Source of the DNA: Podarcis bocagei
Taxonomy: Eukaryota
DNA length: 64,000 nucleotides
NCBI GenBank assembly: GCA_964188305.1
Contig: OZ076885.1
Reading direction: 5' to 3' (one strand)
The translations under genes were made by a program, and so were the position numbers. This document shows, one piece after another, positions 1 through 64,000 of this stretch. How positions within the stretch are numbered: position 1 is the stretch's first letter; every line of letters begins with the position of its first letter. The notes beneath the pieces were generated by a model that searched no databases, was not told the origin of the DNA, and saw nothing but the letters and a program-made list of their open reading frames with translations.

Positions 1-251
1 TTTGGCCTGTCTGTGGCTGCTACTTGTGAGATTATGGCAGGATTGTTTTGGCAAATGACAATGTAACAACCTTGCTGAAGTTAAGCAGCAATTACCAATG
101 GCAGGATCTGAGGCCACCCGGGAATACATATATTCCATCTTGATTCCATCATGAAAGAAAGGCAGAATATAAATGTCATAGTCAAACAACAACAACATGT
201 AGCTGCAGTCCTCATTTGCTTTGGTTGTAATATCGTATTGGACTAAGACAG

Positions 252-735
252 GCTGCTGCATAATTCAAAGTGCTGGTGCTGACCTATAAAGCCTTACACG
301 GCTCAGGACCTTAAGGACTTCCTCTCCCCATGCAAACCAACCCAGACCCTGCGTTTGTAATCTGAGGCCCTTCTCTATGTCCCCGCTTCCTTAGAGATTC
401 AGAGGGTGACAACATGAGAAGGGGTCTTTTCTGTGGTGGCTCCCCATCTGTGGAATGCTCTCCCCAGTGAGGCTTGCCTGGCACCATCATTACATGTCTT
501 TAGGCACTAGGCGAAAACATTCCTCTTTACCCAGGCCTTCAGCCATTAATTTAAATAACCTAAGGTGCTGGTGGGTACTGTTGTTATTATGGTTTTATTA
601 TTATGCTTAGTATTTTATGCTCTGTATTATGTCTTTATTATTATGCTGTGTAAATTATGTTCATAATGTTGTACACCACCCTAGGATCTTTGGATAAAGG
701 GTGGTATATAAATTAAATAAAGAAGTGAATAAATA
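252..735 (+). mobile_element. Degenerate L2 LINE 3' fragment
   Basis: Encodes FKVLVLTYKALHGSGP and an FSVVAPHLWNALP-like segment, followed by an A-rich tail. Confidence 0.7.
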
Positions 736-1007
736 AAATAAGATTAATAATTGTTGCCTTAGTATTGACCTGCTACACATCCAAGAACGTGGCATTGATC
801 AGTGTGATTACTATCTGTAATGGAAATTGTGGGTGTTATAATTGGGGATAACAAACTGGCTTGTATCTCCTCACCTGTTCTGATAGCATGTGGGCAAAGA
901 AGACTGTCTATTAGTTCTGTGTACTGCTCTGCCTTTGCCCTGTTGTTAAGTAGGATAAACATTGGGCAAATCAATCTCTGTACCCTCTGCTACCCTTCCT
1001 GATTTAG

Positions 1008-1104
1008 CAAGGAAATCTGTGCAGCCAATACTACTATGATGTGTCCACTCTGTGACCAGAGGTGCCCTTTTTGGCCATTGTCAGAAACTTGCACATATGC
1101 CCAG
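1008..1104 (+). CDS. ANO9: ANO9 exon ([32 protein letters not shown])
   Basis: ttag| acceptor, |gtaaga donor; anoctamin Cys-rich loop. Confidence 0.9.
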
Positions 1105-4100
1105 GTAAGATTAACCTACATAAAATGTATATTATTTGTCTCTTGTTGTGGAGTCCTCTAACGTTGCCCACTACTAAGGATGTAAAAGATTCACTGTTGA
1201 TTATGATTGCTTTGTGAAGATAAAGAAGAATCTCTCAAAGTACACAGAGATATTAGAGACTTTGTCTCCTTTGCCAATCTAGATATTCCCTGTACTTGTG
1301 CCTGAATGGTAGTGAACACCCCACTTTTATTCCTTATACACCTCTCACTATGTCCCAATTTTTCAATGGGTACAGCTTTTCAGCGGAATGCTGTTGTTTC
1401 AAACACAGTTTTCCTCAGCACACCTAGTGGCTTCTTTTTTTGCTGTTAGGACTCTCCCTGCAACAGTGACTTTTACTTCTTTCCTTTACAATTTAGGTCA
1501 CCCACTTGCTTGACAATGAAGGGACAGTTCTCTTCGCAATATTCATGGCTGTCTGGGGTAAGCTTTAGCATAGGTTGATCTAGAACCTGTTCTAAGTTTT
1601 ATGACAAATTCTCTTCTTAAAATGTATGCAATATTCAACACAGATGTGGCTAAAGTGTATTTTTGCATCTAAGAATGAAATGTAACTCTAGAACAGTGTT
1701 TTTCAACCACTGTTCCGCGGCACACTACTGTGCCGCGAGATGTTGCCTGGTGTGCCGTGGGAAAAATTAAAAAGATTTTTTTTTTTGTAAAAGTCAAATT
1801 AGGTCCTAATCTATCCCTCGAGCGCCCCTTGTCCGTTATTGTGACGTATGAAGCGTGTTCCCGCCCACTCCCCGCCCTCCCTTGCTTCTCTCTCTCTCTC
1901 TGTGGCGCTTTCCGCCGCTTCCTGCTGTGCATGCGCAGCTTGCCTCGCGCTTCCGTTCCGGCCCCTCCTTCCCCCGACTACCCCGCCGCTCCGTTCCTTT
2001 CTCTTTCTCGCGTGTCAGAGAGCGGTGGCGCGAGCGCGGCGGTTCCCTCAGGGCTGACGGAGGGCTCGAGGAGGAGGAGGCAGGACGTGGAGGCGGAGAA
2101 AGCGGCGGCGGCCACCCCCCACCTCCGGCTCCAGGCCCGTGTAGAAAGCTGAGGGGGAGAGATAGATAGAGGTGGGCGGCGGCGGCGGCGGCGACCAACC
2201 GCCACAGTAGTTGTAGCGGCGGCAACGGCGAGCAGGGACTCCCGCTCTCTCTCCGTCGTGTCTCTCTCTCTCTCTCCCGGGCCCGTCCGTTGAGTCTCCC
2301 GCGCGCCTCGGCTACAAGATGAGCATCGAGATCCCACCGAGTCTGACTGAGCTGCTGCAGGGCTACACGGTGGAGGTGCTGCGGCACCGGCCGCCGGACC
2401 TGCTGGCCTTCGCCGCCGAGTACTTCACCAAGCCCCGCTCTCCTTCCTGCCTCGCTTTGCTGCCTCCTTCCCCCCCACCCCCAAAGCTTGGAGGTTCCCC
2501 GGCGCTGACCCGCAGGTTTGACCCCCTTCTCACACCTGTTCGCGCTCCTTGCACGGAATGGGGCGGATGGGGAGGAACGGGGCTCGCCGCTGCCTCCGCT
2601 CGCCCTCCCCCCTCCCCCCTCCGCCGGCGGTCCCGAGAGTCTTGGCTTTTTGGCGGTTGGCACAGAAGGAAGGCAAGGGGGAGGGGAAAAAATTGAAACT
2701 TACACTTTCGTGCGTCCCTCCCGGCGTGACGCTGCGCGCTGACGTCACGGGGCTGTAATGGTGGTGTGCCTCGAGATTTTTTTCATAAAACAAGTGTGCC
2801 TTTGCCCAAAAAAGGTTGGGAAACACTGCTCTAGAAAACACATAAATGTTAGTTGATATAATATAGATCCTTCGGGGTCCTTCTGAGATTAATTTCATCA
2901 TGATTCATACTCTGAAAGGCCCTTTGTTTAGATCTTCTCTCTGGAATTGCTGGATTTATTTCAAGCTATCTTTCTCTTATTTCCTGCACACTATAAAGCT
3001 GACTGGCCTATAGTTGAGTGGAGGGACCCCTGTAAGAAGAAAGACAGGATGATTTTGTTATCCTGTATATATTCAATTCTGTGTTTTGATTCTAAATTTA
3101 TAGCCACTGTATTCTTGGAGTTGTGGAAGAGAAGGAGAGCTGATGTTGTCAGTCACTGGAAGTTGTATCTGTGGGATGAAGAAGAGGTAAGGTTAACTCT
3201 TTCATATAGCCATCTTTATATATATGTTCACTGTGGCAGTCCTACTCTTGTTCTGAACAGGAAGAAATGTATTTACTGCTGCCCATGGGTGTGAGGAAAA
3301 TCTCTTCAGGTTTGGGTCCTGCCCTTTGGACTTGATATGATTTCAAGGGTCATGATCTTCACCTGCAGGGCATCAGTACCTTTTGTTATATCAGCGACCA
3401 ATTATTGGTGGCACTGACTTGAGCCCAACTTTCCAATCATTTTGCCATTGCGCTTTGGCTCCTGGGAGACCTCTGCTCTGCATCATCACCAAGGAATCAT
3501 GCCTCAAGCCTTCCAGCATCTTCATGTTCACAAAACAGCATTTCTACCATAGATATATCTTTAGGGAGCCACTGTGGAGTCTGGATATTTAGTTTGGGAA
3601 CAACTTCCTGGAGAGCTCTTAGACAATACTGGGCTAGACTCAGTATTAGACAACTTGGTTTATCACTAACTGATGTCAAGAAGACTACTTTAAAAATAAA
3701 TAAACTGTTAACAGGGGCCATGGTGACCCATGTTGGGAGTGTAGATTTTGGCAAAGTTTATTAAAAATAGCTCAAAAACTTTTTAAAAACTGCAAAAAAA
3801 AATAATGCTCAACAACTTTTGTTTTCCGGATTTTCACTTTTTGAAATACGGCAACCCTAACCTGGGTGTATCTCAGTTTTGACAGAAAAAGTTTCCCAGT
3901 AGACCCTGCAGATAATTTGGCACAGATGGCTAAAATAGTTTCATATTCAGGTCAGAATGGATACGGAAGTCCTAAAGAGTCATAATTCTGCCAGGGGATC
4001 TCAGTAGTAGCTGGAGTATTTCCCTCCTCAACTTGTTCAGAGGTTGGGGTTGAGGGTATTTCAGCCATTTTGTGAGGGGTCTTGCAAACAGGCAAGGTCA

Positions 4101-7100
4101 GGGCCAAACATGGCAGTAGTGGCAATCTGACTTCACATTGTTGTTAGATATTGTGGTTTTGTTTGTTTTTTAAACCTACAAAATGCCAGTGTGAAGGAGG
4201 AAACATTGTCTTCACTTTAATTCTGGTTTCAGTCATCATCATCTCATTGGATGCAGGCGTCATCACAGTCAAATTGAAATAAGGGCAATGGTTTCTCTCT
4301 CCATACTAGCATCTTGCACCCAGCATCAGCAGCAAATGTGATTGTTGCTGCTGCCAGAATCACAAAACAGGTGAGCCGTGAGGGATGGTGTTCATGAAAT
4401 ATTTTAACCCATGGCTCCTCTTGTGAGCCAAAGAAGTTATGAATTCTAAGGACCTGTCAGTGTGGCTGTATTTCTGTTTCTAGGAGGAACTGGCTATGGA
4501 ACTCATCAATAACCCAGAAATGGCTTCCCCACTGCACCAGCATTCTTACATCCGCAGCACTGTTGTGCTCATCTTAGTTGGGCTTATGGTATGTGGTTAC
4601 TATTTTTGTAGTGCACTTCTGGTATGCATTTTAAATGTTGGTTTGTGTATGGTGAATGAATGAATGAACTTTATTACGGTCAAAGACCAGGATAAAACAA
4701 CAACAACATATAAATAAAAAAGCAGTTAGGATTTATTTTTTTTAACTGATAAATGTTGGAGCAAATAAGGACAAAGAAACAAGCATAGGATAATAATAAT
4801 AATAATAAATTTTATTTGTATCCCGCCCTCCCCAGCTAAGCCGGGCTCAGGGCGGCTAACAACAATCAAATAAACAATCAAATAATAACACATTCTAAAA
4901 ATATTTCATTATAAAAATTAGTTAAAATCAAGTTGATGGCAACCGATTAAACAAAATTCTGTGCAGGTTGCCAGAGGAGGGGGTCAGGCTGCGCCCTGAC
5001 CAAAGGCCTGGCGGAACAACTCTGTCTTGCAGGCCCTGCGGAAAGATGTCAGGTCCCGCAGGGCCCTAGTCTCTTGTGACAGAGCATTCCACCAGGTTGG
5101 AGCTGCAGCCGAGAAGGCCCTGGCTCTAGTTGAGGCCAGCCTAACCTCTCTGAGGCCTGGGACCTTGAGGGTGTTCTTATTTGCAGACCGTAGGTTTCTC
5201 TGTGGGGCATACCAGGAGAGGCGGTCCCGTAGGTACGAGGGTCCTAGGCCGTATAGGGCTTTAAAGGTTAAAACCAGCACCTTAAACCTGATCCTGTACT
5301 CCACCGGGAGCCAGTGCAGCTGGTATAGTACTGGTTGAATGTGATCTCGCAGCGAAGACCCCGTAAGGAGTCTCGCCGCGGCATTCTGCACCCGCTGGAG
5401 TTTCTGGGTCAGTCTCAAGGGCAGCCCCACGTAGAGCGAGTTACAATAATCCAGTCTGGAGGTGACCGTCGCATGGATCACAGTGGCTAGGTCAGGGCGA
5501 GAGAGATAAGGGCCAACTGCTTAGCTTGGCGGAGATGGAAAAATGCCGCCTTTGTTATAGCTGTAATCTGCGCCTCCATAGAGAGGGAGGTATCGAAGAT
5601 TACACCCAAACTCTTAACGGACGGTGCTGGCACTAATTGCACCCTCGCAAGAGATGGGAGTTGCCCCCTCGATCCCATATCGTCCCGCCCCAGCCAGAGG
5701 ACCTCTGTCTTCGAAGGATTTAACTTCAACCGGCTCCCACGTAACCATCCAGCCACAGCTTCCAGACATCTGGTCAGTGTGTCTGGGGCCGAGTTAGGAT
5801 GGCCATCCATCAACAGATAGAGTTGGGTGTCATCAGCATACTGATGGCAACCCAGCCCAAAACTCCGGACAAGCTGGGCGAGGGGGCGCATAAAGATGTT
5901 AAAAAGCATCGGGGAGAGAATCGCACCCTGAGGCACTCCACACACCAAGGAGTGACGCGATGACAATTCCCCCCCAAGCGCCACCCTCTGTCCCCGATCA
6001 GAGAGAAACGAGCGCAGCCATTGAAGGACTGTGCCCTGGATCCCCACGTCGGCAAGGCGGTGGTCCAGGAGTTCGTGATCGACCATGTCAAAGGCTGCTG
6101 ACAGGTCTAGAAGAATCAGCAGCCCCGACCCGCCTCGATCCAGCTGTCTGCGGAGATCATCTGTTAGGGCGACCAGAGCCGTCTCGGTCCCATGGCCAGC
6201 ACGGAAGCCGGACTGGAATGGATCCAAAGCAGATGTTTCATCCAGGAACCTACCAAGCTGTTCAGCAACCGCTCTCTCAATCACCTTACCCAGGAATGGA
6301 AGATTCGAGACCGGGCGGTAATTGGATAGATCTAAAGGATCTAATGATGTTTTCTTTAAGAGCGGACGCACCACCGCCTCCTTCAGTTCCCCTGGGAATA
6401 TCCCGGTGCCAAGGGACAAATTGATGATATCCCCCAGGGGGGCCCGCACCTCGTCTGGACACGCTCTAATCAGCCATGACGGGCACGGGTCAAGAGGACA
6501 GGTGGTGGGCTTTCCAGCTTGGAGGAATCTGTCCACATCGGCTGGAGATATCCGGTCAAAGTGGTCCAATACTGGACCCGAGGACAGTCGAGGGGCCTCC
6601 AGTTCCTTTATTGTATCCAAATTGGCAGGGGGGTCATGGCGGAGCAACAGGACCTTCTCCGCAAAAAAGCTCGCAAATGCCTCACAGCTGTGTGTCAGAT
6701 TGTTATTTAAATTTGGCTGTCCTTCAAGGGACGTTAAAGACCGAATTATACTAAATAATTGCGCCGGGCGAGAGCTAGCGGATGCAATGGAGGCCGAGAA
6801 GTAAGACTTCTTAGCGGCCTTCACTGCCATCTCATAGGTTTTCTGACTAAAATACAAGATTAAACACGGATAATGGATGGATAAAAACTGATAATCAAAA
6901 CAGATAAGAACTAAAAACAAATGAAAACATGCAGTTAAAACAACTGTAAGAACTTAAGAACTAAAAGACTTGCAGTTAAAGCAACTATAAGAGGCTGCAG
7001 AGTAGAAGCCTCTGAAATAGATGACACTCACAGCATTAGAAACTGATGTGCAAATATGTTTTAAACAGACAATTAAAACAATGTACAACAATAAATTTAG

Positions 7101-8423
7101 AAACAATATACAACAGTAAAACTATCCCAGGGAGTTGACTCAGAGCCACCCATGGAACCGAGTTTGGGGATTTTCATGCCGGACTATTTTGAGTAGGGCG
7201 ATGCTCTGCGCCTACAGATTTGTACACAAAATCTGGCGACCATCCAGGTCGTCTTCTGATCTTTGCCTAACAGCAAAATTTTTGCTTTTGCGGGAAGTCG
7301 GCGAGCCTCACCAGTAGGGGATCAATGAACTTATTGCGTGCCTCTTCGTAAAAGGGACATTTAAAGAACAAGTGTTCTGGGCTTCCTATCTCTCCCAATG
7401 GATAGGTGCAAAGTCTCTGGGCATAGGGGACTTTTCTAAAGGCTCCATCCAGGACCGGCGAGGGAAGAGCTGCGCTTCTGGCGAGTGTAAAGGCCCTCCT
7501 TGTATTTCTAGATACGAGAAAGAAGAGATATGCTGCCAGTGCGGCTATATATCTCTTGATTTCTCCAATTTTATAGTCGGGGCATACTCTGTATGGTGCA
7601 TTGTTAAGCCACCCTACAGCACAAGGGGCGAAATTCTTGAGTTGAGATTGGAAAATTTCATTTGCAGGAAAGCGGATATTTCAGAAGACAACTTGTGCTT
7701 TTTTATTTCATGTCTCTTTATAATGCAGCATAGCAAGAATCACATATGTTCTTTTCCTAGTGTTTTACAAGACGTGGCAATAAAGTTTTGACAAATACCA
7801 CCAGAATGAGTATATAATCTGAGCAGAAATCAGATGGTTAAATACTGTGTAGCTTTCCCATTGAAGAGCAATCAACAGTATCATTCTTAGCAGATTAATT
7901 AGGGAAGGGGAACCTTTGATGTTGCATAGCTACACCTCCCATCATCTGTAGCCATTGGTTCTGCTTGCTAGGGAATTGTAGTTCAGAAATATCTGGAGGG
8001 CCAAAGGTTCCCAACACCTAGTTTAAAGCTTCAAAAAATTATTTTTCTAAAAAGGCAGGATCTTGTTCTGCAACTCCGGGGTCAGGACAATGCCAGGTGC
8101 CTGCTTTTAAAATGTGGTGCTTTACTATCTTTCCGGTGGAAGAAAGCCCCTAGCAGAATTTAATTCCCATCCTCAAGCAGTTTAGTGAAGCGTAGGTATA
8201 TAGACTATTAAACATTATTTATTGCATTTAGCAGCTGACTGCCTTTTTCAGTAAGTAGACCACAGACTGCAAAGGAAGTTTAAAATGGTTTATGTGCAGT
8301 TTCTTGATCTCCAACATGCATTTTCTTCATGCAGCAACAATAAAATAATGCAAGTATAACGCAGACACATTTCTGCGAGGTAAGTTAAGGCACAGCAAGC
8401 AAAGAGGGAGGGAGGGAGGGAGG

Positions 8424-8454
<31 letters not shown>

Positions 8455-11400
8455 GAACAGGAACAGGCTTCCTGTTAGGTGAGACCTAACTGAGTCTATT
8501 CTAGCAATAAGAACTCTGTGGTCCTTAACCCCATCATATATTAACTAGAAAATAGGCATTGTTAGGTTTGACTGAATCTTCCACAAAGTTGACCAGTGTG
8601 CTTTGGCATGACAAATACTCCTGCCACTCTAGGAGAGCCACTTGCCATGTCCATCCCTTATCAGGCTTAGCTTAGGCAAGTCCTACTGGTTTGTGTCATG
8701 TTAGGTCAGGGGATTACTTTGAATTGTTTCTTTCTTAGTTTTCCTTTGTCTTTGTTCATCTGTTGTCTACTTGTTCTGTCTCTGGCTTGGATGTGGTCAG
8801 AACTGGAGAAAGAGACAAAGGTGGAATCTACACACATATGAAAAACGCTGTGAAAATGCTTTTAAAAAGTTTTGGAAAAAAATGTATTGAATTTGCCATA
8901 GCTCACCATCGCCATCTAGTGTCACATTTGTATATTGCACTTTACAACACACTTAAAACATTTTATTTGCAGCAGCATAGCTGAGTCTAAAGACTCAGGA
9001 GCTGGCAGTGGCAATCATTTTGATGCCATGTGATCCTGCCTGCCGTAGTTAACCTGTTGTTTACTGCCTCCTGCACAGCCCCAGCTGCTTTATAATTCTA
9101 ACAATACATTCTTGCCTTATAGATCTGCGTGATTATTGGTATTGCCCATGCACTTGTCATCTATAGGGTCATGGTGACAGTCATCTTTACTCAGTCTAAC
9201 TCAGAATTTTTCCGAGAACGAGCCAGTACCATGGCAGTGATGACAGGGGCTGTGTTACATTATTTAACTATCATCATAATGAGCAAGGTATGGAGCAAAC
9301 ATAGTGATATTTTCCAGCAATCTGTCTTGCAGTTGTATTCTGGTGTATCATATTGCTTTGTTTGCCTCTTGTCCATTGTAGGTGAACAGACATGTAGCGC
9401 TGTACCTCTGTGATATGGGTAAGAAAATATCCATGCTATATACATTATTTCATCTATATGAAATATGTTCGACTTGATAAGTAAAAGTTGCCCTATCATG
9501 AATGCATTTTGTGACTTGGTGCATAGAATAAGGCATACATAAAAATAAGAATGGGAATGCCAGGTGCCACAGCTAAATTTGGTGTCCATGATCTTATTTC
9601 CAGAGAAGCCAAGAACGTTCACTGAGCGTGAGAAAAACTTCACCGTCAAACTCTTCACCTTCCAGTTCTTCACCCACTTCTCTTCTGTGATCTACGTTGC
9701 TTTCTTCCTTGGGAGGTAAACGCAAATAGCAAAGAATGGAGAGTTCAGTGTATCCCACTGGTGAGGGTGTTGAATTTGGATCAGGTGACTTGGATTTGAA
9801 TTAAATCTTTACCACTTTCTTCCTGCTTTAGATGTGCAGCTATAAAAAGGGAACAATGGTGGCTTTCTTCCCATAGTTTTTGTGAGGGCTAATAGGGCAT
9901 TTTATTTATTTTAAAATTGCTATAGGAATTATGCTGCAAGAAGGGGGATACAGAGGCAATGTGTTAGTCCTGCATTTTTGCTTATTGTAGTGCATCTCTG
10001 ACAAAACTGAAGGCCTGTGTTCTAAAAACAGAGTGTTTATCCGTAACTCTAACAGCCACCCTTGCTCTCTGTCATTCTTACTACTTTAGTTTCTGCTGGT
10101 TGAGATGCTGCTTTTTAGCTCTACTGCATCTTCATTACTCATTGTGACTATTATCTTCCAAACTGTGTGGTTATCAAAACTATAAATAGCATTAGGAACT
10201 GACTGTATCTCAATTGTACTTTCTTGTTAGGATTAATGGTCGTCCAGGGGACTATGTACGTGTGGGCGGCAAGTGGAGACTGGAAGAAGTAAGTTCCTTT
10301 GTTGCAGTGATGTCTTCCCCTACCTCCCCACCTGGTGTCCTGTTCATTAAAATAATTGCTCAGGCCTTCTCTTTCATCTTTCTCAAATATTTTCTAATCC
10401 ATCTTCCTAGGAATCCCCAGGTTGAAGACAGTTTAAAAATATAATGCCTAATAAGTTTGTGGGGCATTATTATATTCAGTGCAAGCAGACTACCATTCTG
10501 ATTCTCATAGCTCACACTTACTTCATTCTGTTTGCATCCAGAGATTCCTATACTATACGAATTTATTATTATTATTTAATTTATTGCCTGCCCTTTGCCC
10601 CAAAGTCCCAGGGCAAGTTACAACCATTTAAAATACAACCTCCAAAACAGTTTTTAAAAGCCTTATCATTACAAAAAATACATCCAAAAAAATGGTAGCA
10701 AGCATGTGTGAGCTCAATATACATATAGAGAGGTATGAATCTGAGATACATGAAATGAAGAGTGGAAATTCCCTAGAGCTTTGCATTACTGTTGATGCAT
10801 TGCACCACATTACAATGATGCAGGCACGCAGCCTTTCCTGGCAGTTCCTCTGTGAGAATTTTAAAAATGCAAGTACCTAAAAATGACTTTGGAATCAGTG
10901 ACCCTCAGGTGCAAACTATCTTTCTCTTGTCCTTTCCAGTGCCACCCCAGCGGCTGCCTTGTAGATCTCTTCATCCAGATGGCCGTAATCATGACATTAA
11001 AGCAAACACTGAGTAACTTTGTGGAGTTCATGTTGCCGTAAGTCAACATAGTTAGCATGATCTGGTCCTTGGGGTTGGATCCAGGACCTCTTTTCCCCTG
11101 GAGCATCACAGACTGTCACAGCTGGAGTGAGAATATAGTATGGGGTTGGCTTGCGTGCCAGTATAACAATTCCTTTTGTGGGAAATATTTGGCGGCTTGC
11201 CCTTGTGGAAAGTCAGAGCTTGCTGCACTTGGGACTAGGGAGCAGTTCTGTTTCTTCAGATCAGGTTGGCTAACGGCTTGGAGTGCTGGGAATTCTGTTC
11301 TCTGGCAAGATGTGGCCTGGCTTTTGTCTGAATCATCTAGATTTAGGACAGGGAAATGATGAAGAATCCTTTTCAGTCCAAAGATCGCATTCTCTTGTGA

Positions 11401-14400
11401 ATAATCTTTAGGGGGCCACATGCAAGTAGTGTGAAGGGGTTAAAGAAGCAAAAGTGGTAGAGCAGCGGATGTGACTGACTCTTGAGTGGAATATAACCTG
11501 CTGTGAGATGCTAAGAGTCACAGATTTCTACACCCACCTACATAAGCACTTGAAGAGGGTGTGGAGCAGGACTAGAGAAGGGTGTGACCTGTATGTGGCT
11601 TGGGGAGAGAGAGAGGCCTAAGAGCCAGATAGGTCGTATCGGCACTATACATTTAAAGCTGTTTCATACCACTTTATTTATTTTAATTTTTTATTTATAC
11701 TTTTCAGGTTTATACATTTCACTGATTTTACAATCATTTTGACATTTCAAAGCCTGACTTCCTTCCCCCTCTTTCTGCAGTTCCTTAAATTTATTTTTAA
11801 TATCTTCTGCATATCCAAATTAACTTACTCATCTTCTTTAAATATATACTCTTATGAAAATGCAGGTTATTACAATAATCCTGCCAATGTTCTTCTTTGT
11901 TTACAATTTATCTGTAAATATTCAATAAACCATTCCCATTCTTTTATTAAAAGTTTGTTATCTTTATTTCTTATTCTTCCGTTAAGTTTCGCCATTTCTG
12001 CATATTCCATAAGTTTTTGTATCCATTCTGCCTTTGCTGGAACTTCTGCTTATTTCCATTTTGGGGCAAGTAACATTCTTGCCGCTGTAGTAGCATACAT
12101 GAATAAGTTTCTGTACAGTTTAGGCAGTTCTGTCCCCATAATTCCCCCAAAAAAGGCTTCTGTTGTTTTTTTTTACAAACGTTATTTTAAACACTTTTCA
12201 TTTCATTATATATCATTTTCCAGTAAGCTTTAACCTTACTACAAGACCACGACATATGATAAAAAGAACCTCCTTTGTTTTTACATTTCCAACACTTATT
12301 TAATTTAGATTTATACATTTTTGCCAATTTACTCGGTGTTAGATACCATCGGTATATCATTTTCATATAATTTTCTCTTAGACCATGTTTCATACCACTT
12401 TAAACAGTCATGTCTTCCCCCAAAGAATCCTGGGAAGTGTAGTTTAAGGATGCTAAGAGTTGTTAAGAGATTCTTATCCCCTTCAAAGAGCTACAATTTC
12501 CAGAACTGCTTAACAATCAGTCCCTCTTCCCAGGGAACTATGCTTACAATGCTGGAAACAGGAATTTTTCACTCAGTCATGTACTTAGGGGAATTAAGAA
12601 GTAGGAACAGGATATGGGACCAGAGTAAGGCAGGGTGGAGTGTGGCCAAGACTTGCCTATGAAGACTTGGGGAATATTTGCATATGCAACATTGTTTGTT
12701 GCACTGACTTTGGGCAATATGTACCAATAAGTTGAAGACCCAGGGCAGTTTGCCCCTTGTTATAAAGGGAGCTCCAGCATGGACTACATTATTGTCCTCT
12801 TATAGGTCTTTGACAGCTTGCAGGTCTTGTACTTAGAAACTTGTTTTATCTCGCTTAAAGTTGTGTTTACCCCTGCAGCTGGATACGCTACAAGTACAAA
12901 CTGCTGTTCAGAAATCCCAAAAGCAACAACAGGGTTCATATGGAGGAGAGTGCTCGAGACCCATGCAAGGAGGAATGGCTATGGAACTATAACCTTAATG
13001 AAGTCAATGTCTTCAGTTTGTTTGATGAATTTCTGGAGATGAGTAAGTGAAATTCAACTGAAAGATTTGGGTAAGGGTGAAATGCTAGACTAAATTGGGA
13101 CAGGACTCAACATTCTGTCATTGGCACTCCCATTACATTACTAAGCTAGCTAGGTATTTGGCCAAACTAGATTGGCTGATGGTTTTCAAAGAGATTGAAG
13201 TGGAGTGTTGTACAGTCATTTTTTCCCTTCCCTCTATTGCCTTGGGTCAAACAGGTTTCTGAAATCTTTGAATAGAGATGATAGTTTGGATGTATGTGCA
13301 CAAAAAATGAACACTCCTTCTATCAAAACTTCAGCTCACTGAATATGCTTGTTCTATCTAGATTACAAAGAGAATGTTAGGGCCTGCAGCAGGACTGTTT
13401 CCTCTATGCAATTAAAAACAAACACTGAAAAATTCCAGTTACAGATAGGTAGCCGTGTTGGTCTGCCATAGTCAAAATAAAAAAATTCCTTCCAGTAGCA
13501 CCTTAAAGACCAACTAAGTTAGTTCTTGGTATGAGCTTTCAGATAGGTATCTGAAGAAGTGTGCTGCCTCTTTTCAGTGTTCTCTTTTTAAATCCTCAGT
13601 GATCCAGTACAGCTTCACCACTATTTTTGTGGCTGCCTTTCCCCTTGCTCCACTCCTGGCCTTTATCAACAATCTCATCGAAATTCGACTAGATGCTATC
13701 AAGATGGTGAGATTGCAGAGGCGTATGGTTCCCAGGACAGCAAATGATATTGGTAAGCTGAGGATTAAGGAGAGGGGCTTCTACTTCAGACCACTGAGGA
13801 GAGGCTTTCATTTTACCCCAATATTATTAGTGGTCATACTTAACTCTTTTCAAAGTGGTAGATTATTTAGGGAAGGAGCTGAATTAAGAGCTTACTCGGG
13901 GGGAGGGGGAGGAAAGAGTATGTACAGGTTTCCGGGGCACTGGGGTAGATGAAGTGCATTCTGCCACTCAAGCTAAACTTGGACCACAAAACTCTAGGGG
14001 GAAGAAGACGTTAAGAAACCATCACTGTGGGTCAGTGTAACTTGTACAGAAACCTGTGACAGAAATGTAGAGGAGGCCCTAACTGTCTTACCAGCCAAAT
14101 TTGATGAAAAGCACTCCTAGCCACTGACGTTACCTAGGCCTCTACTGACAGAGAAGAATTCAGAAATAACTCCAGACTACAAATCTGCTCCTTCAGGGGG
14201 AAAATGGCCCTGTCCAAAGCAAGAAGTTGACCAATCCTCTGGACAAAGATATTACATTGTTAGATTGTGGAGAGGAGGGAGGGTTAATTAAAGTTGAGGC
14301 AAATGCCATCTGCTTGAGGGAATGTGTTTCTCTTATTTTCTCCCCTGTTGCAGGTACCTGGTTGCTGATTCTGGAGGCAATTGGTATTTTAGCTGTCATT

Positions 14401-17400
14401 GGCAATGGTATGGTAATTGCCATCACCTCAGACTTCATCCCAATGCAGGTGTACAAATACACATCTAGCCCCTGCATACAGAAGAATTACACAGGCAAAG
14501 AGTGAGTGTCATTTGAGTCCTTTTGGTAGTTTTCAAGTATAGCATATATTCAGTTAGTCAGTTTCTTCTTGTGTGTACACTTGTTATGCGTGACAAATGC
14601 TAAACAGCAAAGTTTGCTAAGGCTAGCAGGATAAGAGATACTGAATATGACCATGTCTTGAGAACAATTTTTTCTCTGTAGGGTTACTTCAGAGATTAAT
14701 TTATTGTTATGGAACACAAGCAGCTTCTGTTGCTAAAGGTCTTTCTGTACGAGACCATTCATAAAGTATGTGATGCACTGTTGTGGAGGGAGAAAAGGGT
14801 GGGAAAGTTAAGGCAAAGGAGGAATTTAGTTTTCGACAAAAAGAGATAAGCAGGGAGGAGGCAATTTTAAAAGTGTAACATATATTATGAATACTGTGTG
14901 TGAGAAAGAGAAAATCAATATATTTCATTCTGTTTCTTGAATCCTCCCTACAGAAAAATAGAAGACTATTCAATTATAGGCTTTGTAAATTAATCCTCCT
15001 TTCTCTGGCTCATTTTAAAATGGGATTTTACTCAGATTTCTGGATACAGTATTCATCGAGGAAGAAAGTTTCATTAATTAGTTTCATCTTGCTGCCTGTG
15101 ACTGTCTAATGTAAGATGGCATCAAGGTCACCGTGACTGTTCAAAAATTAACCTAATGGCTGCATGGCCAACCAGCACGTACACCCTCTAGTGCTGAGAA
15201 GTATGTTCCTTGGCTAAGCAGTATCTGCTGTTCTGTATACAGGGGTTTTTTTGTATAAAAATTGTTTTTTTAATTTTGGCACCCCATTTTGATGGAGTTC
15301 ATGGATTGCAACATCCACATGTGTCTGGATGCAGCTTGCTGGTCTAATGCGGTCCATGACTCCAATGGTTGGTATTAGGGTGAGGCAAGCTAGCTCTGTT
15401 GTTTTCTGTTCTGTGCTTGAATTCCCAAATGTGTACTTACACTGTTAGCCTTTTTCTTAATTGTCCTTTCTTATTGGAAATGAGTTCTTATGTGTGTGCT
15501 TATAACCTCCTTAATAAAGCTTTGTGTTTATCCTGGTGTACCTTACTGGAGTAAACTTGGCTCTAAATCTGGTACTTGGCTGCTTGGTACTATGCTACTG
15601 AGCAATTTGTGGGCTTGGGGCTCAAAAGTCAAAAAGTGGACTTTTTGCCTCTTGTTTTTGTGAATCCCAAGGATGTCCGTCCAGAAGCCCCCTGAGTTTC
15701 TCCTGGCTTGGGTTGGAGTATTAACAGGGGCTCTGGCAATACCACCTGGCAGAATAGTTTTTTACCCTGGTGATTCAACATCCTGTTGCAACTCAAGATG
15801 TTTGTACCCAGGAGTTGTAGGGGGATTAAGTATCCATCTTCCCTACCTTATCCCCCCTCCTTTCTTTACAGGCTGCATAAATGTTTAGACTGGGACCCTA
15901 CTGCACCCCATCTGATTGTCACTTTTTTTGTTGTTGCCCATAGTTGTTTGGCAGGTTACGTCAACTACAGTCTTTCGGTGTTCAACGTCCAGGACTTTGC
16001 GAACCATGAGAATCTGCCAGAACGTAAAGATCCCATGGGGAATGTGATAACGCACTGCAGGTACTGGCAAATGTATGGTGATGTTTCCATGCCCTCAGCT
16101 TTAGCAATGAAACTTCCACAGCCCAATTGTTATTGGTGCAGTCCTCCATCCCTTCAACAGAGCTTATATTATCTGTTGGAGCTTTTGTGTGTGTGTGCGA
16201 GGAGAAACTCAATCTAGCATTGGGCTACTCTGGAGATTATATTCTTTTCCCTTTGCAGTCACACAAATGTGTATGTATGAAGACCAGGGGAGGTGGGGGA
16301 TGGAAAATCTGTTATTTTTGTGGAAGTAACTAAAGCCTTATTTTTGAATCCTGAAAGTCAACACTTTATATTGGTTTATATTTGTGGAAGACAGTATTAG
16401 CCATAGATCACCTGAGGTGTGTTTGCAACAAATATTTTCCCAAGATACATAATTCTAAAAAGTGAGTGCTGTTTGAACCAAATGCTGTGTGGAGTCACAG
16501 TTTACTGATCCAATTCCAGATGTGGTTGCAGGAAAATGAATTCTACTTTAAGAGAGGAACATGGCTTGCCTGCAATATTCACTGCAGTGTCAGAGTAGAC
16601 ATGGCAGAAACACAGAACCTGCTAGCTGGGAAAAGCAACCTGCCAGTGCTCTACTTATGATCCTGTCCTTTATCATTACATTGACTGGGAGGGGCTCCAC
16701 TTCAAGTGACATGTTGGAGCCCTGCTTGCTGACAGACTTCATCATCATTCATATAAGTAGCAGCAAGACTTTCTTGAAGGAGGGACAGAAAGAAGGAGTG
16801 GCAAGCAGGGAAAGAAGCATTTGATTGCTTTTAACATCTCAAAGTCTTGCATGTATTGCCCAGTATTAGATGCCCTACTATCTGATAGATAGGACAGTAC
16901 TCTCTTAGTACTAGTTTATGACTGAACAGTACTGATTATTGTTCTCTCATCAGATTTAGCTTCTGAAAACTGTACAGTACTTTTTTTTTAACATCACTTT
17001 TCTGCTTCATAAAGCCCCCAAAGCAGCTTACAAAAGTTAAAAACAACAAATATCAGTAAATTCCCCATAAGGGCAAACATTGGGCAAACATCCAAAGAAA
17101 TAGCTGTTAGCAGTGCTTTTTTTCTTAAAAAAATATGTTTAGGGGTACTCTCATTTTGACTCAAGAAAATCACCATTTTATAGTTCAAATCAGGAAAAAT
17201 AAATACAGTAAATGGACAAAAGTACAAAGATTCACAAAATGTTTAGAGGTATGCATAACCCTGTGTATCCTCAGAAAAAAAGCACTGGCTGTTAGTCTGT
17301 TGCAGCAAAGAAAACCACAATCCTTTGTTGTCAAAAGAAGACACTAAAAACAACACGTTTCAAACAAATAACTGGATTTCTGTAATAGGCAATACATACT

Positions 17401-20040
17401 GCAGCATTTATGTGTTGCTTTTGCCCTTCCTGTAGGTACCGAGATTACAGGAACAATGAGGACTACAGCCATACTGTTGAGTTTTGGCATATTCTTGCAG
17501 CCCGCCTTTCCTTCCTTATCTTGTTTGAAGTAAGTATTTTTGTTGTAAAAGCTCTAGTATGTTAGTTTTCAGCTGAACATAAATGTGAGTGTGAAGGAAC
17601 ATTTACATTTAGGCTCCTTAAGAGTGTAACTTCATTGATCATAGCTTAGGGCAACATTTGTGGAATAATCTTGGGTCACATTCAGCCAAGTATGACCAGG
17701 GTATCCCCAACCATGCTTCTCATTCTCAAAGTAATGCACTCTGAAAAAGCTTTCATATATGAGAAGAAATAAATATACTCTATTCCTTTTAGAGATGATT
17801 CCCTTGCTAACAGCCAGATCACATTCTGTAGAATATTGGACTTGGCAAAGCAGCAGGCAGTAGGGAATGGAGAAACTTTTTATTTTGTAGAACTGTTAAA
17901 TTATTTTAAGTTTTGTGTTTCACTCTTTGTCCACAGAGCTCTGTATGTCCATGCAAATAAGGTTTCTATGTTGTTTGCCATCCAGGTACTGGACATTATA
18001 AGCCGTCTTAACTTTGGAGATGAAATATCTCTTTCAGTGTGTTCTGAGTCCAGGAACAGAAACTCTGCCAGTTAGCGAGGGGCAACTATACATGGACTTG
18101 ACTATCTTTCCCAGGACTAAACAAAGTCTGTGTTGAATGATAATTGGGGCATCGCTTTAGATTTCCTCTGGACACGACCTAATAGTGGGTTTATAATTGA
18201 CTGTTCAGTCCTTTCACAGTCAGTGGAGGGACTTAGATTAATGTCGATCCATGACGCTTAGTTGCCATGATGTAGTAAAACACACAAGTGTCCAAAAGAA
18301 CCAATGTAAAGCAGTTAAGAACAGCAGGTTGCTTACTGTTGGTCATTATCTAGACCAACAATTGTATTGTTGAGTTACTTTTACATGGCATAGGGACTAT
18401 TGTAATCAAGCAGTATATAAATTGCTTAAATGAACAAATTAGATGGTGATTGCAGTATGTCTCCTGTAAGGAATAAAATCTGATTCTGTTGGCTCTTTGC
18501 AGCATGTGGCCCTTTGCATCAAACTGATTGCAGCCTGGTTTGTGCCTGATGTCCCCAGGGTCATTAAGAACCTGCATCTACAACAAAAACGTGAAAGGCT
18601 GTTGAAAAGACTCAGGTGTGTGTTTTATCCGAGTACGATTCTCTTGAGAGGCAAACAATGGACAATAAAGCTACAGGGAGCAGGCTCTTGAACTGCGGTG
18701 TTGTTTGGGGAGGGAGATTGTTGTTATTTATATATTTTTGGTATATTTATTTTCAGATCTTATTGTGATTTATATGGAAATTGTTCAGTTTGGTTGTGTA
18801 CTTTTTGATGCATTTTATTTATTGTTTATAATTACTTTTTATGTTTGTAATGTAAATCATTTCATGCTGTAAGCCACCTTTAGCATGATTTTAACTATGG
18901 AAAGGCAGCATACAAATAAAATGATGATGCCTGGAATAGTCCCAAGTGGATAGCACTACAGCAGATGTTATGGCAGCAGAGATTAATTTTACTTGCTTTT
19001 TTTGTTGTACCGTTATCATTTAAATTTAGTTTAATTTAAGCCTGTATGTACTTCCAAGTTGAGCCCTATTGGGGTATTCATTTACAATGGGGATGGAGAA
19101 AAAACTCCACAGAACTCTGATTCCACCTTGGCCTAATCTGATCAGAGCAGATCATGACCTGGATTAGATCAATAAATTACTATAGAACCTACAGTCCTGC
19201 AGAACCCAGTGCTGAGCCAAGGGCTCCAGGGCTGGCTTCCTCTGTTCATTTCATATGGTTCCCTCTATCCCTTTTTAAAAGTTTCAGAAGTAGTCTTCCA
19301 GCCATTCAGAGTCTGGAATGGCCAGTACAGTGGGTCTTCTTCAACAGAATAGGGCAAGTCTCCCTGGGAACAATGTAGCTTTTTGATGTTCCATCACTCA
19401 CAGAGGGGATGTGACTGCTGTGTTTTTTGCATCATCATCATCATCTAATATGCCACCCACCTGATTGGGTTGCCCCTGCAAAAAATAGTAAAAACACAAT
19501 ACAACCTCAAATACTAAAAACTTCCCTTAACAGGGCTGCCTTCAGATGTCTTTTAAGTCACATAGCTGAGAGCAAGGGAATGTTATCAAATCCCATCACT
19601 CCCAGGGCTTCAGCTGACGTGATTCCTCTGCTTAAGACACAAACACACCCTGCTGTATATCATGCCTACATCAGTTTGTCTCCTGGAAGTGACCTGTGGG
19701 AATATTTTTGTTCAATGTGCAAATAAATCCTTGATGTATCATTTTGTAAGGTGGTTCCATACAGCAGGTGGCAGTGAATTCTGTTTTATCCCCACAGCTG
19801 AGATGGTTTCATGCTCTCTTACATGAAAGTAAATATTCTTGTATTCTCCTTTCTATTTTAAATGCTTAAATGGCATAGGAAGGACCCTCATTGGCTTCCC
19901 TTCCAGGTATTAGTTAAGCCCACACCTCTTTAGCTTTGCCATTTTCCCCCTTGCAATTAAAATGCTGCATCTTCCAACTGAAATTGAGAATAGTTGTTTC
20001 TATATATTTTAGAAGAATGGATGACTCCACAGAAGTATAG
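1008..20040 (+). CDS. ANO9: Anoctamin-9 (TMEM16J), 3' 16 coding exons; 5' exons lie upstream of the window
   Basis: GT-AG exons with consistent phases: 1008-1104, 1497-1557, 3104-3186, 4484-4588, 9123-9287, 9382-9418, 9604-9715, 10231-10288, 10940-11037, 12879-13042, 13600-13752, 14354-14501, 15944-16060, 17436-17529, 18503-18615, 20013-20040. Anoctamin motifs: [54 protein letters not shown]-terminus STEV resembles human ANO9 STDV, and the gene lies just upstream of SIGIRR as in mammals. Confidence 0.95.
1497..1557 (+). CDS. ANO9: ANO9 exon ([20 protein letters not shown])
   Basis: ttag| acceptor, |gtaagc donor; conserved DN.GTV.FAIFM..W. Confidence 0.92.
1694..2828. mobile_element. Non-autonomous hAT (Charlie-like) element with captured CpG-island cargo ('Pack-hAT' copy 1), in an ANO9 intron
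   Basis: TIRs cagtgtttttcaacc and ggttgggaaacactg; perfect 8-bp TSD ctctagaa at 1686-1693 and 2829-2836; no transposase; GC/CpG-rich interior in an AT-rich intron. Confidence 0.9.
2319..2432 (+). pseudogene. PRKAR2A: Transposon-captured 5' coding fragment of a PKA type II regulatory subunit (docking/dimerisation domain), most like PRKAR2A
   Basis: [38 protein letters not shown] versus recalled RII-alpha [34 protein letters not shown]. Similarity stops abruptly after 38 codons. The GYT, PPDL and EYFT motifs favour RII-alpha over RII-beta. Confidence 0.85.
3104..3186 (+). CDS. ANO9: ANO9 exon ([28 protein letters not shown])
   Basis: atag| acceptor, |gtaagg donor. Confidence 0.92.
4484..4588 (+). 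CDS. ANO9: ANO9 exon ([11 protein letters not shown]...[11 protein letters not shown])
   Basis: ctag| acceptor, |gtatgt donor; 105 nt, phase 0-0. Confidence 0.88.
4653..7790 (-). mobile_element. RTE-X-like LINE 3' remnant, interrupted by a younger L2
   Basis: (TTCA)n tail plus aataaa on the minus strand at 4653-4690; minus-strand [14 protein letters not shown]...RLC...EHLFFKCP zinc-knuckle-like region near 7340-7500. Confidence 0.55.
4791..6843 (-). mobile_element. Young 5'-truncated L2 LINE (RT domain)
   Basis: ORFs 5487-6920 and 4984-5481: [39 protein letters not shown]; (TTA)n tail; CpG-rich. Confidence 0.92.
8404..8454. repeat. (GGGA)n(GA)n microsatellite
   Basis: Seen directly. Confidence 0.9.
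9123..9287 (+). CDS. ANO9: ANO9 exon ([16 protein letters not shown]...YLTIIIMSK)
   Basis: atag| acceptor, |gtatgg donor; TM helices. Confidence 0.92.
9382..9418 (+). CDS. ANO9: ANO9 exon ([12 protein letters not shown])
   Basis: gtag| acceptor, |gtaaga donor. Confidence 0.88.
9604..9715 (+). CDS. ANO9: ANO9 exon ([10 protein letters not shown]...[10 protein letters not shown])
   Basis: ccag| acceptor, |gtaaac donor. Confidence 0.92.
10231..10288 (+). CDS. ANO9: ANO9 exon ([19 protein letters not shown])
   Basis: ttag| acceptor, |gtaagt donor. Confidence 0.92.
10940..11037 (+). CDS. ANO9: ANO9 exon ([33 protein letters not shown])
   Basis: ccag| acceptor, |gtaagt donor. Confidence 0.93.
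11677..12385 (-). mobile_element. 5'-truncated L1-type LINE with 17-bp TSD
   Basis: Minus [12 protein letters not shown]...CWKC...YHMSWSC (L1 CCHC tail); A-rich 3' end; TSD tgtttcataccacttta at 11660-11676 and 12386-12402. Confidence 0.8.
12879..13042 (+). CDS. ANO9: ANO9 exon (WIRYKYKLL...[12 protein letters not shown])
   Basis: gcag| acceptor, |gtaagt donor; LF.E.LEM motif. Confidence 0.92.
13443..13560. mobile_element. Penelope-like retroelement terminal fragment
   Basis: agataggtagccgtgttggtctgccatagtcaaaat...; second copy at 40973; family assigned from recall. Confidence 0.5.
13600..13752 (+). CDS. ANO9: ANO9 exon ([34 protein letters not shown]...ANDI)
   Basis: tcag| acceptor, |gtaagc donor; hallmark TMEM16 TM7-8 motif. 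Confidence 0.95.
14354..14501 (+). CDS. ANO9: ANO9 exon ([30 protein letters not shown]...)
   Basis: gcag| acceptor, |gtgagt donor. Confidence 0.93.
15944..16060 (+). CDS. ANO9: ANO9 exon ([13 protein letters not shown]...NVITHCR)
   Basis: atag| acceptor, |gtactg donor; GYVN.SLS motif. Confidence 0.9.
17436..17529 (+). CDS. ANO9: ANO9 exon ([31 protein letters not shown])
   Basis: gtag| acceptor, |gtaagt donor. Confidence 0.93.
18503..18615 (+). CDS. ANO9: ANO9 exon ([18 protein letters not shown]...LLKRLR)
   Basis: gcag| acceptor, |gtgtgt donor. Confidence 0.9.
20013..20040 (+). CDS. ANO9: ANO9 terminal coding exon (RMDDSTEV*)
   Basis: tttag| acceptor in the correct phase; ends STEV-TAG, like human STDV. 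Confidence 0.75.
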
Positions 20041-22648
20041 TGAAACGTCATATGAGAGTGCTGGGATCAAGAGAAGAAATCCTCAAGCCAAGCATCTAGA
20101 AGAATGGTGCTGTAGGCTTTGAAGATGTCAGCTGAACTCTGCAGGCGTCGCTTGATCTTTTGCTTACTGCTCTTGGATTTTACTTCTTCACTGAAAGGAA
20201 ACAGTGCCACTGCTTTGCATGGTAAGATTGTTTTGAATATTGAAGTGTTCCTAGGAGACTACAGGGTAGGAACAATGTCACATGTCAGAGCATGAGGCAG
20301 AAGTAAGCAGGAGCGTTTGCACTGTCAATAAAATAACTCTATTGCTATAAGGTTAACATAATTTTGGTTACACCAAAACTTCCATGCTCTGCTGCCACCA
20401 CTCATAACAGATTTGACACTTAACACCCATGAAACTCTCACAGCTGTCTCAGACTCACAGTATAAATCAACATGAAATCTCTTAACTCTCATGGCTCATA
20501 GGAATATATATTAATATCTTTTCATTTCCTTCATTACCTTGATGGTGCTCTTTGAGTGGAAAGAAATATATTGTTTGTATAACATATATTTCCTTTGTAT
20601 AATTGAACAGCACATGTGCAAAGTTATTTTTATAGGGGCTTTTTTGTTTGTTTGTTTGTTTTGCATCAAAGCCTCCAAACTGCTGTTTAAAGTTCAAGAG
20701 AACTGTTATTTTGAAGATTCCATAATTTCTCTATCTGCTGACATCCTTTTAGAGATTGCTCCCTTTAGCTTTTTAATGGTACACCATTTGATAAAAGTTT
20801 CTTTTGTGCTGGTTTATAAAAAGGGACCCAGTTAACTGTCTACCTCATAAAGCTGATGGGAAGTTTAATTCAGTTCTGAAAAGCACTTTAAGGCCTTCAC
20901 CTATACTGTAAACACTCTTGATTCTATAATTCCATCGAGCCACTAGGATAGTTGCCCTCATTGAAACTATGAATGAAACCCCTCAAAGGTGGCAATGTTT
21001 GTATTACCTCACTCAACTTTTTTACATATAAGTTGGGGTCAGATGTACCCACACATAAACTTCACAAGAATAGGTATATTTTTCCTTAGATTCTTAATTC
21101 ATGGTACTGTTAGAACCCAGTTTCTGACCAATCCAAAAATGTGTGTGCATTTACAAAGATTATATACAGTAGTTCCTTTATTAATTCACTCATCCTAAAG
21201 AGGCCAGCTGTTCATAGAACTGTGTATATACATCATTCTTGGACACAGCAGAACACTGGGCTTCGGTTAGCAGTTTCAGCCTGTTGCATCATAGAGCTAC
21301 ATGTGTTAGAAAAGCTGCTCTTGACGAAATTTACTTTTACTTTTCTGCATAAGCACTAAAGGTACAAAGGCTGTGCTTCATTGGACAGTTATGTATTCTA
21401 CAAAAACTGTTTTGCTTCATACCCCCTGTGCCTTCTTTCCAATCAAGTATCTAATAATACACAGAAATAAAGCACAATTTTAAAAAATCCTGATCCAAAA
21501 ATGTTAAGGCTTCAGGATGTCTTTTAGATGTAAGTTCAAATGACTTGTGTCCCTTCACCTTTTATTATATGGATTAGGTAGAACCGCTGAATTAATGTTG
21601 ATATTCATATGTAACTTATCAACTTGACATTTGGATTCTCTTTTGTTCTTGTTTCCAAATGTTACATCTTACATATATTGTTAAGTTACTGGTATTGGAA
21701 CTAAATCATAGCACTGAGAATGTAAAGATGTAACATGCTAAAGGGCACTTCTATCCTGTTTTTATCCTCAGCAAAATCCTTTGTGGATAGCAATGATTGC
21801 AGTTATGCTCTCTTGCTCCTGAAGTCGTTTTTGCAATTTGTACTTTTGACTGAAAAGATCATGCAAAGTTAAAATTCCTATTATGTACCTAATACCTATA
21901 TTTTTCCTTTCCCCCCTTTCTCTGACAAATTCTAAATTTAATTGCAAGTTAAGCTTCAGCAGCAATCACATGTTCATTCCTTGAAAGCCAATGGGACTTG
22001 GATTCTAGCTGAAACATATCTGTTTGAGAATCTCTATAATGCTGTAATTCTGGAAGCATCTTGCTCAGGGAATGCCTTTAAAATTGTGCCTTATAGCAAT
22101 ATGAAGCTTTGGCTCTAGATTACTTTAACACAAATCCTTACATATTGAATTAGGGAACTTAATTCAATTTGTAATTCCTTAGGCTTTCTGTTCTTGTGTC
22201 ATACTGTTTAAAGTTGTACTTTTAAAGAAAACACAGTTACTCTAAAATATTGTGCAATGTGTAATTTTTATCAAATGAAATTTTATACAATAAACTTTTA
22301 AAAACTTTTAAGCATAAAGACTGGACTGGCTTTATTTTAGTTTGGACAGAGAAGTCAGAAATCTTATGATTATAGAGAGACCTATCTTTTGAGGTTTTGT
22401 ATCAAAGGGTGCTGGGTATAACTCTGGTATAAAAAAACCCCATGTGCAATGCGGGCCATAAGGGAAGTTGAAAATAAACTGAAAATGAGGATACCTTCTA
22501 ACTGATGTAAGATAACTTTATTAAACATGTAACTAACCAGGGTAGTCTTGCACTCCACATGGAAACCTTAGGAACAATGTGTTTCAAAAACAGAATCCTG
22601 GATAGGTCACTAATGCAACATGCAATAGTTGGTCTCCACTGCTGCCTT

Positions 22649-22826
22649 ACATAAGAACATAGCAAGCTGCCTTATATTGAGTCAGACAATTGGTCCATGT
22701 AGCTTAGTATTGTCTACACTGACTGGCAACAGCTCTCCAGGATTTCACACATGGAGTTTTTCCCAGCCCTAAATGAAGATTGAACCTGGGACCTTCTGTA
22801 TGCAAGACAGATGCTCTCCAACTGAG
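22649..22826 (-). mobile_element. tRNA-derived squamate SINE (Squam3-like)
   Basis: Minus strand: ctcagttggagagcatctg...ggtcccaggttcaatc (A/B boxes)...ggcagcttgctatgttcttatgt tail. Confidence 0.7.
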
Positions 22827-23175
22827 TCCTGGAAGTGGAGCCAACTATAACTGATCTCTTATTTTTGTAAAATGTGTGTGATGTTTTTGTTAAGTTGTAC
22901 CGAGTTCTGAAAAATAAAATAAAAAGGATATTAAAAAACATAATTCTTCAGCGATTATAGGCAGTGCTAATATGAAGTGGGACACTACACCTTGAAAGTC
23001 CCCTCGTTACATTATTGTTTTTATTTTTCTAAGAGCATGCATGTATAGACTACAGCTTTCCCATACACTCCTATTTTGCTTTCTTTCCTTCACCACCCCT
23101 GGCCCCAATGTATTAACTTTGAAAACTTCAATTTGGCAATGTGCCTTCTGAATGACAAAAAACTAGAGTCTAGCT

Positions 23176-23425
23176 CAGGGGTAAACAACCTAAGGCCTGG
23201 GGGCCAGATGTGGCCCAATCACCTTCTCAATCCGGCCTGTGGACGGTCTGGGAATCAGCATGTTTTTACATGAGTAGAATGTGTCCTTTTATTTAAAATG
23301 CATCTCTGGGTTATTTGTGAGGCCTGCCTGGTGTTTGTACATGAGTAGAATGTATGCTTTTATTTAAAATGCATCTCTGGGTTATTTGTGGAGCATAGGA
23401 ATTTGTTCTTTTTTTTTCTTTTCAA

Positions 23426-23477
<52 letters not shown>

Positions 23478-24901
23478 TTTATTTATATCCCGCCCTCCCC
23501 AGCCGAGCCAGGCTCAGGGCGGCTAACAACAATCAAATAAACAATCAAATAATCACACATTCTAAAAATATTTCATTATAAAAAATTAGTTAAAATCAAA
23601 TTGATGGCAACCGATTAAGCAAAATTCTGTGCAGGTTGCCAGAGGAGGGAGTCAGGCTGCGCCCTGACCAAAGGCCTGGCGGAACAACTCTGTCTTGCAG
23701 GCCCTGCGGAAAGATGTCAGGTCCCGCAGGGCCCTAGTCTCTTGTGACAGAGCATTCCACCAGATTGGAGCCGCAGCCGAGAAGGCCCTGGCTCTAGTTG
23801 AGGCCAGCCTAACCTCTCTGAGGCCTGGGACCTTGAGGATGTTATTATTTGCAGACCGTAGGTTTCTCTGTGGGGCATACCAGGAGAGGCGGTCCCGTAG
23901 GTACGAGGGTCCTAGGCCGTATAGGGCTTTAAAGGTTAAAACCAGCACCTTAAACCTGATCCTGTACTCCACCGGGAGCCAGTGCAGCTGGTATAGTACC
24001 GGATGAATGTGATCTCGCAGCGAAGACCCCATAAGGAGTCTCGCCGCGGCATTCTGCACCCGCTGGAGTTTCTGGGTCAGTCTCAAGGGCAGCCCCACGT
24101 AGAGCGAGTTACAATAATCCAGTCTGGAGGTGACCGTCGCATGGATCACAGTGGCTAGGTCGGGGCGAGAGAGGTAGGAGCCAACTGCTTAGCTTGACGG
24201 AGATGGAAAAATGCCGCCTTTGTTATAGCTGTAATCTGCGCCTCCATAGAGAGGGAGGTATCGAAGATTACACCCAAACTCTTAACGGACGGTGCTGGCA
24301 CTAATTGCACCCCCGCAAGAGATGGGAGTTGCCCCCTCGATCCCATATCGTCCCGCCCCAGCCAGAGGACCTCTGTCTTCGAAGGATTTAACTTCAACTG
24401 GCTCCCACGTAACCATCCAGCCACAGCTTCCAGACATCTGGTCAGTGTGTCTGGGGCCGAGTTAGGATGGCCATCCATCAACAGATAGAGTTGGGTGTCA
24501 TCAGCATACTGATGGCAACCCAGCCCAAAACTCCGGACAAGCTGGGCGAGGGGGCGCATAAAGATGTTAAAAAGCATCGGGGAGAGAATCGCACCCTGAG
24601 GCAGTCCACACACCAAGGAGTGACGCAATGACAATTCCCCCCCCAAGCGCCACCCTCTGTCCCCGATCAGAGAGAAATGAGCGCAGCCATTGAAGGACTG
24701 TGCCCTGGATCCCCATGTCGGCAAGGCGGTGGTCCAGGAGTTCGTGATCGACCATGTCAAAGGCTGCTGACAGATCTAGAAGAATCAGCAGCCCCGACCC
24801 GCCTCGATCCAGCTGCCTGCAGAGAAAATATAGTCCGGCCCACCACATGGTCTGAGGGATGGTGGACCGGCCCACGGCTGGAAAAGGTTTGCTGACCCCT
24901 G
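23176..24901. mobile_element. hAT MITE split by an L2 insertion
   Basis: Ends caggggtaaacaacc and ggtttgctgacccctg; TSD gtctagct/gtctagat; uninterrupted relative at ~39169-39418. Confidence 0.8.
23430..24824 (-). mobile_element. Young 5'-truncated L2 LINE, same subfamily as 4791-6843
   Basis: Near-identical to 4791-6155; (TTA)n tail; possible aaaata TSD. Confidence 0.92.
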
Positions 24902-27530
24902 GTCTAGATATTACTTTTAATACCTACTTTGGTGCACTCCGGAGTTTGGAGACACTACTTTTATGGACAGTCCCCACAATGATGTGTCAGAGAAGCGCAA
25001 CAATACAATATAGACATCTTTCTTCTTGCCTGCACGTGGGATTTGATGCTATAATGCATTGTTATATATGACTAGGTTGTTTAGATGTGTTTATGATGAA
25101 TATGTGTTGTGATGCTATTTGTTTCTTATAATAATAGATTTTAAAAGTAAAATCTAACTAGGCAAAAGGAAACCTTTTCCCCTCAATACTACAAATCTGT
25201 CAATTTTCCTATATTCTCTATAATGTTGGTTGTATTCCAGAATATAATGCATACTGCTACTTTTCTAATATCAATCTTGCTGATTTTTATCCTTCCTTAA
25301 CCCTATATTGGTGTTCCAGATTTGAACATACTCACATCTTGTGTTCATTATTTGAGGTCCTTCTCCAGGTCCTCCCTCTCTAAGAGAATTTCTGAAGCTG
25401 GCAAAAAGGGGGACATTCTTTCCAGCTGTGGCCCGAGGTTCACCTGATGCTGACATCAACATCTTTTGGACACCAGGTTAAGCTTACTGCTGCTTCAGTG
25501 ATATATTCTGGGAGGCACAGGTGTAGGCTTGGGAAGTCACCTGGCATGCATTACCTATAACTAAAGGAGTGCTGAACCCGTTGTTAACATCTCTGTTGAG
25601 TCACTAAACTTTAGTGGATCACCTCAATATTATCGAACACTCAGTGCTAATGCTTTGTTCTATCACTATAGAAGGGTAAATCATTATTACTAGATATGTT
25701 AGCTACCTAGCAACTTGTAATTGGGTATTGTGACACAGGAACATTTAAAGCAGTGGTGGCTAGCCTGTGGTCCTCCAGCCTACACACATCATCTATGCTG
25801 GCTGGGGCTGATGAGAGGTGGAGTCCACCACTTTGTGCAGGACTACAGGTTAGCCACCCCTATCTTAAAAGGTTAACCATCATGCTTGTCTGCATATGTG
25901 ATAATGCTAATTTCAGAGATATAAGGAACATACATCTGCTCTGAATTTCCAGTAGCAGCATCTGTGGATAGGGACAGTGATAAGAAATGTACCTAGAAGA
26001 ATTGCAGCGATGCTTCTCGGTTGAACTTTTTGAAAGGAAAGGAAAGCCCTTATTGTACAAGCAGCTGGTAGTGGAACTAGGCTAATAAACATTGCTAGAT
26101 CTTATTGCTGTCCTTTTTAAAATATATAATTTCCTATATTTTATTGGCACAAATATTTTAAAATATTTGGAAATACATAATGAGATCTCAGTTCTATTAC
26201 TGAGAATAAAACTTCATCAACTGAAGTAAATTACACAAAAGTAAAAATGTTTCAAACTGAAAAGTGTTATTATTCATACTCACATTCCAGGAGCTGAGGT
26301 TCTTCCTTAAAAAAGAAAAAAGTTAAGAATTATAGCAAAATATGTCAAAAGTGTTTTCTTTTCTGTCCTGATATAATAGATCTCAGGGTGTTTTGCCTTC
26401 ACATCATTTGCTTTCCAATTTGAATTAAAGCTATTATGCCAAGTGGGTGAGACCCTAGCATTAAACAGTGTGCTGTTTAATATTCAGAGTTTGACATCTA
26501 GTCTGTGTGGAATGAATGGAGCGGAGGTTTGTCCTAATCACGTCCGGGTTAGTATGGCAATTCCTATTAAAGGATCCATCCAATACAGACAGAATTTTAT
26601 TATAGCACGTTCAGCAGAAGGAACATCCTGGCACCTGCATCTGAATTGCCATGGAGAGACACTCACTACTTTGTGCCTCTTAATGCTCTTTATAGTACTG
26701 GAAGCTTACATGATAAAAAGGGGTTTATTTTAGAAGACAAGGCTTTTAGTGTTGCAGTAAATTCTCATACACAGGATTAGTCTGATGTGCTCATTATTGT
26801 AACTTACAGTCATTTATTTATGCTCAGGAGTGAAGAAGCAGGAAAGTGAAATTACACACATCATTAATACTTTCCAAAGCTTGTCTAATGTCTGCTATTA
26901 CTTCCTTTTCTACTTTAATGCTGCTCAATGTTTTCTCTCTCAAGACAGCCAGAGAGCACTAATAATCCCATTAAGTAGGTTACCTTTCAGTCATTAGCTA
27001 TATGGGGTCTCTTCTTCCCAAATATGAAGTGATCTGCATATTGTCCTCAGTCTCAATTTGACTAATACACAGTTCAGAATCTTTAACATAAATCTGCACA
27101 ATATACATATGTTTATTTTTCATCTTTCCTTCAAGGAACTGAAGGTGGCATAAATACCCCTCTCCTTTAACCTCACAAAAATCCTGTGACATACGTAACA
27201 CTAATGACTAGCCCAAGATCACCTAGTGAGCTTCTTGGCTGGCAGAATTTGAAAATGGGTCTCCGCAGTGCAAATCTGACACTCTGGTTAATGTGATCAC
27301 TACTAGTGATGTAATAACGGGGGGATATAGGCTGGTATCGCTCCAGTACCCCCCCCCCAGTGATTACAACATGTGCTGGAGTACCAGGGGGATTGAATTG
27401 CTATGGTCAATATTTACAGCCTGCAGCCATAGGCCATTGCCAGTACAATGAGATACACAAACATAAAAGGAAATGAAATTTCTACTTAAAATTAAAATTA
27501 TCTTAAAGCTTATTTGTGTTGCTCTTAATT

Positions 27531-27762
27531 GTAAAGGTAAAGGTAAAGGTAAAGGGACCCCTTACCATTAGGTCCAGTCGTGGCCGACTCTGGGGTTGTG
27601 GTGCTCATCTCGCTTTATTGGCCGAGGGAGCTGGCGTACAGCTTCCGGGTCATGTGGCCAGCATGACCAAGTCGCTTCTGGCAAACCAGAGCAGTGCACG
27701 GAAACGCTGTTTACCTTCCCGCCGGAGCGGTACCTATTTATCTACTTGCACTTTGACGTGCA
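27531..27762 (-). mobile_element. Sauria SINE, 5'-truncated
   Basis: (ACCTTT)n tail; body similar to 37351-37690. Confidence 0.8.
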
Positions 27763-28839
27763 CGGGTAAAGGTTTTTTTTTGTTTAAGTTGTACACAAAC
27801 AGGTATAGAAATAGCTGGACACGTGCCCAGCACAGAAAAAAAAAGTTCTGGAAACTGAGGAAAGGGGCAGAAAAACAGCCCAAATACATTCAAATTCATT
27901 AATAAGGAAAACAGATAGACAAGGCAGCGTAACTGAAACATACCAAATCATTCTACAAAGCTCAGCAAGCAGCAGAACAGCAATAAATAAAGGAAATGTG
28001 TAGAGGCTAACATGCCAAAAATGCACACAGGAAAAACTGGACTTGATGACCTGTTTGCAATATAAGGTCCCTGTCTGGAAATCCACTATGTTCCTTAAAT
28101 GTACCCTGAAACGGAGAATATTATTTTTAGCGAACTACATCCACTTTGTTTCATGGGGCTTCATGTAAACCACATTGAGAATTCAAAGCACAGTTTTCAT
28201 AAGATTACCGGTATATAAGAGAAAAGGTTGCAGGAAACTCCCTGCACATCTCTTGGAAAAGGAAGAGAACCAGCAGCATCCAAACCTAGCCTAAGAAGCA
28301 TCTTAGTTAGGAGAAAAAAGGCTGAAAATGCTGTAACAGCAGGGGGAAGCTGATGCCGGTCCTTTTCTCTATTCTCCTCTGTATATATTGTTATAAACAA
28401 GAAGTTGAGAGTACCAGGTATATATTAACCAGGTCTATCTCCGTTTCTTGTTTGCGGCACAGTTTACATCAGTATCTATCTAGATCGATAGTTTTAATGG
28501 ACCTATGAAAGGAAGTCGCCAACAACATTACCAATATGCAGGTCTGATACACAAACTTACTTAAGCAAGACATTTTGTCCGCATTCCTGGGACTCCCAGC
28601 TGGCGCCTAATGGACTACGAAAAGGAACAGCCGCAAAGCGACCCATTCCGCCCTAGTGCAACCGCCTGAAGTGCTGGCTCTGAACAACAACTTTTTCCAA
28701 GCCTGCTGACTAAGCAAAAAGTTAGCATGTTGAAGTTATATATTTTCCAAGCCACCTATCTACCCTCTTGCTTCGATCCGTCTACGCTGAAGAGTGTAAA
28801 CAACTTGCCTGCACAGGTGTGTGGGGCCTAAGGCAGAGG

Positions 28840-29200
28840 TAGCCAGTTGCATGCTGGGAGACGTAGTATTTTCTCACGAAAGGAACTTAGCAGCGAGGAA
28901 GCTGCTGCACTACACTACCCAGAATTCCTCTGCGAAGAGAGGTGTGAGGCGCCGCCCTTTGCCTACCTGAGCGCAGGTTGTGGGTTCCCATGGCAACAGG
29001 GAAGAGGGTTAGTTATGAAGACGCCTCCTTGTCCCCTCAGCTGCTAAAATTGTTATCTTCGCGCAAGAGGGTTTTTTGGGGTGCAACTGGGCCATGGCTT
29101 CTTGAGTTAGAGGTTGGTGTTGCTTCTTTTATTCGTTGGAGTCTCGCGTGCTGGGTCTTCTCTGTACTAGGCCAGGAAGAGAGAAACACGCACGTGTCAT
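28840..29200 (+). promoter_or_regulatory. Probable SIGIRR promoter region
   Basis: Local CpG retention; two ZNF143/SBS-like motifs (28849-28867 reverse, 28909-28928), GC box, RFX X-box gttcccatggcaac at 28984-28997, E-box cacgtg at ~29191. Confidence 0.5.
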
Positions 29201-31876
29201 GATGGTGATAAGAAAAAAGGCTTTTTTCTTCTTCTTAAGGCCTCCAAGAGTGGAGCTTAGGCAACGTGAGACTATTACTGCGGGAGAGGTAGCAGCTTCT
29301 GGTTCCTTGGGCTGTGCCTTCGTGCAGTACAAAAGCAGTATATTGGGACATACAGTGAAAATGGGATTGCTGCCTTTAGTAAACATTAATCCGTCCTTCC
29401 TTTTTGTAACACAATTTTAGCGTTATTTTGCAGGTATTCCTCAGCAGTGATTATGTTTGCCCATGTTAGGAATTGAGGTTGAAGTTAAATTTGCAGCTTG
29501 AAATTCTTTGGTGTAGAAGTAGTCCCCTGTTATCTTACCTTGGGGCAAAGTGTGTGGTTTGGGGGTTTGCCTAGCGATGTGTTGAGATAATCCATATTTT
29601 TATTTGAAAAAGGCTTGGGACACCTAAACAGAACATGAACTCCCCTAACTAAAAGACCTATAGCTTGATCCAGTTTACCTGGAAGTCATTAGTGCAAAGT
29701 TGAATGGGGCTTACTCCTAAGGAAGTCAACATAGGAATATAGGCTTTGGATAAAATCGTATGCATACTTACTTACTATTGAGCACAGTAGGACTTGCTGC
29801 TTTTGAGTAAACAGGCATAAGATCTACTGAGGTAAAGGGTGGGGTGGGGAACAGGAACTTAACATTTCCGTCTTAAAACCATTTAAGCAAGTCAAATTGA
29901 TTTTAGTGATCCAGGCAACAGTATTTACGACTACAGCCACAGATTCAGTTTTCTTATTTTAATTTGGGTTCATTAAAAAAGTGTAGGCGCACAGTCTAGC
30001 CAATGTTTGAGACGTTTTTAACAACACAAACTTACACATATACTCAGAAGCAAGTAACTTTGCTCAGTGGGGCTTAATTCCTGGTAAGTGCACAGATGAT
30101 TGCAGCTAGGACCTCCTTATACTTGGTGGGACAGTGCTGAGTATACATTTAGGCTTGCCACATGAACCCTTTGTTCCTTATTGAAACTAATGGGACTCAG
30201 ATGTGCTTAACTTTGGCTGGGTGTGATTAGTTTTTTGTTAGACGACTATACTGTTGCTTCTGAGCTTTAAAAAAATCCTAAAATAGAATATGATTACTAG
30301 ATCATATTGGATATCTTGGGCATTTTATACAGAAGCTGTTGTTGTAAAACTAAATTTTAATTTATTAGCTACAAAATGAATAACTGGAAGGAAGTGGACA
30401 TGTTTGGAAGATGATTGATTGCTGGGGATACTGGGGATACTGACGGCTTGGTTTCTAGGGCAACAGGTTTCTCTGCAGCTGTTCAGAAAAGAATGAAGCG
30501 AGATGCGTAAGGGAGAAGTCTATAATCTGTTGGTAAGATTCTACCCTAATTTCATGATTGCTTTGGACTGTCCAGGCAAATTAAAGCAACATTTGTTAAG
30601 AATTCAAGATACATTATAACTAATAAGCTATGCATCTCTGATGTTCCCTGAAATGCATCATTTTGAGCTTCTTGGGGACAATGCTACAGCATCACATGGA
30701 CAGAACAGATGAAAATAATTTTTGTGACTTGAAGAACCAGATTTTATGGGCCAATATACTTAGGTTACAAAACATTTGGGCCAAAATGTATAAACCATAA
30801 TAAAATATCTCCCCATTCTGCTCAAGCTTGTAAGGCTTGTACTCTACCATCAAGCTGCTTTTCAGATGTAGTTAGTTAGACTGAATATTGCTCTTCCCAT
30901 TGCACTAAATGAGAAACACAGTATTCAGAGCAAAAACCTGATCTTGTTGTCTCCCGTGGAAGGCAACTAGGAATCACAAGGAGTACCATGCTGGGTCATA
31001 ATTGTGCAGCAATTATAGCATCAGTGCAGTGCAGCAAAATACTCAGGATGTACCAACACAACACTCTGGAGTTGCTCTGTGTGAGGTCTTGCAAAAGTCA
31101 GATATGTGGAGTGTGGAGGAGTGTGATGCCACTCTGCAAAATCCTTGAATCAGGAGACCTCCCGCCTTAGTACTGTTACCAGTGTTGTGACCACAAACCA
31201 TATAAATTAGCCAAATGTGACCATTACTGTAAAGCACTTTGCATGTTGAAAGTACTATGTAAATTATATATAACTAATTTAAAAATGAAAATTGGATGAC
31301 AGAGCCTGTAATTCAGAGCCTTCCTAGGGCATAGGCAAAGACACCAGTTGTGCAGTGATAAAACTGGAAACTGCCACACGCTCCATCTCATACTAGTACC
31401 CATGCCCATGGGCAACACAGAGCAGATGGGACAGAGGAAAGGGAACAGGAAATGCAGTGGATGGAACCCCAAACAGTGGGTGTCTGCTTTGTAAATGTTG
31501 CCCTACTTGGAGCACAGCAATTCTGTTCAAGGCCTGTCCCCATCTATCAGGGCAAGCTGGTGTGCCTCAGGTGATAGTGCCTGTGGTATCTGAGAGGATG
31601 GTGAAAGAAATGTGTGCATGAGTAGAATTTTGTACTAAAATCCACGTGTCTGCAAAACAAGACTTTTATGGCAATACTTGATATACAGTATTTCCTGTTT
31701 GTGAGCATTCTTGCCCTGTGTGTGAAGGGTGATATGCAAATGCCATAAACAAAGGGCTGTAATGTGTCAGCTATTTAGTTTAGTATTATATTGTTACCAC
31801 CATTGTATGGATTTGTCATTTGCATTTTCTGTTCTTGGAAAATGTATTAAGCCATTTTTGTCTCTTTTGGAAGTTA

Positions 31877-32135
31877 CCGTATTTTTTGCTCTGTAAGACT
31901 CACTTTTTCCCTCCTAAAAAGTAAGGGGAAATGTGTGTGCATCTTATGGAGCGAATGCAGGCTGCACAGCTATCCCAGAAGCCAGAACAACAAGAGGGAT
32001 TGCTGCTTTCACTGCACAGCCATCCCTCTTGCTGTTCTGGCTTCTGAGATTCAGAATATTTTTTTTCTTGTTTTCCTCCTCCAAAAACTAGGTGCGTCTT
32101 GTGGTCTGGTGCGTCTTATAGAGCGAAAAATATGG
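31877..32135. mobile_element. Tc1/mariner-type MITE
   Basis: Inverted ends ccgtattttttgctctgtaagac and gtcttatagagcgaaaaatatgg; TA on the left flank. Confidence 0.7.
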
Positions 32136-33222
32136 TGCTTGACATAGATCAGGTACCTCTTACTGTTACACACTAAAAACTTGCCTGCCATTCATATAGT
32201 CATTGTGGTTAAGGATTACTTGCTTATATGGGACAGCAGCTTTGATCAGGTAATGATTCTGAATACAACTTTGGGGAGCCTAGTGGTTATTCCATGTTTC
32301 ATGTTTAGGTTTCTGAAAGCTTCTCTGTAATTGGAGAGTTGTTCCTCTTTTATGCATTTTCTTTCACATCTGAACTGTATATTAGCTGCACTTCATGATC
32401 AGAATTATGAGTAGCCCTGAGTGTGTATTTTATGCTACATTTAAAAAGAAAACAGCAGCACATCTTTTACAGATTAAAAAAGAGAATTCAGCTCTACTAG
32501 TATTGTTTTTCAGTTCAGTAATAGAACTTACACACATGGTGTAGCTGTCAGGTTTGGTCTTGTCTTGAGATCTAACATTTTCCCTTTGCCTGAAAGCAGG
32601 CCTCCTTGGTGTATTTTCCTTGTTTACTCCTTAGGGGGGTTCTTGTTTACTCCTTGGGGCATTTTCATGTTTATAGTCCACAGCAGTCTTTGCCAGGATC
32701 CAGGATAACCGGCTGGCTTAGTGCCATAGAGCGGCTATCCTCACAGCTGCAGAGCTTTTGAGCAACCTGCCTCCTGGCTCTTTACTGAGCAAACTCTTGG
32801 TCGGCTGTTTTGCTGCCAACACGCTGGGTGGGTTTGTTGATTTTAAGAGTCCAGGTTTCATTTTCTCCTTGTATGCAGGTGGAAAGGTGGGTGGAGCAAT
32901 GATAGCAGGTGGGAGGAACTGGCTGTCCCGAGTGCAGGCCTGGAAGATTGTGATTGGGGGTGGAGAATAGAACAAGTCATTTAAGGAGGACATGGAATGA
33001 ACAAACAAAAAAAAGCAGAGGGAGATACTTAACTGGCAAAGCCAGTCTGTTGGCCAGTCATGTGATTAACATGGCTACGATCAGGGAGTGCACAGCAAGG
33101 ACACACAAGGAGTCTCAGGATTTGAAGGTGGCTGCCTGAATCTCAAAGAGGGAAGTCCATAAAGGTAATTATTTCCCCTGTGCTTTTCCATTTTGTAGGA
33201 TGCTGCTTGTGAATTAGCTAAA

Positions 33223-33322
33223 ATGACTGTGAAATTGCTCTCTCTTCTGCCTGTGCCATCTGTGCTCTTGGCTTTCTGCCTTGCCACAAGGAGTGAGCAG
33301 GAAAGGACAGCAGCTTTACAAG
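33223..33322 (+). CDS. SIGIRR: SIGIRR putative first coding (signal peptide) exon, [33 protein letters not shown]
   Basis: Pyrimidine-tract acceptor at 33197-33198, ATG with A at -3, hydrophobic leader, AAG|gtgaga donor in phase 1 matching the 43948 acceptor. Confidence 0.65.
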
Positions 33323-36300
33323 GTGAGACTAAAAGAAAAAGTTGTCCTGGTGTGGTTTGTGTGTTTTATGAATATATGTAGGCTTGTGGTACTTAGCAAT
33401 TAAGGCAGTCTGCCCCACTGTTTTTTCTTCTCTGTGCCCTTCTTGCTTGACCTGATCAGGCCTCCTGCCTTTACAGTCACTTGTGCTTCAACCACTAATC
33501 TCTCTTCTGTGTTTGGATATCTCTTTCTGGAGGAGACACACTTTATTTATGAGACAATATGAGTATTTTGAGAGAAGATTTGAAACTTCTTACATGGCAG
33601 GCCTATTTCCATTGTTGTTTCTGTTTGGCACAGTGGCCTTTCCTAGGCCTTGCTTCCCAATTTGAAATTAGTTTTCCATTGTTGTTTTTTTGGTCAGTGA
33701 GATTTGTGTGCGTGCGTTTGTATTTAACACTTGCTATCTGATCATAGGGGTGTCCTATGTTTTCCATTTGTTCTTGAGGCCTCATTGAATTCCATTTTCC
33801 CATGACACACATTGCCAGGTTCCTGTAGGCTTCACATCAGCTCACTGATGCTTGATATGGCTGGCTTCTGCCCTGTGAGGGCTTATTATTATTATTATTT
33901 CAGTAGTCAACATTTGTCTATCCATCATTCTCTTTGCCTTCTGCTTAACATTTGCTGTGGGGGTGCATGGAGCTTTAGGAGAGAATGAAAAGTGCATCCA
34001 CTGTTCTTCTGACCTATATAATCCAGTCTTACTCTGGCCTCTGCCCATGCTGGCCCTGCAGCCAGTGGAACTTTGGAGAAAAAAATGGGCTATTCTTCTC
34101 TGGGAACACAGGATGCTGGCTAGTCAGTTGCATTCTAAGGGGTGGCTTAGTACAGCAACATAGTCTTCCTATTGGCTGATCAAATCCTAAGTTTATATGC
34201 TGACCAGCTATGTGGTGTTTATTTGTTTTCTGTTTTTCATTTGCATTACTCTTGGCTGCCTTGGACATATGTAGAAGGAAGTGGAATACAGTTTTTTAAA
34301 AAGAAATTAATTAGTAATGGCCAACTTGTAGGGATCTTCAAAATATGTGAGTGTGCTACTCTATATTGCATTACAGTACCTGTGCAAACTGTGTGTGTTA
34401 GGCTACCAGTGGCTTTCCCTCTAGTCCAGTGTTTCCCAAACTTTTTTGGGCAACGGCACACCTGTTTACTGAAAAAAAATCTCGCGGCACACCACCATTA
34501 AAGCCCCGCCCCGTGACGTCAGCGCGCAGCGTCACGCCGGGAGGGACACACGAAAGTGAAAGTTTTTTCCCTCCCCCCTCAGTCCCTCGCTCGGGTGCAA
34601 AGCGCCTGCTTTTCACGCAAAAGGTCGCTGGTTCAATCCGCGGAGCCTGCCTGCAACCCTGGAGAGCAGCTGCCGGTCCGTGTAGGCAATCCTGAGTGAG
34701 ATGGACCACTGGTTCAGTATTAAGTATTCTATGCTATCCTATGTAAATACGGATTTAGCCTCGGTTTGCTCTGGCTTTGAAGCTAAAGGTTAAAGGGGGG
34801 GGGCAGAGAGACGTGTAGACCCGTTTGCGTAGGTCCCCAGTGTTTCCCCATGGGGTCCCAAGGAAGAGCGGCGCCACCCGATTGGATTTCCTAAACTCCC
34901 GCCCTGAGCGCTGGAGTTCCGCGTAACCCAAATTAAACCCGGTTGCTTACACTCTGTCCAGGAGGACGCACAATCCCCGCTTGACGGATGGGTCTGTTCC
35001 AAGGCTGGCTCCGCTGGCAAAGCCGGCTTGCTGGACGCCTCTTGGCAGGGAGAGAAGCGGACGGACGAGTTTTAAGAGGCTCTCCGTCGCTCCAGAAGAA
35101 GGCAGGGCGAAGATTTCAAGGGGCATTGCTCCGGCTGCTCCCTCTCCCGCCGCGCAGGAGCGATGCCTCTCTCTGGCTCTTCCTCCGCGCAGGCTGAGGG
35201 AGGGAGGGAGGTGCGCGTGTGACCCGTCTCTGCTGGGAGACCAAACCCAGCGAGGCAGAGTCGCGCGGAGGCGCCCAGGCAGCGCTGCCGGCTGCGAGGA
35301 GGAGCGCCAGGCAGCAGCAGGAGGCGCGGCCTCTCCTCGCCGCCGCCGCCCCGCCTCTCGCCGCCCGACTCGCCCGCCTCCCTCCAGGCATCTCGCGGCA
35401 CACCAGCCGATGTCTCACGGCACACTCGTGTGCCGCGGAACACCGGTTGGGAAACACTGCTCTAGTCTTCTAATCTCTGGAGTAGGTGTCATTGCAGTGC
35501 TGAAGAGACAGGCAAGAATATACATTTGATTTTGCCTTAGTCGGGCCTATAAATCCTTAGCTTCTAGTCCAGAAGTGCCATAGACTCATTCTGCCTTTGC
35601 CACTGTGATGTTTGTGCCACAGCTGATTACTATGGGGTTAAATTTAGTATGTGGTGGGGCAATGAAACACTAGGTTAGCCATACATGGAACTGACACATT
35701 TATTCCCATAATTAGTGTTTTCAAATGACCATATAAATAAATAGTTGAACTGTCGTTGTAGGAAGTGAGCAGATTTATCTCAGTGTCACAGATATCTGCA
35801 TACAAGATTTTTACTTCCTTATGATTTATTTTTGATGTGGCTCACAAAATGATCAGGCAGTGCACGATGAAGAAACTCTACTGTGATCCTTCTAGATTTA
35901 ACTTGCTATCCCTATGTATTGGTAAAATAGCTTTGTTAGTACAGAGATGAAGTACTCTTTCGTAACACATCCTACTACAAAGGTAAGGATGCTAACCTTC
36001 CATTTCCATCGATTGACAATGGGGACACAACCTGCATCTCTTATTAAGTTGTATGCTTAAGTAGGGTTGTGTTGGTATCCGTCTGTCTTGGGAGACAATA
36101 GACGAGTGTGCCTTTGGGAGTGAAGTCAAGCTGTTGGAGAGTTACAGTGTCTGCAGTGGTTCCAGAAACATATACAGGAGAGATATGTTTTCTTGCAGGT
36201 GGAGCAGAAGAAGGCATCTGGTTTTGCTGCTAAAGTTACACCATGGTGTTTCTTTTTTCTGTGCTCATACATTCTGTGCTCATACTGTGGTCATTCCTCT

Positions 36301-39300
36301 GGTTACTGACTGACTGTCTCCAGACACTGTGATTGCCTGCAAAGGGTTCCCACATGGTGGGGTTAATGTTGCCAGCCTTCATATCACATTTGCAGACATC
36401 TTTGTAACACAGTCTGCCAACAGACCTAGTTTACTATTATTTTTTAAATTTATATACTACTCTTCATCCAAAGACAATAGGCCAGCTTACAACATAAAAA
36501 CACAAAATACACAGCATAATAATAATAATACCCCTTTCTGTTATTCATTCATTTATCCCATACTTCCAGTGCATTTCCCCATGACTTTCCAAACCGCAGA
36601 AAGCCTGATTCTTTTTTAAAGTGGATTTGTTGAGCTAGTGCAACAGAGCCTTTCAATCCAATTTAATGGCTCAGACCTAAGTTTCCGATGTGCTCTTGAA
36701 TCCCACTTGCAAAATAGTGACTGTCTGGAGGCACCCTTAGGCAATTTATGCTTGCCTAATTGAAACTACAACATAAGATGATGTGGGGTGCAACATTTTG
36801 ATGTTTTTAGAGGCATTTTTCTTCTTCTGAAATATGATTTGTCTCTTAAATTCCCTGAGTATCCATCATGAGTAGTGCAGAAATCTTTATACATGTTGCC
36901 CAAGAGGATAAAAGATACAATATTGCCTTGGTCTAACCTCTTAAAACAATGGCTATTTTAATTTTCTGCCTCATAGAGGGAGTCTTAAAGCTATAAGTTG
37001 GTTAGAAATTGAGATAATCCTTATCTTTCTCTGCCCCTCCCAGTTATATGGGTTTGTGTGTGCCTGCTGTGATCCTGGGAAAAGCACTGGCAAAGTCAAT
37101 ACGATAACATTCCTGTCTGTAGGACCAATAAATAAGCCATAATCTTTGAGTTTTACATAGAGGTGCCTTTTCAGTTATTGCTGTTGCAACAGACCAACCT
37201 AATCTGCTTTTATTGATAATGCTTTTGTATAAATTGACCACACCTTGCAAAGAAGCAAACTGGCTAGAAAATGTGTGTGTCATGGTGGGGGGAGTGAGAG
37301 AGTGAGCTTGGGAGTTTGCTCAGCCAGTAATAGGTGTCAGTATCTTCAAAGGGACGCGGGTGGCACTGTGGGTAAAAGTCTCAGTGCCTAGGGCTTGCAG
37401 ATCGAAAGGTCGGCAGTTCGAATCCCCGCGGCAGGGTGCACTCCCGTTGCTCGGTCCTAGCGCCTGCCAACCTAGCAGTTCGAAAGCACCCCCTGGTGCA
37501 AGTAGATAAATAGGGACCGCTTACAAGCGGGAAGGTAAACGGCCAGAGCAGCGATGTCACGCTGGCCATGTGACCCGGAAGTGTCTCCGGACAGCGCTGG
37601 CCCCCGGCCTCTTGAGTGAGATGGGCGCACAACCCTAGAGTCTGGCAAGACTGGCCCGTATGGGCAGGGGTACCTTTACCTTTACCTTTTTATCTTCAAT
37701 GTATGCTGTTTGTTGTGACATTTCTTTGTGTCTTCTCTGTATACTGGGAGAACCCTTGAGTGCCTCCCAGACCATTTACAGACACATTTACACAGTTTTC
37801 TTTTCATTTAGCGCTATATTTGTGTTAGCCTTTGCAAAGGGATAGCCATGCTGACATTCACTTATAGAAACAGGACTGAATGTGTACTCCAGTGCAAGCC
37901 TGGTTGGGACAAAATGCCAAATTGTGGTTTGTTTAAAATAAAGAAAGGAGGAAGGAAATGGATCTGTGTGGCTCATACTTATGCTGCCAACCCATGCTTG
38001 GGCATTATGTCTGAACCAGTCCTAGGGGTGTGACAACAAATCAAAATTATTTGAGGCCATTTACACTGCACCTTAGTTTTGCTTTAACCACATTATTCTG
38101 TGCAGTTTTGCAGGGAAGCATTTTGCACAGCAGTTACTGGTTTTAAGTTTATTGTGGCAATTACATAATGAAGGAGATAATTGATTCTCCCTTCCAGACT
38201 CTTTTTATGATGATGTGAAACCCGTTTACCATCTTGCAGGGATGCACGCTTTGTTGTTTGTAAGTTGAAGCCTGCCATATTTGTTAATGAAATAGGTGAT
38301 GTTTAGGGTTGGTATAACTGCCCTGAGGCATTTTGCTGCCTGAGAGGGTCAGGATGACTTCCCCACTCCCCTTCCATGTACAGAAGCTGACTCTGGCAAC
38401 GAGACAGCATCCTTCACCACACCTGAAGGCATCAGCATGCCCAGGACAGGCCATATGGCACATAGAGTTCTGTCTTTCAACACTTCGTTACTCCTCGCCC
38501 TAATTGGGTCATTGCCAACACGGATAGATGCTGCTGTGCAGCAGCATGTGTTGCATGGGCATGTGCTAAAGTTTCTGGACTGTGTGGCTTATGCTTGTTG
38601 CCTCTTTGCAATGCATACTTCTTCAGTCTGGGGCTTTCCTGTACTGTGACGTGTTGAAAGAAAGTGACTAGGTGAGACATATAGCCATACTAGGCCAGCA
38701 ACAAGCAGGCTTACTGGCACAGGAGGGTAGAAATGGCCAGGAGACTTAGGGGGAACATCCAAGGTGGCGTCATTACCACCTGAGACAATTGCCTCATTCT
38801 GTAATGATAGGGTTGCCCCTGCAAAAAGCAAAGGCTCTCCCTATCATTATTTGTTTAGTTAGCTGCCTGTGGCTTGGATCCTAAGCACAGTTTCTTGGAG
38901 GTACGTTTCAAAATTGGTAGGATTTGCTTCCAAGTAATAAGATGCATAAAAGTGAGGTGCCAGATTACTACAGTTCTAGCAGATGAGTTTCCTTACTCCT
39001 TAAATTAAATATATCTACTACAGTGCAGTAAGGTATTGATTATCTGATTAAGCCCTTTAACTCATCAGAAATGTGAGAAAATAGTCGATAGAGCAGAAGA
39101 CTCTTTAATCTCAGTGTCATAGATTCAAGCCCCACACTGGGCAAAAAGATTCCTGCATTGCAGTGGGTTGGAGTCAGCAAACTTTTTCAGCAGGGGGCCG
39201 GTCCACTGTCCCTCAGACCTTGTGGGGAGCCGGACTATATTTTTTTTTGGAGGAAAGAACAAATTCCTATGCCCCACAAATAATCCAGAGCTGCATTTTA

Positions 39301-42300
39301 AATAAAAGGACACATTCTACTCATGTAAAAACACGCTGATTCCCAGACCGTCCACGGGCTGGATTTAGAAGGTGATTGGGCCGGATATGGCCCCTGGGGC
39401 TTAGTTTGCCTACCCTTGGAGTAGATTGTCCTTGTGCTGTCTTCCAACTCTATTGTTCTATTCTCTACTGCTGCCTAAAGTGTACAATACTTTGGACTGA
39501 TCCCAGGATTTGGGATGGTTGGTGTTGAAGGAGTGCTATATTTAAACATATGAAAGGGATGAAAGAATTACATTTTGTTTTGAAATGTAGAATAATGTAG
39601 TTAATATTGATTTGTGCAAAATACAAGGAATAGTAAATGCCAAAAAAGAAATGGAAATCTGTGTATTGGCTGAAATAGGCAAAATATAAGAGCAGAGGAA
39701 TAAATATGGGTTCAAGGGCCCCTACCTGTTAGCTGTGCTGAAGTCTTTTTAAAAAGAGCTTATGTGTGTAGTGGATAGTGGCCATGATCTTTGATATACT
39801 TTGGGACCATAATAGCAGTATGAATAATGTAATTTTGCTTCCTGCACATTGTCTGATATACCAAATTGATATCTGAGAATCATTTACAAAATAAAAGGGA
39901 CAGGTTTTTAATCTCATAGTTGCATACTAGAAGATAGAAGGAACTGCCTTTGTATTTTTAAGTCTAATATCCCAGTCTTGGGATGCAGAACATACAATGC
40001 TCTATTATACATGTATATGCTTGGACAGGTAGTCTCAATTTAAAGGGATACTGTATATGTGCATTTTGAGCACACAGCATGAAATGGATGCTTTCGTGGT
40101 GAAGTGAGGACTGGAGTGTACATTTCTCTAGAACAGATCCCTTCTCACAGGCCAAGCATGCCAGGACTAAGGTCTGACTAGTGGTAGTAGTAGTGGCAGT
40201 AGTAACAGGATTAAGAATAAAGGGCTGACCTCTCAGCAAAGATTGAGTGAAAGCAGATACCATACAGGCCCCAGCATAAGCTGCTCCTCCTGCTCTGCCC
40301 TCTGATTGAAACAAAAGTAAAAAAGAGACTTCAGATAATTTAAACTGGAAACAATAATAATTTTTGAAGAGAGTTGAAATTTCCTTATGTGTGTGCTTCT
40401 TCTGTTTTGCTGGTCAAACATGTTTGGCAGGTTTTTAGTCAATACAGGAACCTGTTTACCAGAGGTCAAAATGGAATGAGTAGTTGTCTTACTTCCAAAC
40501 CAATTTTTACTCTCCAGTCCCAGTGAATCCCATCCATTTCCTCTAGACTTCCTGCAAACACAAAGAAGATTGTAGGATGTTTGAGTGAAGGGAACACACA
40601 AACATTCCTTGCAAAATAATGCAGCATAAGACCATGAGCTGAAGCAGGAAGGAGATACTGTGCAGCAAACTGCAGCCACAAAGTGCCCCTGACACAAATG
40701 ATTCAATCTCTTTAGCATTTATAAATACATTGTGGAGTCAGAAATATTTGGCGATCACTCGTAGCTGAGTAAGATCATCTTCCATAAACACGGTTTTAAC
40801 AATGAGTCCGTAAGTGACTGTCAAGGCCAATTCTGGATCGACACGACCTTCCACAGTGGGGACATTGGTTTCCAGGCGGGAGTTGATCACGGTGTGGATT
40901 TGCCAAGCATGCCTTCCTCTTAGCACGTTTCTCCCTTGCTTCCTGAGTTTGAGTGTCTTCAAAGCCCATTAGTAGATAGGTAGCCGTGTTGGTCTGCCAT
41001 AGTCAAAATAAAAAAAATTAACTTAGCCAAGAACTAACTTAGTTGGTCTTTAAGGTGCTACTGGAAGAATTTTTTTTATTTCAAAGCCCATGACACCTTT
41101 GGTAAAAGCTGTTCTCCAACTGGAGCGCTCACAGGCCAGTGTTTCCCAGTTGTCAGTGTTTATACTACATTTTTTTAGATTTACCTCAAGACAGTCTTTA
41201 AACCTCTTTTGTTGACCAGGAGTCAGAAATATGCTGTATTTGACCAGTACAACAGTGCACTGGCTTGAGTAACTTCTCAGAAAATGTGATATTCTTGTAC
41301 CAAAAGCACTACCTGTGCAAAAAGCATGTGGGATGATAGTGGAAACAGCCCTGAATTAAGCTGCATGGTAAGTGTATCCTGCTGTGACACAATCCATTTG
41401 TAAATCAGCATTCAGTATGTGAAATATTTGTGAAAGGACCCTATGAGAATTAGCACCCTCTGAGATAAGTCTTTGGTTGCATCTTAATGCTGGGATCCAT
41501 ACCTGCCGTTTACTCCCTCCCACTATCTGATGGTTGGGTGTGTGCTTAACAGCTCCTGTGTGTAAGCAAAAAGAGCAGCATTTCTTTCTTCAGTTTCTTC
41601 CTGATCGGGTATGGGAATGTTTGTCTAGCAGACAAAGGCAACATATTATGCATACTTGAAGGGACCCAGCCCAGTCACAGTAGGGTGTTGTTGTTTTATT
41701 CATAGTTTATGGATAGAAGGATGAAATAATGAAATGAAATTCTGTGGCAGTACTACTCTGGCAGTTCTTTGTAGAATAATTATGGTCATGATAGAACAGA
41801 CAAGAGCAATAAAAGATGTGTAGGATTAGGCTACATGTATTCAGATGCTGAGCAGTGGGCTTTACTCCCTTGTAAGGTATAGAACTGCAATCCTATGTAA
41901 CTTTTGTGTTAGCAAAAAAAGAAGCCATTCATATACGAAGCAATTCAGTTTCCACCTGGGAAATTTCATTCATATAACTTTAACAACAGCTGCAACAATG
42001 ATGATAATGCCGTAATGCTTATTTGGAGTGTTTTCAGGACAAAGCATCACAGTAGTCAGTGGCACTTTAACAACTGTGTTTGCATCTACTAAAGTTATTG
42101 CCATTTCTGCCAGAACATCATAGTTGTGAACAATTCATTGTATATATAGGACTGCTGTCCCACCAACAGTGAAAACCTTTGATAATGGAAGTGCTCACTT
42201 GAATATGAGTTCTCACTTGACGTTCTGCCAGCAGTGGCATTAACTTTAGTAGAGTTGCGTATTTAGGCAAGGTAAAGGTTAAGGACCTCTGGATGGTTAA

Positions 42301-45300
42301 GTTCAGTCAAAGGCAACTTTGGGGTGCGGCGCTCATCTTGCTTCAGGCCTAGGGAACCGGCGTTTGTCCACAGACAGCTTTCCGGGTCATGAGGCCAGCA
42401 TGACTAAACCGCTTCTGGCACAATAGGACACCGTGACGAGTGCCATAGCACAGGGAACCGCCATTTACCTTCCTGCCACAGCAGTACCTAATTGTCTACT
42501 TGCACTGGTATACTTCCGAACTGCTAGGTTGTCAGGAGCTGGAACAGAGCAATGGGAGCTCACCCCATCGCGTGGACTCAAACCGCTGACCTTCCGATTG
42601 GCAAGCCCAAGGGGCTCAGTGGTTTAGATCACAGCGCCACCTGTTCCCTATAGTTGCATATTTATGCCTACTGTTACACCAGCAGTGGTAGTCAAGAACC
42701 ATTGGGTGCCTCCAGAATAGTCCATCAACAGGCAACCAGAGCCCTTGAAGTTGGGTTTGAATAGCATACAAACAACACATAAAAAGGTCTCAAATACATA
42801 AGTTACTCTTAACTGAGAACTGCATGAGAAAATTATGTTCCATGTGCTACATCACTTGGCAAGTAGAGCGCAATGTGGAATAAATTCCCATTTAAATTTA
42901 TCTGCTAACATGAGGGAGACTATTTTAGAACTGGTACATAGATGGTACTTAGGTCATTTAACTATCATATGTGATGGCCATGTGTGCAAAATGAATTTTA
43001 CTTGGAAGTCACCCCACACCAAAATAGTATTGATCAGTCAGACATGATTTATGCTTTGTACTTCTGGACATTTCTGAAAATGATTATTATTCTTACAAAG
43101 ACTTATCAACTTTTGTTTATAGCAGCTAAACTGGATATGTCTGAGCACTGGAAAAGATACAGAACCTCTATCTATTTCTCAATGGTATCAAATAAGGTGG
43201 AGGTTCACTGTCATGGACAAACAAGTGCATCCATTTCATGTACTTCATTGTTCCAGTTCCAGTTCATATCAAATACTAACAAGTATACAGACATGCAACT
43301 TTTTGCTCAGCAAAATGTACTGTGTTGTACAGGTTTTTTTGAAGGTTGATTGCTTTTCCTTTGAACTTGTAGCTCTGAAGCACTTATTATAATTATAGTA
43401 TCTTTTTAAAAAAAGTTTCCAGGTGTGCAAATGACCAGTGAATACCACCAATGCTTTTTTTATACATTAGCAGTATTTGGTTGGCTAGGTTTCCCCCCTG
43501 TTCTTTCCTTTTTCTATAGTGCTTGCTTCAGTGCATTGCCTCTCCTAGCATTTTTGTGTGTGGTGTGTGTGTTATGAGGAGGGTTGTTGAATGTGATCAT
43601 TGTGTTAATGCCCTTATTATCAATTTGTTCTCTGTTCATTATAAATAAGGAATCTATGGCATAGATAGAGTTCTAGTTAGAATCACATAGTTAGCTGATC
43701 TTGTTATCAGGATGATAAATATTTATCTCTCTTCTCTATAGTAAATTCACTTTAAACAGTCTTTCAGGAGCCATCACATGGTATGCATATTAAAAGTAAG
43801 TTCAGCCGGGGGGCAGTGTCTATGACCTGGTTGGGCATGAATGACTTGGTTGCTGTTGGAGTTGTGTATTCTGTGCTTGCTGTAGAAATGTAGGTTGGAT
43901 TAGGCATCACAGAAGTAGTTGCAATTTAACTGCTTTGCTTTATTTAGAATTCTTTTCGCTGACGGTTTCATCTAATTTATCGTGTGTGGACCCAGATCAC
44001 TTCTATGATCACACCATTTGGACCCAGCAAGAACAGGTTAATCATTTGTTCTGCCCTTTGGATAACCAGAGCCTCCAGCTTCTTCAGTCTACCTCAAACT
44101 TTAGCATCCAGTGGAGCAAAAACTGTCATCTGCTTAACTTCACCGCGTTAAGCCACCTGCACAGCACACTGCAGAACACAACAACATACCTCACCTTTGA
44201 GCACGCAAATGCCAGCGATGCAGGCAACTATACCTGCACGCTCTACTTGAACGATCAGAGAAACAGCTCCTTCACTGTCCGGCTGGTCATGGCAGGTGAG
44301 TGAAAGAAGTGGGAATTTGCAAACATGCCTTTGGATCCCTAACCTAACACTGACGTCTCCTCTTGGGCCCATCCCAGGAGAAGCAGTACTGCTACTGTTT
44401 CAAGATGGGCCACTTGTCTGCCTAAGTCTGGATCCTATGTTGCTCATTAGACACATAGTAGCTGTGAAGTATCTAACTATGTAGGGCATGATTTTGTCCG
44501 TTTTCACCTAAACATAAGGTACTGATCATACTCAAATAAGTTACGGCATTAGATAAGCCCTGGGGATGTGAGCCAATTTATCAAATACTATGATCCAAAT
44601 TATGCATTGTCAACCAGAAGTTGGCGGGTTGATGTCTGTGACTGTATGTGTGGCTGTTGCTGAAGAGGGCTTTCTTTTACCTGGGAGAAAAAGGCAGACA
44701 CGGAGCTCTTTCTGAGTCCTCTCTGCATTTTATGTTATATCTAAGATGACATATAAAGGTAAAGGGACCCCTGACTGTTTGGTCCAGTCACAGATGACTC
44801 TGAGGTTTCGGCGCTCATCTCGCTTTACTGGCCGATAGAACTGTGTAAACAGATAAACCTGACGAAGGCTTCACTGTGGTGGAGACGCAGGTTAGGAGAG
44901 AGAGAAAAGACTTAATGTTTCTAAAGCTGTGATAACAAGTGATAGTACCTAAAATGTGGTGAGAGGTACCTGAAGCTACCAAGATAAGCTCACTCCGTCC
45001 CCCATTTGCTAGTTGCATTGTCAGAGTTGAAATGGGGAAAGGCAGGTTTAAAAAAATATATACGCTAAGATTTAAAAAATTAGCAGACTTGTTGGGACAG
45101 ATAAGTGTGTTTTGGTCTCTGCTTAATCTTTTATAGTGCACTTAAACTAGGATGGATCACCATTTTGGAGTACTTCATTATGCTATTAGAAACATAAATT
45201 AGCTAAAGATGGTCAGAGGGAGATCATACATCATTTGAGCTGAAACACACATCCTGAGACCTGGAAGTCAGGCTTGCTAGGCACTGTAGGTCTTATTTCC

Positions 45301-47898
45301 GAGAAGATTTGTATAGGATTGTACTCTTCAATTTTTTTTATTCTTTAAGATAAGGATGGTAGTTGCTAGTTTCTCAGGAAGTTCTCCTGAATTGGCTAAG
45401 GACTGGATATGGGCTCTAAAAAGAATATTTTTTGTATTGTTCTCCCTTTTAAATAAAGGTAAAGTTTGGAAATGAGTCCAATACACACAGAGGTACCTAC
45501 AGAAGGGAGAGCCTTTACATTTTAAAAAATGATGGCCATGATGGCCCAGTTCTCCTTTTCAGAATTTAAGGGAATGCAAGGGAAAGGAAAATTAGGGACA
45601 AGTACCTGTGACATATTCTAGTTTTTAATGCAATGTGACATTTGCACCTTAAACACCCTATTTTCCGCAATAGGATTCAGAAAGTTCTTCATTAAAAAAA
45701 CGCATGCTCACATATGCTGAAAATATTTAGCATGGATGAATGAGTTGACAGTATGAAAGACAGAGGGGGAAGAACAGCACTGTGCTGGACTCTGAACAGG
45801 CAGTGAGAATAACTAAAGTACTGGCACTAGGACTTCAAAAGTTAATAATTAATACCATATCTCATATTCAGCACTTCTGTGATGTGCATACCCCTTTATC
45901 CTGGGCATTTCTCTATTATGGGACATGACATGCTTTCCAGATAACCTGAACATTCTGTCTTTCCCACTATAGTCCTTACTGAATTTCTCATTGTTTTCTC
46001 AAGTCAAATCAGAACTGCAGAACCAGCCTTGAGAGAGAGGTTATACTCAGCAATTTGTCTAGTTAAGTCGGCGAACCCACTGTGCAAGGGAGATTGTGCT
46101 TAGGTGCAGGGTCACAGGGACAAGAGTAGCTTGACTTTCTTTGTTATGTTAGCCAGACCTAAATAGCCAATATAAGATTTGCAGAATGCAGTCTGGAAGT
46201 TCAGTGCTCTCATTGGAAAGCTCTCTTACGGTGTACTGTTTCTGTTTTCCCAACAGATATTTGCAGTGTCCTTCCTCGTTTCCTTTACCCCTCCAGCAAT
46301 CTGACTTTGCAACGTGATTTGGGAAGCCAGTTTACACTGAACTGCACTGTGCAGCTGCCCTACACGAAAAGCTGTGATTTTGGCCTCCATTGGATGAAAG
46401 ATGACCAGTTGCTAGACAACGAGACCTATGCTGCTTCTACTCATTGGTAAGAAGGCTTTTATGTATAATGGAAAATAAAGCTAAATTGGCAGTATAAACT
46501 AGAAACAAAAGAGAGAGAAACAAATTAAAATAGTGTCTCCCAGACTCTGAAGATAATGGTGGATCTTTAAGGGCTTATGTATACTATTAGCCTTATAGGT
46601 CTGTGGAATAGGGGCGGTAGTGTAATATATATACTTCAATGGGAGGAAATATCTTTGCTGTAATAGGGTGAGATTGAGTGAGAGTGAGAGTGGGAGATTG
46701 TGTTTCTGTTAAAAAGAAAATTGTACACTTAAGCCCTGGAGAAGAGCTTAAGAGAATGCTCTATGTATCAGTCTTCAATGGGGAGGCAGAGGGAGAGGGA
46801 GAGGAAGAAGACCCTTTCAGATGTTTGGGGCTTCAGAACAAATCTGGTTTCATGAACACCCCCTTTATTTTAGTGTTCCCACTGCAGGGGACTTGTGTTG
46901 TGTTGTACGTTATCAGTGGGGTCATAGATATGTTCTACTAGGTTACTGTGAACTCATATAATATTTTGTACATCACTCAATAATGGCATGGAGGCTGTAG
47001 CTGGGAGAAGAAAAATTGACATTTCACTAGTAAGAAAAAATGCACTTTAAGCAATAGGACATTGCTACTATAGTTCCACAAAAGAAGTACTTTTATGTAA
47101 GACAATGGGATCCCATACAACAACTAAGCGACCACAATTAATCCATTGCTTTAAAAGAACAAGGAAAAAGATGATTTTGAAAGTCCCCAAATTTCTACTA
47201 GTTTTTGTGGAAGAAAAGGTTTTCAAAGGCCAACATGATAAAATAGTGACAGTATTTCCAGATCATAGATACTCAAATGGACACTCTTGTTACCAACTCA
47301 CAGTTCATTCCTTGTCCAAATTTAATGTTTGGTATAATCCAAGATTCATAGGGTGGAGCCCTCTGAGTTTCCTTCCTGTCCGGTTCTGACTGAAATTTCC
47401 TAGTGTTTGTTTTCCATCAGTGCTAACCTAAATCTTCTTCTATTTGCACCCCAGGTTCAATGACAATAAATCAGAGATATTCATCTCCAGCACTTTGGAT
47501 ATGAATGTAACAACAGATGAAATTTATGGAGCATTTGCCTGCTTGGTTAGAAACAGTACAGCAGTTTTCACACTGCAAAAATCAGGTAGCATTTCTTTGT
47601 ACTTCATACCATGTGCATTTGGGTGTGGGCCGGTACTCCATTTGAAGGTTGTTATCTTTATTAAGTTGTTCAAAAAAGATTCTGCTACTCACTAACTGTA
47701 TTCCATAGTAGAATTCCCATGAGTATTTCTGAAATGAGAGTTGGAGATACTTTTTTTTAAAGAGTTGTCAGACTACTCTGAAAACACACATGGCATTCAA
47801 TCCAAATGTAAATTTCCCTTTCAGAGTTGACCTCTGAAAACCGATAGATAAGAAGATGGCTGTGTACAGCATTGATTGGCTGATGCCTTTGAAGTGTG

Positions 47899-47934
<36 letters not shown>

Positions 47935-48344
47935 CTTTGACCCCACCCCAGAGCAGTTCTGCACTTTGGTTAACAAGATGACAAATAAACATGAATGAAA
48001 TACTTTAAACTCTTTTTAATTTAATTATCTTTAGAAGGGCTTCTTATCTGAAGCTTGATGGGAGGGGCAAGTGTGATAACTGAGCTTGCATTTGCTTTGT
48101 ATATTTGTCATTAAAATGGCAGAACTAGATAAATCTGAGATTGTGCAGCAGCTGAGGAATTGAATGTGATTTATATTCTGTCTGCCTCCTCTTGAGACTC
48201 AAGTAGCCTAAGTGTTTTGGATTACATTTTCTAATTACAGTCTAGAAATGATCCATGGCTCAGCATCATCATTTCATTTCTCCATTGGTGTATGTGAGAT
48301 GCTAAGGGCCATTTCACACATTATGTGTGTGTCTTGGAATGGAA

Positions 48345-48394
<50 letters not shown>

Positions 48395-51300
48395 AACTAC
48401 ATCCTTGGGTCCAATGTACAGGATTCAGTATGGTCTATTGAGGATGTGGGTAGCATGGAATCTGGTCAGAGTTTGACCCACAGTGAGTTTATAGAGGTGT
48501 GACAGCTTCACTATACATTCAGTTTATAATTCAGTCCACATTTTTCACTTTGTAGTGCCACTGTTCAGATGACTCTTGGCATGTATGCAAAGGCAAATGT
48601 GTTTTTTGGGGGAAGAAACATAGTTTTGAACTAAGATGGCTTCAAAATTCTGAAGTATTGTATGACCCTCTGATAATTTATGAAGTGGGTATCTCAGCTT
48701 GGCTTTCCTTCTTTTAGGAAGAAGCAAGACTTAATTTTCTATATAGAAACTAACTGTTCTCATTTAAAAAATATAGTAATTTACTTTAGCCCATGCATGG
48801 CCATCTGATAGACTGAAGTCTAGCTGGGGTGATAAGAGTATTTGCTTTTATGCTGTATCTAGATGCCTTCCTTTTCTTTTGAATAAGTTTCCCCTGTTTT
48901 ATCTTGGAATTCAAGAAACTCAGCTGAGCCTGCCTAATCCTCTTCTTAGACTTTAAAAGATGTTTTTGCTCTAGCTGGTAGTAGGGTTTCTAAAAAGGGC
49001 TTTGAACCAGACTTACCATGTCTCTAGAGGAGTTTAATATAAAGACAGCCTTTAGTGTCATCAGTATTGCTCCATGCTGGCTTTAGGGGCTCAGTTTACA
49101 AGAGCAATTTTATGATGGCGTCATCAGTGAATCTGATGGCAGAAAATTGCCACATGATGGCACCAGCAGACAATAGAAACTTTTCTGAGGTTTTCAATCA
49201 GTCACAGCCTCAAATGGTTCTACACACCAAAACAAACGTGCTATCAGGCTGCCCCCAAGCAACTCAGCTGTTTTGGCATGCTTGAACACTTTCAAATTCC
49301 TCCATCTGGAAGTTTCCATAGGCTGATGGAGCAATTCTGAGATTAGAGCCTCAGTGTATTTTAAAGCAACATTCAGCAAATGGCTCAGTTAACAGTATAT
49401 TCCAGAGTGTTTTACAAAAAGTCTAAATGAACGTGCCCGCGCGCTTGCAGGAAGAAATTGAATTGGCACTGGAGAATGTGAATAATTTAGTTCATGCACA
49501 TCTTTACTCTGAAAAACTTTGATTTACTTCTGCATGTGCATCTTGTGAAAGGAGATACTTGCAAAATTTGGAGGATGATCTAACAATGTGGTGCTAGAAT
49601 AAATCTGTCTTTTAGCTTCTGCTCATCTCTTCCTCATCATGGTTGCACATTCTGATAGTCAGAACAGTCATCAAGATACTAAAAATTGTTCAAGAATGAC
49701 ATAACCCCTCATTTTCTTTATAATTTGGTATATTCTGAGACCATAGACCCCAACTCTTCTCTTCCTTTTTTCTCTACCATCCTATCAATTGTAAGGCTGT
49801 TTTCTCATTTAATGCTATTTAAAATATGTCTTTCTATTACAGCAGAGACTGCTGGGCACTTGGGCGCTGTGCTAGCTGCACTTGTCACGGTGGCACTGCT
49901 GTTACTAATGGCTGTGATGTATGTGAAGTGCCGTCTGAATGTGCTCCTCTGGTACAGAAACCGTCATGGAGAGGTGGAGATCAATGGTAAATATTGGGCT
50001 GGAGAGTTGGCTGTCACTTTTCCCCTTGTGAGATTCGAGTTTCAATGACAGTCCAACCCAAATGTGAACTTCTACAAGAATTATCCTCTCAGTGTTATAG
50101 CTAGTCAGCACAGGTTTTGTTTTTTGTTGTTTTTTAAAAAATTATAATAAATTTCTCCTCTTGGTACTTTTCCACAGATGGAAAGCTGTATGATGCCTAT
50201 GTGTCTTATTCTAACTCAACGGATGATAGAAAGTTTGTCAACTTCATAGTGAAGCCACAGCTGGAGAATCGTCATGGCTACAAGATTTTCCTGGATGATA
50301 AAGACATCCTGCCCAATTCAGGTATAGAACCTTGTCCAACACCTCATTTAATATGTACCTGGGCAGTCAGACTTGCTGTTGAGTTCAGGCTGCAAATAAC
50401 TTATCTGAAATGGATGTTGGCTAAATGAAGAGAAACCTTCAGTTTAATTTGACCATTTGGCATCCTATGTTTAATATGGTAGCTTTATTAAGTGTTAAAA
50501 TATCCAATTGATAATGGTACACACACTAAGTCTGAATATCAGGTTAACTCTTGCATCCATTTTCAAACAAGAGGAGGAGAATGCAAAAAACACTATTTCT
50601 ATTAGACACTGAGACAGCAGGATGAAAGTTGGTATGCAACTTTCTCTGAAAGTTGCCCTGAACATTCTGCATTTCAAGTACAGCTTAATCCGTGTCCCTG
50701 TTTCCAAGGTAGATTGGAAAGATGTAAAACATAGTGCAGTGCTATATCTGACTGAGATATTAGAATACAGGCTGGTGTATACATTCAGGACACCATTGTG
50801 CATTTCATATATGATCCCAGCTTGACATCTGTATCCTTTTTCAGAGTGAAGGAAAGGGCCACAAACATTGCAATGCAGTACAGTGGTACCTCGGGTTACA
50901 TACGCTTCAGGTTACATACGCTTCAGGTTACAGACTCCGCTAACCCAGAAATAGTACCTTGGGTTAAAAACTTTGCTTCAGGATGAGAACAGAAATCGCG
51001 CAGCAGCAGCAGGAGGCCCCATTAGCTAAAGTGGTGCTTCAGGTTAAGAACAGTTTCGGGTTAAGAACAGACCTCCGGAACGAATTAAGTACTTAACCCG
51101 AGGTACCACTGTATCTGAAATGTAGCCTGTTGAACGCTGCACTTTGCTACTTAATAGATGCAAAAGTATGGCTCTGAAAAATTACTTTGGCACACTATTT
51201 TGTGCCTCTAAAGCAACCTAAAATACCTTTAATTCTAAACACCAATAATGGCAAAACTGCAAAGTAGGAACTGACAGGCTCTCTGTTGTACGAAGAAAAA

Positions 51301-54300
51301 TGTATTCTCCTTAACCACCCAGTTGTCCACAGTTAGGTTCCATTTGCATATTAAGTAGGATGTATTCACAGTCTGCCCAGTATATGCTCAGCACAACTGG
51401 TGGGCTTTCTACACCTGTTCAAAGTCTGTGGCATGATGCATTGCTTAACTTGCATGACCTTGCAGATATGCATTTCATAGAGATGGGTGGTTGTTTTGTG
51501 CTGGCCTGCTGCCTCTCCCTGTGCCTCCACATTTCCAGGCTGTTATTGCATATGTTTGACAATGTGTTTCTTTATTTTGGGCACAGCTTGTTTAATCTTC
51601 CTCCAAAGAGCATGAAGTGTAGTTCCTATCCAGGCAGTTTACAGGCCCACCCCTGTTCTGGCTTCCGCAATATCACTGTAATCATGTGCCTTCAGACCAT
51701 TTGTTCTTATCTGCATCTGTTTTGTTTAATAAAACTTCTATAAAAAGTATGCAGCATCCATTTGCATGGGGATGCAAAACAAGCTGTGTACAAAATGCAG
51801 CTCCTCCATATTCTATAATGCTGCCCACAGTGGACAGTTCTGGTTAAACAAGAATACATCACAAAACAGCATTTCTCAGCAGCTGTATTACCTTTTTGAG
51901 TGTATAGTACTATGGAAACGGCATCTGTATTGTGCTCTTTGTGGTGTGTCTAATAATTAAAAAATGCAATGTTTGAGTATACTCTTCATTTTTATTTTTA
52001 TTTTATGTCCTGAGTGTTCCACCAGAGGCACTCATATCCAAAACCAATAGTGCTGTCTGAAGGACAGGGAAGTTCTAAACAGGCTGGTTAGTTTTTATTC
52101 CATTGCCCAGGGGTTCTCCTTTCTGTAGAGCAGAGTGGATATGCATTTGGATGCTAGGGTATTTCTTTCTTGTACAGGTGAAGGATGAATGCTGAAACAA
52201 CAATGGATTGGTTCTGGCCCTTCTCAGAAGAGATTTAGTTTTTCTCCTCTCTTTCAGAACCTTCTGCAGATCTGATTATGAATGTCAGCCGGTGCCGCCG
52301 CCTCATTGTGGTTCTCTCTAATGCATATCTGGAACAGGAATGGTGCAACAATAATTTCAGGTAATTAGAGAGTCAGCAATAGAAACAAGTTCTCTGATCC
52401 TCCTTTCATTTTTGGAGGATCAGGAATGACTCGGGCAAATAGTGTGTGCAATTCTGATTTGGAGGGATCACTAAAATCATAGTTTGCTTATTTGGTTGTC
52501 CTGGTGAACTATGGCTTGTCAAAATAGTCAAGTGTTCCAATAAGTTATACTCATAAGAGGAGGAGGGAAGGTAGAAGGGAGTAGGAAGGCAGGTGGGAGT
52601 ATCTTCCTGGCTCTCCTATCTATGGTTAGAAGAGCATCTGAATTTATCCAATTTCTGTATACACCTCCAATCACAACACCCAGAATCTCTCTCATATATC
52701 TGGAAATGAAGCACAGCAGTTTAGTGTTAATACCTCTCAAACCAGTTCCTGAAGTTTTCATTGAACTGTTTGAATTCTACTGAAACTAGTCATGCTTAGA
52801 ATTAATTTTTTGGGTGACTAGATTGGGTTTCAATAGTTTGGTTGTGGATTTGCTTAGGACTCTAACCAATTGTCTGGTTTTGCAGGGAAGGTCTTTGGAG
52901 GCTGCTGGAACTATCCCGGAGGCCAATCTTCATTGTCTTTGAGAGCCAGTACCGAGAAATAGCACATCCAGCCATAAATTTGCTGAAGCAGCAGAAGAAC
53001 ACAGTGACCCTTCTGATGTGGCGTGCTGGGTCCATGGTAAGTTGTGGGCTGCAAGGCCATAACTTCATCACTGTGGTTTTGTTTCTCAGTGGCAAGGCAG
53101 TACTTGAAGCTATTCAAGAAGCATAGAAGTGTAGAGTAGCTTCTCTTCCAAGAAGGGTTGAGAGCCAATTCTCCATTACTTGACCTTGCTGTGATGTATA
53201 CCAGAGTAATAACTGTTACCTGCTTTTCTTGGCACTAAAGAGTAGCATCTTCATGAAAGTAGGTTGAATATATTTTTGTCTGTCCGTTATTTTGATCATG
53301 ATCTCCAGTTATTTACTTTTTATTTTAGCTATTTACCTGTTGACTAGGAAATCATCAGCTCCAGAGATTTGCCAAATGATACCTTTTTAGATGAACATGG
53401 CTTGACTGCTCCATGGCTCATGCGTGGAGGTCATGAGCAGGGTTGTAAGCATTGCAGAAAATATAGATAAGTTATATTTTAACTCCCACTTTAAAGAAGC
53501 AAACAGAGCCACAGGGAGGCACCAGAACCTGAGAAATAAGAATTGGAAACATATACTTGCTTCACCCAGGGTACTCTCAGTGCAAAGAGAAGTGAAAAGA
53601 GAGGGGGAAGTTAGAGGCTGGAGAAGGAAAAAAGCACAAACCCTTCCCTAAAATGAGCATTTGCAGGGGAGCATTCTAGCAGGATAGAGACTTCTGGTTT
53701 ACATTTATTGCTGTTTCTTTATCTGTGCTAAATGAACAATAGCATGCTTGTGACTCACAATACTCCTTGCAGTTACACATCAGGATATTTAGTTATTTTA
53801 TTATGCTTTTCACCCACCCTTCACCTCACGGTCCCAGGGCAGGTTACAACAATTAGAAAAACTACTGACATGACACATGTGTGTGTATTTTTAAAGAACT
53901 GGACCCATCGTGTTTTGTAAGCTGGTATAATGCAAAACTTGTAGCTCATATAAATATTTAAATACATAAGTAGGATGCACACACAGGTAAACAAATAACT
54001 GCAAGCATGCTTGCAATAGACCTTAGGTTTCCAGAACTTAGGGAGTGCAAGGAATGGAGGGGAGGGGACAACAGCACACAGTGCAAAGACATCCCATCAA
54101 GCACCTCCCACTCTTGGGGGGCAGGAAGCACTTCAATAGAGTTCATTTGAAGGTGGTCCTGTGGACAGATGTGCACAAAAATCCACATGGAAAAATCAGA
54201 GCTGTGCAACTCACTTGTGCAATTAACACTCTGCTGTGCACACAACCTATGCCCCAAGACATAAGAAAGGGGCTTTTTGATTTTACTTACAATGTAAAGA

Positions 54301-57300
54301 ATCCTAAGCAGCTTCGTTAAACAGGCTTTTTAGACACAGCATTCAAGGAACTACCTACTCCCCTCCCCAGCTAATAATAAGTTACGACAGCCAAAATATT
54401 TCAAAGCAGCTTTAACAGTGCCTGGAAAATGCCATTAGGTGTAAGGATACTGCTTCCTTCTGGCAGTGAGTGGATCAAAGCCACCATATGTCCGCTATTT
54501 TTTTTGTTTACTCCTATCTCTAAGACAAAATGGGAACAGCACATTAACATTTTTAATAAGACTGTTGCTGTACATGAGCAACAGGCTGCCAGTCTTTGGC
54601 TTCTTGTTTCTTAGTCAGATTAAAAATCTGACTCTTTCCAAAATAAGGCATTAGGAGGGGAATTAATATCAAGAGAGGTTTTAAAGTAACATCCAGTGGA
54701 GTGGTCCTGTCATTGCTAAATTATTTGGTTCAAAAAAAACCCAATTGGCTGTATTCCATCAGGGTGGAATCTGAGCACAGCGATCCCAGTTTTCAAGAAA
54801 GGCGACACACAAATTATATACCAATCAGTCTTATAGATAGCATTAAAAATTACATGTAAAATACCTCCTGTTTTGAATCTGAAGAATGGCCGATGTTGCA
54901 CAATGTAATTGCTGAATAACAAGCTGACTTTAAAGCTGGCTGGTTAATGCTTGACAACCATTCTGTGCTTGCTCATTTAATTCCTGTGTTAACAGAAAAA
55001 ATAAGCTCTTTGCAGTTTTTGTTGATTTTAAAACTGCCTTTGATTACATCAGTAGAAATACATTCTTGGAGAACCTCGAACACCAGCATTGCTTGCTATG
55101 TGTTAATTTGGTAGTAGCATTACCCTTAAAAACTAAGCTAAATTATCTCATAAGTGGATTGTGTCCAACTATATTCCTATATTTAGGGTGGGTTGCAGAT
55201 TGTTCATCCTGATTGGTTTGCAAGGAGGTTATACAGTAGGAGTGGGCAACCTCTGGCCCATAAGCCAGTATTCATTCTGGCAAAGCAAACCCCTTCAGCT
55301 GGCAAGATTATACTCTCTGCTCTCCACTCACCAGCTGATGAGCAGGGTGTTTGATAGTGCTCTGTTTGGCTGTACATACCTGCTGCCCTGCTGGAAACAG
55401 GCACACACGGCGAAAGAGCTCTGTATATTCCATCTCTGGTGGTTCGCAGCTCCCCTGAAATTCCATAAAACTGAAAGCTGAATGACAGCTGAATAGTACC
55501 GCGAAATATTGGCATGCCTATTGCCAATTCTAAAATGGGTTCAAATTAACTGTGCAGTTGCTCTTTGCATTTGAGATCTTGGTGTTCAGGGTGCGTGTGT
55601 CTGCTTCTCATCCGACTTGATTGGGTTCAGAACACCATCAAATATGCTAACAGCATTTCTCCAATAAAAAATGGGCCATTTTAGCTCTAAAAGTAAAAGT
55701 GAATGCTAGCCTGCTTTAACTATTGGAATTAACTCCTGCAATTCTTTTGAATCAATATAACCAAAAGGTTGTTGTAATTAATAGTCAGGGGATAGTTTAT
55801 TCAACTCTGATGCTTGGTAACCAAATTTTTTCCCCCGTTGAATATTTTTCCAGCAGGAATTCTACGGTTGCAAAACTTGATTTAAAGAATAGTGTTTGTG
55901 ACCTCTTTATTCAGAAATACCTACATTTTGTTTTCAACTCTAAAATCACACCATGGCAGTTAAGTTTAAATATAAACATATTGAATTGTATCTGATGGAT
56001 CTATCAAATTTCACCAGCATAAGACTTTCCCTGTGCTCACAATGCAGTGTCTGCAACTTCCTGTCATGGGAGATGCAAAAATATTTCTTTTGCTTCCCAA
56101 ATCTGCTTATGTGGAGAACATTCTGTGAAAGATATAACCCATTACTTACTGGATGCTCAATTTCTGAGAAAGCTTGTAATTTTTTCATCAGTTTTTGGGG
56201 GAATGTTGCCATTGATCAGGCTTTCAAATAATTTATTTTTTACTGGCAAGTTCAAAAAAGGGTATTATCAACACAGTGACCAACTTTTCTTTAGCTGTGG
56301 CCGAATGCTGTTAAAAGTTTGTGGATGCTTCTGCAATAGGACTCCAGGCTGAATGTTTGTGGTGGCTGTTAATTTCCTGCCAATGTTTTTGGTTTAATGA
56401 TGTTTTCATTTTTGAATTCTTGCTGTTTTATTTACAGTGTTGGTCCTATGTAGCTGTACATTTTGACTTGATATGGCCAATGGTCAATATAAATAATTCT
56501 CTATTTAATTTGTATATCTACCCACCTTGCTGTTCCCCAGAGAGGCACACTATCAGATCAGTTAGGCTGAAGTAGCAACAAGGACGCAGAATGGATTACG
56601 TGGAAATATTGTGGCTTCTTGTGCCTGAAAAGGCTGTAAAGCATTGCTGGAGGTTCCTGTCAGCTATGCCCCTTTACCTCAAGGCTACAGGCAGCTCCCA
56701 GTATCTGTCTCAAATTCTTGTAACCTCTATAGGTCACTTTTTCCTCTAGGGCTATGGCTTACTGTAGGCTTCCTCAAACTCAGCCCTCCAGATGTTTTTG
56801 GCCTACAACTCCCATGATCCCTAGCTAGCAGTGGTCAGGGATGATGGGAATTGTAGTCTCAAAACACCTGGAGGGCCAAGTTTGAGGAAACCTGGCTTAC
56901 TGCGTGCAGCTATGGTTTACTGTGATGTACAGACTGGGCCACTAAGGTGAGATGAAGTTAGGAAATAGCAAGCTTGGGAAAGCTATCTGTGCGAGGCATT
57001 GAAGCATTGCAGTCTGTTTCTGAGTTTTTGCTGGATACCAGCCACATGTTCTCTTGCCTTTTATCCATGAGGACAAAGCCAAAAGCCTTACTTTAAAAAA
57101 AGAAGAAGAAAAAAAGAATTCACTCAATTTAAAATTGCACTGAAATCCTAGGTTAATGGAAAGGCGAAATCTGTTGCTTTATCTGGCCACGAAAGCCTTC
57201 CATCAGAAGTAATGCCACTTAATACCTCTTAGATTTTGCAGTGCGTTTCATCTCGAAGATGAAACAAAGCTGAATGGGAAAACTGTTGGTGGGGCTGTAG

Positions 57301-59572
57301 ATCCCTCTGTTGTAGCGAACATTTATCTCTCTCTGTTCAATCCTTTGGGAGCCAGACAGGGTGCCTGTGCTTCATAGACGAGGCGCGCCTGTGAGAACGC
57401 TGCCCTCAAGGCAGGGCTGCTGGGACTTGCCTACAGATATATCGCACAAGGGTTTGTGAGTAACTGATGAGTATGTGACAATATACTGCCTCTTTACTGC
57501 TTCTAGGCGCCTTCATCTGATTTTTGGAAGGAACTGTGCCTCGCCCTGCCACGAAAAGTGTCCTATCAAGGCCTCAGGGGAGACCCCCAGACCAGTTTCC
57601 AGGAAGACAAGGACCCTATGCTGATCCTCAACAGCAATTACTTGGATTTCCGGGGGGATTCGCACCCTGAAGGAGACTCTGGTAACAGCACTGTTTAATC
57701 TTCACTCTGTCACCATAGCATGCCAACAGGAGAACACACAGTTGCTCTTGATCCTGCTCTGTGGTTTTTTGTTTTTTTGAGTGTTAGTCCACAGTTAGCC
57801 AGAAAGATTCTCAAGTGAGGCTCACAATTAAGTTTGAAAGAAAAAAAACCCATTAAAAAATCACTTGATAGAAGAACACTGCACTTGCTAAAATTAGCAA
57901 AAGTATAGCCCAGCAGCTTTATTAATCAGTCAGCCAGGTGCCTTTCTACACACTGCCATGAGCTAACTGTGTGCTTCCTGCCTGTATTATTACAGCTATT
58001 TTAGTATCGTATGCCAAAACCCTATGTACACTTACTTTAACGTAAGTTCCATTGAACTCAATCCTTTAGAGTGGATATGTGTAGGATCAGGCCTCACTTT
58101 TGATTACAAAAGCTAAGGCTAGTCAGATGGTAACCGCCCCCCCTCCCCGAATTAAAGATGCTTTGGAATATGTGATCAAATTGTGCTATGTATTCTCATC
58201 TTAGTTTCACCTCTAGGAAATAGGTTTCTTCTTTATTTCAGAATTATCAAAACCTGTTCAGCCAGAGGTGACAGTGGAGACCAATGGAAGTGAAGCCTCT
58301 GCACCCACTTTCAGATTCCTTAAAATTTATTTTCTCCACTTTAAGCCTGTGTAGTGTAGTCAGATCACAAGCAGTAGTATTTATTTAAGGCCTTTATATA
58401 CCATCTGACTTGGCATAATGTGTCTACTTTGGTTGATCACCAGGCTTGGTCACCATTGTGTGCTGTGTCTGTGGCTTCCAANNNNNNNNNNNNNNNNNNN
58501 NNNNNNNNNNNNNNNNNNNNNNNNNNNNNNNNNNNNNNNNNNNNNNNNNNNNNNNNNNNNNNNNNNNNNNNNNNNNNNNNNNNNNNNNNNNNNNNNNNNN
58601 NNNNNNNNNNNNNNNNTACACCTAATTAGCTGATCCTTCATCAGTCAAACAACCATTGCCTCAATCCAAATGAAATGATCTTCCCTGTCATGCAGCAGTC
58701 CACACATACATACTGTGGCACATACATACTGTTTTTCCCATTCACTGCTAACATTGGATAGGGAGCAGGGCAACATGTTTTCATAGAGAACATGTTATTT
58801 TGGCTATGAATCCATTTGTGTGTTTGTAGCGGAAGAAAGGAAATAATGGTGTCGTTATCACTACATGCTTCCTTAGAGTAGCAATACCAAGGAGTGGAAA
58901 TTTACGTAATTTACCACCTCCATCTATCATTTACGTGCAAACATACCCAAGAGTTCATAAAAGAAATGGGTTTTATATCCACCAAAGGGCAGTTTTCCAT
59001 TCTCGGAGCCTGAGACTACAGAGAGCTTGGTGGTTTAGTCCTGACGTCCTTTTTCCTAGGCCTGTGGGACTATGGCTGTACAATGGATCAATGAGTAGGA
59101 AGCGCACCTGAGGCATCGGTTCCAGAGGTTGTGAAGAACAAGCTCTGGCCCTAGGGATTTGTTAACACAGGCTGAGCACTTGCAAAGCAATACATTTTAA
59201 TTTTAGTAACAGGAGCAAAATAAGTTCAGTGGTCATAAAAGATTTACGAGCGACTGGCAAGAGCAAGCCCAGCTCGCTTGTACACGGTGATTTTATTGTC
59301 AAGAGAAGAACAGAGAAAATAATGGGTTTGGCTGGGCTTTTCTTTTAGTTGAGACAGCAGCGTTGGGCTTATTTTGCTGAGGGTGTTGCGTTCACTGTCA
59401 TTAATAGGCCTTGTTTCTTGTGTGGCGCGGCTGTGCACCTTGTTGGAAGCTTTCCTCATTAGTCTAGTTGCTCCATACAACAGCATGCCAGGATGCTTGA
59501 GGCTCCTCATTCTCTCACTTGCAAAGGGAATTGTTGCTTGGAAGACATTTCATTCTCACTAGGAGCGCCTGA

Positions 59573-59623
<51 letters not shown>

Positions 59624-60829
59624 CTGCTTGAGAGAAAGTGATGTACATTAAATGTATTTCATGAGGCTTACAAAGGTGTTACCGGTTTCTCTTCCCAGCT
59701 CCCCTCCTGAGGTCTTTGAAATGCTGCCTGTTAGTGCTAAGGGAAAGAGCAGCTCCTCTCAGACCCTGGGGATTGACGAAAGGCGGGACTGAAGCCTCCT
59801 CCAGATTCCCTAGGTGTTGAAATATTCAGGCCCCTTACTCTTGTCTGACATGTCAAGGCATGTTCTAAAATAAAACATTTAAATTAAGTTTAAAACTGCC
59901 AACTGACTCCCAAGCTGCATGAGATGCAGGAGGTCTATAATTAGATCTCCTGACATTTCTGCTTTTAGTTAAAAGTAGCCAGAGGCTCCAGCTTTGATTA
60001 GAGCAGTGACCCAGAGCCTCAGGCCTGAGGGAAAAATTTTTGAACTCTATTTCCCTGTGCCATTACCCCAATCTGTACTGTCTCCTAGTTATAGATCTCC
60101 TGCATCTCACGCAACTTGATACTTAAATTGGTTTAATAGTTCTTCCTTCTCTCCGGCTAGCCTTAGCAACTAGTTCTTTGAGGAAGGATAGCAATCTCAC
60201 TGAAGTACTATTCGCAGAAATGTTGGTGGGAAGCAATGATACTTAAACTGGTGTTTAAATGAGCTTGAACTGTATATATGTCCTCCTTGTAAATACAGTG
60301 GTACCTCGGGTTAAGTACTTAATTCCTTTCGGAGGTCCGTTCTTAACCTGAAACTGTTCTTAACCTGAAGCACCACTTTAGCTAATGGGGTCTCCTGCTG
60401 CTGCTGTGCCTCCGGAGCACGAGTTCTGTTCTCAGCCTGAAGCAAAGTTCTTAACCCGAGGTAATATTTCTGGGTTAACGGAGTCTGTAACCTGAAGTGT
60501 CTGTAACCCGAGGTACCACTGTACTTGCAGAAAGTATAGTGGCACCAGTCATTTTAAATCACTGCAACTTGTCTCATTCTGCCTTGCCATCCCTTCCTCT
60601 CTGCTAACTGCTACTTTCTCCTTCCCATCCTACAGGTGGCAGGGGGTCCATTTTCAAAGGCGCACCGCCTCCTCCCATTAGTGGCCCTGATGGTCCTCCA
60701 CTTGGTGCTTTGGAAGAAATACAGCTTGGGGAAAACCAAAGGAGTGAGATTGACATCTCTGATTTGGGATCTCGGAACTATGGAGCAAGGACAGATTTCT
60801 ACTGCCTGGTGACAGAGGATGATATCTAA
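33223..60829 (+). CDS. SIGIRR: SIGIRR/IL-1R8 orthologue, predicted 559 aa: signal peptide, two Ig domains, TM, TIR, C-terminal tail
   Basis: Exons 33223-33322, 43948-44295, 46257-46446, 47455-47585, 49843-49986, 50178-50321, 52258-52360, 52886-53036, 57507-57681, 60636-60829 join into 1680 nt without stops. Strong similarity to human SIGIRR: [67 protein letters not shown]. The first two exons are inferred from phase and protein features. Confidence 0.93.
34427..35459. mobile_element. Same hAT family, opposite orientation, different cargo ('Pack-hAT' copy 2), in a SIGIRR intron
   Basis: TIRs cagtgtttcccaaac and ggttgggaaacactg; perfect TSD ctctagtc at 34419-34426 and 35460-35467; about 140 bp and 65 bp of the ends are the reverse complement of copy 1's ends. 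Confidence 0.9.
36065..36430 (-). mobile_element. Degenerate RTE-clade LINE 3' fragment
   Basis: Minus strand encodes a [19 protein letters not shown]...WRQ-like segment. Confidence 0.5.
37351..37690 (+). mobile_element. Full-length Sauria SINE
   Basis: tRNA-like head with B box gttcgaatcc; (ACCTTT)n tail; TSD tatcttcaa. Confidence 0.88.
39169..39418. mobile_element. hAT MITE, same family as 23176-24901, reverse orientation
   Basis: Reverse-complement match to the two halves flanking the L2. Confidence 0.75.
40740..41218 (-). mobile_element. RTE-BovB 3' fragment containing a Penelope-like insertion (~40970-41080)
   Basis: Minus strand encodes [10 protein letters not shown]...[13 protein letters not shown]...; the insertion is flanked by duplicated ttcaaagcccat. 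Confidence 0.7.
42269..42648 (-). mobile_element. Full-length Sauria SINE
   Basis: Reverse complement of the 37351 type; imperfect TSD agttgc(g/a)tattta(g/t)gc. Confidence 0.85.
43948..44295 (+). CDS. SIGIRR: SIGIRR extra N-terminal Ig exon (IL-1R D2-like)
   Basis: 348-nt open phase 1-1 exon: LFCP...IQWSKNC...DAGNYTC, 8 N-glycosylation sequons, CAG|gtgagt donor. Confidence 0.82.
44754..44835 (-). mobile_element. Sauria SINE 3' fragment
   Basis: taaaggtaaagggacccct...gcgctcatctcgcttt. Confidence 0.7.
46257..46446 (+). CDS. SIGIRR: SIGIRR Ig (D3-like) exon a ([12 protein letters not shown]...LNCTV...HWMKD)
   Basis: acag| acceptor, |gtaaga donor; aligns with human VCDRAPDFLSPS..LNCT..QWLKD. 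Confidence 0.92.
47455..47585 (+). CDS. SIGIRR: SIGIRR Ig exon b ([14 protein letters not shown]...[11 protein letters not shown]...FTLQKS)
   Basis: ccag| acceptor, |gtagca donor; YGAF.C motif. Confidence 0.92.
47900..47933. repeat. (CA)n microsatellite
   Basis: Seen directly. Confidence 0.9.
48347..48390. repeat. (GT)n microsatellite
   Basis: Seen directly. Confidence 0.9.
49843..49986 (+). CDS. SIGIRR: SIGIRR transmembrane exon
   Basis: Tandem CAGCAG acceptor; [33 protein letters not shown]; |gtaaat donor. Confidence 0.94.
50178..50321 (+). CDS. SIGIRR: SIGIRR TIR exon 1 ([10 protein letters not shown]...DDKDILPNS)
   Basis: acag| acceptor, |gtatag donor; TIR box 1 and box 2. Confidence 0.94.
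50881..51111. mobile_element. Tc1/mariner (Tigger-like) MITE
   Basis: TIRs cagtggtacctcgggtta and taacccgaggtaccactg; TA TSD. Confidence 0.88.
52258..52360 (+). CDS. SIGIRR: SIGIRR TIR exon 2 ([33 protein letters not shown])
   Basis: tcag| acceptor, |gtaatt donor. Confidence 0.94.
52886..53036 (+). CDS. SIGIRR: SIGIRR TIR exon 3 ([19 protein letters not shown]...LLMWRAGSM)
   Basis: gcag| acceptor, |gtaagt donor. Confidence 0.94.
56765..56894. mobile_element. Short palindromic hAT MITE
   Basis: Inverted arms; perfect 8-bp TSD gcttactg. Confidence 0.85.
57507..57681 (+). CDS. SIGIRR: SIGIRR exon ([18 protein letters not shown]...EDKDPMLIL...PEGDS)
   Basis: ctag| acceptor, |gtaaca donor; TIR box 3 FW. 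Confidence 0.94.
58482..58616. other. Assembly gap (135 N)
   Basis: Run of N. Confidence 1.
59578..59621. repeat. (CA)n microsatellite
   Basis: Seen directly. Confidence 0.9.
60296..60521. mobile_element. Tc1/mariner MITE, same family as 50881, inverted orientation
   Basis: Same TIRs, TA TSD; interior is the reverse complement of 50881-51111. Confidence 0.88.
60636..60829 (+). CDS. SIGIRR: SIGIRR last coding exon (...[28 protein letters not shown])
   Basis: acag| acceptor, TAA at 60827-60829; conserved SIGIRR tail. Confidence 0.94.
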
Positions 60830-60924
60830 GAGATGCTGGAATTTTCCTTGGTGAAACTGATTATCACGATGTGCCTTGACAATGACAATTGGCTTGGGTA
60901 GTTTCTCTGATCTGTAACAACCAA

Positions 60925-61335
60925 ATTGAGTGCTGTAGGGCTCTCTCCTGGGCCCCACACTCTTCATAATATTAATCAATTACTTGGCAGAAGGGGTGGA
61001 GGGGAATCCTTAGCACATCTATGGAGGACATGGAAATGGGAGGGATCACTAACATCTCAGAAGACAGGAATAAAATTCAACATGATCTCAGTGGGTTGGA
61101 AACTAGGCGGATTAACACATGAAGTTCAACAGAGACCAATGCAAAATTCAAATGCACAGGTTTGGGTGGTGGGAATACCTAGGTTGGCATGGCAATAGTA
61201 TACGTGAGAAGGATTTTAGCATTGTGTTTGATCACAAGCTGACTATGTATGAGTCAGTGGTGTTAGATGACTGCAAAAACAGACTAATAAGATTTTTTTG
61301 CAGCATTACTAGAACCATGGTTTCCAAGTCACCAG
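60925..61335 (+). mobile_element. Degenerate CR1 LINE fragment in the SIGIRR 3' region
   Basis: LGPTL..ILIN and MKFNRDQCK...EKDF.IVFDHKL CR1-RT-like remnants. Confidence 0.55.
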
Positions 61336-64000
61336 AAGTGGAACTGTGGCAGTGGACCTGGTTACCTAGAGGGCAGGTGGTTTCCTGCTCTGGAAGTCTA
61401 CATGAAGAGGCTGGACCTGAATTGATATAGTCCACAATATGGGTATCTAACCTGAGTTCATGTGGGCCCCCACCTAACTTTGTCTCATCCCCCAACACCT
61501 CAGCACTTTGGTGGCAGCAGCAAGAAGAAACAAAATCAAAATTGACAGTGTTTGAACGCGACCAGCTGCATACCTGTGCATGCAGTGTGTGTGCATGTGC
61601 ATACCTGCAGGAGTTAAGGTTAGTCAAGAGTAAATGCAGCCTTTGGACCCAAAATGTTAGCCACTCCTCCTCTACAGTATCCCTTCCAACTCTTTGGTTT
61701 TATATCACTTCAGCACTGTAATTGTTGGGGAGGGGGGGAGTTCTGTTAATCCTGAAATGTGCAAGACTTTGTTAGTGCCTTATACTTTGATTATCTTTAG
61801 TTTGTATAACTACTCAGGATCAAGGGAAGTTGTTAGGAACGAATGACCCTATTGTATGTTCTTGGGTGAAGATCTTGCACTAGGTCACTATGCTGAGATC
61901 CCAACAACGTCTGTCAGGCTCCTTTGTTTTTGCTAACATCTCTGGATAGCCCTTTCTGTTTCAGAAATGGGCACTGATGACTGGCCAACATTAAGGTAAT
62001 AGAACAAAGGAAAATAACAGCAATTTGGCCTGGCACTGCTGAGACCCTGCTGTGGCTGGAAACGTATCAGTCAAAAGCAGTGTAATGGAGGCAATGTCTT
62101 GGACAAAACAGATTAGATTAGCCATTTGGTTTCCGAATGAAAATCACATTGACAGCTCCAGCCCTTGGGTAAGTAGCACTTTCTAAGAGCTTTACAGCCG
62201 ATCCTAGTCACATTTACTTGGAAAATTTGCCTTAAGTTAGTTACGGTAGTTTGTGAGTACAGCCTTAGCAATACATTGTTGCCACTAAGTGCAGATCAAT
62301 GCCTAGGATGGAAAGAGAAGGGCTATAATGTTGATGGAACATCTGCCTGAACTTCAAGAAAAGCATAGCTTTTGGGGGAGGCAGGATTTGAAAAGTAATG
62401 ACACTGAAAGTTCAGAATGAAAAGGTCAAGTTTTACTTACGTTCCAGCTAACATATTGCCACAGCAAGCCTTAGAAAAGGTTGGCACATGGTCCTTTGTC
62501 CTCTGCTTCTTTGTTTTCTTCTGGCAAAGCTCTGAGTAAGTCGCCCACCAAAAGGCCTAATTGCAATAATGGCACCTCAAAAAGTGTTTCTTAGGCTGTG
62601 TTTAGCTACTAATGTTGTTTGCTGCCTAAACAGTTCACTAGGCAGGTGTTCTTGCTTTAAAAACATTGTATGCACACCAGAAAGTGGCTAAATAAATAAA
62701 TATTTTAAGCTAGCTGTTTTGTGGCATAAGTAGTCACTGGGCTGTCAACTTCAGCCTCTAGAATCCGATGTCTTCACGTTAACTGGCATCTAAAGGGTTA
62801 AGCCTTGACTTGGGGAAAAACTGGAGCTTCTGCATATCAGGGTTGAGTTGTGTCAGGACTAAATGGGCACTACTAACTTGGTCCAGCAGCTAAAAACAAT
62901 GAAAATTGAATTGACATTCTCATGGTCTTTATACGCACCAAAATTTCTTCCCAACCATGAACACTAGCACTGTCTAGTCCATTGGTGCTTAATCTTGAGG
63001 CCAAACTGGAAATATCACTTTATCTGGATACAATTCCTCTGAATGTGCTAATGACTGTTGCCCCTCGCTTTCCTCCAGCCACAAAGAGGTCTAGCTTAGT
63101 GAACGTCTGCATGGGGACTCCTCTTGCTTCCAGTTCAGCTCTTTAGGTCACAGTGAAAGTGGTAGTTGTGTCCTGAGAAAAGAAATGCAATGCACCATAA
63201 GGCTGCTGATAACACTTTGTTTGCATGGCTCCTAAGTTACACAGATGAACAGGACTGCCCCGCATAGGTTGAAGGCTCATAAGCATTATCTACTGAAGGC
63301 ATTAGATGTATTCATGAACGTGTTTGGTCACGGAAGAAAGGCATACGCACTAGTCATATTTAATGGGATAGTAACTAGGAGACAGGAGGCAGCCTTATTC
63401 CTTTCAAAATCATTAGCTAGCAGGAGAGGAAACCTCTTCAGTTACACTCTAATCAGCATACGTCTGAAATACTGCTTTCATTTTTAAGGGCTTTTCTGAG
63501 GTTAGTTTTTAAAGGTTTTTTCATTTTGCTATATTTGTGCTAGTCCCAATTTAGTGCCAGAAGCATGATATTTTGTTTGCATGCAAAAAATAAAATAAAA
63601 TGGTATTTTTGAGGGCTGGGGATTTTGGTGTACGTTGCCTAATAATAATAATAATGCATTAGATAACTTAATGCTGTTAAAAGCATTAGTTACCAATGTG
63701 AAAGCTGGCAAAGAGGCGGCACTATTTCATAGTGTTTTTATAGTTATAAGTTGACAACAAAGCAAGTGTCAAAAGAATTTGAAGAGCATTTTCCTAAGAA
63801 CATTTTAAAAATCTAAAACTTAAATACATAAGAAGCAGGAAACCAGCCAATGAGGCAGTTGTATCTGTAGACAACTATGGAGTGGTAAGATTGCTAAAGA
63901 GGGGGAGAGAGAAATTCTAGAAAAGTATAATCCTTTGCATTGAACTAAACTACTTTTTTAGTTCATGCGGCGTAAGGTATGAGGGCTAAAATTAACAATC

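What the first reader, a model, noticed from the sequence alone, without database searches (positions are those of the whole stretch)
1694..2828. DNA transposon carrying a captured piece of a host PKA regulatory-subunit gene (Pack-hAT)
Seen: a 1135-bp insertion with 15-bp TIRs and a perfect 8-bp TSD (ctctagaa), the hAT signature, and no transposase. Its interior is CpG-island-like: a CRE-like site and GC boxes at ~1840-1880, NRF1/ETS-like motifs at ~1925-1960, GGC repeats, then ATG plus 38 codons of the RII docking/dimerisation domain that break off into unrelated GC-rich sequence. There is no poly(A) and no downstream exon, so it is not a processed pseudogene. Known: Pack-MULE and Pack-CACTA elements in plants capture GC-rich 5' gene fragments, while animal 'Pack-TIRs' are reported as much rarer. 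Inference: DNA-level capture of the 5' end of PRKAR2A, probably as a mosaic with other loci, followed by transposition into an ANO9 intron.
Basis: partly seen in the sequence, partly recalled or inferred. Interest (0 to 1): 0.88.

Follow-up and report, generated by a model that had tools for sequence, protein, structure and literature searches.

The report
Recently inserted gene-carrying hAT transposon
A 1.1-kb cut-and-paste (hAT) transposon carrying the GC-rich start of a protein kinase A regulatory-subunit gene inserted into an intron of the lizard's ANO9 gene so recently that five related lizard genomes still have the untouched target site.

Summary
The insert is 1694-2828, with 15-bp inverted ends (13/15) and a perfect 8-bp target duplication CTCTAGAA. 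It has no transposase.

Codons 1-38 of its ORF are a PKA RII docking/dimerisation domain (Pfam RIIa, E 3.7e-14; best solved relatives are RII-alpha).

The orthologous ANO9 intron in Podarcis muralis, P. raffonei, P. lilfordi, Lacerta agilis and Zootoca vivipara is an exact empty site with one copy of the 8-mer. The closest, P. muralis, differs by 1.6%. So the whole element arrived as a recent, lineage-specific insertion. It is not an old hAT that was filled in place before these species split.

A second element in the window (34427-35459) shares only the ends (64 and 153 bp, 83-86% identical). It carries a different CpG-rich interior, so the interior is cargo rather than family sequence.

Pack-type hAT elements are known in animals, so this is a new, unusually clean member. 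First readers noted about 35 similar "Pack-hAT" elements elsewhere in this genome (unchecked).

The parts
1686..1693 (.). left copy of the 8-bp target site duplication CTCTAGAA
   Evidence: Read directly. It is present once at the empty site of five related assemblies. It fits the NTCTAGAN target consensus of Charlie-like hATs in Anolis (PMC3014272).
1694..1762 (+). left transposon end: 15-bp TIR CAGTGTTTTTCAACC (1694-1708) plus a subterminal region with GGCACAC/GTGTGCC repeats
   Evidence: 83% identical over 64 bp to the right end of element B in reverse complement (35459-35396). The heptamer repeats cluster in the ends of both elements, against only 15 occurrences in the whole window.
1763..1835 (+). 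A/T-rich stretch (T11 run) of uncertain origin, either sub-family backbone or filler
   Evidence: Not shared with element B. Partly resembles the right-end motif GATTTTTTTCATAAAAC (repeat D13).
1836..2318 (+). CpG-rich promoter-like / 5'UTR-like cargo upstream of the ATG
   Evidence: GC 0.63-0.71 and CpG o/e about 0.87. Contains CRE half-site, GC-box, NRF1-like and ETS-like motifs and GGC repeats. No Pfam match in any frame. Promoter function is inferred, not tested.
2319..2432 (+). ATG plus 38 codons of a PKA type II regulatory subunit docking/dimerisation domain (captured first-exon fragment)
   Evidence: Pfam RIIa PF02197, E 3.7e-14, residues 8-38. Best PDB matches are RII-alpha D/D at 56 bits, against 45 bits for RII-beta.
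2433..2675 (+). GC-rich, C-rich sequence after the break in RII similarity; origin unknown (second captured piece, intron 1 of the parent, or old backbone)
   Evidence: No similarity to RII-alpha or RII-beta beyond ORF residue about 41. No Pfam match in any frame. Parts of 2387-2675 are held by transcriptome contigs of coded organisms F, H and I.
2319..2696 (+). chimeric ORF of 125 codons (38 RII codons plus 87 unrelated)
   Evidence: the ORF listing. Expression and function were not tested.
2676..2828 (+). right transposon end with subterminal GTGTGCC repeats, TGACGTCA at 2740, and TIR (2814-2828; reverse complement CAGTGTTTCCCAACC)
   Evidence: 85.5% identical over 153-159 bp to the left end of element B (34579-34427).
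2829..2836 (.). right copy of the target site duplication CTCTAGAA
1497..1559 (+). upstream ANO9 exon (host gene, same strand as the cargo ORF)
   Evidence: tblastn of ANO9 proteins against the window. A gtaag donor is read at 1558.
3103..3201 (+). downstream ANO9 exon; the intron 1560-3102 holds the element
   Evidence: tblastn. Anoctamin Pfam hits on later exons.
34427..35459 (-). second member of the same hAT family (element B), in opposite orientation, TSD CTCTAGTC, with a different CpG-rich cargo plus a SINE-like piece
   Evidence: GC 0.62 and CpG o/e 0.87. No Pfam match in its frames.

Best explanation
This is a Pack-type, non-autonomous hAT transposon of the Charlie-like kind. It keeps only the two ends that a hAT transposase needs: 64-69 bp on the left and about 153 bp on the right, each with a TIR and GTGTGCC subterminal repeats. 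Its inside has been replaced by host sequence.

The recognisable part of that cargo is the CpG-island-like 5' region, the start codon and the first 38 codons of a PKA type II regulatory subunit gene, most likely PRKAR2A.

Inferred steps: the cargo was acquired by template switching during repair of a double-strand break in a donor copy (gap repair after excision, or a stalled replication fork). A transposase supplied in trans then moved the cargo-bearing element.

Shown step: the element inserted into the CTCTAGAA site of an ANO9 intron, in the sense orientation, and duplicated 8 bp. This happened after the lineage split from Podarcis muralis (1.6% divergence). All five related assemblies examined have the intact empty site with no hAT remnant.
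For: - Anatomy: TIRs, perfect TSD and subterminal repeats. The TIR and TSD resemble Anolis hAT-HT3/hAT-N3 (CAGTGRTTCCCAAA, CAGTGGTTCCCAACCT) with target NTCTAGAN (PMC3014272).
- Cargo versus backbone: element B shares only the ends, at 83-86% identity, and has an unrelated interior.
- Host origin of the cargo: Pfam RIIa at E 3.7e-14, with the ATG at the position of the native start. RII-alpha D/D structures are the best solved matches.
- No transposase or any other domain.
- Real and recent insertion: exact empty sites in L001 P. muralis, L003 P. raffonei, L005 P. lilfordi, L002 L. agilis and L004 Z. vivipara (alignments). Substitution divergence over about 16 kb of the same gene is 1.58% to P. 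muralis and 3.0-3.2% to the other Podarcis.
- CpG o/e of 0.87-0.91 in the cargo shows no visible CpG decay, which fits a young copy.
- Public DNA runs of seven coded organisms hold 0.56-0.79 of the words of 1300-3300. Flanks alone could give at most 0.41 and the element alone at most 0.56, so both parts exist in independent data.
Against: - The parental locus was not found, so identity to the lizard's own PRKAR2A, the exact breakpoints and any microhomology are unknown.
- The RII-alpha versus RII-beta call rests on 38 residues (56 against 45 bits).
- Transcriptome contigs hold 22-33% of the words of the purely internal stretch 2387-2675. That is nearly as much as the DNA runs of the same organism hold (37-41%). 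The cargo could therefore be transcript-derived, or a master copy could be expressed.
- Capture after landing, within the same short lineage, is not excluded.
- No autonomous partner was seen in this window.
Confidence: 0.8

Rival explanations
1. A plain non-autonomous hAT landed in the ANO9 intron first. It acquired the RII cargo later, in place, by gap filling of a break inside the element. This is the transposition-independent model that Tan et al. 2021 favour for most single-copy animal Pack-TIRs.
For: The TSD cannot distinguish the two orders of events. Tan et al. (PMC8277862) found that most animal Pack-TIRs are single-copy and were filled in place.
Against: None of the five related assemblies has any hAT at the site. 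Landing and filling would both have to fall within the last 1.6% of divergence. Only 64 and 153 bp of the ends remain, which is the pattern of excision-linked abortive gap repair rather than an internal fragile-site break. Coded organisms hold many element-internal words, which hints at another near-identical copy elsewhere.
Confidence: 0.12
2. The cargo was copied from an RNA, namely the 5' part of an RII transcript or a chimeric transcript, rather than from genomic DNA. On this reading the 'promoter' part is simply a long 5'UTR.
For: RNA-type runs of organism F hold 0.24-0.35 of the words of 1300-3300 and 0.22-0.33 of 2387-2675. So most of the cargo, or a near-identical sequence, is found in transcriptome contigs.
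Against: There is no poly(A) tail or signal. Copying only the 5' end is the opposite of what reverse transcription from a 3' end gives. Promoter-type motifs and a CpG island lie upstream of the ATG. The RNA words could equally come from an expressed element copy or from unspliced RNA.
Confidence: 0.12
3. The cargo is one contiguous genomic piece, not a mosaic: promoter, a short exon 1 ending at a donor cag|gtttga (2515/2516), and the start of intron 1 of the lizard's RII gene. The apparent break at codon 38 would then be only the fast-evolving linker.
For: A plausible donor lies at 2515/2516. The RII linker is poorly conserved. RNA runs hold about the share of 2387-2675 expected if 2387-2515 were exonic. 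A first-reader note on another element in this genome describes an exon 1 plus intron donor (s1-352227, unchecked).
Against: Similarity stops inside the second helix of the D/D domain. The ORF has FTKPRSP where RII-alpha has FTRLREA. The following sequence is a CT-rich tract resembling other non-coding tracts of the cargo (repeats D5 and D7).
Confidence: 0.25
4. Assembly artefact: the GC-rich block was wrongly joined into the ANO9 intron.
For: No spanning reads were inspected. GC-rich sequence is hard to assemble, and even the best DNA run holds only 0.44-0.59 of the words of 2387-2675.
Against: The block is bounded by matched TIRs and a perfect 8-bp duplication of exactly the 8-mer that is single in five relatives. 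A misjoin would not create this. A second element of the same build lies 32 kb away.
Confidence: 0.02

Closest known systems
Animal Pack-TIRs, in particular Pack-hAT elements (Tan et al. 2021, Nat Commun, PMC8277862)
   Same: Non-TE host sequence sits between the two ends of a TIR transposon. hAT is the commonest carrier (208 of 370). Template switching during repair is the proposed origin. The multicopy cases tend to capture GC-rich sequence, and one frog case carries a 5'UTR piece.
   Different: Most of their cases are single-copy, old, and inferred to have been filled in place. Only 4 were multicopy. The one lizard genome they scanned (anoCar2) had 0 Pack-TIRs and no annotated hAT. Here the whole element is a young insertion with exact empty sites in sister species, and a second family member with other CpG-rich cargo lies in the same 64 kb.
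Pack-MULEs (and Pack-CACTA) of plants
   Same: Non-autonomous TIR elements whose interiors are captured gene fragments, with a bias towards GC-rich 5' ends of genes. They are mobilised in trans and flanked by distinct TSDs.
   Different: They belong to a different superfamily (Mutator: 9-11-bp TSD, long TIRs) and a different kingdom. A 5' bias for the lizard family is so far seen in two elements here, plus unchecked first-reader notes.
Maize Ds-like elements with filler DNA (Du et al. 2011, PMC3260210)
   Same: hAT superfamily. Only the termini are shared with the autonomous element. The roughly 1-kb interiors are filler DNA that occasionally comes from genes.
   Different: In that study gene-derived filler was rare, and the Ds-l elements tested did not respond to Ac. 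Here the cargo is a promoter-plus-first-exon fragment in a demonstrably recent insertion in a vertebrate.
Charlie-like hAT families of Anolis carolinensis (hAT-HT3_AC, hAT-N3_AC; Novick et al. 2010, PMC3014272)
   Same: TIRs CAGTGRTTCCCAAA and CAGTGGTTCCCAACCT against CAGTGTTTCCCAACC here. An 8-bp TSD with consensus NTCTAGAN. Non-autonomous derivatives of 0.3-0.8 kb.
   Different: The Anolis families are described with uniform consensus interiors. Capture of extraneous DNA was reported there for hobo elements and Helitrons, and mostly of other TEs. Sequence homology of the backbones was not tested because no repeat library was available.

Membership tests
hAT superfamily (non-autonomous member) | 8-bp target site duplication | tested here: met
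   CTCTAGAA on both sides and single at the empty site in five assemblies. Element B has CTCTAGTC on both sides.
hAT superfamily (non-autonomous member) | short terminal inverted repeats (about 10-25 bp) of the CAG... type, with repeated subterminal motifs | tested here: met
   15-bp TIRs matching at 13 of 15. GTGTGCC/GGCACAC heptamers are clustered in both ends of both elements.
hAT superfamily (non-autonomous member) | target preference nTnnnnAn / NTCTAGAN (Charlie-like) | tested here: met
   cTCTAGAa fits fully. Element B's cTCTAGTc fits 5 of the 6 core bases. The consensus is taken from PMC3014272 Table 1.
hAT superfamily (non-autonomous member) | mobilised by a hAT transposase (BED zinc finger, DDE/RNase-H fold, hATC dimerisation domain) encoded by an autonomous relative with the same ends | not testable with these tools
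   No transposase ORF in the element or in the window. A first-reader note claims autonomous copies elsewhere in the genome (s1-345158, unchecked).
Pack-TIR / Pack-hAT | both termini of one TIR transposon enclose sequence that is not transposon sequence | tested here: met
   The ends are shared with element B while the interiors are unrelated. The interior has no transposase.
Pack-TIR / Pack-hAT | the enclosed sequence derives from a host gene | tested here: met
   RIIa domain at E 3.7e-14, starting at the native Met.
Pack-TIR / Pack-hAT | a separate parental copy exists elsewhere in the same genome | not testable with these tools
   No genome-wide DNA search of this species was available. There is an indirect hint only: the empty-site ANO9 loci of three Podarcis species hold 0.21-0.26 of the words of 1300-3300 and no element word, while every listed DNA run holds at least 0.56.
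Pack-TIR / Pack-hAT | moved as a unit (copies with the same cargo and different TSDs, or empty sites in relatives) | tested here: inconclusive
   Empty sites without any hAT in five relatives show that the element is a new insertion. Other copies with the same cargo could not be searched for, so cargo on board at landing is inferred.
Processed pseudogene / retrocopy | intron-less copy of the 3' part of an mRNA with a poly(A) tail and variable-length TSD, without TIRs | tested here: not met
   Only the 5' end is present. There is no A-run and no AATAAA. TIRs and a hAT-type 8-bp TSD are present.
MITE (uniform miniature element) | short, high-copy element with a family-wide uniform interior | tested here: not met
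   The element is 1135 bp, and its interior is unrelated to that of the other family member.

The most novel reading that the evidence does not exclude
Lacertid lizards harbour a recently, perhaps still, active hAT family that behaves like a vertebrate counterpart of plant Pack-MULEs. It repeatedly swaps its interior for CpG-island promoters and first exons of host genes and scatters them, possibly still transcribed, into other genes. This copy would be a lineage-specific, possibly polymorphic insertion that places an orphan promoter plus a 38-codon AKAP-docking-domain ORF, in sense, inside ANO9.
Probability: 0.4. Interest if true: 0.8.

Novelty: new member of a known kind. Interest (0 to 1): 0.6.

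Why it matters
Gene-fragment capture by cut-and-paste transposons is well documented in plants. In animals it is thought to be rare, mostly old, and mostly the result of repair in place.

This case is a clean vertebrate example in which a cargo-bearing hAT is demonstrably a new insertion. It has an exact empty site in five relatives, and the closest relative is 1.6% diverged. That in turn implies recent DNA-transposon activity in an amniote, which is itself uncommon.

The cargo is a CpG-island-like promoter region plus a first-exon fragment, placed in sense orientation in another gene's intron. The locus is therefore a natural test of whether such elements seed new promoters, chimeric transcripts or orphan CpG islands.

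Two facts point to a family-wide process that could be counted genome-wide with the two conserved ends as probes. A second element with different CpG-rich cargo lies in the same window, and there are about 35 unchecked notes of similar elements in this genome.

Tried and rejected
No read-level junctions, spanning contigs or parental loose ends could be seen. After that, no letters of 2346-2386 or their translation were sent to any search tool. Local scripts queried 1694-2345 and 2387-2828 separately. The k-mer count ran only inside the sandbox.
2. Exact look-ups of junction-spanning and cargo ORFs found nothing on record.
Lizard short-read contigs of this region are apparently not gene-called in that collection.
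4. Searching with the primate ANO9 representative returned only mammals. A profile of a bird ANO9 plus window exons (A6) was needed to reach lacertids. MAFFT mis-placed several short exon fragments, so only six clean ones were used.
5. Pfam on every other frame of both cargos gave nothing. Rfam on element B gave nothing meaningful.
6. The search of earlier findings for PRKAR2A or PKA words found no other note.
7. Rejected readings:
   - Uniform family interior, because element B differs.
   - Processed pseudogene, because there is no poly(A), only the 5' end is present, and there are TIRs.
   - A composite of two separate MITEs flanking a duplication, because a single perfect TSD bounds the unit, no internal TIRs were found at up to 2 mismatches, and relatives have an exact empty site.
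8. Species identification from tblastn identities was uninformative. DNA divergence was used instead.
Full report
OBSERVATION. An 8-bp direct repeat ctctagaa (1686-1693 and 2829-2836) brackets a 1135-bp block (1694-2828). The block's ends are inverted repeats, CAGTGTTTTTCAACC and CAGTGTTTCCCAACC, matching at 13 of 15 positions. A scan for this TIR found four sites in 64 kb against 0.81 expected from shuffles. These are the two ends of this element and the two ends of a second element at 34427-35459, which has its own perfect 8-bp duplication ctctagtc.

The block is compositionally foreign. Its GC is 0.63-0.67 and its CpG observed/expected is 0.87-0.91, against 0.40 and 0.15 in the left flank and 0.42 and 0.30 for the window. 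The listed motifs are at the stated places. The full CRE at 2740 lies in the part shared with the second element, so it belongs to the transposon end and not to the cargo. There is no poly(A) signal or A-run.

THE TRANSPOSON FAMILY. Aligned in opposite orientation, the two elements share 64 bp at one end (83% identical) and 153-159 bp at the other (85.5%), and nothing in between. The shared ends carry clustered GTGTGCC/GGCACAC heptamers. Only 15 such heptamers exist in the whole window. This is the usual layout of subterminal transposase-binding repeats in hAT elements, which I state from general knowledge.

The TIR and TSD are of the Charlie-like type catalogued in Anolis: CAGTGRTTCCCAAA and CAGTGGTTCCCAACCT, with TSD consensus NTCTAGAN (PMC3014272). 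No frame of either element matches a transposase or any other Pfam family apart from the one described below. The window's large ORFs are only LINE reverse-transcriptase fragments. Both elements are therefore non-autonomous, and their interiors are not family sequence.

THE CARGO. An ATG at 2319 opens a 125-codon ORF. Residues 8-38 match Pfam RIIa (PF02197) at E 3.7e-14. The best solved relatives are RII-alpha docking/dimerisation domains at 56 bits, with RII-beta at 45 bits. The alignment begins at the native N-terminus.

Similarity stops inside the second helix. The ORF reads ...EYFTKPRSP where RII-alpha has ...EYFTRLREA, and nothing downstream matches full-length RII-alpha or RII-beta chains. 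Upstream lie about 480 bp of CpG-rich sequence with promoter-type motifs. Downstream lie about 240 bp of C-rich sequence of unknown origin.

I could not decide between three readings of 2433-2675: a second captured piece (mosaic), the parent's own intron 1 after a short exon (possible donor cag|gtttga at 2515/2516), or old backbone. I give the mosaic or truncation reading about 0.65 and the contiguous reading about 0.25.

HOST GENE. Anoctamin exons lie on the + strand. The best full-length matches of a 58-residue exon, and then of whole proteins, are all annotated anoctamin-9, from lungfish to birds and mammals. tblastn gives the exon map. The element sits between exons 1497-1559 and 3103-3201. 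It makes up about three quarters of that intron, and the cargo ORF is in the sense orientation. A TIR-domain exon downstream fits the ANO9-SIGIRR neighbourhood known from mammals, which I state from general knowledge.

THE DECISIVE TEST: EMPTY SITES. A profile built from a bird ANO9 and six window exons (A6) retrieved the lacertid ANO9 cluster. Its members gave the genomic loci of five species:
- Podarcis muralis (L001)
- Lacerta agilis (L002)
- P. raffonei (L003)
- Zootoca vivipara (L004)
- P. lilfordi (L005)

In all five, the left and right flanks of the window's element abut and overlap by exactly the 8-mer. Printed side by side, the sites read ...gaaatgtaa CTCTAGAA aacacataaatg... with a single copy (TTCTAGAA in Zootoca) and no trace of a hAT. 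Over about 16 kb of the same gene, the window differs from P. muralis by 1.58%, from P. lilfordi and P. raffonei by 3.0-3.2%, and from Lacerta and Zootoca by 4.4-4.9% in the parts that align.

This shows four things:
- The block is a true transposon insertion.
- The 8-bp duplication was made on landing.
- The insertion is derived and younger than the split from P. muralis.
- The model in which an old resident hAT was later filled in place does not apply across these species.

Filling in place within the short private lineage remains possible but needs two events in a short time. I rate it at about 0.12.

WHAT THE PUBLIC RUNS ADD. DNA runs of seven coded organisms hold 0.56-0.79 of the sampled 31-mers of 1300-3300, and RNA-type runs of organism F hold 0.24-0.35. 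For the purely internal stretch 2387-2675, DNA runs hold 0.37-0.59. Twelve RNA-type runs of organism F hold 0.22-0.33, and RNA-type runs of two further organisms hold 0.15.

The flanks alone can give at most 0.41. The empty-site ANO9 loci of P. muralis, P. raffonei and P. lilfordi actually give 0.21-0.26 and no element word. So every listed genome contains element-internal sequence. If some of them are species with an empty ANO9 site, which is likely but hidden by the coding of names, then a copy about 98% identical to most of the element or its cargo lies elsewhere in their genomes and is transcribed. That copy would be either a master copy of this Pack-hAT or the parental gene(s). This is a lead and not a result.

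From then on I worked beside those places and sent none of their letters to any search tool.

MECHANISM. Shown: a non-autonomous hAT with host-derived interior inserted at CTCTAGAA in ANO9, recently. Inferred from the established behaviour of hAT, P and Mutator elements and from the models discussed in PMC8277862 and PMC3260210: after excision or a replication-associated break in a donor copy, repair synthesis switched template to an open, GC-rich promoter region and back. This left only the terminal 64 and 153 bp of transposon sequence. A transposase from an autonomous relative then moved the chimera. Why CpG islands are taken is unknown. Candidate reasons are the preference of hAT elements for 5' ends of genes, which gives physical proximity, and the accessibility of unmethylated DNA. 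Both are speculation.

COMPARISON AND NOVELTY. Pack-TIRs are known in animals, and hAT is their commonest carrier (208 of 370 in 100 genomes). Most of them are single-copy and inferred to have been filled in place, and only four are multicopy. The only lizard genome scanned there had none and no annotated hAT. Full-text searches found no description of gene-capturing hATs in lacertids. The library is incomplete, so this is weak evidence.

I therefore file this as a new member of a known kind. It is notable for three things: the textbook empty sites, its youth, and the promoter-plus-first-exon cargo. First readers of this scan listed about 35 'Pack-hAT' findings in other windows of the same genome. 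The only one I verified is the second element in this window. If the others hold, the family-level phenomenon would be a new variant worth a dedicated study.

LIMITS. The parental locus, the copy number of this cargo, spanning reads, expression of this copy and the autonomous partner were not reached. The exact tests are listed under next steps.

Noticed in passing
window 34427-35459 (TSD ctctagtc at 34419-34426 and 35460-35467): Second member of the same hAT family, in opposite orientation. It shares only the ends with the first element and has a different GC-rich, CpG-rich interior (GC 0.62, CpG o/e 0.87) with no recognisable coding piece. It lies upstream of or inside the Ig/TIR-domain gene that follows ANO9.
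   Followed up: partly
window 34560-34740, and 22691-22747: Inside element B there is a tRNA-like or SINE-like piece (ggttcaatcc box) with a 79% identical relative elsewhere in the window. Part of it may belong to the family's older backbone, since element A shows weak similarity at 2640-2700.
   Followed up: no
window 4984-6920 (-) and 23652-24760 (-): LINE reverse-transcriptase fragments (Pfam RVT_1, E 4e-37 and 1e-16). There is no hAT transposase ORF anywhere in the window.
   Followed up: partly
window 50138-50425 (+): An exon encoding the start of a TIR domain (Pfam TIR, E 5e-4, just under the curated cutoff). Together with Ig-like exons upstream, this looks like SIGIRR next to ANO9, as in mammals.
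   Followed up: no
L002 19781-21518 (Lacerta agilis) and L004 21352-21721 (Zootoca vivipara): The same ANO9 intron carries other lineage-specific insertions in relatives. One of about 1.7 kb in Lacerta shows a 15-bp overlap of the flanking matches. One of about 370 bp in Zootoca shows a 13-bp overlap. Both have retroposon-like target duplications.
   Followed up: no
window 1300-3300 and 2387-2675, against public runs: Transcriptome-type runs of coded organism F hold nearly as many element-internal 31-mers as DNA runs of the same organism. Three Podarcis assemblies have an empty ANO9 site. This suggests an expressed near-identical copy or parent elsewhere.
   Followed up: partly
   Followed up: no

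Follow-up and report, generated by a model that had tools for sequence, protein, structure and literature searches.

The element at positions 34427-35459 of the window (the whole 64,000-nucleotide stretch of Podarcis bocagei DNA, contig OZ076885.1, that was analysed), here called copy 2, is the product of a real and recent transposition, since the insertion is present in organism A, the likely source sample, and precisely absent in two close relatives. These 1,033 bp probably represent a recently inserted non-autonomous, Charlie-like hAT DNA transposon with an inherited mosaic interior. The family to which it belongs comprises roughly 10^3-10^4 copies, and what its members have in common is limited to the termini, with about 150 bp on one side and about 65-135 bp on the opposite side. 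A second member, copy 1, carries a fragment of the host gene PRKAR2A. In a preliminary description, the two copies had been taken as witnesses of an abundant young family that repeatedly picks up promoter or first-exon DNA and disperses it. The evidence supports such a Pack-type reading as far as the family is concerned, while for copy 2 it is unproven.

Structure and classification of copy 2

The features of copy 2 are summarized in Table 1. According to blastn, only the two arms (~150 and 64 bp, 83-86% identity) are common to copies 1 and 2. In reverse complement, positions 34427-34579 match 2676-2828 (85.5% over 159 bp, E 1e-47), whereas 35396-35459 match 1694-1757 (82.8% over 64 bp, E 8e-13), as had been described before. 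Likewise, the target-site duplication of copy 2 is a different 8-mer from that of copy 1 (CTCTAGTC vs CTCTAGAA) and is perfect on both sides, in accordance with the 8-bp duplication of hAT elements. The inverted ends span 15 bp of the form CAGTGTTTCCCAA(A/C)C and read CAGTGTTTCCCAAAC (34427-34441) and CAGTGTTTCCCAACC (35445-35459, minus strand) in copy 2. GGCACAC occurs twice in the long arm, which, apart from its inverted end, also contains a GC box and, at 34514-34521, the perfect CRE palindrome TGACGTCA, while the short arm contains three GGCACAC/GTGTGCC repeats. A search of the window for the inverted end with up to three mismatches yielded 9 hits vs 2.1 expected, and with up to two mismatches solely the four element ends were retrieved. 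The GGCACAC motif, noted earlier as a subterminal repeat, is found in the four arms in 9 of its 15 window occurrences. Copy 2 thus possesses the short inverted ends starting with CAG/YARNG and the subterminal repeats of hAT elements. Both target duplications, being two sites only, follow the Charlie-like nTCTAGAn preference and agree with the NTCTAGAN given for Anolis hAT-HT families.

Neither a hAT transposase nor an autonomous partner was found within the window, the ORFs of which are limited to LINE reverse transcriptase. Pfam and protein searches of the retained copy-2 interior returned no transposase-like sequence, and no Pfam domains were detected in the copy-2 ORFs. Inverted ends and a target duplication without a transposase ORF correspond to one part of what defines a Pack-TIR. 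Two further classes were considered and rejected. A MITE should be shorter than ~800 bp and present in high copy number with a homogeneous non-coding interior, whereas copy 2 measures 1,033 bp and its interior is rare. The ~175-copy form described below, for which the joint implies a length of ~520 bp, would qualify. Helitron-type capture, characterized by 5'-TC...CTRR-3' ends and insertion between A and T, does not fit the inverted ends and the 8-bp duplication.

Table 1. Coordinates of copy 2, its parts and copy 1 within the window
Feature	Position	Strand	Remarks
Left target-site duplication CTCTAGTC	34419-34426		read directly; the single 8-mer in organisms B and G joins 34418 to 35468
Long arm, common to the family	34427-34577	+	85.5% identity to the reverse complement of 2676-2828
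Short linker TCAGTCCCTCGCTCGGG	34578-34594	+	common to the ~175-copy subfamily; its last 6 nt already belong to the SINE homology
Sauria-type tRNA-derived SINE, 5' truncated by ~10 nt	34589-34750	+	alignment with the SINE at 22650-22830 (minus strand)
Low-copy middle block	34751-35119		58% G+C, CpG o/e 0.78
GC-rich family module	35120-35395		74.6% G+C; sharing among family members grows toward the element end
Short arm	35396-35459	-	82.8% identity to the reverse complement of 1694-1757
Right target-site duplication CTCTAGTC	35460-35467		read directly
Copy 1, orientation opposite to copy 2	1694-2828	+	target duplications CTCTAGAA at 1686-1693 and 2829-2836

Occupied and empty sites

Contigs of organism A (X1) span both junctions of copy 2 without any difference. 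In organisms B (X2 record 17) and G (X9 record 24) the site is empty, with 34418 running straight to 35460, one copy of the target and no footprint. The flanks of this site diverge by ~0.4% between A and B and by ~2.1% between A and G. Both sampled junction words occur only in the sample of organism A, a species distribution that counts as weak evidence, as the 60-nt junction query sampled just two words. The precise empty site in two congeners, along with the restriction of the junction words to organism A, argues for a young and mobile family, as had been supposed.

Copy numbers and sharing of interior segments

Copy numbers were estimated from the summed word depth of contigs relative to single-copy sequence, a rough proxy only, and low-complexity GC-rich sequence may inflate the depth in 35286-35395. 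On this basis, the arms are present at ~10^3-10^4 single-copy equivalents in three species, and the presumed abundance of the family is thus borne out. In X1, the summed depth amounts to 217k-305k for the long arm (vs 37 in the flanks), ~326k for the short arm and ~5.7k for the SINE piece. Across the GC-rich module, the binned X1 depths climb toward the element end from 8.3k over 51k to 378k, and the number of family members with this module lies in the hundreds to thousands (about 10^2-10^4). Consensus loose ends of contigs are found at 35326 (thirteen contigs, 0.98 agreement) and at 34565/34577. Moreover, a joint between 34594 and 35120 with 14 nt (AATTCAGCTCGTTT) in between, with depths of 6,556 in X1, 1,480 in X2 and 63 in the RNA run X15, represents a subfamily of ~175 copies that equals copy 2 except for the 14 nt replacing 34595-35119.

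The middle block is much rarer, at ~6x single-copy depth in X1, ~6-16x in X2 and ~15x in X9, and is covered by RNA contigs in X15. Together with the SINE it constitutes a unit of about 6-15 copies per genome in three species, and the two are contiguous in X2 record 18 and X9 record 25. Since 34589-35149 resides on multi-copy contigs in organisms B and G, both devoid of the copy-2 insertion, this unit predates the insertion of copy 2. The presence of this unit at 6-15x in three species and the newness of the copy-2 insertion correspond to the mobilisation after capture that is looked for in Pack-TIRs.

Several distinct continuations were recorded at each arm boundary among those listed, and there are 1,930 further loose ends, which argues for many different interiors in the family. 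Besides 35120-35395, the continuation TTGCCGGGGAACCTCC... is a family module. The earlier view that interiors differ between members therefore stands, but the interior of copy 2 is not the "entirely different cargo" for which it had been taken: with 35120-35395 in hundreds to thousands of members and an older unit of SINE and middle block, copy 2 did not itself pick up its interior. In the same way, the GCC-rich block described as 5'UTR-like is indeed GC-rich, but is a high-copy family module and not private cargo.

Content of the copy-2 interior

In agreement with the preliminary description, Smith-Waterman comparison of the copy-1 and copy-2 interiors with shuffled controls revealed no similarity (z at most 3.1). 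The SINE-derived piece was correctly recognized, its alignment extending over the B box GGTTCAATC; no intact tRNA was predicted in it by ARAGORN, and Rfam and ARAGORN reported nothing relevant over copy 2. The ATTGG and GC-box motifs are found in the middle block at 34881-34885 and 34898-34904 (CCCGCCC), respectively. The CpG observed/expected ratio amounts to 0.87 for copy 2 and to 0.91 for copy 1, compared to 0.05-0.23 in the flanks and 0.30 in the whole window. CpG is thus retained at high density, as stated before; the youth of copy 2 would by itself lead one to expect this.

For the middle block, neither Pfam nor protein searches revealed a homologue, and they gave no coding exon, start-codon exon or parental locus for the copy-2 interior; protein searches with the interior ORFs and with ORFs reading inward from the ends gave no matches. 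A 59-aa ATG ORF (34950-35126, minus strand) was rejected as a coding first exon, its sole match being a repetitive artefact protein. When contigs from metagenomes, viruses and prokaryote genomes were scanned for exact patterns of the arms and inverted ends, 0 matches were obtained. Two minor observations concern the same region. The 11-mer CAGTGTTTCCC at 34838-34848, inside the middle block, is identical to the inverted end and lacks extended arm-like similarity (z 2.7), which makes it an oddity. A CTCGGG microhomology at 34589-34594 is suggestive only.

The PRKAR2A fragment of copy 1

In the interior of copy 1, PRKAR2A codons 1-38 (2319-2432) are accompanied by an upstream region rich in CpG, by a remnant of the family module (2478-2505) and by a filler of ~167 bp (2506-2672). 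At the protein level the PRKAR2A part is host-derived, as the RIIa domain encoded by these codons is recognized by Pfam (E 1.1e-14) and matches the RII-alpha docking domain in the PDB (E 5e-15). The loose-end consensus matches copy 1 at 2478-2505, where a remnant of the common arm continuation is kept, and at 2666-2695. DNA homology to PRKAR2A exon 1 of other squamates ends at 2429, and for two Logan contigs with the true exon 1 from other squamates (L001, L002) the match to copy 1 is confined to 2319-2429. One and the same breakpoint, after ...EYF[A/T]KPRSPS, is found in five Podarcis muralis gene models, which differ in their downstream sequence, while true squamate PRKAR2A goes on with RLRDAR... 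past this point. Judged from these sequences, the common breakpoint indicates one PRKAR2A capture followed by dispersal, i.e. cargo mobilised after capture as in a Pack-TIR, and the number of loci with the captured exon is at least 5-6. The claim that host DNA is picked up and dispersed consequently holds for copy 1 and the five P. muralis models, but for copy 2 neither exon nor parent was found.

Origin of the copy-2 interior

Internal deletion offers a different account of copy 2. Here, SINE, middle block and GC-rich block would all derive from one longer, possibly autonomous hAT element in a Ds-like manner and without host capture; the SINE may have been a nested insertion in this progenitor and copy 2 may have lost the transposase region. 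A 1,514-nt contig of organism G (~15x) contains 34589-35149 and runs 946 nt further left, and one contig of organism A reaches 2,243 nt beyond the SINE on its left side; hence the middle block may be part of a longer, even autonomous, progenitor. The middle block moreover joins the GC-rich module identically in the long forms, the depth declines gradually inward from the short arm, as nested deletions predict, and 5-25 copies are typical of autonomous Anolis hATs (PMC3014272, Table 1). We nevertheless consider a pure deletion derivative unlikely, because the retained interior shows no transposase-like sequence in the searches described above, because it holds a SINE and because sister copy 1 proves that host DNA is imported in this family.

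The preliminary description had favored the capture of a host CpG-island promoter (~34865-34925) and 5'UTR (35130-35385) as a unit, one of many independent captures of promoters or first exons. CpG richness, the CCAAT and GC-box motifs and the true first-exon capture in copy 1 are in line with this proposal, as are RNA contigs of organism G, which span 34733-35355 and show a higher RNA/DNA depth ratio there than over the arms. We regard it as very improbable for copy 2, given that the "5'UTR" block occurs in about 10^2-10^4 family members, that the "promoter" block is present at 6-15 copies in species without the copy-2 insertion, that an element so young would keep its CpG anyway and that Pfam and protein searches yielded no start-codon exon, homologue or parental locus. 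The chance of a fortuitous similarity or an assembly artefact is negligible: nTCTAGnn targets make target duplications partly alike, which is all that speaks for it, and it is already refuted by the E values of the arm matches, by independent contigs confirming both junctions and by precise empty sites in two species.

For the inherited mosaic, which we prefer, the following course of events is probable. Copy 2 would have entered the lineage that leads to the sequenced species at a very recent date, at an nTCTAGnn target of which 8 bp were duplicated, and, having no transposase, was presumably moved in trans by a hAT transposase recognising the 15-bp ends and GGCACAC. Its interior would be a mosaic of the GC-rich module by the short arm, the 5'-truncated SINE and the ~370-bp low-copy block, with the latter two inherited as a subfamily unit of 6-15 copies older than the insertion. 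By analogy to abortive gap repair in Ac/Ds and to the models for animal Pack-TIRs, we infer that interiors most likely originate from interrupted double-strand-gap repair or replication template switching after excision. Template switches at short G/C-rich microhomologies would delete internal DNA and paste in filler, and each new interior variant could then spread by transposition. The 5' end of host PRKAR2A was demonstrably imported into copy 1, in this scheme by the same process, and a host origin of the copy-2 middle block is possible.

Relation to known systems

Gene-fragment capture by cut-and-paste transposons is well documented in plants, while in animals it is reported to be rare and almost always single-copy. 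The lizard family resembles the Pack-MULEs of rice and other plants in its conserved ends and swapped host-gene fragments. According to Jiang et al. (work of 2004 and 2011), Pack-MULEs reportedly favour GC-rich 5' gene ends, and chimeric transcripts are said to occur. They differ in belonging to the Mutator superfamily and another kingdom, with 9-bp target duplications and long inverted ends. In maize Ac/Ds, which are hAT elements too, non-autonomous forms arise when repair is interrupted, and they show filler DNA at short homologies as well as internal deletions. Ds elements keep their termini and subterminal repeats and mostly retain Ac-derived sequence; in contrast, the interiors of the lizard family are largely unrelated between copies.

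Pack-TIRs and Pack-hATs share with the present family inverted ends, target duplications and lack of transposase, and in their interior non-transposon DNA has taken the place of the original sequence, as exemplified by PRKAR2A in copy 1. In animals, hAT elements are their commonest carriers (208 of 370 cases), and template switching at microhomology followed by transposition was proposed as their origin (Tan et al. 2021, PMC8277862). Only 4 of the 370 are multicopy, with few copies each, and the multicopy ones favour GC-rich DNA (PMC8277862). Unlike these, the lizard carrier family has thousands of copies, many interiors and a captured exon at at least 5-6 loci; the parental host locus that defines a Pack-TIR was not found for copy 2. 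In the sole lizard genome of that survey, anoCar2, 0 Pack-TIRs were recorded among 77 TIR elements (PMC8277862, supplementary file 4). Anolis carolinensis hATs belong to young families whose target duplications read NTCTAGAN and whose ends read CAGTGRTTCCCAAA / CAGTGGTTCCCAACCT (hAT-HT3, hAT-N3), and non-autonomous hAT/hobo elements of Anolis take in extraneous DNA including SINEs (Novick et al. 2011, PMC3014272). The likeness, set beside the present family by description only, extends to lizard hosts, target duplications, ends and youth, but host promoters and coding first exons are not reported among the captured DNA in the Anolis study (PMC3014272). The Helibat Helitrons of vespertilionid bats, with preferential promoter, 5'UTR and first-exon cargo and thousands of copies (Thomas et al. 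2014, PMC4224331), are likewise a recently active, lineage-specific transposon family of vertebrates, but are rolling-circle elements without inverted ends or 8-bp duplications and with another capture mechanism. In the literature, of which coverage was incomplete, we found no description of the inverted end, of Pack-hATs in squamates or of Podarcis hAT elements, so that novelty is unproven.

In our estimate the case is evenly balanced that lacertid (Podarcis-like) lizards harbor an active or very recently active hAT family which constitutes a prolific vertebrate Pack-type system, repeatedly swapping in host CpG-island, promoter or first-exon DNA and spreading the fragments, including into introns (here of a SIGIRR-like gene), transcripts and gene models, on a scale comparable to bat Helitrons and far above known animal Pack-TIRs. 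Comprising thousands of copies, with insertions that postdate a species split of 0.4% and at least one captured first exon (PRKAR2A) in several annotated models, the family would suit the study of the capture process, of DNA preference and of gene rewiring by dispersed promoter or CpG-rich modules. As the apparently private cargo of copy 2 turned out to be largely a shared module, cargo should be catalogued against the family consensus and not between pairs of copies.

Structure and classification

Copy 2 spans 1,033 bp between perfect CTCTAGTC repeats (34419-34426 and 35460-35467) and ends in near-perfect inverted repeats (CAGTGTTTCCCAAAC and CAGTGTTTCCCAACC). Given the 8-bp duplication of an nTCTAGnn target, the CAGTG... 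ends and the subterminal repeats, these features match a non-autonomous hAT element of the Charlie-like kind. For Anolis hAT families, the tabulated target duplications read NTCTAGAN and the ends CAGTGRTTCCCAAA or CAGTGGTTCCCAACCT (PMC3014272). No transposase was found in copy 2 or elsewhere in the window, where LINE reverse transcriptases account for all enzyme ORFs. A blastn search against the whole window returned copy 1 as the sole relative, alike at the arms only and with a separate perfect 8-mer as target duplication (CTCTAGAA); within the 64 kb, 9 of the 15 occurrences of the heptamer GGCACAC fall in the four arms. Between the two interiors there is no similarity above shuffled controls. 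The CpG observed/expected ratio is 0.87 for copy 2 and 0.91 for copy 1, compared to 0.05-0.23 in the DNA flanking copy 2. The common arms, unrelated interiors, individual 8-bp duplications and dense CpG reported in the preliminary description are hence confirmed.

Both copies retain a perfect CRE palindrome (TGACGTCA) in the long arm, placed in a 39-nt block identical between them (34511-34549) and preceded closely, in copy 2, by a GC box. This promoter-like module would be present in every family member.

Features of the two copies and of the window
Feature	Position	Strand	Details
Copy 2	34427-35459
Copy 1	1694-2828
Long-arm match (blastn)	34427-34579		reverse complement of 2676-2828; 85.5% over 159 bp
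Short-arm match (blastn)	35396-35459		reverse complement of 1694-1757; 82.8% over 64 bp
CRE palindrome, copy 2	34514-34521
CRE palindrome, copy 1	2740-2747
5'-truncated Sauria-type SINE	34589-34750		part of 525-bp difference from ~175x form
~370-bp block	34751-35119		rest of 525-bp difference; depth ~6x (A), ~6-16x (B), ~15x (G)
LINE reverse-transcriptase ORF	5487-6920	-	Pfam RVT_1, E 4e-37
LINE reverse-transcriptase ORF	24155-24760	-	Pfam RVT_1, E 1e-16

Age of the insertion and family size

Logan contigs from four public runs were placed on 33000-36800. In run X1 (organism A), which is identical to the window, contigs span both junctions of copy 2 with zero differences. In the close relatives B (run X2) and G (runs X9, DNA, and X15, RNA), a 3,433-nt and a 2,252-nt contig, respectively, join 34418 directly to 35460, and copy 2 together with one copy of the 8-mer is thus precisely absent from both, with no excision footprint. 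The flanks on these contigs diverge by ~0.4% (A-B) and ~2.1% (A-G). Copy 2 is a real, recent transposition and, in view of the empty sites and the low flank divergence, its insertion postdates a very shallow species split, in line with the proposed youth of the family. This youth alone explains the intact CpGs. A weak but consistent result came from a 60-nt query spanning the left junction: it sampled two words only, and both occur solely in the sample of organism A. One of two sampled junction/arm words is present in run X25, labelled 'moss metagenome', which may reflect lizard DNA contamination or chance sharing.

The family is also abundant, as had been proposed. Summed over contigs, word depth in the arms amounts to 217,000-378,000 in X1 (37 in the flanks), 85,000-144,000 in X2 (10) and 30,000-67,000 in X9 (13), corresponding to ~10^3-10^4 arm equivalents per genome, an order of magnitude since summed word depth does not equal copy number. 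Two different X1 contigs, at ~0.4x single-copy depth, connect a right end of the family with a left end across a spacer of exactly 8 nt (cf. 34426/35459): …CACTG + TCCTAAA + C CAGTG… and …CACTG C + AT + TAGTC CAGTG…. These joints may represent head-to-tail element pairs with one common target duplication, which could arise if an element re-inserted into an earlier target, or through alternative transposition.

Origin of the copy 2 interior

The GCC-rich block had been regarded as a captured 5'UTR. Instead, 35120-35395 is high-depth family sequence, its depth in X1 climbing towards the short arm from ~8,000 over 51,000 to 378,000, and 13 X1 contigs carry copy 2 sequence from 35326 outwards and a common other sequence inwards (0.98 agreement). 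A contig at ~175x single-copy depth, found in X2 and in RNA too, joins 34594 to 35120 via 14 other letters; an abundant subfamily thus equals copy 2 minus 34595-35119. As for the SINE and the ~370-bp block that make up this difference, they adjoin on multi-copy contigs in B and G, both of which lack the insertion, and there the block reaches 30 nt into the GC-rich block. Beyond the SINE, sequence continues leftward for 946 nt more in G and, on another contig, for 2,243 nt in A, the extensions being unlike the arm. Copy 2 therefore stems from an older subfamily of few members whose interior is longer; contrary to the preliminary description, copy 2 did not itself acquire a promoter. Inherited family sequence makes up most of its interior, together with a low-copy block; the cargoes of the two copies are dissimilar as claimed, but most of that of copy 2 is not private to it.

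The interior ORFs of copy 2 gave no Pfam domain and no credible homologue. Over 34733-35355, the RNA contigs of organism G reach a depth of 75-136, compared to 3-4 in the flanks. These contigs, which are unstranded, must derive from copies other than copy 2, and thus show transcription of such sequence rather than promoter activity. Inside the middle block, an 11-mer (CAGTGTTTCCC, 34838-34848) repeats the start of the inverted end of copy 2 and points the same way as the left end; nothing else around it resembles an arm (z 2.7), and in other copies 6 nt (TTAGAA) are inserted shortly before it, after 34828.

Host gene capture in copy 1

An ATG ORF of copy 1 starts at 2319. Its first 38 residues match Pfam RIIa (E 1.1e-14) and PDB RII-alpha (E 5e-15) and represent the docking/dimerisation domain of a regulatory subunit of type II PKA. 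The best five protein matches are five different short "RIIa domain-containing" Podarcis muralis models (UniProt; P0002-P0006 here). Together with copy 1, all five leave the true gene at one point, passing after ...FAAEYF(A/T)K into PRSPS, where true squamate PRKAR2A reads RLRDARDQE...FDGEPMQTESNGEEE. Likewise, DNA homology of copy 1 to PRKAR2A exon 1 on two contigs of other squamates ends at 2429. P0002 is collinear with copy 1 across a ~167-bp filler into the long arm, and the other models share a 5'UTR followed by four different tails. This indicates a single PRKAR2A capture that then spread to five or six loci at the least and was taken up in annotated transcripts. It also suggests a Podarcis-like lacertid as the source of the window. 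All five models, which relate to 1852-2739, begin in the captured PRKAR2A 5'UTR or exon and end in one of these tails or in the transposon arm, a structure that points to exonisation of dispersed copies and to chimeric transcripts from them. At 2478-2505, copy 1 holds a remnant of the commonest long-arm continuation (24 of 28 positions agree with the loose-end consensus); its cargo thus occupies the place at which copy 2 and the majority form part ways, less than ~20 bp from 34577.

Copy 2 genuinely belongs to a huge hAT family whose interiors are interchangeable, and is itself very young. The proposed analogy to Pack-MULEs is supported for the family, through the PRKAR2A capture of copy 1, but is not demonstrated for copy 2.

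Comparison with known systems and possible mechanism

Copy 2 would fall into the Pack-hAT or modular non-autonomous hAT class. A survey of animal Pack-TIRs listed 370 across 100 genomes, 208 of them hAT and only 4 multicopy, with none among the 77 annotated TIR elements of its one lizard genome (PMC8277862). Non-autonomous hAT and hobo elements of Anolis take in extraneous DNA including SINEs (PMC3014272), and bat Helitrons, at high copy number, favour promoters and first exons (PMC4224331). Our literature search found no description of this hAT family in lizards.

We infer that a hAT transposase supplied in trans would cut at the inverted ends, the element being inserted into nTCTAGnn sites, and that the gap left by excision would be repaired from a sister copy. 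Interrupted synthesis and template switching at short G/C-rich homologies could then produce internal deletions and filler DNA, and any new variant retaining both arms could be amplified. Four features fit this mechanism, and none proves it: the clustering of breakpoints next to both arms, the 14-nt filler in the subfamily at ~175 copies, the 6-nt overlap (CTCGGG) between linker and SINE, and the ~167-bp filler of copy 1.

Genomic surroundings

RNA contigs of organism G cover 33000-33253 at a depth of 27-41, compared to 0-4 in the adjoining bins. This coverage fits a transcribed exon at 33199-33322; copy 2 lies ~1.1 kb downstream of that exon and is probably intronic. A further interspersed repeat occupies 36048-36800; its depth is ~10^2-10^3 times that of single-copy sequence, and the contigs show many internal length variants of it.

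Follow-up and report, generated by a model that had tools for sequence, protein, structure and literature searches.

The stretch of DNA analysed here, 64,000 nucleotides from Podarcis bocagei (GenBank assembly GCA_964188305.1, contig OZ076885.1; hereafter the window), carries the exons of an anoctamin gene at 9.6–17.5 kb on the + strand, which we take to be ANO9, as at the human SIGIRR locus. Downstream of it, on the same strand and in head-to-tail arrangement, lies a SIGIRR gene of ten exons (Table 1), all with canonical splice sites, whose boundaries were set by eye. Its 559-aa product reads, in order, a signal-peptide-like N-terminus, a first Ig domain (Ig-1, in exon 2), a second Ig domain (Ig-2, in exons 3 and 4), a transmembrane (TM) helix, a TIR domain and a tail. 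The signal peptide was assigned by eye from the hydrophobic, signal-like N-terminus of the main open reading frame (ORF). The product is identical at 556 of 559 residues to the RefSeq protein XP_077788282.1, ‘single Ig IL-1-related receptor [Podarcis muralis]’, and scores 62.6 bits against the Pfam TIR profile; NCBIfam, a prokaryote-oriented library, returned nothing useful.

Table 1. Features of the two-Ig SIGIRR gene in the window, with transcript joints
Feature	Position	Strand	Content and evidence
First exon, upstream part	33030..33164	+	Alternative donor 33164 before GT; 5′ limit approximate; 135-nt upstream end of contig X1, ...GGGAAGTCCATAA(AG), joined to 43948
Exon 1, coding part	33223..33322	+	ATG and signal-peptide-like N-terminus; phase-1 donor 33322 before GT; contig X8, ...GGACAGCAGCTTTACA(AG), joined to 43948
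Exon 2	43948..44295	+	D2-type Ig domain (Ig-1): four conserved Cys, 8 sequons for N-glycosylation
Exon 3	46257..46446	+	First half of Ig-2 (canonical SIGIRR, D3-like Ig); joint 44295>46257, GT..AG
Exon 4	47455..47585	+	Second half of Ig-2; joint 46446>47455
Exon 5	49843..49986	+	Transmembrane helix and juxtamembrane region; loose end of X1/X8 past 47585 (CAGAGACTGCTGGGCAC...) is 49843 onward
Exon 6	50178..50321	+	TIR domain start
Exon 7	52258..52360	+	TIR; its NVSRCRRLI carries the Cys equivalent to IL-1R1 Ser447
Exon 8	52886..53036	+	TIR
Exon 9	57507..57681	+	TIR end, tail start
Exon 10	60636..60829	+	C-terminal tail and stop codon

Exon 2 is the part of the gene that departs from the name ‘single Ig’. 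It is a 348-nt exon, phase 1 at both ends, with ...ttatttAG directly before it and GTgagt directly after it, and it continues in phase from the signal exon, which ends at 33322, into the Ig exon that begins at 46257. The frame from 43950 provides 115 open codons (116 with the split codons counted in), holds the motifs LFCP, IQWSKNC and DAGNYTC and closes on a conserved methionine, Met148 (..RLVMA). Frame 1 from 43948 does contain stops, and a reading of the exon as a broken frame was rejected because the exon is phase 1. An earlier note on this DNA had described the open frame, the canonical splice sites, the phase with the Ig exon at 46257 and eight N-x-S/T sequons, and our check of the sequence found all of these, including every one of the eight sequons; the ATG position is corrected from 33224 to 33223, and the end of the Ig exon from 46447 to 46446. 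Since several ORFs of at least 115 codons occur in the window, the length of the open frame is nothing unusual by chance alone, and the significance of exon 2 rests on other evidence, namely profiles, orthologues and spliced RNA.

Exon 2 is indeed spliced into SIGIRR mRNA, as the earlier note had proposed. The junctions 33322>43948, 44295>46257 and 46446>47455 are seen in transcript contigs as well as in stranded RNA reads. Two contigs from two runs, X1 (2488 nt) and X8 (2498 nt), both join exons 2, 3 and 4, and X8 also joins the signal exon, at 33322, to 43948; the stranded raw reads (X23) contribute three junction reads. RNA depth is low, at ~2.5 over exon 2 vs ~2.6 over exon 3. A high-depth intron element at 44754–44835 gave no match in Rfam. 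The X1 contig uses the alternative donor at 33164, and the start codon and signal peptide of the two-Ig ORF are thereby removed; in this isoform an in-frame stop lies nine codons before the junction, with no ATG after that stop up to the junction.

The domain encoded by exon 2 is recognised by Pfam as Ig_2 (29.7 bits, cut-off 27) and I-set (24.1 bits, cut-off 23.7). In an alignment of 17 species its cysteines C5, C28, C52 and C89 are invariant or nearly so, the DxGxYxC motif is invariant, and there are 19 invariant columns overall. The assignment to domain D2 of the IL-1 receptor family, first made from the motifs, is borne out by several comparisons. Using hhalign, Ig-1 was matched to the middle Ig of a three-Ig receptor at 95% probability with all four Cys aligned, and the best stretch for the Ig-1 profile was D2 in IL1R2, ST2, IL1RAP, IL1R1 and IL1RAPL1, the exception being IL-36R, which was matched via D1, not D2. 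The four-Cys pattern typical of D2, in which an N-terminal C goes with the C after WxK in addition to an LxC(P)...YxC pair, is present, the disulfide pairing being putative. Furthermore, in an AF2 model of the two-domain ectodomain (pLDDT 83.8), residues 20–235 were placed by VIA-align on residues 100–314 of IL-1R1, and on the equivalent D2–D3 ranges of five other family members. The model aligns to D2–D3 of IL-1R1, IL1RAPL1, IL-18Rβ and IL-1RAcP at Z ~12; because tandem Ig pairs of titin are tied with these matches (Z ~11.6), the D2–D3 call is based on register and on the pattern of Cys residues instead of Z. Ig-1 thus shares C...LxCP...WxKxC...GNYTC with the three-Ig ectodomains of these four receptors, whereas the lizard protein is without D1 and is 17–22% identical to them in sequence, and the inter-domain geometry of its model is not comparable with theirs (rmsd 9–13 Å). 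A solved SIGIRR ectodomain was sought in the PDB, where only TIR domains were found. By profile and by predicted structure, the lizard ectodomain matches D2–D3 of the IL-1 receptor family.

Ig-1 is widely distributed. It is annotated in at least 11 squamate genera, in crocodilians, in the salamander Lissotriton, in sturgeon and paddlefish and in the shark Carcharodon, with matches to orthologues down to E = 1e-49. The sturgeon/paddlefish cluster with Ig-1, which carries the name DIGIRR too (‘DIGIRR [Acipenser sinensis]’), was matched at E = 6e-28 with 53% identity. A HMMER search of 1.84 billion representatives returned mostly multi-Ig muscle and adhesion proteins, together with five single-stretch matches that are orthologues; orthologues are few in this search because full-length reptile proteins sit behind 50% cluster representatives. 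When a crocodilian Ig-1 was used as the query for two-Ig proteins of birds or turtles, among annotated proteins of 310–980 aa sharing words with the query, only crocodilians and squamates were returned.

Every Ig-1 sequence seen from squamates, crocodilians, salamander, sturgeon and shark has an intact frame. The earlier note had named stops or frameshifts in other lizards as the mark of a non-coding relic, and all squamate sequences seen are open. Compared with another squamate, exon 2 is 82% identical with a dN/dS of 0.32, beside flanking introns that are unalignable, and among close relatives it shows three synonymous and no non-synonymous differences. Ig-1 identity was higher than Ig-2 identity in 14 of 15 comparisons. 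The resemblance of Ig-1 to D2 of several IL-1R family members might be explained by a lineage-specific gain, through exon shuffling from another gene of the family. We regard such a gain as extremely improbable, given that Ig-1 occupies the same position in shark, sturgeon, salamander and crocodilians and is 47–62% identical to its counterparts there, vs ~20–26% to D2 of other family members.

Turtles carry the exon in a different state. In turtle transcripts (L001/L002) the mRNA includes the signal exon as well as the Ig-1 exon, and the exon structure and the exon 2>3 junction are like those of the lizard; unlike in the lizard, the Ig-1 frame is broken by a gap, and the exon-end Met is the start of the annotated protein. 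The turtle Ig-1 is 4 nt shorter, with 20 nt at the gap where the lizard has 24, and so frameshifted; the frameshift is common to the Gopherus and Chelydra models, and the Chelydra Ig-1 is also without the Cys and Gly of DAGNYTC. The RefSeq turtle proteins are single-Ig, 417–418 aa long, and begin MEDLC, which is the conserved Met at the Ig-1 exon end. The turtle TIR is closely related to the lizard TIR and matches the TIR of a PDB entry, ‘SIGIRR protein’, at 2e-59. Relaxed constraint on turtle Ig-1 is only suggestive: within turtles its C-terminal half is less conserved than Ig-2, the same is seen in Gavialis vs Alligator, in small numbers, and the lizard–turtle dN/dS for Ig-1 (0.20–0.32) is not raised. 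Turtles represent an intermediate state, in which the exon is still spliced, the frame has been lost and translation, as annotated, begins at the exon-end Met.

As the turtle exon persists in the mRNA after the loss of its frame, the lizard exon could itself go untranslated, as in turtles, being either a non-coding relic or an artefact of annotation or read-through. We give this next to no credence, in view of a frame that is intact in all two-Ig species seen and that runs on from signal-peptide-like sequence, of the dN/dS and identity of the exon beside unalignable introns, and of the constancy of the four Cys and of DxGxYxC.

The alternative donor bears on which protein is made from the lizard gene. 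Judged from its sequence, the second lizard mRNA, from donor 33164, could give rise to a single-Ig protein of 412 aa that, as in mammals, is without a signal peptide, and single-Ig models are annotated for other species (a 412-aa protein, MADICSV..., for P. lilfordi and a 421-aa isoform for Alligator). The N-terminus of human SIGIRR (M-x3-C-x3-P-x-FLSPS) presumably lines up with the lizard sequence from Met148. The two-Ig ORF might then be real but minor, the main protein being the 412-aa form started at Met148 of the 33164-donor mRNAs, with Ig-1 mostly a 5′ leader. Besides these models, the use of donor 33164 by X1, the in-frame stop and missing upstream ATG of that isoform and the use of exactly this Met148-type start in turtles speak for such an arrangement. 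We nevertheless consider it unlikely: purifying selection on Ig-1 is at least equal to that on Ig-2, which is unexpected for a mere leader, the X8 contig carries the signal exon, and out-of-frame ATGs in exon 2, including that of an ORF starting MITPF..., would impede scanning to Met148.

A reading of the gene as one with two outputs is somewhat easier to entertain, although we hold it to be doubtful. Sauropsid SIGIRR may use the choice between donors 33322 and 33164 to switch between a two-Ig product with signal peptide (DIGIRR-type) and a signal-less single-Ig product (mammal-type, started at the Met at the Ig-1 exon end), and the SIGIRR with one Ig that turtles have, and by extension that of mammals, may be the second output, fixed while Ig-1 decayed into 5′ leader. 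If so, the start codon in mammals would be what is left of the Ig-1 exon.

DIGIRR, the double Ig IL-1R related molecule, was reportedly described in fish by Gu et al. in 2011. The lizard protein has the TM, TIR and long conserved C-terminal tail of the SIGIRR group. Its two extracellular Ig-like domains, after a putative signal peptide, are as in DIGIRR, and the main ORF departs from SIGIRR in the single extracellular Ig domain that gave the latter its name and in the absence of a signal peptide that marks the mammalian protein. The lizard counterparts of human Cys222 and Leu305 were mapped from published positions together with what we take to be the human sequence. These residues are the substitutions found in human SIGIRR (PMC3482685). 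The window protein and all tetrapod orthologues compared have a Cys, within NVSRCRRLI, at the equivalent of IL-1R1 Ser447 and a Leu at the equivalent of Tyr536. Like mammalian SIGIRR (IL-1R8, TIR8), the lizard protein bears that name in RefSeq, is encoded next to an anoctamin gene and has Ig-2, TM, a Cys222-/Leu305-type TIR and a long tail; the mammalian protein has one Ig and no signal peptide (PMC3482685, PMC9448908), whereas the lizard main ORF adds a putative signal peptide and a D2-type Ig. With fish DIGIRR (sturgeon UAB59905.1; golden pompano, PMC9448908) it shares the two-Ig architecture, the anoctamin neighbour and the Leu at the Tyr536 equivalent, but its host is an amniote and its TIR has Cys where those of Huso sturgeon and pipefish have Ser. 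The DIGIRR TIR was described as keeping Ser at the Ser447 equivalent, with the Arg-Tyr site mutated (PMC9448908). Since paddlefish and shark have Cys like the lizard, and Huso and pipefish have Ser, this site splits the two names poorly.

DIGIRR and SIGIRR are one orthologous gene beside an anoctamin gene. The anoctamin exons of the window match the anoctamin portion of a sturgeon model that fuses ANO and DIGIRR, and the neighbourhood with an anoctamin gene to which the earlier note had pointed is thus found at sturgeon DIGIRR as well. The gene tree follows the species tree, with the single-Ig turtles nested among two-Ig sauropsids as sister to the two-Ig crocodilians (support 96/93). In the older literature DIGIRR and SIGIRR are two molecules, and zebrafish and carp are single-Ig (PMC9448908), from which it could be argued that DIGIRR is a distinct paralogue, that the lizard gene is its orthologue and not that of mammalian SIGIRR, and that a separate single-Ig SIGIRR was lost in squamates. 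This is very unlikely, as no fish with both forms is known (PMC9448908) and both forms occur at the same chromosomal location (PMC9020223); the anoctamin neighbour shared with sturgeon DIGIRR, the agreement of gene tree and species tree, and the relic Ig-1 exon in the very mRNA of single-Ig turtles also argue for a single gene.

We therefore conclude, with a probability of roughly 85%, that exon 2 is authentic, coding and expressed as part of the lizard orthologue of SIGIRR (IL-1R8/TIR8), and that this orthologue is a two-Ig receptor in the ancestral state and a predicted negative regulator. Jawed vertebrates ancestrally had the two-Ig form, which has been kept in sharks, sturgeons, teleosts, salamanders, squamates and crocodilians, and the one-Ig condition in turtles and mammals seems to have arisen later, by a derived loss. 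The earlier note had suggested this direction of change, and it agrees with the occurrence of Ig-1 from shark to crocodilians and with the frameshifted relic in single-Ig turtles. By homology with the fish and mammalian proteins, the lizard receptor, like SIGIRR and DIGIRR, would be a negative regulator of IL-1R/TLR signalling. Fish DIGIRR has been reported to localise to the Golgi and cytoplasm and to inhibit IL-1- and LPS-induced NF-κB. Ig-1, the more constrained of the two Ig domains, would add a further surface for extracellular contacts, similar to the D2–D3 surface used by accessory chains of the IL-1RAcP type.

SIGIRR/IL-1R8, a checkpoint of NK cells, is much studied as a brake on signalling by IL-1R and TLR, and there is debate over its origin. 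No evidence for its descent from the IL-1R lineage emerged in one phylogenetic study (PMC5861070), reviews present DIGIRR, with its two Ig domains, as a ‘transitional’ form confined to fish (PMC9448908, PMC9020223), and in a 2025 survey of more than 400 species SIGIRR-like proteins were mostly single-Ig or Ig-less (PMC12108812). The two-Ig SIGIRR of lizards is already in automated annotation and absent from the literature searched, where DIGIRR is fish-only. Indeed, RefSeq models of P. muralis and many other reptiles include exon 2 under a ‘single Ig’ name, in keeping with the caution of the earlier note that such annotation might contain the exon without comment. The lizard protein offers an evolutionary and annotation insight rather than a new kind of molecule, and a gene name with ‘single Ig’ in it is misleading for most vertebrates other than mammals. 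A typical IL-1R D2 in SIGIRR supports a multi-Ig, IL-1R-like ancestor, and with the loss of Ig-1 placed inside amniotes, and turtles mid-way, the transition to one Ig becomes datable and testable.

Exon 2, which encodes the additional Ig domain (Ig-1) of the Podarcis SIGIRR gene, is flanked by ttatttAG on its 5′ side and by GTgagt on its 3′ side. The frame starting at its first base (43948) holds stops and that starting at 43950 is open for 115 codons, so the exon is phase 1/phase 1 and comes to 116 codons once two split codons are counted. The open exon and canonical splice sites described in the earlier note are thus present, together with the motifs SCVD, LFCPLD, IQWSKNC and DAGNYTC, all encoded in the frame from 43950, and, by count, eight N-x-S/T sequons. 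Reading frames of this length are not rare by chance in the window, and the case for exon 2 therefore rests on homology and expression. In a Pfam search exon 2 alone matches Ig_2 at 29.7 bits (cut-off 27) and I-set at 24.1 (cut-off 23.7). The acceptor has moved in the Podarcis lizard: the cAG used in another squamate (genomic contig L003:1990-2020) is cGG here (window 43946-43970), and splicing goes to a new AG that lies 21 nt further upstream, by which the mature N-terminus gains EFFSLTV; Lacerta and Zootoca RefSeq isoforms include forms both with and without it.

Ten coding exons were derived from orthologous proteins and splice sites, every site being AG/GT. The 559-aa product is identical at 556 of 559 positions to XP_077788282.1 (‘single Ig IL-1-related receptor [Podarcis muralis]’), so the Ig-1 exon is already in RefSeq; as anticipated, automated reptile models include Ig-1 under the ‘single Ig’ name. 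Pfam finds Ig and TIR domains in the whole protein, with the top-scoring Ig matches in Ig-1. Between exons 9 and 10, the intron contains a run of 135 N (58482-58616), which touches no coding exon.

Coding features of the two-Ig SIGIRR gene in the window
Feature	Position	Strand
ATG and signal-like N-terminus	33223-33322	+
Ig-1 exon (the finding)	43948-44295	+
Ig-2 (canonical SIGIRR Ig), two exons	46257-46446, 47455-47585	+
TM exon	49843-49986	+
TIR exons	50178-50321, 52258-52360, 52886-53036, 57507-57681	+
Tail and stop	60636-60829	+

Sequencing runs containing exon 2 were aligned to window 43300-47800. Two transcript contigs, X1 (2488 nt, organism A) and X8 (2498 nt, organism C), both cover 43946-44292, 46254-46445 and 47454-47585 with GT..AG joints, that is, with exons 2-3-4 spliced, and past 47585 both run on into exon 5 (CAGAGACTGCTGGGCAC). 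On its upstream side X8 continues into the 3′ end of the signal exon (...GAGTGAGCAGGAAAGGACAGCAGCTTTACA), confirming the predicted junction 33322>43948. The predicted junction 44295>46257 is found in both contigs and in three stranded raw RNA reads (X23), where depth is low (~2.5 in exon 2, ~2.6 in exon 3).

In X1, the sequence before exon 2 (...GGGAAGTCCATAA) ends at 33164, an alternative donor that precedes the ATG; the first exon (33030-33322) thus has donors at 33164 and 33322, 158 nt apart, with one transcript contig for each. The 33164 mRNA lacks the ATG and signal peptide; an in-frame stop lies nine codons ahead of the junction, with no ATG in between, so the first in-frame Met of this mRNA is Met148 (..RLVMADIC), the sole Met of exon 2; out-of-frame ATGs lie upstream of it in the exon. 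The predicted ORF from Met148 is a signal-less, single-Ig form of 412 aa, annotated for P. lilfordi (P0167), and a comparable 421-aa form is annotated in Alligator. Within intron 2, depth over an ~80-nt element (44754-44835; AAAGGTAAAGGGACCCCTGAC...GGCGCTCATCTCGCTTTACTGGCCGA) is enormous in each of the four runs, with loose ends at both sides. The element is part of a dispersed repeat of very high abundance; an Rfam search of it gave no match, and we take it to resemble the squamate ‘Sauria’ SINE. A 100-nt patch (45719-45819), 75% identical to L003:3741-3837 in an otherwise unaligned intron, may be a conserved non-coding element.

The assignment of Ig-1 to the D2 (middle Ig) type is borne out. 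In 17 species, the invariant columns are D, H, L-C-L, W-K-C, L-F and D-G-Y-T-C, with the first Cys near-invariant. The Ig-1 profile matches D2 in IL-1R2 (140-205), ST2 (125-177), IL-1RAcP (116-199), IL-1R1 (123-180) and IL1RAPL1 (146-195), with the exception of IL-36R, where the match falls in D1; hhalign equates Ig-1 with the middle Ig of a three-Ig/TM/TIR protein (95% probability), all four Cys aligned. The mature ectodomain, modelled with AlphaFold2 (mean pLDDT 83.8), shows two beta-sandwich domains, and Foldseek ranks IL1RAPL1, IL-18Ralpha and IL-1R1 at the top. VIA-align places model residues ~20-235 on IL-1R1 100-314, IL1RAPL1 129-352, IL-18Rbeta 158-356 and IL-1RAcP 134-345, all D2-D3, at Z ~12. 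Titin Ig tandems tie with this score, and it is therefore register and Cys pattern, not Z, that carry the argument. Together, these results show that the lizard ectodomain is of the IL-1R family D2-D3 type.

Ig-1 is present in RefSeq ‘single Ig IL-1-related receptor’ proteins of squamates (Anolis, Sceloporus, Python, Elgaria, Varanus, Lacerta, Zootoca, Podarcis, Hemicordylus, Eublepharis, Rhineura and Sphaerodactylus) and of all four crocodilian species sampled (561 aa), and, under the same ‘single Ig’ name, in the salamander Lissotriton, the shark Carcharodon, sturgeon and paddlefish; ‘DIGIRR [Acipenser sinensis]’ falls in the sturgeon cluster. Identity to Podarcis is higher for Ig-1 than for Ig-2 in 14 of 15 species (salamander 54% vs 40%; sturgeon 53% vs 42%). 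Between L003 and the window, alignment is confined to exon 2 (82% nt), exon 3 (75%) and a short stretch of intron. Among close relatives aligned to the window, all three exon 2 differences are synonymous, against three of four non-synonymous in Ig-2. Against L003, Nei-Gojobori dN/dS is 0.32 for both Ig-1 and the first Ig-2 exon. This value and the annotated squamate proteins speak against exon 2 being a broken relic in other lizards.

Turtles carry such a relic. In two Logan transcript contigs of 3 kb (L001 and L002; 5′ 560 nt identical to each other), the signal exon is followed by the Ig-1 exon, then by Ig-2, TM, TIR and tail, with junctions as in lizard, and Ig-1 is frameshifted right after SHLH (20 nt vs 24 in lizard). 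The downstream ORF of 417/418 aa begins MEDLC, at the Met of the Ig-1 exon end, and clusters at ≥90% with RefSeq SIGIRR of at least 10 turtle species, all 417-418 aa. The partial models of Gopherus and Chelydra follow this shifted frame too, so different turtle families share the frameshift; in Chelydra the Cys and Gly of DAGNYTC are gone as well. Beyond these losses, there are weak signs that constraint on turtle Ig-1 is relaxed. The turtle mRNA has a 128-codon ORF before the annotated start (L001:266-700, L002:249-683), comprising signal peptide and half of Ig-1 up to a stop in the shifted frame; this ORF may serve as a uORF or give rise to a short secreted fragment.

According to reviews, DIGIRR and SIGIRR share one chromosomal location (PMC9020223), and no fish carries both (PMC9448908). 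In the window, C-terminal exons of an anoctamin (ANO9-like) gene precede SIGIRR on the same strand (9651-17529, +) and are 55-82% identical to the anoctamin part of a sturgeon GenBank model (P0118). That model fuses anoctamin 3′ exons to DIGIRR; the fusion is an annotation read-through artefact, yet informative for synteny. A maximum-likelihood tree built from the region between Ig-2 and the C-terminus agrees with the species tree, and within sauropsids it joins single-Ig turtles and two-Ig crocodilians as sister groups (96/93). At the TIR position equivalent to IL-1R1 Ser447, all tetrapods, shark and paddlefish have Cys, and Huso and pipefish have Ser; the supposed DIGIRR/SIGIRR difference is thus not diagnostic.

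Together, the data demonstrate the architecture, splicing, conservation and synteny of a two-Ig gene and its relic in turtles. The exon is real, and the proposal of a two-Ig (D2+D3) SIGIRR in an amniote is supported by spliced mRNA, a D2-D3 ectodomain and orthologous Ig-1 from shark to crocodilians. Within the incomplete coverage of our literature searches, we found no report of DIGIRR outside fish and, for SIGIRR with reptiles or ‘two Ig’, no description of this architecture in reptiles; stepwise Ig-domain loss as the origin of SIGIRR is already in print, and automated Podarcis annotation already embodies the two-Ig form. The lizard protein shares its two-Ig architecture with fish DIGIRR but resides in an amniote; this widens the range of an architecture already known from fish, and the molecule is not of a new kind. 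By analogy with SIGIRR/DIGIRR, it would be a glycosylated type I membrane receptor damping IL-1R/TLR signalling via TIR and tail, with Ig-1 probably supplying an extra extracellular contact surface under strong constraint. The one-Ig form in turtles would be a secondary loss in which the Met at the Ig-1 exon end was re-used, as may also be the case in mammals, judging by the human SIGIRR N-terminus.
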